Shown: piece after piece, positions 1 through 64,000 of the stretch
Position numbering within the stretch: the stretch's first letter is position 1
Layout of the letters: each line of letters opens with the position of its first letter
Assembly (NCBI GenBank): GCA_000182565.2
Contig: KQ257460.1
Reading direction: 5' to 3' (one strand)
Length of the DNA: 64,000 bases
Source of the DNA: Spizellomyces punctatus DAOM BR117
Taxonomy: Eukaryota
Notes under the pieces: generated by a model
The model's input: only the letters and a program-made list of their open reading frames with translations
What the model was told of the DNA's origin: nothing
The model's database searches: none
Position numbers and translations under genes: made by a program

Positions 1-1247
1 CAATTTATGATGACTGGGGCCGACCGTAAGAGCTAGCGCTTACTGTAAGATTGCGATGACCTTTTGACATACCATGCACATAATGTTGGTTCCTCATACG
101 TTCTAGTGGTTGGAAACCCCATTTGTATAAGGCTTGCCGTACGCTGCGCGGTTGCGACGGGTGGTGGAATGTTCTCAAAAAGAATATCCTTATAGTGCAT
201 CTCGTTCAATACCACGTTGTAGGTTCCTGAACGTTTAAATTTAGTGCCAGGCAGCCACAAAGTGAAATTCATGAAGACGACCTTTGGTTTCGCGACATAT
301 TGTTCTGCACACTTGCACCTCCGCCGACAGTCCAACCATTGACACGCGAATGCATTCCCTCTTCAATGACTCGAGAGTGTCCAAGATATTATCGGGATCA
401 CAGGTCGTTAAAGAAGCATACAGTACTAGGATTTCCCGAGAACCGTGAGAAGGAACATGGCTGGATAGAAAGAGAACCCCTGATGAGAAGAAGGTAGTAT
501 TTGCGTCTCTTTAGGCGGAGAATCTTCTAAGAGAAAATTGCCAATACGCACAGGGAATGATACGTACGCCAACGACGTTCGCGCTAGTTCTAATGCGTTT
601 TGAAGTGAGGGCTCTCCTTTAGGTTCACGATTAGATCTTTTTTGGAGAGCTGAGGTGTGGTCCGTGGGGTTTCCTGGATCGCAGGTTAATCAAGTGGTCA
701 CACACTATCATCATATGGAAGCCCTATTACCCGTCAATTCTGTGAGCTGTTCTGCTAAACCATCCCGAGTAATGATGATGCCCAACTGACTCAACGGATT
801 CTGGTCAAAATATTCTCCAATAAACTCTTCAGCTAATCGCATGGTGCATTCAATCCGCGAAGGCTTGAGGTCGAGTTCCGCCATAGCGCGCGACAGGTCT
901 ATTACTAAATACAGGTGCCGAATAATTCCTCGTTGAACTGTCGCCGTGTCACGATGTAGTCTGGGAACGGAGAGATCAAATGTGAGTTGTACTTCCGGCG
1001 TGATTTGGTCTCTCCAATTGCTTCACCTTCGGCGTTTGAGCTGCTGCTGAATGGAAGCCACAACCCCCTGAAGAGATCCCTGCTCATCTTCTTGCAAAAT
1101 ATCCCAACTTCGCTTATACTCTTCTTCCCAAGAGTATCCCTGCCCGGATGCTCCCATTAAGTCGTGCCCTTCGTCATCGTCAATGTCTATAGCACCGATG
1201 CCCTTTGCGGAAGACTTTCGTTTCGGAGGTTTCAAAGTATGGGACAT
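1..1247 (-). CDS. SSL1: TFIIH subunit Ssl1/p44 (GTF2H2), multi-exon, 3' end runs off the window
   Basis: ATG at 1247 (MSHTLKPP). Exons read GYSWEEEYKRSWDILQED, RGIIRHLYLVIDLSRAMAELDLKPSR, EYFDQNPLSQLGII, GEPSLQNALELA and LIQMGFP, matching the Ssl1 vWA region. Confidence 0.92.
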
Positions 1248-1631
1248 TGTTATGCAGGATGCATACGAAAGATAACCCACAAAAAGTCTAGTGCAACTTC
1301 ACCACGTCGAGCAGGACGTCAACAACAAGGTGCGCACGTGATCAAGCTTGGGTCCAGCCACGACCATCTTCTGGTGCCCACTCTTTTACCATTCGACTAT
1401 AGCGCATTAATTTATTTGACCATCTTACCCACTTGGATACCACTTAGGGTGACATATTTTCTCCGCATACGGTTAGGACGACTGGTGAAGTAGGTGCCCG
1501 TGCTGAACGTTTTCGCTCCAACTCCTCGCGTCGACGTTGACCGTCGAGAACAGTTCACCGACAGGTGAAGACTTGACCTGCAAAACCAAGTCTCAACTTA
1601 TGGAAGTCTCGTTTAGTCGGCTATCACCTGA

Positions 1632-4600
1632 ATGAGCCCTCAAAATCACACGGCACATCCAGGGAAGGCCAGTCCTCGCCGCACCTTCAGCGAGTCACCG
1701 TCCACCGACAAACCCAAAAAATCACTTGGAGAAAATAATGTGCGTACCGCACGTTCAGCCTCACTTGGTAAACTTTGGGGTCGCAAAAGAGGGCAACAGT
1801 CTTCAGACCGTATTCTTGCGTCCAGTGTACCAAAAGACGCGTGGATGAAGAAAGACACTCCCGGAGATGCAAGTTATGCCAACCCGGTGTTGACCAGCGG
1901 CCGAGATTCTCCTGACATTGATGAAGAAGGAGAAGATGTCTTTTCTTTTGAAGGGTCGCAATCTACACACGGACTGAGCCTTTCTGGACGAAAATCAGCG
2001 AGATTGGTAAAGCAGACATCCTTTTCCTCTCAAGTCTCGTCGGCGTCAGATTCTTCGCAGAATGCCGGCAGGTGGGACATTCATATCTGTGTGCTTAGAT
2101 CCTGTGCACCAATATTTATATGTTGTCACTATGCTTACAGCGATGGCAGCACACCCTCATGGGGCTCCTTAAGTTTGGGAGTAAGATCGCATTCAACTAA
2201 AGCGAGTAGTGATCTGATTGGGGTTTCGGACCAAAAAAACGACATCTTGGGTTCATTGCCAGCCAAGCATGGAGGTTTGCGGCTGGCGTTGTCAAAATTA
2301 CGGAACTCCAAAAGCAGGGCATCAACTGGTAAAAATACTTATTCAATTAATATTACTGTTATAACTCTCTCATCTTCATCATGTGCTTATTGAAAGGCGA
2401 ACTCTCGAGCCCTGCTGCAGAGCAAATACTCACACCTCTCGACACCAAATCATCTCCGTCGCTGGGACCAAGTCCTTCGCACTCCAGCCCTATCAGCAAC
2501 TCAAGTATTGACCTTCCCGCTCACTCCAGCCGTGGCCTGAGTAGTATCCGCTTGAAACCGTTTAACTCACCATCGCAAAGCCGCTCGTCCGCTGAATTTT
2601 GTTCCTCCCCTGCTCGCTCGCCCTCCAAGCACAGCCTGATTTCCCGATCCCCATCATCCGTCTCTAAATCCAACTCCTTCACGATGGGGCCATCCAGTAG
2701 ACGACCTTCATCTGCGGCGGGCGAACCAGTAAAAGAGACTCATGTAATGGTTAGGGACTACGACCCGCAGACTGGGAACAAGATTATAAATAAGTACATG
2801 ATCGTCAAAGAGCTTGGAAGGGGTTGCCACGGAAAAGTAAAACTCTGTGTTGATATGGAGACTGGCGAGGAATGGGTAAGTGTAATCCATTACCTCATGC
2901 GATTGCAGCAATCGATGCTGATCTGGTATTTCGGTTTCTGGGCAGGCTTTGAAGATTGTCCAAAAGAAGGCACGGCCACGCTTTCAAAGTCGATTACTTT
3001 CGAATCGCCTTGCGGCCGCTGATATTGAGCAGAACGGAAAAGTCCCACCGAGTAACCCGGAGCTTGAAAAAATAAAGCGCGAGATCGCAATTCTCAAAAA
3101 GTGCAATCACCCACATGTTGTCGCTCTGAAGGAGGTCATAGATGATCCTGCATCGGAGAAAATCTACTTGGGTATGTTAGAAATTTTTGGGATTTGTTAG
3201 TGCGGTTACTGGTTCCTCATTGTGCGGGCTTGTCCTTCTACCGCAAGGATGCAGTATTAGAGTATCTTGCTGGCGGTGATATACGATGGCATGATAATTC
3301 AGATCCACCAAGGCCAATCTTGACCATCGACGATGGCCGACGCATATTTAGAGATGTTATATGCGGTATTGAATACTGTGCGTACAGGCTCTTTATTTCA
3401 TTTCAGTTCCCTTCGCCTGCTTTGTTAGCTAAGTGACTATTTAGTGCACTATCAAGGAATTGTCCACCGAGATATCAAACCAGCGAACCTCCTTTGGACA
3501 GGCGACGGGAGGGTTAAAATATCCGATTTTGGAGTCAGTGTCGTGGTCAGGCCAAAGTTCTCACACGACGACCACGAGGCGAGCGAAGAACAGGAACGGA
3601 GTAACGAGCTGGAACTGGCGAAAACAGCGGGCACTCCTGCTTTCTTTGCCCCAGAGATGTGCGGAATGACTGATGAAGATTTCGGGTCAAATTCAAGTCT
3701 ATTCGCCGTGCCGGGCCGACCATTCAACGCGTTTGGTACCAATCCCAGTGATAGCCAATCTAGTGGCACTGCACCAGCAGAAAGTGCAGGACCTGGGACA
3801 CCCATGAAGGGCCTGTCCAATCAATCATCATTTGCTCTCTCCGATACTGGAGCACTCGCTAGCGGCAATAGGACTTCTGGAACCCCCATGCCGATGTCAC
3901 GGCAAACGTCCTCCGGGGACGTTACGGATCAAGTCCAAGCTGAGCTGGGCCAGCCTCAGCAGGCTAGTCGCATCCCAGTGCTAAACAAGCAGCCTTCATC
4001 TAAAATGGGTATTTCAGCTGGTACTGAACCTGTGCGGGAAGGCGAAGATGATCAATCGGAATTGGTGCAATCCGCTGTCGATGTCCCTTTATCACCTTCC
4101 TCACCCCCAACGCCGAACCCCCCTCCTCCACCCCTCCAGCACCTTCGCATTGGAAAAGCGATCGACATCTGGGCAATGGGAGTTACTTTATACTGCTTCA
4201 TATTTGGACAGGTTCCCTTCATGGCGGAGACAGAGTTTGAATTGTTTAATGTGATCAGTAAGAAGACGTAAGTCTGTAGTATTTTGGTGTCTGGTTATGA
4301 ACGGCAGTAACCGGTATTTGCCACGAAGCCTAGAGTTTCCGAGTCACATACGCATTACGGACGATCTACGGGATTTGTTCACCAAGCTATTAGATAAGGA
4401 TCCATCAACTAGAATAACATTAGAAGAGACCAAGGTGCGCGCATGCAGGAACTGGACCTGGTGCAGAGATGTAGGACAACAATTCAATTTGCGTTTATTT
4501 AGCTTCATCCTTGGACCACAGCCGACTTAACACCTGAAGAACGTGAAGCATGGCTGCAACAGACGGATCCGACTTTACAGTATGGTGCTCCCGTCCAGGT

Positions 4601-5462
4601 GACGGACGAAGATGTCCGTGGGGCTGTGACCATCATGGTGCGCATTGTTTTATGTTACTCGTGTGGTAAGTATGATGGAGCTAATTACATTTCGCACAGA
4701 GCCGAATACGCGATCGGATAAGAAAGCTGTCATCTTCTTTCCACAATCTCACCGCAGGGCTGCGAAGAAGGACGAAGAGCATGCCCAGCGTTCCATGTAA
4801 GTAACCTCCTCGGGAACCCGTTTGCGATCCAGATATCGTCGTCGTAATGTTCGCAAACTTTCGTAGCGGAAGCGATCGAAGCACTCGTGAAAAAAGGAAA
4901 GGACCAATGTGCCGTCAATGGTGCTGCCCAGCAGGATAGCACCAGGCCCTCCACGACGGGTAATCGGTCGAAACCCTTGCGAGGGCGACGCCGGTCTCCC
5001 TTGAGCGGTGGCGAGTCATCTTCGGACTACCTGGATGTACATGGTAAACATGTTCCATCACTTTTCTCCCCGGACATTGATATGGAAAATGGGGCGGTCG
5101 AACACGAGCCACAGCAACAAGAGTGGTTCCGGTGGGGTGTTGGAGGACGCGGTTCACAAGCATCGGGACACGAATTTCCTCCAGAGGGGAGTGCGTTCGT
5201 GCCATATGGTCTGAGATCGCCTGGTGCATCGTCAGACGATATGTACATGACATCAAACGAGGCGAGTGAAGACGAGGAAGATGAGGGCGTGAAAGCAGAA
5301 CGAGAGAGATTGAGGCAATTTGCTCTGACTTACGGACAGGATGAAGCAGACGATGAGGACGAAGGGGACGAGGAAAATGGAGGAGGATTGGAAATGAAAG
5401 AGAGCGGGCTAGCTCGGGGTACAGAAGTGCTAGTGATTGATGACAGGGAGGCAGGTGGTTAA
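1632..5462 (+). CDS. Ser/Thr kinase, CAMKK family (Sak1/Ssp1-like Snf1/AMPK-activating kinase), multi-exon
   Basis: Ser-rich N-terminus, then KETH..DPQTGNKIINKY, GRGCHGKVKL, KIKREIAILKKCNHPHVV, HRDIKPANLL, DFG, TAGTPAFFAPE, DIWAMGVTLYC and LLDKDPSTRITL, followed by an acidic tail. Start codon uncertain. Confidence 0.88.
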
Positions 5463-5683
5463 CCTCTTAAAAATCACTAGTAATTCGCCTTTTGTTTATT
5501 TGGTGTAAGCTAGTAATACACTGGATGAGTGCTTCATGACTGTGCCATTGATTGAGCTTAGTAAACACACGTGACCATACTGGAGAACGAAGGTTGCAGG
5601 AACGATGCAGCTGCAATCCGTCCTTTTGCCACCCACATTATTGCCATACCTAACTCGCTAGGTGCGCAAGAAATCCCTAAACC

Positions 5684-6583
5684 ATGTCGAAGAGAGGTCA
5701 GTAATGATGGAGGAGAGATGAACGACTGAATGCTTTCGGGCTGGCGCTGATTGCAGAGACGGATGGATGGATGGATGGAAGGACGGAGGTTATCATACAA
5801 GGCCATGAGCTAATTTCCCTTCTCTTCGATTTCAAATTCTCTGCGGATTCACAACACAGGACGTTCTGGAGGTGGGTTTTGATTGAAGGAAATGAGTGGT
5901 TGACGACAGTCGTCAAGCTAGTTATAACATCAACATTCTTGCAGCTTCGGGCAACAAATTCCGGATGACCCTTGGTCTCCCGGTCGGTGCAGTCATGAAC
6001 TGTGCTGACAACTCTGGAGCGAAAAACCTTTACATCATCTCCGTCAAGGGTATCAAGGGACGTTTGAACCGTTTGCCTGCCGCTGGTGTCGGCGACATGG
6101 TCCTCGCCACCGTGAAGAAGGGAAAGCCGGATCTGAGAAAGAAGGGTGGGTTTTCTGGCTGTGTTGTTGTAGGGGGGGGGGTGGAGCTATGCCATTTACT
6201 CCCTCGGAAAGGGGGTATCAGGGCATGGAACAGATAGTGGGCGACAGGAAGCAGATTCATTTGAGTTTCGAAATGGCGAACTGATTTGTCCGACCGTCAT
6301 TATTTTAGTTATGCCCGCCGTTGTCATCCGTCAGAGGAAGCCTTGGCGCCGTAGGGATGGCATCTACCTCTACTTTGAGGGTAGGTTTCTATTGTTGCCA
6401 CATATTTTTGGATCCGATCTACGATTGATTGTTGGTTTTTTTTTTTTTTTTTACACAGACAATGCAGGTGTTATCGTCAACCCCAAAGGTGAAATGAAGG
6501 GTTCGGCAATTACTGGTCCCGTCGGTAAAGAGTGCGCAGATTTGTGGCCCAAGATCGCCTCCAGCTCGGGTACCGTCGTATAA
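5684..6583 (+). CDS. RPL23: 60S ribosomal protein L23 (uL14), 5 exons
   Basis: The first four exons (5684-5696, 5860-5871, 5946-6145, 6309-6380) plus a final exon to 6583 give [37 protein letters not shown]...[34 protein letters not shown]. Confidence 0.97.
5761..5778 (+). repeat. (GGAT)n microsatellite in RPL23 intron 1
   Basis: ggatggatggatggatgg read directly. Confidence 0.8.
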
Positions 6584-7048
6584 AGGGTTGGGGTGTAATT
6601 TTCTTACGTCCATTTCTGAACCCATGTACAAAGTTGAGGATTGGATAATAGCATCCTTATTCATATCATTAATGTGCAATTGTCCATTTTGTAATAATGG
6701 CGGGAATGGGTAGTGAAGTGGATTTTCAAGCGCTTTGCAGCCTCTTGTTCCTATGCGCAGCATGATCACATAAGCGGATGGTCCAAGTTTAGTGAGTCAC
6801 CCTGCACCATTCCATAAAGCTTGCCGTTTCCCCAAATTCCATCACGAGATCACTCTGATCGTGGGTACATACTTGCACTGGGAGGGAGCAGAAGAACGTA
6901 GCGACGTTGCAAACGGTACCCAATATCAGAACTGCGCGTCGTATTTGACTTGCGACTGTGAAAAGTGGATAAAAAGGGCGGGTAGGTGGATACACACCGT
7001 TCCTTTCCTGTTGGGCAAAGCCTTATATAACCCATCTCAGGGAACGCC

Positions 7049-10000
7049 ATGGATGAGGTTAAGGAAGAGTCTGTCGCGTCTGCAAGCGATGGACTCGTTA
7101 GTGGGACAGTTGAACCGACAGCCTTGCTGCACCATGTCGAGCGACTGCTTCCACTTGTACTAGAATGGGACCCGTCTGATAGAGATGGTTTACTTAACTC
7201 TGCGGAAGCCATCGAGAAAGCCGGCCGATTTTGTACCGACCCCCAGGTGCAGGTCTTGTACATTGTGAAGGAACAAGCCGAACCGCCTGAGAAACAAGAA
7301 GGTAGCGCTTGTCGTAGTGTGGTGGTGATCATCGCATTGCTAGGGTTAACTGAATTTTTAACGTACCTACAGGGGACACACCGCATCAAACATTCAGGAT
7401 AACCGTTCGATTGGATCTTGTATACTCTCCTAGACAAGTGGCTTCCCTCGCCGTCATCAAAAGATTTTCTACCGTCGAAATCGCTCGACCCTTGCAACAG
7501 CAGCTGCAACTTATCAATCTACCTGGCCCGGGTGAGGGTGGCAACCCTTACGAAGCTCTTCACTCTTATATCCACAATGCTGTCTCCCCTTTCTTTGATG
7601 CCTTTGCTGCGGCAAAGGGGGTTAGCGCGTCTAGTATTGATCGGCATGGGAGAGAAGATAAGGACAATAAAACCGGTATGATTGCTTCCTCATTAAATGA
7701 TCTTCCAACATCTGATTGATGATGCATTCTTCTAATTAGGCATTCCAATGGCGAAAAAGAAAATCGCAGAGCTGGAGCTGTCCTTGTTACAGTTGCAGCA
7801 AAATGTTGAAATTCCTGACGTTATACTTAATTTCAACCCTGTAGTGCAGCGAGCTGCCGAAATCTGCCACGAACAAGGGAGGCGGGTGAATGTCGACGTC
7901 GTTGGCGATGTTATAAACGATTCTGCCGTTTTAAATAAACTCCAAGCCGATGTGAATGGTTGGATTAAAGAGATCCAGAAGGTTACGAAGCTTTCTAGGG
8001 ACCCGGCGTCGGGTAATGCTAGTCAAGAAATCAATTTCTGGCTGAATATGGAGAGGGCTTTGGGATCCATAGAAGAACAGCTGAAGAGCGATCAGGTGCA
8101 GCTGACATTGGACATACTGAAGCACGCAAAGCGATTTCATGCGACCGTCAGTTTTTATGCGGATACTGGCATGAAGGACGCTGTGGAGAAGGTTCAAAAG
8201 TATAACATTCTTATGAAGGACTTCCCCTTGAATGAGCTGCTCTCGGCGACCGACATCCGGAAGATTCAGGAATCGTTGATACTCATCTTCAACCACTTGA
8301 CGAAAAAGCTGAAGTTGTCGCCGTACCCTATTCGACGCGCACTACCTCTTGTCGAAGCCATCTCGCGCGATCTGAATGAACAGCTGCTCCGAGTCTTAGG
8401 TACACGTCGCATGATGTATATGGCATACGACGACTTTGAAAAAGCCTCTGGTGGATGTGAGGACGTATTTCGGACATGGGACGATCAGGTGAAGGAGTTC
8501 ACAAATGTCGCCCGGGATGTTACAAGGAAGCGATCAGAAAAATTTCTTCCCATTAAGATCAATCCTGTCCATGCGAAGCTGCAGGAGCGTATCACATTTT
8601 TGCGTACCTTCCGGAGACAGCATGAACAACTTCATGATACAATATTGAAAGTCATGCGGACTGAGAAAACTGGAACGACTGGAATTAATGGAATGGAGAC
8701 CAAGGGAGTTAGTTTGTCTGACGTCAATGCTTTAGACGACATCAAGGTGGCGTATGAAAGCGTGAAGAATGTTGATGTGTTAGACGTCACACCAGGTACG
8801 CACCGACTCTGTGATTGAATGATCAATCCAAAGTTCATGGAATTGTTAATATTTTCGATAGAGGGCACCGAAATATGGGTTGCGGCGGAAAACTCCTANN
8901 NNNNNNNNNNNNNNNNNNNNNNNNNNNNNNNNNNNNNNNNNNNNNNNNNNNNNNNNNNNNNNNNNNNNNNNNNNNNNNNNNNNNNNNNNNNNNNNNNNGG
9001 GTCTCGCGCGTTGAGAATCAAATAATTGCACGACTCAGGGATCGGCTGGGAACTGCCAAGAATGCAAATGAAATGTTCCGCGTGTTCTCAAAGTTCAATG
9101 CGCTGTTTGTACGGCCAAAGATTCGTGGCGCCATCCAGGAGTATCAGGCGCATCTGATAGAAAGCGTGAAGGATGACATTAAAAAGCTGCACGACAAGTT
9201 TAAGGTGCACTACAGGAATTCCCAAGCGTACAAAATGAGTCAACTACGGGATCTACCACCAATTTCGGGGGCAATAATTTGGGCGCGACAAATTGAGCGA
9301 CAGTTGGGTTTGTACATGAAGCGAGTCGAAGACGTATTAGGGAAGGGATGGGAAATGTACGCCGAGGGGCAAAAGTTGCAAACGGAAAGCAGTTCCTTCC
9401 GCAAGAAGCTCGACACTCGGCCCATTTACGACACATGGCTGGCGGATATTATGAAACGAGAGCTTTCGGTGACTGGGCGGATTTTCGAGATTAGTCGGAA
9501 CAGGGCGCAAGGCAACATTTTGCAACTTGGCATTAACTTTGAGTCGCAAACAATTACACTTTTCAAAGAAGTGCGGAACTTGCTTTGGCTAAACTTCCAG
9601 GTTCCTCATACTGTCGCCAATATTGCAAAAGATGCGAAACGTGTATATCCATTCGCAGTATCCTTGAGCGAAACAGTGCGGACGTATACCCAAACAGCGT
9701 ATAACGTTGATCGCCACGATGGGATTTCAACGCTGGTAGCTGGGTACCGTCGTGATGTACACTCTCACATCTCACGGGGTATCCAGCTTCGATGGGACTA
9801 CTTTGTTAATGCGGTCTGTATCATCACTGGATTTATCACTTCGTTTGAGTACCCCTAATGGATACCTGGTTTGTTTTCTTCAGTATGACGCGCGCCCGAT
9901 GATGCCCCCTTACAGTGATGGCCGCGAGAATCGGCATGTCGTTTTTGTTAGAGACTTTGCTTCAGTGGTTACTATTTTCCAGGATAAAGTGAACTCGGCC

Positions 10001-13000
10001 ATTGTCGTGAGCGATGAGATTCATCAAACCATCGGTCAATTGAAGACGTGCCGTTTTGAACGGAACGCGTTCCAGGATCGGTTAACGAAAATACAAAAGC
10101 TAGTAAGTACACTGGATGCAGTGGTCTGATTTAAATGCGATTCTGACTGGTATGCAGATCGATCGCCTAAATCTTGAAGGATATTCGAACCTGGCATCTT
10201 GGACCGCCAAGCTGAATGTTGACATAGAAACCGTACTGGCGGCTCGTTTGCAGACGGCAATCAAGGTAGTCACATTTATGGAACGCGCTGGAGTGTTTCC
10301 CGCAATTTTAACCTTCACGCACTTTCTGCCAATAGTCATGGATGGACGAATTCATGCAAGGGGACGAGGAACCTGCAAACATCGATCATAGGCGACGAAG
10401 GGGCCACAAAGCAAGCACACCCTCTGCGCGAAACTCGATCGTAGGGGCACCCAACGAGGGAGATACTGAACGAAGGCCAAATTTAGAAATCATGGTACAC
10501 GAGATTGCGTTGAAGAATCAGGTTATGTACGTGGATCCCCCGATCGAAGAGGCGCGAAACAATTGGTACAGGCAGTTACACTTCTGGTTAGGTATGCACG
10601 CGTGGCAAGACCATCCGCAAAGCCTCATTTGTGTCATAAATTACTTACGTTGATGGTTGTTATTGCAATTGAAGGGCATCTCTGTACGCTGAAGCCCATT
10701 CAAAGCTCCAGCTATGAGATGAGTGTTGGAGCGCATCGTAAGGAGGAAAACATGACCTATGCAATTCTGGTAAATCGCCACGCCTGGTATACGCGAAATG
10801 GTGATGATCGTATCTCACGATGTTTTCTAATGTCTAGCTTAACCGATTGTCAGACTCTCTGGAACGATGCTATGATATTGTTGAGCAGAGGATCAAAAGC
10901 GTCCAAGAATATACCGAGATCTGGTTGCGCTACCAATCTCTTTGGGATCTGGAATCCCATTACGTGTATGATCAGCTTGGAGATGATCTCCGGTTGTGGC
11001 AACAGCTAGTGCTGGAGATCAAAAAGGCTCGAGCGACGTTCGACAACTCTGAAACCGAGAGATCTTTCGGTCCTATCGTCATTGATTACGAACAGGTTCA
11101 GTCAAAGGTCAACGCAAAATACGATCAGTGGCAGCGGGAAATTCTGAACCGTTTCGGTGTCAAACTGGGAAGTAGTATGAGAGACTTTTACTCTACAGTG
11201 TCCAAGTCACGCACAGACCTAGAACAGCAGTCTGCGGATGGTAGTTCAACTGCGGAAGCAGTAGCGTTCATTACATTCGTCCAGGACCTTGGGAGAAAGA
11301 TTCCGCTTTGGACTGAACAAGTGCAGACTTTCAAAAGCAGCCAAAAGGTCTTGGAGCGCCAAAGATACCAATTTCCAAATGACTGGCTATATGTCGATAA
11401 TGTTGAAGGGGAATGGAGTGCTTTTAACGAGATTTTAGCCAGAAAGAAAAAGGCAATCCAGGAACAAATTGGTGCGTAGCGAGAATAACTGCCATTATTG
11501 AGCCAAAATAGTTGACATCCGATATGCAGCTGGATTGCAGGTCAAGATCGTCGCGGAAGATAAAATGGTTGAGCAGAAAATCCGAGACATTGCAGCCGAC
11601 TGGGACAAAAGCAAGCCCTTGCAGGGTGATATCATGCCGGATGAAGCAGTGGCTAGTCTCAATATTTTCGAAGGCCGCCTTCTTCGATTGCAAGACGATT
11701 ATAATCAGGTTTCTCGAGCTAAAGAAGCACTAGATTTGGATCGACGGGCAGACAATAAGTTACAGCCTATTCTCGAAGAGCTTCGTGACTTGAAGGGAGT
11801 ATGGGTAGCGCTGTCCGGTCTATGGACTGGCATTAACGAGATTCGCGATACCGTTTGGGCGTCGGCGGTTCCTCGCAAGATTCGCCAGCAACTAGACCAG
11901 CTGCTTATGTCCATGAAGGAAATGTCCAGTCGCATGCGTCAGTATGCGGCTTTCGATTACGCTCAGGAAACGCTGAAGGGCTACCTGAAGGTCAATCCGC
12001 TGGTCACTGAGCTCAAGTCGGAGGCATTGAAGGACCGTCATTGGAGGCAACTCTTCAAAGCTCTGGACTTGGGGGCCAAGGTCTCGCAGTCAGAGTTGAC
12101 CATTGGCCATTTGTGGGACGTGGATCTGAAGAAGAATGAAGCGGTAATTCGAGAGGTTATTACTGTTGCGCAAGGCGAGATGGCGTTGGAAGAATTTTTG
12201 AAGCAAGTTAAGGAAACGTGGACCAGCTTCGCGCTGGATCTAGTCGTATATCAAAACAAGTGCCGGTTGATCAAGGGATGGGAAGAATTGTTTACGAAAT
12301 GCTCAGAGAACTTGAATTCACTTTTTGCAATGAAGCACTCGCCATTCTTTAAGGTCTTTGAAGAGGAGGCCTCCACCTGGGAAGATAAGCTGAACAGGAT
12401 CCACATGCTTTTTGACGTCTGGATTGATGTCCAACGTCAATGGGTGTATCTGGAAGGCATATTCTCTGTTAGCGTCGACATCAAGCATCTCTTACCTGTG
12501 GAAAGCTCCAGGTTTCAGAGCGTCAATGCCGAGTTTATGTCCTTGATGAAGAAGGTATACAAGTCACCATTCGTTGTAGACATTCTGAACATCCCTGGCA
12601 TCCAAAAGTCCATGGAACGTTTGGCGGATCTTCTATCCAAAATCCAACGAGCCCTCGGAGAATATCTGGAACGAGAACGTTCCTCATTTCCAAGATTCTA
12701 CTTTGTGGGTGATGAGGACCTTCTCGAGCTGATTGGTAATAGTAAGGATATTATTCGAATTCAGAAACATCTCAAAAAGATGTTTGCGGGAATTGCCAGT
12801 CTGCTACTTAGCGAGGACTCGTCGATGATCGAAGGTTTGGTGTCCAGGGAGGGTGAGACTGTTATGTTGAAACACCCTATTTCCGTCAAAGAACATCCTC
12901 GCATCAACGATTGGTTGACGTTGCTGGAGAAGGAGATGCGGATGTCTCTTGCCATGTGGCTTTCAGACGCCGTGATTGACATGGCTTCCTTCCATGTCGC

Positions 13001-16000
13001 ATCAAAGCTCGACGCAGCCAAATTCCTTAGTTGGATGGACAAATACCCTGATCAGTTGGTAGTATTGTCTATGCAAATTCTTTGGACGGACTCTGTTGAA
13101 AAATCTCTAGAAACGGCAAAGGAGGGGAAAAGCAAAGGAACCCATCCTCTAAACGATGCGCTGTCTCTTGTGGAAAATGGGTTAAATGTGCTAGCAGATC
13201 TGGTGTTGACGGACCTTGCGCCAATACGGAGGCGGAAGTGTGAGCATTTGATCACCGAACTAGTTCACCAGCGTGATGTTATCCGGCAATTGCTTCGCAG
13301 TCAGACGACATCTCCGGACGAATTTGAGTGGCTACAACAAATGCGCTTCTACTTTAAACAAGGGGTAGAAAATCCTCTCGAGCGGCTGTCCGTTAAGATG
13401 GCGAACGCAACTTTCAACTATGGATATGAGTACTTGGGTGTTACCGACCGTCTCGTGCAGACACCGTTAACCGATCGTTGTTACTTGACCTTGACCCAAG
13501 CCCTTAACTCCCGACTTGGAGGGAGTCCCTTCGGACCTGCTGGAACGGGAAAAACGGAGAGTGTAAAGGCTTTGGGTGTTCAACTGGGACGATTTGTTTT
13601 GGTGTTCTGCTGTGATGAGAACTTCGATTTTCAGGCGATGGGACGCATTTTCATTGGTTTGTGCCGGGTGGGAGCTTGGGGTTGTTTCGACGAGTTCAAT
13701 CGTCTGGAGGAGAGAATTCTCTCTGCAGTATCCCAACAAGTGCAGTCGATTCAACTTGGACTGAAAAACGGCCAGGAAATCGAGCTTGTCAACAAGCACT
13801 TCAAAGTGGACCCGAGCACGGGAATCTTCATTACCATGAACCCGGGCTACGCTGGTCGATCCAATCTGCCCGACAATTTGAAGAAGCTGTTCCGCAGCGT
13901 GGCCATGACCAAGCCCGATCGAGAACTGATTGCGCAGGTCATGCTATACTCGCAAGGTTTTCGATCAGCAGAATTGTTGGCTTCTAAGGTCGTCCCTCTT
14001 TTTGTTCTGTGCGATGAGCAGCTGTCACCGCAAAACCACTATGATTTCGGCTTGCGCTCATTGAAGAGTGTTCTTGTAAGCGCAGGAAACTTGAAAAGAG
14101 AGGTATTGCAGCAGCTAAGAGGAGAGACGAAACCAGAGGCTGCTGACAAAGACGTGAAGGAAGGCATATCCGATGAAGTGTCGGAGCAGAAGCTTCTTAT
14201 TCGCAGCGTCCGAGAGACAGTGATTCCTAAACTGGTGGCTGATGATATTGCCCTGCTTCAAAGGTATGATCAAAGGTTATTGGCCCTGACGCAGCATTGC
14301 TAATTCGAAGTCGTAATTTAGCCTTCTTGACGATGTGTTCCCTGGAGTTCAATACATACCTGTTGACCTAGAGATATTGAAGCGCGCCATCAAGGTGGCA
14401 TGCGACAAGCGGCGCCTTGTTGCTGATGGACTTTGGCTGGAAAAGGTGGTCCAATTGTATCAAATTCAAAGCATCCATCATGGTTTGATGATGGTAGGAC
14501 CTTCCGGATCAGGGAAAACGGCGGCCCATCAAGTGTTATTGGATGCATTAAGTCGCATAGAGGGCATTGAAGGGGTTTCGTACGTTATTGACCCCAAGGC
14601 AATGTCGAAAGAGGCCTTATACGGGCACATGGATCCCACTACTCGAGAATGGACCGACGGCTTGTTCACGCATATTCTGAGGAAGATCGTGGAGAATGTA
14701 CGGGGTGAAGGGTCAAAGCGACACTGGATTATATTCGACGGTGATGTTGATCCAGAATGGGTTGAAAATTTGAACTCGGTGCTTGACGACAATAAGCTCT
14801 TGACCCTGCCAAATGGCGAGCGGTTGAATCTGCCACCCAATGTCCGTATCATGTTTGAAGTGGAGGATCTGAAACAGGCAACGCTTGCGACAGTGAGTCG
14901 TTGTGGAATGGTGTGGTTCAGCAAAGAGACCGTGAGTCTTGATGTCGCCATCAACAACTATTTGGAGACTCTTCGCCATGTTGTCCTCAATGATGCGGAC
15001 GAAGACACTTCATCTATATTGACAGATGAGCGTAGCTCAGACCGATCACCCATGCTCGAGACCCAGCGTATTATTGCAGATATATTGGCACCACACATGA
15101 AGAATGGAGGACTGGTTATTCGAGCCATGGATTTCGTAGAGAAAGTCGAGCATATCATGGACTTCACCAAAATCAGAGCCTTTACAGCGCTCTGTACCCT
15201 ATTGAACAATGTTGTCAGAAAAGTATTGGACTACAATGCTTCGCATCCAGACTTTCCGATGAGTGTCAGCCTCATTGACACCTTTGTGACAAAGCGTCTT
15301 CTGCTGGCCGTCGTGTGGAGTTTCACTGGAGATTCAAAATTAGAGACAAGAGCCAAGCTTGGGGACTACCTCCGGAGCATCTCCACGTTAGAGTTTCCGG
15401 CAGGTGGAGTGTCCCTCATTGATTTTGATGTTAGCATAACCACCGGAGAATGGGTCGAGTGGCAATCAAAGGTGCCTACAATCGAGATAGAAACGCATAA
15501 TGTTGCGGCCGCTGATGTTGTTATTCCGACGATGGACACTGTTCGGCACGAAGAGGTGCTATACTCGTGGTTGTCTGAGCACAAGCCTCTCATTCTCTGT
15601 GGGCCGCCTGGTTCAGGAAAGGTACACCGTTCTTTTTTAGCTTCGATCATAGCAGTAAGCTGATCGTGCATCTTGACCTTTGACAGACCATGACATTGTT
15701 CTCGTCACTTCGAAAACTCCCTGAGATGGAGGTTGTCGGATTAAACTTCTCCAGTGCGACAACGCCAGAGTTGATCTTACAGACATTCGAGCAGTATTGC
15801 GAGTATCGTAAGACTCCGAATGGTATAATCTTATCACCACAAGCAATTGGGCGATGGCTTGTTCTCTTCTGTGATGAGATCAATCTTCCTGCAATGGATA
15901 AATATGGTACACAGCGTGTCATCTCTTTTATCCGCCAACTTGTTGAACACGGCGGCTTCTGGCGAAAGAGCGACAAAGCCTGGGTGCGACTGGAAAGGAT

Positions 16001-19000
16001 ACAATTTGTTGGAGCATGCAATCCTCCGACCGACCCTGGTCGTGTGCCATTATCACATCGATTCCTCCGGCATGCCCCCGTTATGATGGTTGATTACCCA
16101 GGCGAGGCGTCCTTGATGCAGATCTACGGCACATTCAGCAGAGCGATGCTGAAAGTCGTTCCATCCTTGCGTGGTTATGCTGAGCCTTTGACCGCAGCGA
16201 TGGTAGAGTTCTACCTTGCGTCTCAGGAAGAGTTCACACCCGATAAGCAACTTCATTATATCTATTCCCCCCGTGAACTGACCCGCTGGGTCCGCGGCAT
16301 ATTTGAGGCAATGAAGCCTTTGGAAAGTTTACCTGTAGAGGGGCTGGTGCGCATCTGGGCACATGAGGCGCTCCGGTTATTCCAAGATCGCTTGGTGTCC
16401 CAGAAAGAACGCCAATGGACAGATGAAATGATAGAAACCGTCGCATTAAAGCACTTCCCGGGCATCAATCGGGAGGCAGCGCTTGCGCGGCCAATTTTAT
16501 TTTCGAACTGGCTATCAAAATACTATGTACCAGTCCAACACGGCGAACTGCGGGACTTTGTCAAGGCCCGACTCAAGGTCTTCTACGAAGAGGAGTTGGA
16601 TGTGCCATTGGTCCTTTTCAACGATGTTCTTGAACACGTACTGCGTATCGATAGAGTTTATCGTCAAATGCAGGGACACCTTCTCCTCATTGGTATTAGT
16701 GGGGCGGGAAAGACCACGCTCTCTCGCTTTGTCGCCTGGATGAATGGCTTGAGTGTGTTCCAAATAAAGGTGCACAACAAGTATTCTGCGGCAGATTTCG
16801 ATGAAGATTTGAGAACCGTTTTGCGCAGGGCCGGGTGCAAAGGAGAGAAGATCTGTTTTATAATGGATGAGTCCAATGTGTTGGATTCTGGTTTCTTGGA
16901 GAAGATGAATACCCTTCTGGCGAATGCTGAAGTTCCAGGGTTGTTCGAGGGTGATGAGCACGCATCTCTCATGACCGCCTGTAAAGAGGGGGCACAGCGA
17001 GAGGGATTGATGCTCGACAGCACTGAAGAACTGTACAAGTGGTTCACACACCAGATCATGAAGAATCTACACGTGGTCTTTACTATGAATCCACCTCAAG
17101 ACGGGCTAGCGTCTCGAGCAGCAACGTCCCCTGCCCTGTTCAACCGTTGTGTACTGGACTGGTTCGGCGATTGGTCTGACCAAGCTTTCTTCCAAGTTGG
17201 AAGAGAGTTTACACAAGCATTGGACCTTGAAATGCCAGGGTACATTGCACCTATAGAGTTCCCGGTTGTTTATGAGGACCTTCCCATGCCTCCTACCTAT
17301 CGTGATGTGATCGTCAATGCGTTGGTTTTCATTCACAAGTCGTTACACGAGATCAACGAAAAACTTAACAAACGCCAAGGGCGCCTCAACCACGTCACCC
17401 CTCGACATTATCTGGATTTCATTAATCACTATGTCAAACTGTTCCACGAAAAGCGCGAGGATCTTGAGGAACGTCAGCGTCACCTCAACGTTGGTTTGGA
17501 TAAATTGCGAGAGACCGTTGTTAAGGTGGAAGAGCTTCGGAAGAGTCTGGCCATCAAGCGATCAGAGCTCGAGGCGAAGAACCACGAAGCCAACGAGAAA
17601 CTGAAGAAGATGGTTGCTGATCAGCAGGAGGCAGAGCAAAAGAAACAGGCGTCGCTGGAGATTCAGCAAGCTATTGCAGCACAGAATCAAGAGATAGAAG
17701 AGCGCAGGAAGGTTGTGTTGCAAGATCTTGCTGAAGCAGAACCGGCAGTGCTCCAGGCTCAGAACAGCGTCAGTAGCATCAAGAAGCAACATTTGCAGGA
17801 AGTGCGGACAATGAGCAACCCTCCGGAGGCTGTAAAAATGGCTATGGAATCTGTCTGCATGCTATTGGGCCATAAAGCCGACTCGTGGAAGACTGTTCAG
17901 TCCATTATCCGCAAAGACGATTTCATTCCGAGCATCGTTAATTATGATACTGATAAAATGAGCGCAAAGGTGCGAGAGGATGTGGTGAGTTCTTATCTTG
18001 CCAACCCGAAATATAATTTTGAGACGGTCAATCGCGCCAGTCAAGCATGTGGCCCTCTCGTACAATGGGTGATTGCTCAAGTGAAGTACGCGAGCATCCT
18101 CGAAAGAGTCGGACCGCTGCGTCAAGAGGTACAGCAATTGGAAGCGAGCGCCGAAGTGACCAAGACAAGGGCGGCGTCGATTGAAACCATGATAAGAGAC
18201 CTGGAGGAGAGTATCGGAAGATACAAAGAAGAATATGCTGTGCTTATCAGCGAAACACAGTCTCTGAAGACCGAGATGGAGACTGTCCAGACCCGAGTTG
18301 AGCGAAGTTTGCGACTGCTAGACAACCTAGCGTCGGAAAAGGAGCGATGGGAGTCAGGCAGTCGATCTTTTGAAGCACAAATGGCAACCATCGTCGGAGA
18401 TGTGCTTCTATCAGCAGCATTTATGGCATATGGAGGCTACTTCAGTCAGCAGTATCGAGAAACGCTGTTGCAGCGGTGGTCCGCACATCTTCGGAGTGCT
18501 GGCATTAAGTCTAAGCGCGAGCTTTCAATTCCAAACTACCTGTCTATCGCCGACGAACGTATCGCATGGCAAGCAAACTCGCTTCCAGCGGACAATCTCT
18601 GCACGGAAAACGCCATCATGCTTAAGCGCTATAACCGATACCCTCTCCTCATCGATCCATCCGGCCAAGCTACGGCTTTCCTTCTGAACGAATACAAAGA
18701 TCGTAAGATAACGGTGACCAGCTTTTTGGATGACTCGTTCCTGAAGGTCCTGGAGAGTGCACTGCGATTCGGAAATCCGCTACTAGTTCAGGATGTGGAA
18801 CATCTGGATCCCATTCTCAATCCCGTCCTTAACAGGGAACTGCGACGCACCGGTGGACGTGTTCTTATCCGATTAGGTGGTCAAGATATTGATTTTTCAC
18901 CATCTTTCACGCTATTTCTATCTACGCGAGACCCATCCGTGAATTTCCCTCCGGACTTATGCAGCCGAGTGACGTTTGTGAACTTTACGGTAACTCGTGA

Positions 19001-22000
19001 GAGCCTCCAGAGCCAGTGTCTCCATGAGGTTTTGAAGGCAGAGAGACCAGACACCGATCGCAAGCGCACAGATTTGCTCAAACTTCAAGGGGAATTCCAG
19101 CTGAGACTACGCCATCTTGAGCACTCGTTGCTTCAGGCGCTCAATGCGTCTAAAGGCAATATATTGGACGATGACACCGTGATCTCAACATTGGAAACCT
19201 TGAAGCAGGAAGCAGCGGAAGTGACGCGGAAGGTCGAAGAAACGGATATTATCATGCAGGAAGTCGAAAATGTAACGGCGGTGTATACACCGCTAGCAAA
19301 CTCTTGCAGCGCGATCTTCTTCATTATGGAACAGCTCAGTCTCCTGAACCGCTTTTACCAATTGTCTCTTGATTTCTTCCTGGAGATCTTCCAGTATATC
19401 CTGCACAACAATCCGAATCTGAAAGATATTCGGGATCCAGCTCAGCGGTTGCAGATTTTAGAACGGGACCTATTCCAGAATTCCTTCCGGCGAACATCTC
19501 GGGCATTGCTTCACGATGATCAGATTATCTTCGCGATTATGCTAGGACAAGTGAAGTTACGGGGGGCTGCCGAACAGATTGATGCGCGGGAATACGACTT
19601 CTTGATTGGAGGCGCCGGCGAAATTGCATCGGCGCAACCTTCGACAAAACTTGTCATTTCTTACGGCGAGGAGGTAGCGCGCCGCGTCGCAGAATGCAGC
19701 CGACTGACAGAATTCAGCAAGCTGCCATTGCACATGGAGACGAATGATAAGATATGGAAAGCATTTTTGGCCGAAAGGGAGCCTGAACTGAACGTCCCGA
19801 GCTGGTCTGAGGAACACGCCCGGCGAGGTAAAGATTCATCCAGTAATTGATGCATTTATTTCTCTATTTACTGAGTGCTGCTTTTGTAGCACCCATAATT
19901 ACGGCGTTTAATAATTTGATAATTGTAAAGTGCATGCGTCCTGACCGTCTCATACCTGCGGCTGCAGGTTTTGTCCAAGCAATTTTCGGCCCAACTTTCT
20001 TGAATGCAACGGATCTCAATTTGCGGTCAGTTGTTATGGAAGAGATGGTAAACCCGGCGCCTATAGCGCTTTGTTCCGTAGCCGGCCATGATGCGAGCTA
20101 TCGTGTAGAAAACTTTGCTGCTGAAATGTCTGCGCGCATGGCGTCGGTAGCCATGGGCTCGGCGGAAGGGTTTGCTCAAGCAGATGCGGCTATTGCCACC
20201 GCTGTGAAAAGTGGAACTTGGGTTCTTCTGAAGAACGTGCATCTGGCGCCGATATGGCTTGGCCAGTTGGAAAAAAGATTGCACAGTATGAAAGCCCACA
20301 ATCAATTTCGCCTGTTTCTAACGATGGAGACGAATCCAAAGGTTCCTGTGAACTTATTACGGATGTCCCGCATTCTGATGTTCGAGCCATTACCTGGTAT
20401 AAAGGCTAATCTATACGAATCGCTCAACGCTATTCCACCGACTCGAGTGAAGGCGCCCAGTGAACGAGCGAGACTACACTTCTTGCTTGGATGGCTGCAC
20501 GCGGTTGTGCAAGAGCGACTTCGGTATTCTCCTCTGGGGTGGTCAAAAGTGTATGAGTTCAATGACTCTGACCAAGACATGGCGCTTACCGTGATTGACC
20601 ATTGGATTGACACCGCCGCACAAGGTCGTGCTAATGTGCCGCCAGCAAAGATCCCATGGAAGGCTATTCGCACTTTGATTAAGGAAACTGTTTATGGAGG
20701 GAAGATCGACAATGAGTTTGATCAGTACTTGTTGAATAGCTTTGTCGATCGATTATTTACTCCAGCCAGTTATGATGTCAATTATCCCCTTGTCGAGGAA
20801 ATGGACGGGATCTCGAAATTGGCTATACCCGACGGCATACGTATGGAGCAGTTCTTGGAGTGGGTTGACAAGCTACCAGAACAGCAGCCGCCCACCTGGC
20901 TGGGGTTACCAGATAATGCAGAAATGATGCGAATGATTCTAAAAGGTATAGTCAAAACTCAGGGATGTGATCATCGACTAGACTGTTTCTCACTGCCCGA
21001 GTAACTAGGTGAACACATGCTGAGCAACGTCCGTAAATTGAGATATAGCGCCGAGGACGATGAGATGGCTTATATCGCTCCAACCCCCGGTACTGCTGGA
21101 AATGGGGCAGACCAATCGGGTCACCCCACTTGGATGCGCGGATTATCCGCGATGGTCACAGGATGGCTGGAGCTACTACCCGAGGTGAGTCTGCTAATCA
21201 TGGTTCCCCACAAGAAACCGAGATGTCTAAGTGTCATCATATGTAAATCATTTTTAGGCTCTACCATCGATGAGAACAGACGGCGATGTAACCAAAAGCC
21301 CTCTTTTCCGTTTCTTTGGGCGCGAGCAAGAAATTGCACAGGATCAATTAAGAGTTATTCGGGAAGATTTGCTAGATTTACAGAAGATGTGTACTGGCAA
21401 ACAGAAGCAAACGAATCGGTTGCGTTCTCTCTCCAATGCCATTTCAAAAGGTTGGGTCTTTTATCTTACTTCCCCTTCATACATCGATGGTACTAAGAGC
21501 ACTCATGTCGACAGGCAATATACCCCAACAATGGCTCACATACAAAGTTCCAAAGCGGCTTGCCCTGAATCAATGGATGCAGGACTTTAATCAGCGCCTC
21601 AAGCAGCTGAACGTGATCGCGAAAGCTGCCCGATATGATAATCTACAGATTTGGTTGGGCGGCTTCGCCATTCCCGAAGCGTTTATCACAGCCACCCGCC
21701 AGACGGTCGCGCATATCACAAAGTCCTCCTTGGAGGAACTAGAGCTTGATGTTTCTATCGGCTTTGACGAGAAGATCAGCTCGAATGCCGAACACACGGA
21801 TGGCTTTGCTTTGTCTGGTAAGCTCTTCATTTTGCTATTTTAAAGAAAATCTTATCAACTTGCTTACAAACTTGGAACATTCATCAAGGTATGCGATTGG
21901 AGGGTGCCGAGTGGATAGATGACGGTCTTGTGCTGTCCTCGGCGTTGCAGCCGCGACCAATACAGATGTTTATCCGATGGGTGAAGAGACGTGGAGACAA

Positions 22001-22148
22001 GACAGGGCGAGATGACGTTCTCCTGCCTGTGTATCTGAATGAGGAGAGGCAGGATATCCTGTTCACCGCTCAACTTCGATCAAAAGAGCCTAGCGATGCT
22101 TTAAAAATGATCCAACGCTGCGTGGCTATCCTGGCTACGACGTTCTGA
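7049..22148 (+). CDS. DYN1: Cytoplasmic dynein 1 heavy chain, multi-exon
   Basis: Tail motifs [22 protein letters not shown] and [17 protein letters not shown]. Four P-loops: [24 protein letters not shown] (intron-split) and GISGAGKT. Also stalk coiled coil, AAA5/AAA6 and a C-terminal cap ending [10 protein letters not shown]. Confidence 0.98.
8899..8998. other. Assembly gap (100 N) inside the dynein gene
   Basis: Run of exactly 100 N. Confidence 0.99.
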
Positions 22149-22688
22149 GACAAAGAAGAATATTTATGTTCTAACTGTGTGTAAATAGCTTAGATATAAG
22201 AGGTGCTGCTCATATCATGAATTTATTAACTTTGAAATAAATCTATATAATATTCAAATTTACTGGATGGTGGATGCATGGTCTGAACACCTTCGAGCCC
22301 TCCCGATCAGATGTACGTTGCGTATCACTCTCTGCAGTATTGTTTGTTACTCCATCCCGTGAACGACATGAATGATATGGCGTCTCCACTCACGAGAAAA
22401 ACCTCTCCTTCCGACGACTGTTTGTAACCGCCATGTTGCTCAGCTATTTCCGTAGTACTGTTACTTCTGATTCGGTGCCACATCTCAGTGCATCCAGGAA
22501 ACTGATACATATTCAAAGTCATGCATGAGCTTCGCTTATCGTTGTCTTGGATGTTCAGAATCCATTGATAAACATTCTTTAAAAAGAAATGGATCTGATC
22601 TGGCCATTGCTCGCGCGGTTAATAATAACGACGCTCCGGTGATGACATTGAGAAGTGCATGACCGCATAGGTTGTTCAACGCTATATT

Positions 22689-24445
22689 CTAAAGCAATAT
22701 TCTCTCATATTCTGTACGGCAAACGGGGCATGCATGAACATGTAGATTGTTATCGAATTTTTCCAAGCATTTGAGACACTATATAAAATGGGTCAGACGC
22801 TTGCTTGCTGGAAACTCCAAAAAGCAATCATGAATTTTACCTGAGCATGGAATATATGTGAGCAGCTCAGCAAAGTAAGTTGTTTAGCTGGTCGTTTACT
22901 CCCTGCCTTTGGTGCGGGACATAGAGGCATGATGCAAATCGCGCAATCATCTTCCAGTCCCCTCTCACAGGCGCGGGATGTGATCTCGTCCCATTCCTCC
23001 TGAGTAAGGCACGCCTTCACTTGAAGAGATGCAAACTTGGCTGAAGTTCTGTCCACAAATAAATCGACTTCATAGGAGTTCCTTTGAACAATAGCCGAGT
23101 ATATGCACCTACTCATTAATTGTTGTTCTGCTTTGAGCGAGCGTATTGTCCATTTCACGCAGAAAGCTTTGCAATTCCTGGCTTTCAAAGTGTACTTGTT
23201 GCGCTAAGATATCCGTGTAGTCCGAGAGCTGTGACACGATGAATGTAATATCAGGGCTTACACATCCTATAAGGTATGCTTCGACTTCCCAAAACTTCAA
23301 TTGTTTCGTACCCGTTCCATATGCCAGCTCGAGAGAAGACGTCGGTCATTCGGCGGATGATTCTTTCGGTAAGTTTGATAACGTCTCCTCTTAACCCACA
23401 TTCTCCATGTTTTTTGAATTCTGAGTAATGATCCTAGTAAGTGCGAAAGTGTCGCATGCTCCTCTCCGACGTGACCTACATGGTTGCTGCTGTGTGCAGG
23501 TACTGTAGAGATAATCATAAGCTTTGTTTGTGACCAATTTTCAGGTGCAAAATAGTAGCCTACCCTCTTCTTGCCTTCAAATATAAGCCTCTTTTCATAA
23601 TTGGCTTCGCGACAGAGGGGGCAAGATTTCTTCTGGACATACCGTTCATACGAATCCAAACATGCGCGATGGAAAAGATGCGAGCAAGAGAGAAGGACCT
23701 TTAATAACATTGGGAATTAGCAAATGTAAAAAATCAACTACTGGCTTGTAGTACCTATTCGCACCTGGTGCTCCGTCGTAAAAGGTTCTTGACAGATTGG
23801 ACAGGGATCCACACCATTATCTCGTTTCAAGGACAAGTCCTTGACGATCTCCCACTCGTCGGAGGTCAGTCGAGGCGGTGGTCTGGCAACAATACCAAGG
23901 CGCTGGGCAAGCGTAAGGGGTTTTGCTGGTGGATCCAGTGAAGCTTCCTTTTCGTCGTTGAATTGGGCGCCTCTGCATGCGAGAGGAGCATGTTGTAGAG
24001 GATCCAGCAATGTTTTCCCTGGAGATTTCCTCCGGTTGGCAATATCTTTCTCACGTTCCCATTTTGCGCGCTGACGCTTACGGGGGTCCAAGCATGGCTT
24101 TGCCAGAACTGTGCTTAACCGACCGTTGCCAGAAACAAATGGCGCACTCTGACGACTGATTACAGCATTGGATGGGACAGTCACACGATGTAAACTTAAT
24201 GAGCGTGCAAAATGATCTTGAAGGGCAGCACTATACAGCGAGCTTCCTGCCCATGCGTTGCCGATCTTGGATCGGCGCTGAAACGATATGAGAGGTGGTC
24301 GCCTATCCTGGGGAAGCGACTCCACTATGCGTCGGTCATCAATGAGTGCCCGCCGCAATCTCTCAGCTGCCGGTGCCAGGGGTGGTAAATTATTGCTTTG
24401 AACATTGGGCTCATTGCGGGTTGCATGGAACGCCGGCACGGACAT
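22689..24445 (-). CDS. RNF32: RNF32-like protein: two RING-H2 fingers flanking an IQ motif
   Basis: LTLAQRLGIV..P..LTSDEW, then RING1 CPICQEPF..LLSCSHLFHRACLDSYERY..KSCPLCR, IQ motif IQKTWRMWVKRRRY, and RING2 CAICIMPL..LSCSHIFHAQ/CLKCLEKF..ACPVCR. Stop at 22689. Confidence 0.85.
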
Positions 24446-25059
24446 CGATCGTTGGCTGGAATATCAATTGGAGGAGGGTGAGGGCTGGCGGCTTACGTTG
24501 ACAAAGACATGTTGGATGCTGTGCCACACACGCGATCAACTTCTTGGAGGAGGTTTGCACTAGCAAGTAAGTGATATTGTTTTTAAGTTTGTGGGGGACA
24601 GCTTATGGAGTAATGCGCTCGTTTTCAGTGCCACAAGGCGTCGTGCTCAGTCTTTCCCCTCCCTAGACATTGCCTCCGCGCACTTCGGGTTCCGTTTATT
24701 GAGCGCATGGGCATGCAGCCATTTCATTGGATTCAACGTCATACCTCCTACTTCCTGTAGAGCTCTTCTGCACTCGAGCGCAGATCCTAAAACACATTCG
24801 TGGTAGTGGGTAATGCGCCGATATTAAGAATGGGACACAGTCCAAGCCATGGACTGTTTGTTCTAGTACAACTTCAACTACGATCATGTTTGATGCGTCA
24901 GTCAAGTGAAAAAGTTCGGTACAAATTGAATTAAAGTACACGAGCACTATTTGCTCAATGACAGTACATATTATCATACATGAATCGTCATCCGTCTTGG
25001 TACAGTAAAAGAGTGGTAACTACTCTGTTATTGTGACCCATGAACTGGATGCGTATTGA

Positions 25060-26569
25060 TTAGGTTGTTGGCAATGTCAACTTGTTTTCAATTGCCAACT
25101 TCGCGCAACGTTTTCTGATAGCGTGAGGAGCCCGTCGCAGCAGCAACCCCAGCTCGGTATATTTTAACCCAAGTTGGGCGACAGATTCTATCAATTCCTG
25201 ATCATCTTGCGCGGTCCACGGTAGTTTTCCCTTCCTGAACCGTGGTTCTATGATCAACCATCGTTCATGTAAATCTTTTGATGTTCGATTGGGAAAGAAT
25301 TCCCTTGCAATGAAGGCCCAGTGCCGGCCATGGTCATCTATGGCGTTCAGCAATTGGGCGTCGTCAGCCGAGGTCCACAATGCAGGGTACTTCACTCGAT
25401 GTATGGAGGAATAATAATGAGTTCGTACGGCTTCAGTAGTGCGGTTCGGAAGAAACTCCCTCCTGATTTTTGGAAAGTTGTCACCCCACTTCTCGAGTCC
25501 CTTGATAAACTTCTCGTGCTCCGCCTGAGACCATCTCCCTCGACTCAGCGTAGGAGTTATTTTTTTCCATCGTGCACAAATCTGCGCCGGTGTCCGCCTG
25601 GGGAGAAGATCCTGCGAAATACGAATCCAGACCCTTCCTGTTTGCACGTAGCGGTCATAGCCCTTCAACACGAGTTCATCTTCTTCATTTGACCATGCTC
25701 TCTTCTTCATTCCATCCGGAATGCACAAAACTCTCCACCAACGCGCGAAGACCTCCTTCACAGATCTACCCGGAAAGTCACGGACTATAATATGCCATTT
25801 GTTTCCATAGTCGTAATAGGCCCGTCGCAATCGGGCATCCTCCTCTGCAGTGAAAGGGGTAAGACGGCGATAGGTTCCTTTTTGATTGGGTGTTTCAGAA
25901 AGCACTTTTATCGCTTTCTTGGTGGCCTGTACTAATTTTTCTTGCTTAGATCCAGGCCTCGCACCTTCTGCATCGTTATTCACCGCAGACACTAGCTCAG
26001 GCTTCCACCGATATCTATACCGGTTATGGATCTGTCCAGTGTGACGTACTTCGAGTTTTTTCGATGCAGCCGCGAAAGCGTCAAGCGTATTTGTTTGAAG
26101 TTCGTTGAGAATGACAGTGTCCTCTTCGCTATCCCATCTGCCGTACTTCCGCGCTGTTTTCAACGAGCGAACCCATCGCTGCTTAATCTGCGGCTTCGTA
26201 CGGTGAGGTAATGTTTGTTGAATTCTTGTCCAATCTTCACCCCATAATTTTAAGCCCTCTAGTAGTTTATTGTCATCTTCGGATGTCCATAGTCGTTTTC
26301 GTTTCGCAACAAAGAGTGTGGCAATGTCGTCTACCGTGGCCGAAGCATACGATGTTTTGGATGTTCCTTCTCCTTCTCTGATTGATGACTCAGTATGTAA
26401 AAGCCTTTCGTGTGGTCCTTCAGCGTGCATAAACAAAATACATAAAATGTTCGTCTCTGTCTCCGCGTAAAGTACCATGTACTGTACCTTCTAATGTCCA
26501 CAAATACCGGAAAGACGGAAAGCTATCTCCGCGCAGTGCGGTACTAAGACAGCGCAAGAATCTGCTCAT
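25060..26569 (-). CDS. Protein with seven tandem Myb/SANT repeats and a predicted mitochondrial-type N-terminus
   Basis: Seven W/F-[TSD]xxED...W...R repeats in ORF 25060-26478. Upstream exon 26569-26488 joins in frame through a GT-AG intron at 26487-26418. Confidence 0.85.
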
Positions 26570-26917
26570 AGGATTGGCTACAAATTGCGCTGGAGCATTG
26601 ATGGCGGAAAGCGTAGCGCAGAAGTGGTCACTTCAGAAAGATTACGTAAACAACTGGTACTGTAACTCACGCGCTGTGGCTCTCATCTGCATTGGAGATG
26701 ACTGGCCTTGTAATAATCACATCTATAGCAAAGCGGATGGATTTACCCACTTTCGACACTGTAGCTTTTTTATTCAAGCCTTGCCAGAGAAAGGCAGAGA
26801 ACGTACTGTTAAAACACAGATATGACCTCGGTCGAAGGAAAATGGACACGATCCAAAATAGTATCTACATGTTGCTTCAAAGTGCACGCATAAACTATAC
26901 AGCAGTGGCGACCCTGT

Positions 26918-28291
26918 TCAACTGCGCCTTTTTTCCTTTGCTTTATCCTTTCCCTTCGCCGCGATCTTTTTGACACCTCCTGCCCCCTGGTGCATGTGCT
27001 TCCCACGTCCAGCTTCGCGAATTGCTTCCCGCACTTTTTGCATTCTAGCAATGTGTTGACGGGTTTTCTCTGTATCTGTGAGTGTGTCTTTCTCGCCGGA
27101 AGGCTCTTCCCTGTCATCTCGGTCACGTGTATCGGTGCCAAAGCCCGGAACGCGAATACCCCAGTCTTGTTCTAGAAGTAAACTCGTATAAGAGGGGTGG
27201 CGATGATGGTAACATTATGCATAAAGCACAAGGCAGGAGCCTGTACATACCCAGTGGTATTCTTGCATCCCGCACGGCGACTGAATCCGAGCCCCGATGC
27301 CGTGCCAACTTGCATGCTTTTTCGGTTACCCGTGCAATGAAGTCATTGGCAATCTCCAGCATCATCTATTGTCATTCGAGTGATGATGAGATGTGGAAGT
27401 TACGTTGAAGGTGCATGCAGAAGTCACACCTCTTCGACATCATTTTCCAACCTCTGCAATGGATCCACCTGAGCCACCATATGCCGTATCCTGTCTTTCG
27501 TCAATATTGGTAGAGTACTGGGATCAACAGGGGGCATAGTGGGTCGTGTGGATAGTCCCGCTGCTCCAGGAAGCATAGGGGGTCGAGAGGATGCTGCTTG
27601 CAAGTTTGCCGACAGACTTGAGATGATTGAGGAATGCATGTTACGAGCCGTGTTGGGAGTTTGACGGTTATGTTGGGTGCTTGCCGCGCCTAAATTGGTT
27701 CCTTTTGTTAGCCCTCTATCCCCACCAGTAGGATATAATTGCTGTCAACAGTTGCTCACCTGTCACTATAGACCCTGCTGCATTCTCCAACCCTGGAACT
27801 GCACTTGATATGCTGGCCTGTCTTTGAAAATCGGGAGGATTCTGGGGGGAGGCAACAGGTGTGGCGCCGGGAGTAGATGAAGGGGTTGCTCCTGGTAGAC
27901 CGGTAGCAGCAGGGTTCCCGTTGGGAGACGCTACGTTGTATTGGTTCATGTAATAATGCAGAGCCGCCAAGTAGGTTGGATATTGTGGGTGACCGGGCTG
28001 GTAGTGAAAAACGTTTCCGGCGGCAGTCGTTGCTGTGGTTGGCGAGTTGGGAAGAGACACAGCGACGGCAAGTGGGGAGGAGGAATATTGGGGTACAGAC
28101 TGTGAACGAAGAAGCGGCGCTGGTCGCACTGCAGGAGAGCCTGCCATCGTACTCGGCGGAAGCACAGGGGACGCAAATGTGGCAGATGATGTGGATGTCG
28201 TGTCTGATGCACTGCTAGGAATGCGAGCCATCGAAACACCACGCCCTCTTCCTCTACCACGACCTCTTCCCGAGTGTGGCGTGTCGGACAT
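26918..28291 (-). CDS. TAF12: TFIID/SAGA subunit TAF12 (histone fold) with low-complexity N-terminus
   Basis: ILTKDRIRHMVAQVDPLQRLENDVEE / MMLEIANDFIARVTEKACKLARHRGSDSVAVRDARIPL / EQDWGIRVPGFG, with GT-AG introns between these blocks. Confidence 0.88.
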
Positions 28292-28578
28292 TGTTTAGTT
28301 CAGTCTGCACAAGGAAGGAGCAAGCCCAACCAGAGATCGCCTATCGAAGCCTCTGGCTAACGAAAGTGAAGTGTAGGTTCACGCCTTTTCTCGCAATTGG
28401 CATTAGTATGCTTATATGGTGTCTATCATGCTCTCCCCGGCCGCAAATGGTGCAGGTATTCTTATCGTTTTCAAGAAATGGCAGAGGAGGAAGATCTAAT
28501 AGTGCATCCTACTAGGCCTATTCAGCAACGCGAGCTTCCAAGATCCTTGTTGCCATGACAGGCTGCTGACACAACCCA

Positions 28579-29766
28579 GTGCTCCGATCTTCCCAGCGTG
28601 CGATGGCTTTATGCTTTTTGTCCTCCCCATCGTCTTACGGGATTAGTTTGTGTGCTTTTCCTAATCTTTACTTGACTGAAGCAACGGGCATGATTAGGAC
28701 ACCGAGCGATGCGATAGGATCCTGGGCAGAACCTGAAAGTGATATCGACAGTTACGCGGGAAACAGGTTGGATGTGCCGTCACTGAAACCCTCAATGAGG
28801 AGGTATGGTGTAGCGTACTTACAGTACAATAGTGCTTCCTCCACTATTACAGATGTGGATACATGCACGATCGATTCTTGCGGAATGGCGAGTACAGGGT
28901 CGTCTGTGCCGATTACCCCCCGCGGTCCGATAAGCGTTCTCCCACAGTTCTCATTTCCTTTACCTCCTTTGCTATGCCCGGTATCCCATAGCCCAATCCA
29001 ATTTCATGACCATACCGTGGGTTACAAGGTATTGATGGAAAGCGATCGAGTCTCCCGTTATGAACTCTGTGAAACTTGTGTCAGTCCGTGCAATGCTCAG
29101 CACACAAATGAAGGCATGGCAGCAACCTCACAAGCTTTGAATTTAATGGAGGACTTTTGGACTCGTTATCAAGGAAAGCTGGTTGGGTCTTCAAGCAGCT
29201 TGTTAGAGCCTTTTTCTTCAAGTCACCCACAATGCGTCGAGGATTTCTTTGCCTCGCGGAACGTGATCATGGTAGACGAATTTGGGGCAGCTTTTGACGA
29301 TTTGGGGTTTCCAAGTAACTCGGTGCAAGGTCTTCAATCCCGTGCGTCTGTGTCATTGCCAAGTCCTAGTAATCTTAAAAGGAGACAAGCCAAACGTAGT
29401 CCCACTTACCCTTTACGCAACGTCACCGCGAACCACTTCTCGCACGAGCACACGCAGCAGCAGCCTAAACGTGGGAAATTTTGGGCTACTGTCAAGGATC
29501 TAATAACCCGGGGACGTTGCACAGGCGCGGACTCACAGGATGTCGCTTTCAGTGACGTTTGGACCGATCAACTTGTGATAAGCGATGAGGGACGTCCATC
29601 ACTGGAAATCCGACCTCTAATGAAGCATGAACGACTATTGGGAATGGTGGAAGCAGGTGGTCACTACTTTGATGTGGAGACAGCACTTCGAAGGAGTCCG
29701 CTTAGGATCACAATGCTGGGCAAGCGTGCCTATAGATCTTTACCTCTGCCGCATCTGATGGTTTGA
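28579..29766 (+). CDS. Hypothetical protein; start uncertain, probably downstream of 28579
   Basis: 395-codon open frame with an ordered-looking C-terminus (ERLLGMVEAGGHYFDVETALRRSPLRITM). No family recognised. Confidence 0.55.
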   Translation: MLRSSQRAMALCFLSSPSSYGISLCAFPNLYLTEATGMIRTPSDAIGSWAEPESDIDSYAGNRLDVPSLKPSMRRYGVAYLQYNSASSTITDVDTCTIDSCGMASTGSSVPITPRGPISVLPQFSFPLPPLLCPVSHSPIQFHDHTVGYKVLMESDRVSRYELCETCVSPCNAQHTNEGMAATSQALNLMEDFWTRYQGKLVGSSSSLLEPFSSSHPQCVEDFFASRNVIMVDEFGAAFDDLGFPSNSVQGLQSRASVSLPSPSNLKRRQAKRSPTYPLRNVTANHFSHEHTQQQPKRGKFWATVKDLITRGRCTGADSQDVAFSDVWTDQLVISDEGRPSLEIRPLMKHERLLGMVEAGGHYFDVETALRRSPLRITMLGKRAYRSLPLPHLMV

Positions 29767-29957
29767 CAAACGCTTTTACCTATTCATACAGACTCGTCTG
29801 GTCCTCAAAAGACCGCAAAAATGGATCGGACAATGGACGTGTAGCTCAGCATAGCACATTATAATACGCATTAGAGTTAGTTTTTTAGCAGTGAAAGTCG
29901 AAATAGAAAAAATGGTGGTTTAGAACATCCCAATTGCGTTTATTAGAAAGTGAACAA

Positions 29958-30795
29958 TTACACAAGAGCTAACAGAGCGGAACGAGAACGGCGCAAAAGA
30001 AAAGAAAACAGCCGACAGTCAGTAACGAATACGAGGATCCGTGGAACTGTGTCATCACCTCACCTTCGTATGGGACAGGGCTGATGGTCGTAGGGCGGTT
30101 GTTTTTGGTGGACACATGGTGGGCCTTGGTGGGACCAACGGGCTGGCGCTTCAAGTTGAAAGAGACTAGGGGGCAAAACCTCTTAGCATCCATTCGAGTG
30201 GTTCACAATGTAATACGATCCGTCATCTTCAATTCGACACATACCACCCTTCTCTTTGGCTTCCTTCTTGGCAGCAGCATTAGCCTTAACCCGACGCAAG
30301 AAATCCAATCGGCAGTTGGAGTGCTTGATGTGTTCGACACGGATGTTGACACGTTTCTCAATGTAGCGGTTTCCAACCTGCTTGTTGATAATGATACCAA
30401 CGGAGCTCTTGGTAACATTGTAGATGATACCAGTTTTGCTATAAATGAGTAGTAAGCCACAACCGAACATCCACCTTCCCTCCTCCAACTGCGAAAACAA
30501 GTGGAAACTCGTACCCGTGGTAGAACTTGTGGGGCATACCCTTGTGGATCGCACCATTCGCCTTGATGTCGACGATGTCACCAACCTTGTAAGTCTTAAG
30601 ATAGGTAGACAACTTGACGGGACCCTTCGCCCGGAAGTCCCGAGAGAAAAGGTGCCTAGTCCGCGCCCTGAGACCTATTGGAGCAAGATTTTCCCCAAGT
30701 TCAGTTCCAATCCCTCGCCCAAAATCATCCCAATAAACGCAGAAACGTGCTCTCTTCCGCCAAAACACAATCCACTAACCGAATGAGTGAGGCAT
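29958..30795 (-). CDS. RPL21: 60S ribosomal protein L21 (eL21), multi-exon
   Basis: [89 protein letters not shown]. Confidence 0.97.
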
Positions 30796-31022
30796 TGTGG
30801 ATCACCTAAATCGACAACGTTTGTCAGCTTTCTTGGGTCATTCCAAGCCCGCAAAATCGCGACATGACGTTCCCCGCCACGCATTCGTCCTCGACATTGG
30901 CACATACCTGAATCAAAGGGATGTTCTCGAACCAAGTAATGACTCGGTTATTAACGAGCTCGAGACAGGAAAAAAAGGAAAAGTTCGTTGCCTGCCCGCA
31001 GCGTTGCGAAGAAAACTTATTG

Positions 31023-31043
31023 TCACGTGGAAGATATCACGTG
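31023..31043. promoter_or_regulatory. Two TCACGTG E-boxes in the RPL21/GPAT divergent promoter
   Basis: tcacgtg at 31023-31029 and atcacgtg at 31036-31043. Confidence 0.4.
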
Positions 31044-31248
31044 TAGCATGAATATTCTGCAATATAACCTTTTTGGGGATTCTTACGATATCAACCGCAG
31101 AACTCACAGAGCATCGGAAGTGCCCGGTGTTTTAACCGCTTTGACACCCCATTTTCTCATCTCCCCCGAACCTCATTGGCTTGCTGCGAGAAACGGATGA
31201 GCACTGGCCCGCTAACGTTTGGGATATTATAACTTTGATCGGATAGGC

Positions 31249-33661
31249 ATGTTCTCGATTTACGAGTTGCTTGTGGCCTTCTTCTCTCTCGCCCTTCGGG
31301 GTTTCTTTCGGGAGGTGAAGAGTCGCGGCTCCCACAAAATTCCACCCAGCGGTCCGGTTATTTTTTGCGTCGCACCTCATGCCAACCAGTTTGTTGACCC
31401 TCTCATGCTCCTTACCAACTGTGGACGCCGTGTTGGATTTCTGGCCGCGAAGAAGAGCATGGACAAGCCACATATTGGCATCCCAGCCCGGATCATGGGA
31501 GCGAGTGAGTACAGTGCAGCTTGACTCTACTGTCACATGCAAGCGAAGAATGAAACTCTGACTAATATGAATGATGGAATAGTCCCAGTTGTCCGACCTC
31601 AGGATTTGGTGAAAGCCGGCAAAGGCAAGATATACATGGATACGGAAAATCCCTTGATTTTGAAAGGCATTGACAGTATGTTGTTCTATTATCATTTGTT
31701 AAGCAGTTTAGTTCTTTTAACGGTGCTTTTGCTTTTAGCCGAATTCACGCGGGTGCTCCACTTCCGGGCGTTGATCAAACTCCCACAAGAGGCTGGCGCG
31801 TTTGAAGTTGTTGAGGTTCTTTCAGACACGGAAGTCAAAATCAAACGTGCGGTGGAGGGCAAAGAAGCGGTGGCCCTCCTTTCATCGGAGGGCGGGACGT
31901 CGTATAAAGTGATCCCGCATGTAGATCAAGCAGATATGTTTAACGCCGTAACGGAGCGATTGGAAAGGGGAGATTGTGTTGGAATCTTTCCAGAAGGAGG
32001 TTCTCATGATCGGCCGGAACTTCTACCTCTAAAAGCGGGTGTTACAATAATGGCCCTCGGAGCAATGTACAAAAATCCTGACCTCAACGTCCAAATTGTA
32101 CCCGTTGGGTTGAATTATTTCCATGCTGACAAGGTAGGGATCGGATTGCAAAGCTGCCTCCGGTTGCAATCTCGTCATTTGTCACTGACTGATAAATTGT
32201 AGTTCCGATCTCGTGCCGTCATCGAATTCGGAGATCCAATCCAGGTCCCCAGTGAATTAGTGGCACAATATGGCAAAGGCGGTCCGGAGAAGCGTGCAGC
32301 CTGTGCGATTCTATTAGACACCATTTACACAAGTCTAAAGGCTATTACCACAACGGCCCCCGATTATGATACGTTGATGGTGTGTCCCTCATTCCCCATT
32401 GTCGAATGTATTCATTCGTTTGGTACTGATCTTGTTGAGCAGGTAATCCAAGCGGCCAGGCGCCTGTACAAACCCCCGCACAAGCGTCTCAACCTGGATC
32501 AAACTCTGCTACTGTCTCGTCGTTTTACTGAAGTACGTCTTCCACATGCGGTGCAAGATGATTTAAAGTATGTGATTTACAGTTGAGGCTCGCAGGGCTA
32601 CCTGAAATACAGAAATGACCCACGCGTTCAAGATCTCACTGGTCGCGTTCTTGAGTATAATCGTCTTCTCTCTTATTACGGCATTCGGGACCATCAAGTC
32701 CAGCGAACAGCTGTTGGACGTTTATGGGCTTTGAGTCGGTTGCTGGCTCGTGTCATCGAACTTCTTGTTTTCGCATTTTTTGGGCTTCCAGGGTATGAGG
32801 TGCACAGGTTTTGGGAAGTGAATCTGTGTTTCTGACCCCCTATTGTAGTCTCGTTCTTACAGCTCCTATCTGGCATACTGCCAGACGCGTTGCGGCTGCT
32901 AAGATGGTTGGTAAGTATCCGTAGTCAGTTGTACAACACCGGCAATAGCATTTGAAAGATCTCGCTGTAACCAATCGTCTACTACAGAGGCAAAGGCAGG
33001 GTCCAGCGTCAAAATTTGGGGCAAAGACGTTGTTGCAACGTGGAAGGTGCTAACGGCCGTGTTCTTGATTCCTGTGTTCTGGTTCTTGTACACGGTAAGT
33101 TTCATCGACCAAGAGACTCTTCCCTCATGTCCGTTATCCTTGGCTCACCTGCCAGCTCTATAGTTGACGTCATTCCTGGTGTCATATTTCATTCTTGATC
33201 TTGGTCGTCGTCCCAGTTTGATAGTCACTGCTGTCATTGCGACCGCCATTCCGCTCCTCACCTGGGCAACAATTCATTGTTACGACCATGGCGCCGACAT
33301 CTTCAAATCCCTTCGGCCACTTTGGATGGCTGTGGTGGCGGGATCCTCGGCTCAACCCCTTCGTGATATGCGGCAGGATTTGGCGGAGCGCATTGCGAGG
33401 GGAATTGACGAATTGGGCCCGGAATTATATGGACCCGACTTTCACAGTACACGTATCGTCAGGGCGGAGGACGTTGACTATGGTTTGCGGTTGTCACAAA
33501 AGCTGCGGAGGGGAGAAGGTTTCCAAACACAGGATTTCCGATGGGATGAAGTGGATGAGCGCGAGTTTTCTGATGACGTATTTCTGTTCAAAGACGAAAC
33601 ACGGGGTGTTGTTCAGGGCGTATGGGGGGATGTTAGGCAGAGACGAGCTCGCTCGCTGTAG
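31249..33661 (+). CDS. Glycerol-3-phosphate/DHAP O-acyltransferase (Sct1/Gpt2-like), multi-exon
   Basis: Acyltransferase motifs APHANQFVDP, GIFPEGGSHDR, IVPVGLNYFH, FRSRAVIEFG and VIQAARRLY; GKDVVATWKV followed by C-terminal TM segments. An upstream exon is possible. Confidence 0.92.
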
Positions 33662-33946
33662 CCAAGCTGGGCAGAGGGTTAGCTGTTTACGGATGCTAGT
33701 CAAAACGTTCTGATACTTGGGAGGAGATAGTGAAGCGGATACTTCATCTGAAGCTAGAGTATGCATGTCCCAACCGTATTCATATCCTCCCAATGCAATA
33801 TTCATAAAATCTTCTCGTTGTGCTCGAGTGCTGATGGAGGTCGTTAGAACATTTTATGGCTGTTATTTTGCCAATAATATTTACAATAGTGTTTGACAGG
33901 GCCTAAAGTAGAATTTCCTCCCCGACAAATTAGAGTATACTAATAT

Positions 33947-36900
33947 TTACATCAAAGCCTCTTCCATTTCTTTGGGGTCCGGTGAATTTGGCCGCCGACA
34001 TATTTTCTTATGTCGCTGTTTCCATTTTTCCATATATTCCACTCTCCGTTCCATCTTGTCATATAAGATCTCCATCGATCTGCAAGCAGTTCAGAGAACA
34101 CAGGGTCAATATGTATATCATATGGCGAAAGATGGTGGGTTTTACATACCGTTTCTGCCTCAGCACTTCATCCACTCTTATCCGCACGCTCTCTCGTTCT
34201 GACACAATTTGTCCATGTGCTTCGTGTAGGAGATTCTCCAGCTTTTCAACCCTTCGTTGCAAGAAACATATAGTTTCCTTTTCAGCCTTTGCCTCTTCAG
34301 CCAGCACTCTGGTCTCGAGACTGTCCACGCGTACGCGTCTCTTCCGATCCGTAACTCCAAGTTGGCCCTTTTTCTGCTCGTGCTCCAGCTTCAAGCGTTG
34401 TACCTGCTCCTCTAAAGCAGATGTACTCTCCTGTTGTCACGATGTGTCAGCACCAAGTTATTCTTAAACGGGTGTATCGCAGCCAGTACCTTATTAGCGC
34501 GTGCCGCGTCTTCCAGACGTGTCAATTGCGCCTCCTTGGAAGCCGACTTCTCCGCCCATTCTCTAAACATTGCAACATGCAAGATTATTATACTGAATGT
34601 CTACATGCCAATCACGCGTTAGTGCAAACCAACCGGCGGTTTTTCATCATATCCTTCTCCATCTTTTGCAACGTTGTCCGATAGTGCGCCATAACGGCAT
34701 TCACATGTTGGATGTTAACAATAACCTGCGTCTTCATGTCTTCGAAATTCCTCGATGGCTTTTCTTCAAACTAAAGTCATTGGTATTCTGAGTTAGTCTT
34801 GGGTATGATATGGCTACGTGACCCTAGCAAATGGAGTACCTTCACACCAGGGATAGTTTGGAGTACGTTATTCATGGTCAATATCACTTGCAACTGCTGG
34901 CTGACTGTCAGCATCGTTGCCTCACAATCTTTGATATGGCGGAGGAACCTCTCCTTTTGTTCGCTGAACAATTTTCGGTCTCTGGAAGCATCGTCCTGCA
35001 TATCACGAATGGTTGATTTTGCTTGCTCAAGGGCTCCTTCTTTTGTTGCCTTGTCCTTCTCTAGATCGCGGATTTTTTGTTTGAACTGCTCTACGTCCGC
35101 TCTCTGTCGTTGCAAATCACGGATGGTTGATTTTGCTTCCTCAAGGGCCCGTTCTTTTGTTGCATTGTCTTTCTCTAGATCGCGGATTTTCTGTTTGAGC
35201 AATTCTACGTCCGCTCTCTGTCGTTGCAAATCACGGATGGTTGATTTTGCTTCCTCAAGGGCCCGTTCTTTTGTTGCATTGTCTTTCTCTACATCGCGGA
35301 TTTTCTGTTTGAGCAATTCTACGTCCGCTTTCTGCCGTTGCAATTCACGGATGGTTGATTTTGCTTCCTCAAGGGCCCGGTCTTTTGTTGACTTGTCTTT
35401 CTCCAGATCGCGGATTTTTTGTTTGAGATGTTCTACGTCCGCTCTCTGTCGCTGTCTGAGCAGTTCTACGTCCGCTCTCTGTTGTTGCAAATCACGAATG
35501 CTTGATTTCGCTTCCTCAAGAGCCCCTTCCTTTATTGACTTGTCCTTCTCTAGATCGCGCATTTTCTTTTTGAGCAGTTCTACGTCCGCATTCTGTCTTT
35601 GCAATTCACGGATGGTTGACTTTGCTTCCTCAAGGGCTCCTTCTTTGGTTGACTTGTCTTTCTCCATATCGCGGATTTTGTGTTTGAGCAGGTCTACGTC
35701 CGTTCTGTGTCGTTGTTGGAGCAGCTCTACGTCCGCTCTCTGTTGTTGCAAATCACGGATGGTTGACTTTGCTTCCTCAAGAGCCCCTTCTTTTATTGAC
35801 TTGTCCTTTTCTAGATCGCGGATTTTTTGCGTAAGCAGTTCTACGTCCGCTCCTTGTCGTTGCAATTCACGGATGCGTTCTTTCAATTCTGCAGTTTCTT
35901 CCAATAATATTTCGTGATGCCTAGCTTCCAGCTCCCGTTTTTCTTGTTCTTCTTTCGCTTGCCTGGCGGTACTCTCATCCCGCCATTTCGCCTCCAACTC
36001 GAATATTGTTTGCGTTTGAACCTCAAGCTCACGGCGCAGGTACATCATGTCCTGAGCGGTCGTTTCATTCGCGGTCTGGAAGTTCCAAATCTCTTCCTTG
36101 TATCCTTCCACTTCTAGTTGAATTTGCTGAAGTAAACTGGTAACGTGGGCATAGTCGTTTTCAAGAACGGCGGCGAGTTGGCTGTTCTTTATTTCAAGTT
36201 CTGCCTGGAGAGCGAGTAGTTCCAAGCTCCCCGGAAACGGGTTGCTGTGCGAAACGTCGCCGCTAACGGTTACGGATGTAGGGACAGGGTCAAGTACTTC
36301 ATAAAGCGCATTGTTTTGCTTATACTCCTTCTTGTGTTCCCTCAGCTCTTCCTGAAGGCTATTGTTTATCTTCTTGAACCTTTCATTCGCCTTCGCCGAA
36401 TCCGTCTTCGAAGCTTCCTCGTGTTTACGCTGCCGCAGTTCTTCATAAAGCGTATTGTTCTGTTCAAATTTCATTTTAAGTTCGCTCAGCTCTTCCTGAA
36501 GGCTATTGTTTATCTTTTTCAACTGTTCATTCGCCTTCGCCGAATCCGTCTTCGATGCTTCGTCGTCTCGACGTTGCCGCAGTTCTTCATAAAGGGTGTT
36601 GATTTGTTGATACTTCCTTCTGACTTCACTCAGCTCCTCCTGAAGGCTATTGTTCGTCCTTTTCAACCTTTCAATCGCCTTCGCCGAGTCCGTTTGCGAT
36701 GCTTCCTCGTCTCTACGTTGCCGCAGTTCTTCATAAAGGGTATGGGTTTGTTCATACTGCCCTTTGACTTCACTCAGCTCCTCCTGAAGGCTATTGTTCG
36801 TCTTTTTCAGCCTTTCAATCGCCTTCGCCGAATCCGTCTTCGATGCCTCCTCGTCTCTACGTTGCTGCAGTTCTTCATAAAGGGCGTTGATTTGCTCATA

Positions 36901-39570
36901 CTTCCCTTTGAGTTCGCTGAGCTCCTCCTGAAGGCTGTTGTTCAACTTTTTCAAACTTTCAATCGTCTTCGCCGAATCCGTTTTCGATGCCTCATACGCG
37001 TCTCTACGCTGCCGCAGTTCTTCATAAACGGTATTGGTTTGTTCATGCTTCCCTTTGAGTTCGCTCAGCTCTTCCTGAAGGCTACTGTTCATCTTTTTCA
37101 ACCTTTCAATCGCTTTTGCGGAATCCGTCTTCGATGCCTCATACTCGTCTCTACGCTGCCGCAGTTCGTCATAAAGGGTATGGGTTTGTTCATACTTCCC
37201 TTTGAGTTCGCTCAGCTCTTCCTGAAGGCGGTTGTTCATCTTTTTCAAACTTTCAATCGCCCTCGCCGAGTCCTTTTGCAATTTTTCATACTCGTCGCTA
37301 CGTTGCCGCAGTTCTTCTTCATAAAGCGTGACGTTTTTTTCATACTCCTTTTTGAGTTTGCTCAGATCGTCCTGCAGGCTATTGTTCAGCTTCTTCAACT
37401 TTTCATTCGCCTTCGCCGAGTCCGTTTTCGATGCCTCATACTGGTCTCCACGTTGCCGCAGTTCTTCATAAAGCATATTGCTTTTCTCATACTTTTTTCT
37501 GAGTTCGCTCAGTTCCTTCTGAAGGCTATTGTTCATTTTTTTCAACTCTTCATTCGCCTTTGAGGAGTCCTTTTGCAGTTTTTCATACTCGTCGCTACGT
37601 TGCCGCAGTTCTTCTTCATAAAGCGTGACGTTTTTTTCATACTCCTTTCTGAGTTCGTTCAGGTCGCCCTGCAAGCTATTGTTCATCTTTTTCAACTTTT
37701 CATTCGCCTTCGCCGAGTCCGTTTGCAGCTCTTCATACGCGTCTCTACACTGCCGCAGTTCCTCTTCATAAAGCGTAATGTTTTGTTCATAGTCCTTTTT
37801 GAGTTCGGTCAGGTCGTTCTGAAGGCTACTGTTTATCTTCTTCAACTCTTTATTCGCCTTCCCCGAATCCGTTTTCGATGCTTCATACTCCTTTTTGAGC
37901 TCGTTCAGCTCTTCCTGAAGGCTATTGTTGATCTTTTTCAACTCTTTATTCGCCTTCCCCGAATCCGTTTTCGATGCTTCACACTCCTTTTTGAGCTCGT
38001 TCAGCTCTTCCTGAAGGCTATTGTTCATCCTTTTCAATTCTTTATTCGCCTTCGCCGAATCCGTTTTCGATGCTTCATACTCCTTTTTGAGCTCGTTCAG
38101 CTCTTCCTGAAGGCTATTGTTCATCCTTTTCAACTCTTCATTCGCCTTCGCCGAATCCGCTTTCGATGCTTCATACTCGTCTCTGCGTTGCCGCAGTCCT
38201 TCGATGTTTTGTTCATAGTCCTTCTTGAGTTCGATCAGCTCTTCCTGAAGGCTACTGTTTATCTTTCTCAATTCCTCATTCGCCTTCACCCAGTCCGTTT
38301 TCGATTCTTCGCACTCGTCTCTATGTTGCCGCAGCTCTTCATAAAGGGTATTGTTCTTCCTTATAAGCCCTTCATTCACCGAGTCGAACTTATCGCGCTA
38401 TTAATCAGGAACTATATATTAGTAGACCATTGATATGAAAAGTCAGGCTACGGCACACCTCTCTTATCAAGGCGTGGTACATTTTTCGATACATGTATGC
38501 CTGGCGATTAGGAATAGTGGGTGTGAGGTCCATATTTTAAGTCACGGGACTTGGAATCTTACTCTGGTTTCTAGATTTGCCAGCTGCGTTGGAGTTATGT
38601 TGTAAGCGCGCTCTTCGAAAAAAATCCTCATCTTTAAATTGATATTGTCCTTGCGGAGTCTCTGCATAACCTGTAAGAACCAGAAATGTTTGTTCTTTCA
38701 CGAATTCCAGGAGAGAAGGACATTGGCATACATTACCTCACGATATTGTCTGAACCCATATTCATTAGGATCCACGGAGTAGTCGGAATCTTTCTCAATT
38801 CTCCACTCTACCCTGTCCTTCGGGTTGGGATCTTTATAGAGGTTGTACTTTTTTGGAAGATCAGGTGGAAACACATAAAAGTCGGCCTCGACCTTCTCGG
38901 ACTTTTGAGTGAAAGCAACCTGCCCGCTTGGCAGCTCCTCAGTATAGCGATGCAGCTCGTCCTTCGCATTGGGTGCAAGAACCCAGCCTTTCTCCAAAGC
39001 TTCCTTCAGTGGCTCCTCCTCTTCCAATCTTTTCACCACCCAATCATCGGCTTCGCCATCCGTTGAAGCTTCCTCACCATCCTCTTCCGGTACAATGAAC
39101 TCTATTCTCTTCTTGAAACCAAAATTCTCAGGTCGTATTGGCCGCGGCAAAGAATCCACATGATTTGATACTTTTGCAAAAACTTCTTCCTCGGGCACAT
39201 ATTCTGATACGACTGACCTAGCATCCAACCCATCCACTGTATCGTACACCGACCCCTCTGACTTCTGATCGTCGCCATTTTCCTCTTGTATATGCGGCCG
39301 TGGCACTACTTTCCTCGGTTCGACTTCCTCCACATCATGGAAAGGCATATCGCTCAGAAAGAAGTCCTCATCGTCTTCAACCTCATAGCAACCGGGAGGG
39401 GCTTCCTCATCCATAATGTTTGGACATTCAGAGAAGCCAAAGAATGGAGACCCAGGAAGGGAATCCTGTGCTTCGTCCATTGTGCCCAGCGAGATCGTCT
39501 GTTCGAACGCGTTCCCGGACGAATCCATGACAATTGACATCTTGGATGCCGTAATGGATGATGCAAGCAT
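33947..39570 (-). CDS. Giant (about 1700 aa) coiled-coil protein with a CM1-like motif, two tandem-repeat arrays and a MASC-like C-terminus (Mto1/ApsB/centrosomin-like)
   Basis: In-frame GT-AG splicing joins exon 39570-38737, exon 38670-38563 (VMQRLRKDNINLKMRIFFEER..), a 14-codon exon and the 1200-aa ORF, then four small 3' exons ending at stop 33947. Confidence 0.72.
35000..35875 (-). repeat. Coding tandem array B: 7 units of 114 nt (38 aa), two carrying an 11-aa insert
   Basis: Unit RADVELLKQKIRDLEKDxxTKExALEEAKSTIRDLQRQ. The motif tctctgtcgttgcaaatcac recurs at 35101 and 35215 (period 114). Confidence 0.93.
36300..38370 (-). repeat. Coding tandem array A: about 15 units of 96 nt (32 aa) or about 144-150 nt (48-50 aa)
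   Basis: Recurrent EASKTDSAKANExLKKxNNSLQEELxELK, with or without YEQxxTLYEELRQRRDEY. gctattgtt recurs at 37921 and 38017 (period 96). Confidence 0.93.
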
Positions 39571-39706
39571 GTCCCCGCCCGTGTCCCCAGGTATCTATTT
39601 GCTGACGGATTGTTTTTGATGCAGTGCCATGGTAGTAGGCGCATATGGATATTCAAATACATGCTTAATTATATTACATCTAAACTATAATAGGTTTTTG
39701 TTATAT

Positions 39707-40824
39707 TTACATGCGACGCTTTTCCTTCTTCATTGTTCGTCGCTTTTCCTTCTCCTTTTCCAGGCGCTGCTTTTCTTGAAGCTCCTTATTTCTTTGAACC
39801 TGCTTCTGATGCTCTGCCTGCGCTTGTAATCTCTTTGCCTGCTCCGCTTGCTTCACGATTCTGAGGCAATAACAAATGTTAAAGTCCAGATTTTTGAATG
39901 GCAACGGCGCCAACTTACTCGGCATTACGGTTCTTTGGTAGCAATACTAAAAGAGGTGCATGTTGAACAACCTATGAATGATCACGCCCATGGACAGCCA
40001 ACAGCTTACCTTCGTCGGATGAACTCTTCTTATCATCCTTCTTGCCTTTATAAATGAACTCCACCTCGCCGTCCGCTGTCTCCACCACTTCGTCTAGATC
40101 GTATCCATACTATACCCGAAGAAGCCATGCACTATCTCATTACTTGAAGCACTACCGTCAACACAAAGCGGCGTAGCATTTACCTGTGCTAATAGACGCT
40201 CCCGAGCTTGTTTCTCTTCCTTGCTCAATTGTTTTTTGGCAGGTTTGATTTCTTGCTGCGATATGGTCGCTTGAAGCGCTTCCCGCTCTTGTACTGGGTA
40301 AGTGCGTATCAGCCAAGCGTACACTACGTTCGTTTTAAGCAGTGGCCCACATACGTTTTACCGCCTCCAGTGCCTTTTGTTTCATCTCTTCTTCCTGTCG
40401 CCTTGCTTTTTCTCGCCACTCTGCATTGCGCCGCAACATCTCGTCTACAAGCTGCTCTACCGGTTGGTCCTGAAGGTATCGAAGTAAATTCTTTTTCAGT
40501 GGTTTAATGTGTACTCAAGGGCTCAGTGGTACACTTACGGTTGCCTCCGACAAAAACTCTACAATCACCTCCCGCCGTTCGCCATCCTCCATGGTCTCCT
40601 TATGCAGTATCGACGTTAGCGTCATTTAAAAGATGGTTCTCAGGTCCCTTGTCGCACCTCTGAACAGAGTTGTGTTATATATTCTGAAAACGTCTGCAAA
40701 TATAAGGCAAGTCTCAAATCGGTGTCCTTCAGTTCATTGATCTGATATACAGCTTCCTCACTTCATCGTTGATGCTGAGGTCCATAAGGCTGGCGGTAAG
40801 CCACTCATCCCACTCATTTGTCAT
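39707..40824 (-). CDS. CCDC43: CCDC43-like coiled-coil protein, multi-exon
   Basis: MTNEWDEWLTASLMDLSINDE/TFSEYITQLCSE/ETMEDGERREVIVEFLSEAT...RERLLAQ/YGY...KNRNAE...EKEKRRTMKKEKRRM*, matching the CCDC43 layout from memory. Confidence 0.78.
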
Positions 40825-40867
40825 TTCAGGGCAGCCTTAAATGTGAGCAAGGCAGATTTTGGTTAAA

Positions 40868-41687
40868 TGAAATCGACATCACCCTAATTGCAGGTCTTGG
40901 TATTTCATTTATCATTCCTGTTGTCGTGGCAACAATGAGTGTAACCTCTCCATGTCATTCTATTCTCACCACGGCCCAATCTACAACGAACAACATTGCG
41001 ATCATGGCGTATTCTTCGGTTGCGATAACAGCGACTGCTGCAGGTGTTGCAACAGTAGCCCTTCTTGTATTCGGTCCTTTGGAACAATCACATACTTTCC
41101 CCGTAACTAAACGGAAGCTTGAAACACCTCCCCCGCCACCGGTTGAGCCGGTCGCCCCTCTCAGTGCTTCCTGGAGCTTTGTCGATCAATCCACCAGCGC
41201 CCTTTTGGAGGCTGCGAACAAAGTTCGTGCACAAGATCATGCAGAACGTGTGTTTGCTGAGCTTGTTGACCCTGAGACGTACTATGAAGCAACCCGGCAA
41301 CCAGAATTTGGCGTGGAAGTTATTAGCAGAGGTTCAGGCATCACACGATTCATTCGCAAACGACGATCGAGGCAGTCTCAGGGGCCAAGAGTTGTAGTAG
41401 TGCGAAAGTTTGGTGAAGACGAGCAGCCAGGCCGGAACAAGTCATATTTTATAAAGGACGAATTCAAAGTGTTTAACACAACAGTGATCGTGAAACATGT
41501 GCTCTCGGTGGAGGATGCTACAGAGGAAGGTGCGAACCCTGCCGTGGTACTGGAAGTGGAGGTTGAGACGAGGGGCCCGTTAGCGAGTGCTTGGGTCATA
41601 GGTCGGCGGTATGCTGACAGACTCGCAGGTCTGGGCGGCGCTGTGGAAGGGCGTTGGGGTGGGAAAGATGCCTTGAGCAGAACCTAA
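40868..41687 (+). CDS. Hypothetical membrane-anchored protein, possible SRPBCC/START-like fold; start uncertain
   Basis: Uninterrupted frame with a hydrophobic segment (AITATAAGVATVALLVFG), a Pro-rich linker, then AERVFAELVDPETY and alternating beta-strand-like segments. Confidence 0.6.
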
Positions 41688-41904
41688 GGTACCCTGATGT
41701 TTGCTGCGGGCGGATGCCAATGAGAAAACCTACAGAGAACGTGCTGGAAACATTACCTCATAGTATAGTGTGGTTCAGATTTGATCTATGCATATAAATG
41801 CTATTATTCTGCGGCGTAAATTATTTATAAAGTTGGTGATAGATTGAAGGTAGCCTTAAGTACAACGCTGTATGATATTCCAGGAGTCTCCGGCCGCTTA
41901 TCAT

Positions 41905-42433
41905 CTATTCACCAGCAGCATACCAGCCGTAGTCATTTATCTTTTCATCACCAGAAGGGTCCACCTCAAACCATCTACGAATAAAAGTCCATCGTCAATA
42001 GCTTATTAGCTTTCACAAGCATCAGCAGCGGTACTTACAGGTAATCATGCCGTCCGCGCCAGTAGTATATCAAAAAGTATGGCTTACCCTCAGCTGCTCC
42101 AAGAGCGTTGGGAGATCCTCCGGCAATAACAGGACCCGGCATTCCACCAGTAATTGCACCCGGACCAGCGGCTTGAAGTGGGCCCACATTGGAAGCACCC
42201 ACCTTGGGTACGATCTCATCAGGAGGTCCCATAGCTTCCAGTACTTTAGTGGCAGGCGTTCCTTTGTTTCCCAAAGCCTTTGCAAGAGCTTCCATCGTTT
42301 TGTGCTTTTTCCCACCATAACCGTCCACGTCCTTGTCATGCTCGCCTCCATTAAAGTGTCCCTTGCGGTCACGAAGAGCTTTGAACTCAGTAGAGAGAAT
42401 GGCCAAGTCCTGGGCGGAAGTCTCTGAAGCCAT
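41905..42433 (-). CDS. Small uncharacterised protein (about 155 aa), 2 exons
   Basis: MASETSAQ..GHFNGGEHDKDVDGYGGKKHKTM..MGPPDE..LIYYWRGRHDYL, then a GT-AG intron, then WFEVDPSGDEKINDYGWYAAGE*. Confidence 0.8.
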
Positions 42434-42704
42434 TTTGGACCACGAAACTATTGGGAATTCGAGAGGGTAATAAGCGAAAGCGGGAAGCGTCAAAAGGATA
42501 ACAAGTAAGAGTCTGGTAAGGTTCGCCAGCTTTCCAGTTTTGAAGGAATGAAATAAAGTGCTTGATTCCTACACAATTGTAGATGACAAGTTGATTGCGA
42601 GGAATCAGACGCAAGTCACACTTCCAGCACTATTACGTCATCTGCACAACCAAGGGCTGTGCCACTTGCGGGGGGAGCTTCAAGTTTACTACGACGCATC
42701 GACG

Positions 42705-45700
42705 ATGATCTACCGGCATTGTCGACTCCCCGTGAGCATTCCCGTGCAGTCTTATTGAGGAAGCAAGCAAGAAAACCCAAACTGATATGTGGATTATCGC
42801 GATCAGGTGTCCATTTCATCATTATGCCGCGATCGTCGACTATTTTCGACCCGCCTAAGGGCGCCAGCAACGTCGCATGTGTATGACATTCACCCAGAAG
42901 TACGCGAAGCATTGCGGGCAAAAAGGCCGGTAGTTGCATTAGAGTCTACAATAATAAGTCATGGTGGGGCGACGGACGTTATCCTTCAAATACAGGTAGT
43001 TCCCACTCATGCCTAATTCATGAGTAGGAATGCCCTATCCGCAAAATCTAGATACTGCTTTGGCAGTGGAGAGAATTGTGCGGGAGGAAGGCTGTGTGCC
43101 TGCAACTATTGCTGTCCTTGATGGACGCATCAAAGTTGGTATGTTTCGACTTCCTGCACAGTCGCTTGGAACAGCTTCTGAATGTTTGTTTTCTTGCATG
43201 TAGGGCTCTCCAAGGATGATTTAGAAAAGCTTGCTCGAACTGGTCTCAAAGCACGAAAGACTTCTCGACGAGATTTAGCTCTAGTTGTTTCCCAGGTAAG
43301 AAGGCATATATTTGCTTATCATCGGCCTAGACGACAATTGACATTCCTATCAAGGGAGTCGTAGGAGCTACCACAGTGTCTGGTACTATGCTGATTGCGC
43401 ACCAGGCAGGAATCAAGGTGTTCGTGACTGGGGGAATTGGTGGAGTTCACCGAGGTGGCGAAGATTGTACGTTCTAGAGTTGTTCCTTTTGAAAGTCTTC
43501 ATAGTTGATCTTTAATGACCCGTCAGCGATGGATGTCAGTGCTGATCTGACCGAACTTGGAAGGACGCCGGTTGCTGTAATATGTGCCGGTGCAAAGTCG
43601 ATCTTGGATATTGAGCGAACCTTAGAGTTCCTGGTATGTCACTACGTTCGAGCTTGGTCGTCAGTGTGATTCCATAGACCAATTAAACTTGATACACCCC
43701 AGGAAACTCAAGGGGTAACGGTCGTTAGCTATGGAGATAGCGATGAGTTTCCAGCCTTTTACACTCCGAAATCCGGTTACAGGGTGAGATCAGTTGATTA
43801 GCGATTTAGTTGGATAAACGGAGGAATTAATCTCTTTGGTATAGAGCATCGCCCACCTTAAGACTCCTGACGCATGTGCGTCGCTAATTAGTGAGTAACT
43901 TGTATAACTGTGCTGGATGATGAGCCAAGATTTGAACCTGGTATCGTATCACAGAGGCGAACAATGATATTCAATTGCAAAGCGGCATGGTTATAGCTGT
44001 ACCGATCCCAAGTGAAGATGCGCCAAAGGACGCGTGGAGGATTGAAAAGGCGGTTTTGGACGCTGTCAGCGAGGCAAAGTGGGTGACATATGCTGCCGTT
44101 GTGAAAGAACATCACCCTTTGAGTCTTCAATATGTTACAGTACAAAGGGCATTAAAGGCAAAGACATAACGCCCTTTCTTCTTGATCGGGTAAAGCAGAT
44201 TACACAGGGGGAATCTTTGAAATCCAGTAAGCTTGTTACACCGACTCAGTGTTTTGGCACAGAGCACCCGTTGCTCACGCATCTGTTTATAGATATTGCC
44301 TTAGTTAAGAACAATGCCCGTATTGGCAGCCGTATAGCTGCTTCATTTGCGGCTCAGTGTAATGGGGCTATAATCAATTCGTCAGAGTCATCAGCCGCGG
44401 CTTCGCGACCTATGATAATAGGAGGCACTGTTCTCGATGTATCGGCCCGGTTTGACGATGGCCCCGAATGCAACGGGATGCCATCATTAGGAACATCGCA
44501 TCCCGGTACTTGTAAACAGTCGATGGGTGGGGTGGGCCGGAACATGGCGGAAGCATGTTATCGCACAGGCGGAGATCCATATTTTGTTAGTGCTGTCGGG
44601 GACGATGTGGCGGGAGACGGCTTGATTCAAGAGATGGCTGGCGCAGGAATGGTACGTACGCGATCATGTGTATCTGAAAGATGTCAACGTCTTAAGGCCC
44701 ATGCGCAGGATGTATCTGGGATAAAAAGGATTGTAGGTCATCAGACAGCGACTTACAATGCGTTTCTCAAATCCGACGGGGACATGCTAGTTGCGGTGGC
44801 TGACATGCGCATGCACGCAGAAATTGATGGAGAGGAGGTCCGTGTCGCCATTGAGAGATCCTGGTTTGCATGCTGAGCTTTGTGTCGGCGCTCTTAGGTC
44901 TCTACAATCATCAAGAGGAACTTACCACCCTTTGTATCAATTGACGGAAACTTGAGCCGTCGTTGCACACAACGGATTTTGGAAACTTGTGCAGAGAATA
45001 ACATTCCAGGTGCGTTGCTGCAGATGTGATAAGATGATCCAACAGAGCCCATGAGTAATAACAACCTTCAAGTTCTATTTGAACCAACATCAGAGATAAA
45101 GGCTTTCAGATTATTCAATCTCGACCACAACTTGTTGAAAGCTAGTATTAGATACGCCACCCCAAATGAAGGCGAACTCAGCGCAATGGCCTGGGGATAC
45201 CAGTCTGCTAATGATCCATGCAATGGTGAGACAACTAAGAACTTATTGCTCCTGTCTGCGATTAACGCAACTGCTCTCCAAGGCCTGCCTAACCAGGAGG
45301 ACGATGCGGCTCGTTTGCGCAGAGGCAGAGGATTGATGTGGGGGCAGAACAATCTTCAGTCAAACATTACCGTTGTCGGTAAAGTGATACCTACGATCAT
45401 TGTCAAACGCGGGCGTGAGGGTGTTTTGATTGCAAGAGATGGTTCAATATCCGCAACCCTTGCGCCGACACAAATTTATAATGATTGTATCAGCGTCACT
45501 GGCGCAGGAGACAGGTAACATACATCCTCATTGTCATATATGGTTGATTGCAAATTAATGTCTCTTTGTAGCATGGTTGGAACACTGGTGACAGGCCTGT
45601 CCCGCCATTATTCACTGAAATCGGGTGAACCTGCAGTGGAAGATCTGCGTAGGTTTGCCGGGGCTGGTATGCGCGCAGCGGAAATGTCATTAATGACCGA

Positions 45701-45746
45701 TAGAGCTGTAGCAAAAGATCTTGGTGAATGGGTATTTAAATTGTAA
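42705..45746 (+). CDS. Bifunctional pseudouridine-5'-phosphate glycosidase (PsuG/IndA) plus PfkB-family pseudouridine kinase, multi-exon
   Basis: PsuG part: [67 protein letters not shown]. PfkB part: [30 protein letters not shown]. Confidence 0.93.
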
Positions 45747-46674
45747 CTTTGAACATGATAGACAAAGTCATTACAGTTGAGTATAGCGCGGGTTGACCCT
45801 GGCTTTCACTGCGCCATATTTTCTGCGGCTGCGCCACATCACAGTACTATAAATACATCGTCGGACTTGCATCCTGCCAGGAACTCTTTGAATGAAATCA
45901 ACCCTTCCGTCTTTTGAACGGTTGCCGTCTCCTTGTTTTCCAAGCGGCTACTCTGTGGACGGAAGGGAAGAGCCATTTGCTGAAGTCCAAGAACTTGCTG
46001 CGTCGTCAGTCGTGGTTGGGTCCCGTTAACTTCACACATTTATCTATGAGGCTGTTTTGTTATCTTCAAAGTTTTTGCATAACAAATGGCCGTAGATCCG
46101 GGTTCCTGGCATGAATATATACAAGACAACCAGCAAGGCCAATTCGTGCTTGTTTTCCTCTTTCAGGCCGAAATGGGAGAGCAAATTGCGCCAAATGTTG
46201 GCTTGAGAATTACAGCAATGCCTTGTTCTTTTTTTTTTTTGGTTTGCTCGTAACTCTAGCTTAACCTTGGGGATGGGGGCAGATCCCTTCATGTAACCCT
46301 CCAAATGCCACCCAATCATGTCCAAATCTGAAATTCCATTCTTTAAAAGCATTTTGGCCAAAAAGCGCTGGCCAGCGGGATTGTGTAACGTGATCACTTG
46401 TGGTCAAATTCCGTTTATGGTCACGAGCGGCCGCCGAGCGTTGAGTTTGACCAGCTGGTGCTATCGTGAACCCAAATCGTGCCAGCCGGGTGAGACTTGC
46501 GGGGCGACTGCACAAGTACGGCAACGCATCAATTGCCTATTGTAACTACAGTTGATCGTGTCCCCGGAGATCATCGGCTTTTTTGGTGAGATTCTCAGTT
46601 TTATCAACGGCAACCCGTTCCAGTTCTGACTCTGCAAAAAGTGGCATCATCAAATTGCATCAAATTGAGCCTCA

Positions 46675-47720
46675 ATGTCAAAGTCATCACAATTCCTCCG
46701 CGAGTACAAGGTGAGGTTCAATGCCAGAGAAAGCAGTTTGTTCAAGACACTTGCAAATTCTGACGGCTGGGTCGGGGCCTAATTCATGGTGCAACATCGC
46801 GACTGACCTTCATCTCATCTCCCATGCCCATGTGACGTAAATAGCTCGTTGTGGTTGGTGGAGGTGGTGTTGGAAAGTCCGCTTTAACTATACAGTTCAT
46901 ACAATCACATTTTGTGGACGAGTAAGTCGAGCGATGGAGATGGCGTTAGGACGGCCATGAAGCCCCAGTTCTAATCGCGAGATCCCTCATTGCCCAACGT
47001 AGATATGACCCAACAATAGAGGACTCATACAGGAAGCAGTGCGTCGTGGATGAAGAAGTGGCCCTGCTGGATGTGCTGGACACCGCTGGGCAAGAGGAAT
47101 ATAGCGCGATGCGAGGTAGGTCACCTGCACAATCCTATTTCTGCGATTCGTACTCAAATGGATATATTTGTCGTTTTAGAACAGGTGAGCGACTATTATG
47201 ATGCCTCGGGTATCGAAGGCGCATCCACATCTTGAAAGAAGTGGCTAATTTGGGAATGTGTCATGCCAACAGTATATGCGAACAGGAGAAGGCTTTCTAT
47301 GCGTATACTCGATCACCTCACGTAACTCTTTTGAAGAAATATCAACCTTTTATCAGCAAATCCTTCGGGTGAAAGACAAAGATTACTATCCGATCATCAT
47401 TGTTGCCAACAAATGTGATTTGGAGAGCGAGCGTGTGGTTAGCACACAGGAGGGTCGAGATCTGGCGAGAAGCTTTGGTTGTAAATTTGTGGAAACTTCG
47501 GCAAAGCAAAAAATCAACGTTGATGAGGCGTTTTACAGTCTCGTTCGTGAGGTTAGCACATTTGGAGCTGCCACTTGTCATCACATTTATCATTCTCTGG
47601 TGCTGATACGTCAATACCCGTCAGATTCGGCGGTTTAACCGTGAGAATGATGCGAGGGGTACATCGAGGAACTCTCCATCAGGAAGGAAGAAGAAGAAGA
47701 ATAAGTGCACTATTTTGTAG
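46675..47720 (+). CDS. RAS1: Ras small GTPase, multi-exon
   Basis: [81 protein letters not shown], ending in a polybasic tail and CAAX box [10 protein letters not shown]. Confidence 0.97.
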
Positions 47721-48141
47721 ATGCCACACGGATAAGGCTCAGAGAATTGCTCCTTTTCTTGATCCGTTCGGGATTGCTCGAAGTTCTGATTGATCAATCG
47801 TGGACGACTAGAAAGAGTCAAGATTCTTGAACAAGACCGCTTCTGTACCAGCGCTGGCACGGTCGGGACAGAGGTGGATACTGAGAGAAGAGGTTGCAGT
47901 GGCAATTATGTGTGTTTTGCATGCAATTCGTGTGTTATTTTCTGTACTTGTGTACTTCATTTAGATTAAGAATTCTAGTTATTTTATGAGATGCTCGCTG
48001 TTGCAAGTGCGTAACGTAAAAGGAGGTTTGGGTCCTTTTGAATGTGCGCGACCAGCACGATATCGGGGTCGAACCATGTGTTTGGCCTGTCACGCCCATG
48101 AAGCATGTCCTGCCCAAGGGCTTTTTGGTTTTACACTTCCC

Positions 48142-50482
48142 ATGCTGCATTTTCAAGACCTTCGGGACGCATTTGTACTTGTCTTTCTTGGCTGGCTCTC
48201 CTATCTGTTGTTCTGTCGCCTAATCTTCCCTACAAGCTCCGTCACTCCACCACGAGAAGTTCCCGCAACTGCGATAACAGCTAAACCTCGGCGAGTACTC
48301 TCAGCAGCCTTTCTACCTCGACGGACCCCAATTGCGAGTTCTTGCGGACCAGTCTCTGGCAAGAAGAACCGGGAAAATGAGCCCACCAAGGTCGGAGAAG
48401 AGCATGCGTCGGCGGTGTTAGAAGGCATAAGATGTGGCAGGACTCGGGGCCCTCGTTTGCTACCACCAGAGTTACTCGAAATGGTCTTGTGAGCACTTAA
48501 AAGTCAAATATTCAGCAGACATTTGTCTGGCAAGTGTTGACCAGCGGTTTTGACTTTGTAGGCTTTTTGTGGACTATCAAGACCTTTCGTCTTGCCAACT
48601 CGTTTCCCGGTACTGGCACAGCGTCGCGAGTTGGCTCTTATACGGGACGCTCCTCCAAGTCCCCATAGGTTCACTCGAATTCATTCTGTCCATATCCAGC
48701 ATAACCTACGGCCACCTTGTAGCGGAATGCGACTTTCGGCACTTGCCCATCACTGATAAGCATATTCAAATGTTATGCGAAAACTGTCCCAACGTGCAAT
48801 GGCTGGATGTCAGTGGAACTTCTGTGACCGACAGTGCAGTGGAAATGATTGTAGATAGACTGCAACGGTTGGAGTATCTGTTTGTGGTGTGTGCCGATGT
48901 GGTGTGCTCAAATGACATTTGCACTAAAACGATTTGATGGCTACCATTAGAACTTTTGTGAAGAGGTAACGGCGGAAATCATGCCTGTTCTCCGCCGACG
49001 CATGCGATGGAGGGGGTTGGGATTGATGGGAATAAAATTTAGGGATTTGGATGATCATTTGGACGGCTTGATCATGGAGAATTCAGGATTGGAAGGTCTT
49101 TATCTTAGTGGGACGGTACGTGACGGGCTTGGTACCTGACGATAGAATGTCCGTCAATGGCTAATGCTTTCAACATAGAGTGACCGAAGTCAAGGTATCA
49201 CTTCTCGTTCCATTCGGACGATTGCGCATCACACACCTCGCCTTCAAGCGTTCGGCATGGGGTTATGTGACGACGCTGGACCAGAGGAATTTGTGGAAGT
49301 CGTCAAAAATTGTCCACCTTTCCAAGAATTGCTTTTGGAAGATTGTATTGGTTTAAATGATTCAGTTGTATCGATTTTGGCGGAACGGCATTGGGAAAGT
49401 CTACGTACTGTGTCACTCAGTGGATGCAGAAACGCCACCACGAGAGGGTTATCCTTCCTTTTTCAGAAATGCCAATTATTGAGAGAAATATACATGGTAG
49501 GTTGATGCACATTACTGTTTTGAACGATCATAGCGCTCACCTGCATTGAATTCAGGACACAACACAGCTGGATCATGAAGCTGTCAAAGTTCTGGTGGAG
49601 CATTGTCCCCATGTAAGATGTTTACGCATGGGGCAATGTCCAGAAATAGAAAACGATAGCATTGTGCTAGCGCTCCAGCGCCTACCTAAGCTGGAAGACC
49701 TAGTAGTTGGATACTCGGACAGGATCACCGATACTTGGATCGAGGAACTGGCTGCGGGCACTAAAGGCTGTGGCACGCAGGAACTGACTCCCGAAAGTAT
49801 CAGGTGCGACACGACAATCAGTGAACGGAGCGAATCGGTGCAAGTTCTTTCGTCGTATGACGATGCCGCGGTTACTACAGATACAACGTTGTCCTTGGTG
49901 AATGACCGTTCACATCTCTCTTTAAAACCCTCGGCCCGCAAGTTCCCGAATTTGGAAGTGCTCTGTCTGAACCGGACGGTGTTGCACTCATCGTCGATAA
50001 CCCTCATTGTTTCACTCTTTCCAAACCTCTGGAAGCTGTATTTGGAAGGTTGTGATATTGGCGATGATGGTATTAGAGCGTTGGCTGCTACTGAAGAAGT
50101 GGTACACGAGGATCACATTCGCACCGAATCAAGCGCCGGCAGCATGATAGATAAACGATCTCTGTCCTCTGTTGTTCCAAAGTTATCGGTCTTGGAGGTC
50201 CTTAACCTATGTGAGGTTACCATTGCGCAAAAGCAAACGGTGCAGGTACTCTTGAGTACATTGAAGACGCTGCGCGTTGTCGAAATTGTCGGATGCGGGC
50301 TTCCCATGGACGATGTTGTCTCTTTACGACAAGAGTTCTCAGGTGTTGATCTTGTTTTTGATGACGATGAAAGTTTGGTGGTGCTGGAATTAGATGACAC
50401 TGGTGATGCTGTGGGCGCTGAATCAGAGGCAGATTCCGAGGACGATGCCGATGCACCAGAGAATGGGGATGGGGAAATGTAG
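48142..50482 (+). CDS. F-box/LRR (FBXL-type) protein with an N-terminal hydrophobic helix
   Basis: F-box LLPPELLEMV/LLFVDYQDLSSCQLVSRYW. Cys-containing LRRs such as CPNVQWLDVSGTSVTD, LRTVSLSGCRNAT and CPHVRCLRMGQC. Acidic tail. Confidence 0.82.
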
Positions 50483-51033
50483 ATGGAGGTTCTGTTGCTG
50501 TGTACGTTTTTTCTTTACTGTATATTATTTTCTCTTAGTTTTTTGGAAGGGTTTGGGAGTGTAGTGGTCGACGGTATCTGGTCGGAATACTTTAGGGTCC
50601 GATTAATAGGCTGTAGCATACTATGGCGATGCAGGAGTTTTTGAAATTTTAAAGAACGTTAGAATTTCCAACTCGTTAAACCATACTTGGGATATAGCAG
50701 TTGAGTGGCACGTTGGGTCTGCTTCTCACTGCAAGAAATGCAACACAAATAAGCCTATTGGTTGAATACTTTTGCTCATTGCCGACATGCCGATTTCAGT
50801 AGTAGAATACACCGACAAAGCATGATAGAAACCGTGGATAATAAGAAGTAAATGTGTTACTTAACAATACTAGAGTGCCTATTCCATCTTTTCTGTCTTT
50901 TATAATTGCTAATCTGGTTGCTATAACCTACGCTTTTACTGAATTCTTTGTAATTTAGCGCCATGTGATATTCGGCGCTGACGATGGTATAAATTTTATG
51001 ATACCCTAGGTTCTAGCAAGAGTAATAGTCTCT

Positions 51034-52983
51034 CTAGGCATCAAAGGCATCCCAAAACACTTGGTTTTCGCTTCCGTCCAAGAGGCGTGTGACGGGCAGC
51101 GTCGCAGGACGCTCATACTTTTTGATATATTCCTAAAAACAACAGGCGTTTGCATGAGAAAGGAAGGTGAGAAGACAAAAAAAATGAGCCCTAAAGATTC
51201 TATACTCACCAGAGCATATTGCATTGAGCGACGACGTTCTTCCTTGTCGGCTCCTTTGCCCACCCAAACAAAGACTAAGGAGACAGCGTAACCTTGCGTT
51301 AGATAAAAACAAGATGAAATAGTCTGGCGCGCACCCACCCTCTGGTCCACAATCAAACACAAAGACATCATCTGATTTCAGCTGGCTCTTGCTCACATTG
51401 CCTTTGGCTTCTTGAGTAAACTCGAGTGGTCCGCTCGCATTAGAGAGCCTGAAGAGGAGCTTTTCAAATGATGAAATGCTACTCAATGTGCGCGTCTCGC
51501 CTTCTGCAGCGGACGCAATCGGACCAGTCTTTCCACCCAGATGCCCGTAGAAGATGTTGACATCAGCATCGGTCTCGTCTATCAGTTGTAGAGTCAGCAA
51601 GGACGGTCTGACTGTTTCCGCGCGTTTTAAAGTTTTAATTATGATCTCAAACTCACCAAAGACAGACACCTTGGCATCCTTCCTCTCGTCGTCCAATTTG
51701 CGCACATACTCTGCAGCCTTGTTCCTCTCTACACCACTAGCCTTCGAGCCATTCCACTGAAGAATCTCTTTGCCGAGATCAAGAACAAAGACGTCCCCAG
51801 AGTTCAGGCTGTTCATTGAGACCGGCACCTGCTTAACGAGCAGCGTGTGGATAGGCCTGGTCTTTGGAAGACGAGGAACGGTGGGGGGAATCGAGTAGAT
51901 GTGCAGCAGACGAGGCTGGAACGATTGGGCATTTGTCTCGACATGGCGGAAACCAGTTTCTGTGCCGCCTTCCAGAATCTGGAAGACCTATGATGGGACA
52001 TGAGTTGATGAATGTTTTGATTTGTGATAAAGGACATTTCGGTGCAAGCTTTACCTTGAAGTAGGACAGAAACAACAGAGATTCAAAGCCTTGGATCTGA
52101 GAAAGGATCAGCAAGAGATACAATGGAAAAAGAAATTTGATTTCTACAACTCCCAACCTCGCGGTGCTGGACAGGCGTTGTTCCCAAATCTGCAAAGAGG
52201 TAATGTGAGCTAAAGACAGTGCATGCGGCAATGAAATGTCGTACGCACAATCATCAAGCTCAACGGTCTTGTATGCAGCAGTCCCGGCTTCATCCTTTGA
52301 TTTTACCATGAGACATTTATAGGTGCTACTTGCATATAAGGCTCGACTTACTTGGGTGGTTTCGAGTCCTAACCAAAAGTGGATGTCGTGCCGCAGTGCA
52401 TCAGAATTGGGGAGCTTGTAGGTCTATTGCATATCATATGAGTACTTGCATCTAAGGATATGAGAAGCAGCGCTATGGGCGGCCTGCACTTACATTCAAC
52501 ACAATGTACGAATCACCTGGAACAAAACACTTGAGGTTGGTAGATGAGGATTTCATAATTTGGAACAATGGACATACCAGTGTGAAATTTTCCATAATCA
52601 GTCTCAGGCCAAGGGACAACTTTGAATTGCTCAATTCTCCAAACTTTGAGGCCACTAAAATGTAGAGTAATAACGGAACATTAGAGCATGTTCAATCACA
52701 AAAGATGAAATAGTCAACGTACGGCTTCTTGCCAGCGCCTTCCCAAGCCTTTTCCGTTTGAGCTGCTTCAAGACGGACCTTCTTTTCGAGCTTTAATGAA
52801 CACATTAATTAGTCTATTTCTTGTTAGCGCTCGTCATGGCACCAAAGAAAAAAGTACCTCGGTTCCGAGACCGGCAATATTAGTTTCGCTCAAATCTTGC
52901 AAACAAATTAACAGAATAAGCAAACGTATGCATTTATTCTTTAGCGATATAAAGTAATTACCTAGAGTAGGAGATTTCTTCAT
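51034..52983 (-). CDS. Three-domain gelsolin-family actin-severing protein (severin/fragmin-like), about 13 exons
   Basis: ETNIAGLGTE/LEKKVRLEAAQTEKAW, GLKVWRIEQFKVVP, GDSYIVLN, DIHFWLG, DEAGTAAYKTVELDD, LNSGDVFVLD, DDVFVFDCG, VFVWVGKGA, FWDAFDA*. Confidence 0.93.
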
Positions 52984-55100
52984 TTTTGAAAGGTTGCGAA
53001 ACTAGCGATAAAGTGCAATACTTGAAAGAAGGAGGAGGAAGAACGAAAAGCTCTAGAGATTTTAAACAAGAGCGAAACCCTCGCCTTCCAGACGCGTTCG
53101 CTCGAGTTGTGGCGCGTCGTGCGGCATTCAAAGTCTTTTTGGACTTTGTTTACAAGACTATATAGTGTTTGTTGGAAGCTGAGGATGTCAACTTTATTGT
53201 TTATGACCCTCAAGTATACGCTTATTGGGATCTACGCAACAAGAATGCAGTGAGCATCGCTTGTGTAGAGCAAACGCCCACGCACTGAATGCGAGTTGCA
53301 GCAGCAGTACGAGTGCCGCACACATGAAAGTGGATTGTAGCAAATTACGCGGGTTCAGAGAAAGTCAAACTAAAAGAGCATTTACGGTGGTGTATCTGCA
53401 TACATTGAGCATAGAGTGGTGTATGTGCAGACATATTGAATTGCATGGCAAGTTCTTTCATGCGTGGAATTTCATGCCCAGTTGATGCTACGGAGATTGC
53501 TTGGATTTAGGCATACATGCGATGTACAACTCATCTCCATTATTAATTTTCAATTCTTCTACTCTCTTTTTCAGCAGGTTCAATGTTATCAAAACCATTC
53601 AATCCTTTCAGGTGACAACTTGTAATGTTCAGCATTCTCCAATCTTCATATCTTTTTAATAAAGTGATGGGACAAGCATAAATAGTGTCGGGTGAGAGGA
53701 GCATCATCTTGCCAATCTTCTCGCGTTCCATCTGGTAAAAGGTGCACTAGATCTTTCCAGTTGGGGCCGAGGTGATGCAGAGTTGGCACTGGGTGATATG
53801 CCTGCCAATCGGCACTGACGAGATATCTTAGTGGGAATACTTCTGTGGATCACAAGTTTGTCTGCTTTCTCACATTGTCATTTGATCGATGCTTTCATAT
53901 CACTTTATGCCGACGAGCACCTGCATAAAGTGTGATCAACAAGAGCATTTTTGGCACATGGACATTTGTTCTTGTGCTGCACATCATGTCCTTTTCTTCT
54001 GCAAGAATCGCTGATGAGTGTCCGTGAGCCAATCTGCATTATCACGTGCCGCGTGCATTCAAAAGTTAACCACATTACAACCTGGACTCAACCATGGACC
54101 ACGAATGTGGTTTAGGGTCCAGGGTTCCCCCATCCCCACATCCAGAAGAGTATGTTTATGGGTTGTTCATGAGTTTGTGCGTAGTTTATAACAATATCAT
54201 TTTCATACTCTAAGTCTTTGCAACATCCAGTTGTTACCAGACTGCGTACAAAAGTATGTTTATTAGCTGTACAGTCAGCTTACATTTCCGATAGTCCTAA
54301 GCATTAAATACCAATCTCCCGATGATCTTTGTCCAAAATCGTGAATGTTTTACTGTGTTTGTAAATCGCTCGATCCGATCCTTTGCATAAAGAAAATGCT
54401 CCGTGAATCGGAGCCATCGTGTGGGGCACAACTCTAATCCAGATTGGAGGTAACGGAAATCGTTCTCGTGGTGACAATGTGATTGTATCCCTCCCGATTG
54501 TCCATCCCCAAAACCAATTCCGCGGAGGTTTATTATATTGTTCGTCGTTTTCTAAATCGCCGCACTGTCGGTGTTTGGCCGGAGGGGATCGGCCGCCAGC
54601 GTCCCAAAGCAAAGCGCCGCATAGAAAAACAAATAGTACATCACCATGAGCCGAGGTCGGGGCCCGGGCCCATCCAGGCCTTCGGTCACGCCAGAGGATC
54701 CAAGCGAACCACGACTTCCCGCTCACTAGGATCCAAAGGGACCACTACCGATTTAGGATCATGACAAAATTAAATATATTAGTTAAGCGGATGATTCGTG
54801 GCGCTATTCTCTCGTCTGGAACCATTGGATGACCACCGGAGTTGAGCCGGCTTACATCCTCTGGAAGCTCGATGGGGGCTGGACCCCGTCCTACGAAAAA
54901 GCCTTGGACTTGCAATGTTTTTGTCAAAGGCCTCGGTTACGGGCGTTTGTCATTGGCGTCAAGAAAATGCGGAGCTTTATGTTGGGCCCGTTTTTGGAAC
55001 ATGTGCTTTGACGAGGCTACTTAAAGACAAGCGTATCGCCCTGACCCCCCGTCTGTGGAGGTTTCTTTTGGCTGGTCGTTTTTCTATGCAGGTTCCTATC

Positions 55101-56449
55101 ATGGTTCGTCAGTCCATGGAAATGCTTTCGTCCGGTGTGCAAGCTACGTCTCCGCCAGTGGGCTCCACAGTGCGGTGAGACCTCTTGTATCATGTTTTTG
55201 ATCGTGTTTGGCAGTCATGGTGCAGAGAGTACGAAATATGCCTTTTCGCGCGCTGAGACTGCAAACAACGAGTGCAATTGGAATATGCTAAATGATTCAT
55301 ATGCATTTCACAGGATGGAGAATCGCGTGGGGCTACACCAAGATGATGACTGGACATATGAACTGATTGTGCGTCAGCAACCTATTCGAGCACGAATGTG
55401 CGGATTTGCGAAAACTTTGGAGCGTCGATTAATGTACGTTCCTAAATTTTATCTTGAAAGTCAACGTGATTCCTAGGCCTCCTGCTCATTGTTTTGGTTT
55501 TGTGCCCTTGCATTCAGTGACCCTCCACCAATATTAGAACTCATTCAGAGCAGAGGCGGTGTGCCGGTTGGTGTTGAGTAAGTCAGCTTGGCGTCATTTG
55601 ATTGCTGTGTTCGGAACTTGGCGTCTAATGCCAATTCATTTAGCTACGAAAATGGCACTGCATTCATATGCCATGCGAGTCTTCGTGCCGAAGACGGTGA
55701 GACAGATCGCTCCTTTGTCGTTCGGTCTCTCAACCCACCAGAAGACTATCGAGCGGATGCCCAGAAAATGACCAGGCGTCCATCGCTCGATTACCCAGCA
55801 TACGCATCAAACTCTCACCGGCCTGCTTACCGATCACCACCCTCGACAACCGCCACGGCATCACCACAGGAAACATCGACACCTGATGAGACAGTGTACA
55901 AGACATTGGTTGGAGGGGTCGTCGTACCATGCTGTGAGTGTGCACGGTGCATTATTGCTACTCAGATTTCTGACTGGTTGCGATTTACTAGCGTTCCTTC
56001 ACGACCTTCAAGGCCGCCCAGGAATGTACTTTGTATTCCACGATCTCAATATACGGACAAGAGGAATATACCGGTTACATTTCGCAGTCATGAGCCTGAA
56101 GGGGTAAGTGTAGTGTGCGGTGCGTGGAGCTGTAAAGGGCTTACCTCATCGCTCCATGCAGATACCTACCAATGTCCCGTGCGATGGCCACCGTTGTGAG
56201 CGAACCATTCGAGGTTTTCACACCCGCTTTCTTTCCCGGTACAATGGGTATGTAGTACACTGTTTTTGCACTCTAGTTTTGCGGTATAATAAATGCTGCC
56301 TGGTTTTCATAGAGTCAACGGAGCTTTCGCGAGCGTTCGCTCGCCAAGGGGTCCCAATACATTTGCGGCAAGACTACTCGGCAATACGACTCCAACCGTT
56401 TCACAAGCCAAAGCGAGCGGCCGCAGAGAATAATGGCGCGGAAGAGTAA
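55101..56449 (+). CDS. Velvet-domain transcription factor, multi-exon; start uncertain
   Basis: YELIVRQQPIRARMCGF..ERRL/IDPPPILEL, FICHASL, TLVG, LHDLQGRPGMYFVFHDLNIRTRGIYRLHF, SEPFEVFTPAFFPG, STELSRAFARQGVPIHLR. Confidence 0.92.
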
Positions 56450-56946
56450 TATGGGCGCAAAAACAACCTTCTGGAAGGACTGTGAAGCAGTGTGCAATCT
56501 TATACCAACCTACCGCACGACTTTACAGCCATTTCCATGCGACCGCAATAGACTTTGTAGATATTTTTGAAATATTTCTCGGTTGCGCTGGGGGATATGG
56601 CTTTTTTCTTTGTGTTTTCCTTGTAAATGTTTAATAGCAATTGTATTGAGTTTGTTGAATTGAACCAGCGCTTCCTGCACGTGACTATTGATGACATAAG
56701 CAAAGCCAGTGGCCTGATGTCCGATTTCAGTCGTTGACGCGGTTCGCGTTTGAAGCGATACGGTGAAAGACGAGCGAGCGTTTAAAGCCTTTTTAAAGAC
56801 CGTCGTAGCCTCCCGCAAGGTTATGGAGAAGGCAATCTCTGCGAGGCATGGCTTTCGTCGTTCATCCTCGTTTAGGGCGAGGCGTACTGTACCTGCATTA
56901 CTTGAGCGATGGAACGTTATGCGCTGTTGATTTGCAGGCAGGAAAT

Positions 56947-56956
56947 ATCACGCCAT
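56947..56956 (+). promoter_or_regulatory. SRE-like element upstream of ERG25
   Basis: ATCACGCCAT fits the SREBP consensus RTCACSCCAY, about 410 nt before the ATG. A TATA-like TATATAAA lies near 57153. Confidence 0.4.
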
Positions 56957-57368
56957 CAGCGTTTCTTTCATCTGTCGCCAAACGCGTGGTAGAAAGCACA
57001 CGCGATCTCCCCTCCTACAAGGAGTCAAGGATGAGGGTTTCGCTGCCTTTCCACCCGTTTTGACTCTTGGTGGTCACTCTCGATGAACCACAGCCAATCG
57101 TTAATGCCTTTGTCCTAACCTTTTAGCTGTCAGTGTGAGCCACATTTAATCATATATAAACTTTACCCACCACCATCCCACCCCCTTGCATTTGGCAATA
57201 TAAAAGCCAGATTCAAGGAGTTTCTGATCCTGCTTCCGCTCCTTCTTTTCTTCGCACACCTTTTTTTGAACCGTCCTGCTCCATCGCTCTCCTGGTTGAC
57301 CAGAGCACAAGGAGCAAGTGACATTCTCTTTGCACTTACCGTGTAACTCCCCCACGCAAATCGCACAT

Positions 57369-58583
57369 ATGTCGCTGCATAGACCAGTAGGAGCTAGTTT
57401 CAACGCCAGGTAGAATAAATGCTCTCATCCAACTTTTGGTAGTTTTACACACGTTTCCTCATCCTGCTACTCTGAGCAGTTCGGCACACTATACCCCAAC
57501 CTACTTGGAACGCCAATGGGTTGGCCTATTTGAAAATGCATCCCATCCAGCTCTTAAACTCGCACTTGTCCTCTTCATCTGGCACGAGGTGGTGTTTTTC
57601 GGACGGTTCTTGCCTTACTACATCATGGATCAAATACCGTTCTTCAAAAAATGGAAGATTCAGGAAGTACGTACCGACGATAACGGGATCCACCAGACAT
57701 GAGCAGCTTGCTGATCCTACATTATTAGAACAAGGAGAACACTCCAGAGATGTACTGGAAATGCGTAAAGAGCGTCATTCAATCCCAATTGTTTGTCCAA
57801 CTTCCGATGATGCTATTATTTCATCCTACGGCAACGTGGTTGGGCATGCGCTTTTTGGAAGTCCCGTTTCCTTCATGGTGTGTATCAATGACACATACGA
57901 CTCGATAAAGATGAGCAAAAAATGCTCATGCATCAGTCATAATTAGGACGACCATTGCTCTTTCCTGCCTTTTCTGCCTCGTAGTAGAAGACTGTTATCA
58001 CTATTTTGCCCACCGATTGATGCACCACGGTCCATTCTACAAGTACATTCACAAGCTACATCACGAGTTTCAGGCCCCGTTCGGGATTGCAGCTGAATAT
58101 GCCCACCCGATTGAAGTGTTGGTTGTGGGACAGGGTTTCTTCATTGGACCTGTGGCGCTCCTGGCAATGGGTGTTGATATGCATGTGCTGACCATGGCCG
58201 TGTGGTTGGCCGTGCGGTTGATTGAAACTGTGGATGTACATGCAGGATATGACTTTCCATGGGTGAGAGTGTGCATGCATGCATCCAAATCATCTTACAG
58301 CTGCCTAATAATATTTTGACTTAACAGTCGATTCACAAGATTCTGCCCTTTTGGGGTGGTGCAGACTTCCATGACTACCACCACATGGCGTTCGTTGGTA
58401 CGTCCTATACTTGCACCTCTTTTCATCTCGTCTCAGTATTGTTAATTGTCTTTATCGTTAGGCAACTATTCATCTTCCTTCCGGTGGTGGGATTGGATCT
58501 TTGGCACGGATGCTGCCTACAACGTCTGGAAGGCCAAGCAACAGGAAAAGCCCAGATCAAAACAGGTTGTTAAGCAAGATTAG
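57369..58583 (+). CDS. ERG25: C-4 methylsterol oxidase, multi-exon
   Basis: [12 protein letters not shown], His boxes HYFAHR, HKLHH and HDYHH, plus [22 protein letters not shown] and [17 protein letters not shown]. Confidence 0.95.
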
Positions 58584-59167
58584 ATTGAATTAATATTTGT
58601 AGGGATGTTCCTACGTTTATTGTGCATAACTTTTGAAAAGTGGAGAATACTCAATTTATGATGTGCTGAAGAAATACGTATATAGTACCCAATTGCTACG
58701 CATAGATCACAGACGAGGTATCAGTAAAGTCTTTGATTCCCAAGCGACACCGACCGCTTGTTGGCCTTCCTATTGCATTGCCTAATGGCCATGAATATAG
58801 ACCTTTCAAATGCTACAATCTGTGGGTTGTAGCCTTTTATGTATGCAAAATGGCACTGTTCTGTGGAAAGAACTTCCATTGCGGTTGGGCCGACAGCCAT
58901 ATTGCCAATTGGTAATAGGGACTTTACAAATCGAACATGCATTGCTTTTGATTATACAAGGGTGAGATGCCACGCTAGGCCTCCTCCACCTGTTGCCGAA
59001 CGCAAATATACAAGCATTGGCATCCCCCTTCATGGGACCATTATCTCAATAAGACAACGACCCACCCTGCTATATACATACTGATTGATAATTGCGCAAA
59101 ATGAGAAAATACACCTAACATGCACTATCCACGGACTCGTATGTCGCCGTGGGAAGCCGGGACGATA

Positions 59168-62100
59168 TCAAACACGCCTCAACTGAAACGTTTCACTTGC
59201 CCATGGACGAACCACCTTTCCCCTCTTCGGTCTCGCCTCCTCTGTTAACTCTTCCGGACCAGTCAGAGCCTTCTGTTCAGGCTTCTTCAAACTGACTCCG
59301 CTCCCTTTTTGTCCCAAGCCAACGACGTCAAGCAACCTGCTGACTGTTCCACGATGCTGGGCCTTTAGCTGTTCGCTTTGAAGTTCCATAAACTTGATTT
59401 TGAGGCGGGTGAGATAAATGTCCACCTCTTCAATCCAATCGCGGATCTGCGTTTCCAGAGTTTCGATCACACGGTTGCGAATAAGCGTGTTCAAAAGAGG
59501 AGATAGAGCGGTGTAGAGAGTGCTGTTTGAGGCAGATGATGTATCAGAAGCCAGAAGTACATTAGGTTCATGGACTAGGTTCATGGACCAGCTACTTACT
59601 CATGCCTGGTATCATGCAGCTTCACTTTCAGCTGATCCACATAGATTTTGACGTCTTCCGGGACAAGTGTGCGCTCGGTGCTGTCCGTGTCCAGTGAGCA
59701 TCGAGTGGATATGGTAATGCCGTCTCCGCCGATCTAGCAAGATTGTTAGAAAATTACCAAAAACGCCTGTGACAGTGATACGTACAGCGACATCGGCTAC
59801 CCCCGCATCCTTAATTTTGGGGAAGCCAGACTTTTTGCGGTAGTAGAAGGGAATATCCTCTACAGTCGCTTGAATTTGATACCTGGAAAATTGCAAACGG
59901 CGGTGATTTAGACCCAATCGGAAGGTGTTGTGGCTTGCCGCTGCAGCATCGAAACTTACATGGCAACTGCGAACCCAGTGCTCAATCCCGACTTGGTCCG
60001 CCTTTTTTTGACACGTACGGGAATAACAGCATGGTTCTTGACCTATTCATTTTGATCAAAGTATTACTGACCGCCGAGGTAACGGTTTAAACCAGCTTCA
60101 TACCTCAATTTCCATCATTGCCGGCAAAAAGCTCTCGCTCTCCAACACCAGATCCTCCACGATTATATGCCAGTTTTCATCCTCGTGCTCAATGCGTGGG
60201 ATTGGGATATATTGAACTTGTTCCATGAGAGCCTTTGGCAAACCAAACAGATATTAGCAGAGACTGTAGTTAAATGAAACTCTTTTATCCACAGCTGTAC
60301 CGGAAAGAAGACGTACTAATATCGCCAGCAAGGCCGATTTGAACGTGTAGTTGCCTTGGNNNNNNNNNNNNNNNNNNNNNNNNNNNNNNNNNNNNNNNNN
60401 NNNNNNNNNNNNNNNNNNNNNNNNNNNNNNNNNNNNNNNNNNNNNNNNNNNNNNNNNNNTTAGCTCATCGCCTTTCAAAGCTTCCACAAAGTGTGCCAGC
60501 TCAGACGCAAGCCGCTCGGTGTCCCTTGCGTATTTCCTCAATAGCAGTTCGCGGGACCTGCGGATGAGATCCGCAGCACGATAGGTGTAGTCCTCATGGA
60601 CAACAAAATCATAATCTTCCAGGGAATCCCTCAAGAAACCGCGAATATCACGGAGAAGGTTCCGGAGCTCGAAATCAGTCTTCAGGCGGTCGGCAAAGAT
60701 GGTCAAAGAGGCGACGACACCGTCGAGCGGATAATTATTGGCAAAGCGTTCAATGAGAATCTAAAGAATGAGCAGAAATGTTATTAGCGCTCGTGAATGA
60801 ATCAAAGACTCTTATTTTCGGTCATACGAACCTTCAATGCACGTTGAGCTGCATACACATTGGCATCCGGAAACTCTTCCGGCTTATCTGCTGCAGCACG
60901 TTCAAGTTTACGCACGAGGGAAAGCACATACTCAAATGCATGCCGGTACTCGGGTTTTTCATGGGCTTGCAGTATGAGCCTACGGAGCATGCTTGCCAAT
61001 TCTTCACGCCTCTCTGGGTGCATTCCGTCCTGGCTGACAGCGATAACGCCTTGGCCTCGCTCGGGAGGAACGTATGCGGATACTTTATAAGGTTCAGCTT
61101 GCCGGGCTGCGGCGGCGCTATCGCGGTACGGTTCATTGCCGGATATCTGGCTGGTGCGCGTAGGCTCTTCGGCGCGGGTAGAGACCGTGGCAGTCGTCCG
61201 ATAACCCGAATCACGTCTTTCCACCTCCGTGTCCTTGGGGGTTTGGGTTTCTTCTGTAGTGGTGGCTAGAGGTGTGGCCAGGGGGCCCTGCTGCTGTTCC
61301 ACTGCTCCCTGTGGTTCATGATACTCTTCTTGCTCGGCTGCAGATTCCTGCCCTTGATATTCAGCACGACGTTCTTCAGGAACCGTCGGGTATTCTCCTC
61401 CTTTTTCGATGGTAGGGTTCGAGGGCCCGGGCATTTCTTGAAAGGCGGGTTCTGCACTGGCTTCCTCTACATAATTGCTGAAAAACACCAAGGATGTTCA
61501 ATTCTTTGCAGCCAATCAATCGAGGTAAAAGAAAAAAAATGCAGCACATACTTCAAACCGCGGTCGCCTCTGATGCCACCGGTTACTTCCTGAAAAAAGA
61601 GGTTAACTTCGAACAAGAGCTTCCGAAACTCGTTGTCCGTGATGATCAGACGTGCAACAGTGAGCATTTCATCGAAGGCTGACAGATCATCAATTTAGTA
61701 TGGATGCATTTTATCGCAAAAAAACAATAACAAATGACATGCCTCTTTTGCCCTCGTCACCAAGAACTTGAACGAAAAAAATCAGCATGAAGCATTTTTG
61801 GATACTGCTTCGTATTACTTACCGCCACCCTGTTGTTCTGCTCTGGTTTTGGCAGCCAAGCGAACATGCCAAACAAATCGTTGAATAACTTCGTCTCGAT
61901 TTTTAGTGTCAATCACCTCCTTCACATGTTGCAATAGCGACACAAAATCTTCCCAAGCCTTATGGCCTTCTTCGCTCAACAAATGCTTGCGCTTATTAAT
62001 GCTCTCGGACTCCAGAATCTTGTCAATCAAGGACATCAGCTGTTCATTCGTGGGAAGTTTACCCTCGCGAAGTGCTTCTATCGCCGAAAACAAGCGCAGA

Positions 62101-62373
62101 GGTTTGGCTGCTTGGCGCCTGCGATCTTCTTCGTCGTCAGCTCTCGGGATCAAGGCCTGGGAAGTGGCAGGCTGAGAAGGAGTCCGAGTCGCATTACTGG
62201 CAAGGGGATGGCGGAGGGAAGGCCCGCGCGAGGTGCCGATGGTGGGCGACGGCTTCTTGAATGGGCGCTGTTGTACGCAGGAAATTAGAATATCCAAATC
62301 GGCGATGGTGGGATTAAAGAGCCTCAATACAGCAACCTACCGCGGCCCAGTCGTAATCGACTTCAGTAGGCAT
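59168..62373 (-). CDS. DUF4449/DUF5923-type (HAM1-like) fungal protein, multi-exon, spanning an assembly gap
   Basis: LREGKLPTNEQL..IDTKNRDEVIQRFVWH, LIITDNEFRKLL, YIPIPRIEHED, FYYRKKSGFPKIKDAGVADV, LYTALSPLLNTLIRNRVIETLETQIR. Confidence 0.75.
60360..60459. other. Assembly gap (100 N)
   Basis: Run of exactly 100 N. Confidence 0.99.
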
Positions 62374-64000
62374 AGTCACAAAGAACTAGATGGCCGTGAA
62401 GAGACGGATGCCAATCAAAAAGAGATGTGGGATGCGAATGGAATGGAAGTAGCTTCAAAGCTTGTTACAATAAAAGCAAGAAAGGACAATAAAGGCTCCA
62501 AAAACCTGACGAGAGAAAAGAAAAGTGACCTGACTAAATACTCTCGACAGAACGAGACCCGCATGAGCGTAAGATCACCACATAACGCATGAGTCAACTG
62601 AACACATGTGTATTAAAGCAAACGAAGGGGGTTGAAGGTCAAGCACAAGTTCGGGACCGCATGATTGACTGTCAACGAAGGGGTTCAACGAAAGCCTCCC
62701 AAGACGAGGCCCCCATAACCCAACCAGGAATCGCAACCCCCATTTATACCAACGTCTATAAGAATACTTACTACCCTAGCCATCGCAATACAGTACTGAA
62801 TTCGATGGATTAACGGATTCCATGGATCCACGCAAGGATCTTTTGCTTGATATCTCTATTGATGTCCCTCCAACATTGTCGTGACCGTGTGCCTGCAACA
62901 ACACGGGAGTCGATGGGAGAGAAGGGAACACCAATAGGAAATCAAGTAAATTCAGATTCCGACTGCAGATGGACAAACAAAATTAGAGAAACAGATCTCC
63001 GTTCACGCTAAATCCCAGAAACGAGTAGGTATCACTAGGTACTTTGGGGGCCAGGAAATACATATTCTTCTTGTGCGTGTGTCCTGTGAATTTCGAGCTC
63101 GGAAAAGCAGGCCGGCAAAAATCGGCAAGCGGGAGGTAGAGCCCCAAACAAAAGGTCCGCACACAATCAGTAGCGATGAGAGAACTCCGTGAGTTAGAAC
63201 CTCAGACAAACCCGACCAACGAGCGATCTCCTGGCAGGCCGTAAGATCGATTGCCAACATTGACCGTCCAAAGAACCTACAACGAACAAGCGTTCTAGTG
63301 GAACTCTTTTGGTTCCCACTTACCTCGAATTGGTATCTCATTCGGCCGAGACATCTCATCCACTGTAGAAATGAGGGCTGCGATCCATTACGCAATGCTT
63401 TGCTAATCTTCCACTAGACTTCCGCTGTCGACGATGCTTGCGGTCCCGCGCTTTCAATTCCGAGGTGGATTACCGTCTTACCCAACATTTCCAAAGATTA
63501 ACATTGGGCATCCATTTGTTGTCTAAAGGGAGGATTTCAATGAAATCCCAGATATCATGTTGAACCTTCCCATAGTTGTCCTGAGCTTTAATACGGCGCT
63601 TAGCGGTGATGAATACCAAAACGCCATATGCTAATGCTGAATGCGCTGCATACCAAATGTACGGGCTTTTAACACCTACATCAACACACCTGTGGACGGC
63701 AGCAGCATCCTAGTTGTTCGTCTTTTAGTCCTGGGCGTGTAAGTGGGAAATCAGCTAGAAATCTATCCGATGCCAAACATTTCTCCAGCACCACCACTCC
63801 AAGCAATTAAAAAATGATCTTTTATGCATATGCATCCAAGGAATCTCTACTGACCAAGTTCACAGGCGTCTTTTGGAAGTTATATTTGGTATTTGGGCGG
63901 ATGCCCGCTTTCAACGTCAAACTCTTGTGTTTCCCGTCCCAAGTAAACAAGCCCCGCCAACGCCGATCCATGGGTCCCGCGAACATTCCGGGACAGGATC

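Follow-up and report, generated by a model that had tools for sequence, protein, structure and literature searches.

A candidate gamma-tubulin-complex receptor with a CM1-like motif and a repeat-rich coiled coil in the chytrid Spizellomyces punctatus

Among the receptors of gamma-tubulin complexes that carry centrosomin motif 1 (CM1), the CDK5RAP2/centrosomin proteins combine it with CM2, the pericentrin/Spc110/Pcp1 proteins have it between SPM and PACT, and the fungal Mto1/ApsB/Spc72 proteins join it to extensive coiled coil and MASC. Published accounts place the CM1 motif of Mto1 orthologs ahead of a long coiled coil, and for Spc72 a short, degenerate CM1 is reported to be accepted as functional. 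The first half of CM1 is the gamma-TuNA, whose human version reportedly loses gamma-TuRC binding upon an F75A exchange, and a second conserved segment, gamma-TuNA-In, is assigned to CDK5RAP2 residues 96-114. One paper describes chytrids as having no clear pericentrin or CDK5RAP2 orthologs, only proteins with short conserved domains, while a source data table in Ito et al. (2019) gives EGF78562 of Batrachochytrium dendrobatidis as a Cdk5rap2 candidate found by hmmsearch.

Here, we analyzed a locus within 64,000 nucleotides of contig KQ257460.1 from Spizellomyces punctatus DAOM BR117 (the window). We propose that its product is probably a lineage-restricted gamma-tubulin-complex receptor, in which a CM1-like motif and a coiled coil are combined with an anchor not recognizable as MASC, CM2 or PACT. 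This adds one more CM1-type candidate and leaves the knowledge of CM1 itself unchanged.

An eight-exon gene with an annotated ortholog

The locus (39570..33947, minus strand) is a single gene of a Spizellomyces chytrid, whose eight exons encode about 1,700 aa (Table 1). The frame assembled from the sequence comprises 1,721 codons without internal stop, and all seven introns of the model run from GT to AG, with sizes of 59-71 nt (69, 71, 59 and 70 nt for the last four). The original prediction, made from the DNA alone, that an acidic ORF of 290 aa and a coiled-coil ORF of 1200 aa are joined in frame through two small exons is thereby borne out: the former extends over 298 aa from stop to stop, with 278 aa between ATG and donor, and the latter over 1,206 aa, of which 1,186 aa are exon. 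The junction GFRQYRE followed by VMQRLRKDNINLKMRIFFEER, as well as the penultimate-exon reading LQRRVEKLENLLHEAHGQIVSERESVRIRVDEV, were also found as predicted.

Table 1. Features of the locus, in positions of the window
Feature	Position	Strand	Description
Exon 1	38737..39570	-	278 codons from first ATG at 39570; ends ...GFRQYRE, then GTAATG
Intron 1	38671..38736	-	66 nt; GTAATG...CAG; in-frame TGA inside
Exon 2	38563..38670	-	36 codons; begins VMQRLRKDNINLKMRIFFEER; complete, VMQRLRKDNINLKMRIFFEERAYNITPTQLANLETR; CM1-like (gamma-TuNA-like) core
CM1-like core RLRKDNINLKMRIFFEER	38661-38608	-	inside exon 2
Intron 2	38562-38501	-	62 nt; GTAAGA..CAG
Exon 3	38459..38500	-	14 codons, AYMYRKMYHALIRE; in frame with long exon 4
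Intron 3	38458-38398	-	61 nt; GTGTGC..TAG
Exon 4	34840..38397	-	1,186 codons, coiled-coil-type; two tandem arrays and unique central block
Tandem array A	36293..38355	-	about 14 copies, 144-nt period (TRF); units of 32 and 48-50 aa (DSAKAN..LKK.NNSLQEEL..)
Unique central block	35902..36291	-	about model aa 1031-1160; kept in both species
Tandem array B	34994..35876	-	seven 38-aa units (ADVELLKQKIRDLEKDK..KE.ALEEAKSTIRDLQRQR), 114-nt period
C-terminal basic module	33947..35001	-	model aa 1461-1721; end of exon 4 and exons 5-8
Exon 5	34770-34634	-	gene model
Exon 6	34562-34490	-	gene model
Exon 7 (penultimate)	34430-34150	-	includes LQRRVEKLENLLHEAHGQIVSERESVRIRVDEV
Exon 8	34079-33947	-	stop codon 33949-33947

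All seven splice junctions align without gaps to SpCBS45565_g04277 (P0001), an annotated protein of the sister species Spizellomyces sp. 'palustris' that also contains the translations of both small exons; the gene model is thus more than a chance assembly. Exon 2 is identical at 35 of 36 residues and exon 3 at 14 of 14, the latter between the same neighbours. P0001 measures 1,531 aa, compared with 1,721 aa in the model, and its annotated start corresponds to the ATG at 39480 rather than to the first ATG at 39570. The suggestion that automated annotation could split or miss such a gene does not hold for the sister species, in which the gene is whole; there it is just a "hypothetical protein" whose record carries no precomputed Pfam domain. 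The length ranges searched yielded no protein from the window's own genome.

Exon 1 is acidic (67 D+E against 29 K+R, pI 4.29) and is shared with P0001 at 234 of 248 residues (94%); its last six codons, FRQYRE, are the start of the CM1-like match. An exhaustive phmmer search returned no relative of exon 1 besides P0001, and AF2, run with single-sequence input, gave no confident fold for it (mean pLDDT 40.5). For the protein as a whole, database protein searches and exhaustive phmmer found no relative beyond the genus Spizellomyces, so that the conservation of the motif over real evolutionary distance cannot be assessed.

The CM1-like segment

Scanned alone against Pfam, exon 2 gave Cnn_1N (PF07989) as its sole match (E=4e-5, 24.1 bits), in which 25 residues cover positions 9-33 of the 74 in the profile; its 51-aa stop-to-stop frame scored 24.4 bits (E=3.4e-5). 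Both values lie below the curated gathering score of 28.5 bits, as does that of full-length P0001 (17.8 bits, E=0.0039), for which Cnn_1N ranked no better than the generic coiled-coil models ATG16 (19.9 bits, E=0.00089) and Fez1 (18.0 bits, E=0.0042). Just 25-28 of the 74 profile positions were aligned across the scans, and the score remains below threshold because the match covers the first half of CM1 only; positions 34-74, with the gamma-TuNA-In segment, were unaligned in all Cnn_1N scans. The neighbouring 1,186-aa exon 4 showed no Cnn_1N match at E<=10, only weak generic coiled-coil Pfam matches, and none of 145 other window ORFs (stop-to-stop, at least 95 aa, 25,843 aa in total) matched the profile at E<=0.001.

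A phmmer search of the PDB (177,635 sequences, E<=10) returned four matches, all to the CM1 core of human CDK5RAP2 along ELKKENFNLKLRIYFLEER, where 12 of 18 aligned positions are identical; with E-values of 0.086 to 1.2 these matches are weak, and they represent different constructs of a single human protein. In the ESM Atlas, searched with residues 225-310 of P0001, ranks 1-3 were Cnn_1N clusters (0.89, 0.88 and 0.86, scores below 0.9, which by the grading of the tool amount to no more than a lead), and 9 of the 10 best named matches belonged to the Cnn_1N family. These comparisons support a specific resemblance to CM1 that is below the Pfam threshold, and to that extent the predicted CM1 motif stands: specific in exon 2 alone, but in the full-length ortholog no higher than generic coiled coils.

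CDK5RAP2/centrosomin proteins are thus the top matches by Pfam, PDB and Atlas, with RLRKDNINLKMRIFF-EER as the chytrid counterpart of the human core. In a residue mapping taken from the PDB phmmer alignment and lengthened by hand, the gamma-TuNA dimer positions F63, I67, L70 and L77 correspond to Y, M, L and L, and thus appear to keep a hydrophobic character, whereas the GCP2-pocket residue F75 is replaced by another hydrophobic residue, Ile, and the L84 position is lost. Unlike CDK5RAP2, the chytrid protein has no detectable gamma-TuNA-In, shows no similarity outside the motif and carries the 278-aa acidic region in front of it. EGF78562, going by its table entry, is comparable in being a chytrid protein that was placed in the CM1 family through hmmsearch and no other method. 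The motif lies at about model residues 273-299 of 1,721, N-terminal to a coiled-coil-type stretch of over 1,100 aa that is rich in repeats and free of Pro. AF2 predicts long helices beginning right after the motif; in its single-sequence model of the P0001 CM1 region, the core has a pLDDT below 50 and is in part drawn as strand.

These data also bear on a different reading, which we consider unlikely, namely that the protein is a lineage-specific structural coiled coil (a fibrous, rootlet-like or tethering scaffold) whose CM1-like stretch arose by chance or convergence and does not bind gamma-tubulin complexes. Such a scaffold would account for the sub-threshold Cnn_1N score and its parity with generic coiled-coil matches in the whole protein, the change of the key Phe to Ile, the missing second half of CM1, the tail's matches to coiled coils of other types, the lack of a recognised MTOC-targeting domain in Pfam scans, and the failure to find homologs beyond the genus. 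It would account less well for a match as dense as 24 bits in 25 residues with two-thirds identity to the human core, which is present in a small exon only and absent from the roughly 1,200 aa of coiled coil next to it, which three different methods assign to the same family, and which has no equal among the control ORFs; the position of the motif ahead of the coiled coil, as reported for known receptors, likewise argues against it.

Repeat spacer and C-terminal module

TRF found two tandem arrays in exon 4, in agreement with the giant repeat spacer of the original prediction. Array A contains a sub-array of period 96 (93% matches), and its adjacent units share 82-97% DNA identity; array B was reported by TRF as 4 copies with 92% matches, and one pair of adjacent units is 99% identical in DNA. 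In P0001, both arrays are replaced by other repeat families, such that 162 of 645 residues (25%) are identical over array A and 98 of 300 (33%) over array B. The central block between them is kept (49 of 50 residues in window 1051-1100, 46 of 50 in 1101-1150) and matched no Pfam family in a scan of exon 4. By sequence comparison, the arrays are a fast-changing spacer in a protein whose eight-exon junctions are the same in both species and whose N-terminus, CM1 exon, central block and tail are 94-100% identical; since this holds for all non-repeat parts, the CM1-like motif is not singled out.

The C-terminal module of about 260 aa is basic (54 K+R, 46 D+E, pI 9.31) and presumably is the anchoring part of the protein. 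Exons 5-8 are identical to P0001 at 201 of 207 residues (97%), and the final 121 residues at 121 of 121. No match at E<=10 was obtained with Mto2_bdg (PF12808), the Pfam model behind the MASC logo of Lin et al. (2014), for exons 5-8 scanned singly or for full P0001, nor with PACT_coil_coil (PF10495) for the C-terminal exons or full P0001. A CM2-like match was not seen either: no Pfam family was hit, in a collection that may hold no CM2 model, and a PDB phmmer search with the last two exons brought up chains of neither Cnn nor CDK5RAP2. When the tail was compared with the Atlas and the PDB, only generic coiled coils came back (of TPR-, Uso1- and Rab5-binding type in the Atlas), with no specific relative.

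The MASC-like tail of the original prediction thus found no backing, and it is very unlikely that the protein is a member of the Mto1/ApsB/Spc72 class whose MASC would be the helix in the penultimate exon. It does resemble that class in its fungal host, its CM1-type motif, its extensive coiled coil and its C-terminal module, which is strongly conserved in the two species. In the scheme of Lin et al., MASC belongs to the fungal CM1-only receptors, and the tail lies near the C terminus, as reported for MASC in Mto1. Against this, the protein gives no Mto2_bdg signal and nothing specific in the PDB and Atlas comparisons, and the setting differs, in that the organism, going by published accounts, has centrioles and no spindle pole body, and chytrids are described as lacking spindle pole body components, such as Sid4, on which MASC reportedly depends. 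A pericentrin/Spc110/Pcp1-type receptor (SPM-CM1-PACT) is extremely improbable given the missing PACT match, even if the coiled coil is very long and the sequence upstream of a motif about 270 residues in could hold an SPM.

A possible role at microtubule-organizing sites

Returning to the reading that we favor, a gamma-tubulin-complex receptor restricted to this lineage, the modules follow one another from N to C terminus as the acidic region, the CM1-like segment, over 1,100 aa of coiled coil that includes the arrays, the central block and the basic module. The basic, putatively helix-forming segment across the exon 1/exon 2 junction would be homologous to the gamma-TuNA half of CM1 and, by analogy with CDK5RAP2 and Spc110, may lie on a GCP2/GCP3-type interface of gamma-tubulin complexes, thus recruiting or activating them. 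The protein would dimerize via its coiled coil, within which the two arrays form a spacer of variable length, and the C-terminal module would hold the molecule at a microtubule-organizing site, for example the chytrid centriolar centrosome or basal body; the original prediction had envisaged a possible paralog working at the centriole/basal body or in the zoospore root system. In addition, the acidic N terminus, located beside the basic motif, may control access to it.

A further-reaching proposal, which is speculative and on balance doubtful, is that the protein represents a fourth class of gamma-tubulin-complex receptor in centriole-bearing fungi. Such a class would be defined by a "half CM1" made of gamma-TuNA only, with Ile in the Phe pocket and without the gamma-TuNA-In inhibitor, by an acidic N-terminal regulator and by a lineage-specific anchor that is not MASC, CM2 or PACT, with expansion and replacement of repeats quickly retuning how far the coiled-coil spacer reaches in each sister species.

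Chytrid pericentriolar proteins remain ill-defined, and this gene offers a candidate link between gamma-tubulin complexes and the centrosome or basal body that is directly testable, because S. punctatus is reported to be transformable and strains with tagged tubulin and SAS-6 exist. Moreover, the gene clearly exemplifies how functional modules stay conserved while the coiled-coil spacer that separates them turns over from one sister species to the other.

Eight-exon gene model and its ortholog

The interval 33947-39570 displays a strong strand asymmetry (AT skew -0.34 to -0.39), and its minus strand contains stop-to-stop frames of 298 aa and 1,206 aa together with several short frames. By reading the DNA and assembling the exons with a script, we obtained a gene of eight exons and 1,721 codons without internal stop, whose seven introns (66, 62, 61, 69, 71, 59 and 70 nt) all have GT..AG boundaries. 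The original prediction had joined an acidic ORF to a long coiled-coil ORF through two small exons, and its sequence observations proved exact, both for the coordinates 38737, 38670, 39570 and 33947 and for the two peptides it quoted.

A word-index search with exon 1 (1,632 candidates, among longer proteins) returned a sole match, P0001 (hypothetical protein SpCBS45565_g04277 of Spizellomyces sp. 'palustris'), a 1,531-aa protein that is 94% identical and has no precomputed Pfam domain; this match assigns the window to a close relative within the same chytrid genus. None of the proteins of the window's own genome were among the word-index matches in the length ranges searched. The P0001 stretch ...GFRQYREVMQRLRKDNINLKMRIFFEERSYNITPTQLANLETRAYMYRKMYHALIRERDKFDS... 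contains both small exons in unchanged order, and a global alignment shows zero gaps at all seven junctions, thus providing independent support for the splicing model, with P0001 being an annotation and not a transcript. A seven-exon model with a 165-nt second intron was dropped, as P0001 has the 14-residue exon within that intron. The start annotated in P0001 corresponds to the ATG at 39480, 30 codons inside the first ATG of the gene.

Features of the CM1 gene and residues identical to the ortholog P0001 in a global alignment
Feature	Position	Strand	Description	Identical to P0001
Exon 1	39570-38737	-		234/248 (from the ortholog's start)
Exon 2	38670-38563	-	CM1 exon	35/36
Exon 3	38500-38459	-	14 codons	14/14
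Exon 4	38397-34840	-	coiled coil, 1,186 aa	
Array A	36293-38355	-	144-nt period, ~14 copies; units 32 and 48-50 aa	162/645
Central block, alignment window 1051-1100				49/50
Central block, alignment window 1101-1150				46/50
Array B	34994-35876	-	seven units of 38 aa	98/300
Exon 5	34770-34634	-		
Exon 6	34562-34490	-		
Exon 7	34430-34150	-		
Exon 8	34079-33947	-		
Exons 5-8				201/207
Last 121 residues				121/121

Exon 1 is acidic (pI 4.29, 67 D+E and 29 K+R), and the CM1 exon (pI 10.25) and the tail (pI 9.31) are basic. Exon 1 was also compared exhaustively by phmmer with 1.84 billion representatives, and the two matches were P0001 and P0002, the latter (E=6.3e-4) being a PAS/histidine-kinase protein that we judged spurious as a relative. 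The CM1 region (P0001 190-330; 50 candidates) and the tail (P0001 1285-1531; 1,247 candidates), both searched by word index only and within a protein size range of 842-2,680 aa, each retrieved P0001 alone. As judged from these searches, the flanking modules look genus-restricted, or may be evolving too fast to trace.

A probable partial CM1 motif in exon 2

When exon 2 alone was compared with Pfam, its sole match was Cnn_1N, the CM1 model (PF07989; E=4e-5, 24.1 bits over 25 residues), and the 51-aa frame containing this exon reached 24.4 bits. The adjacent 1,186-aa coiled-coil exon gave no Cnn_1N match at E<=10, nor did any of the 145 other stop-to-stop ORFs of at least 95 aa in the window (25,843 aa) at E<=0.001. 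A phmmer search against 177,635 PDB sequences yielded four matches to exon 2 at E<=10, all of them human CDK5RAP2 constructs, with 12 of 18 residues identical in the CM1 core; the E-values are weak (0.086 to 1.2) and the four constructs represent one protein. A language-model search of the Atlas with P0001 225-310 placed Cnn_1N clusters at ranks 1-3, with scores of 0.89, 0.88 and 0.86, values below 0.9 being leads only by the Atlas's own rating.

The Cnn_1N score remains below the Pfam cut-off of 28.5 bits in every scan. In full P0001 it falls to 17.8 bits (E=0.0039), level with the generic coiled-coil matches ATG16 (19.9 bits) and Fez1 (18.0 bits), so that the comparison with generic coiled coils proposed in the original prediction ends in a draw for the full-length protein. 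The match is confined to profile positions 3-33 of 74. CM1 is described as two conserved segments, gamma-TuNA (CDK5RAP2 59-88) and the inhibitory gamma-TuNA-In (96-114), in the available text of Yang et al. 2023. In contrast to CDK5RAP2, the Spizellomyces gene has only the first segment, gamma-TuNA-In being absent from the match, and this explains why the score falls short. A degenerate, short CM1 is accepted in Spc72 (Lin et al. 2014, in the portion available), indicating that a sub-threshold motif can be functional.

We compared individual residues by extending the PDB alignment by hand with the human sequence printed in the accessible part of Rale et al. 2022. The CDK5RAP2 dimer positions F63, I67, L70 and L77 correspond to Y, M, L and L in the Spizellomyces gene, whereas F75 is replaced by Ile and L84 is missing. 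In published work, the side chain of F75 is directed into a hydrophobic pocket of GCP2, and binding is lost when this residue is changed to Ala. As a speculation, the closing residues of exon 2, LANLETR, comparable with the ...RMNIE ending of a Xenopus construct, might be a remnant of gamma-TuNA-In; none of the tools aligned the two. Single-sequence AF2 predictions gave no fold for exon 1 (mean pLDDT 40.5) and were uninformative for a 209-aa stretch of P0001 that includes the motif (mean pLDDT 63.7, core <50), and a two-copy complex prediction of P0001 236-330, run without controls, scored 0.00, which gives no verdict and is evidence neither way. The motif in exon 2 is probably a true CM1 homolog and, with somewhat less assurance, the protein is more likely than not a functioning gamma-tubulin-complex receptor.

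Tail and repeat spacers

The original prediction had assigned the protein a MASC-like tail of the Mto1/ApsB type. The MASC logo was drawn from Pfam Mto2_bdg (PF12808) and the PACT logo from PF10495 in the available part of Lin et al. 2014, and neither family matched exons 5-8 or full P0001 at E<=10. The original interpretation is borne out in part: the MASC assignment is without support, the CM1 part probably holds in view of the Pfam, PDB and Atlas matches, and the suggested paralogy and localisation are conjectural. The Atlas search with the tail returned generic coiled coils of TPR-, Uso1- and Rab5-binding type. The last two exons gave ODAD1 as best PDB match by phmmer (E=0.19), with Erv2 and syntaxin at E>=1, and whole P0001 had no PDB match at E<=0.01. 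The tail, which is basic and highly conserved, probably serves as the functional anchor. In the published account, as far as available, Mto1's MASC acts via components of the spindle pole body, Sid4 and Cdc11 among them, and the accessible text of Ito et al. 2019 reports that Sid4 was not found in chytrids.

In arrays A and B, the tandem-repeat spacers of exon 4, adjacent units are 82-99% identical in DNA, indicating that the arrays are young. Between residues ~370 and 1290, P0001 has quite different repeat families at both spacer sites, including ones with units around EKLKKEIEALKQTAKDAEKSYMLHVSSLKK and QELRQTQLRLEEAE. Between the sister species the spacers have been replaced, not merely resized. 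The resulting picture is one of conserved modules linked by a coiled-coil spacer free to vary in sequence and length. Antisense to the arrays lie plus-strand frames at 34775-35917 (380 aa), 36220-37563 (447 aa) and 37564-38433 (289 aa), which matched no credible Pfam family (one marginal match, E=0.00093). We read these frames as by-products of the purine-rich repeats on the coding strand, whose composition is reflected in the AT skew; they could mislead a gene caller that relies on ORFs.

Genomic surroundings and chytrid context

The CM1 gene lies among unrelated genes in a compact eukaryotic genome. The upstream neighbour (39707-39946, minus strand) ends at 39707 in a Lys/Arg/Glu-rich tail, ~140 nt short of the CM1 gene's first ATG, leaving very little room for a promoter; an unclassified plus-strand frame has its end ~290 nt downstream of the CM1 gene. 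A multi-exon dynein heavy chain gene (7736-22145, plus strand; at least 10 ORF pieces) shows DHC_N1, DHC_N2, AAA_6 to AAA_9, MT stalk, Dynein_heavy and Dynein_C, and we attach no functional meaning to its proximity. Pieces of a Velvet-factor domain gene, of a fungal developmental regulator family, occupy 55045-56104 (plus strand). A single ORF at 44046-44876 (plus strand) matches both Indigoidine_A-like and PfkB kinase, suggesting a fused gene of pseudouridine-metabolism type. The control scan also identified housekeeping and other genes, namely Ssl1/TFIIH, ribosomal proteins L14/L23e and L21e, a Ras-family GTPase, a gelsolin-repeat protein and a HAM1-like protein, at 36-1022 (-), 5896-6580 (+), 30186-30774 (-), 47249-47635 (+), 51136-51987 (-) and 59171-62336 (-).

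The source data table of Ito et al. 2019, whose available text reports Cdk5rap2 in all fungi examined, includes a Cdk5rap2 candidate from Batrachochytrium that hmmsearch had identified. According to the accessible part of a 2025 chytrid centriole paper (PMC12659703), chytrids are without clear CDK5RAP2 and pericentrin orthologs, yet have proteins bearing their short conserved domains. A chytrid is therefore expected to possess a CM1-type protein. Our searches of literature linking Spizellomyces with CM1, Mto1, ApsB or centrosomin brought up no publication dealing with this protein, and the one Spizellomyces paper containing 'CM1' does not treat it in its available portion. The gene, with its half-motif and unclassified anchor, is thus not described in the literature searched, and it is directly testable in a transformable chytrid.
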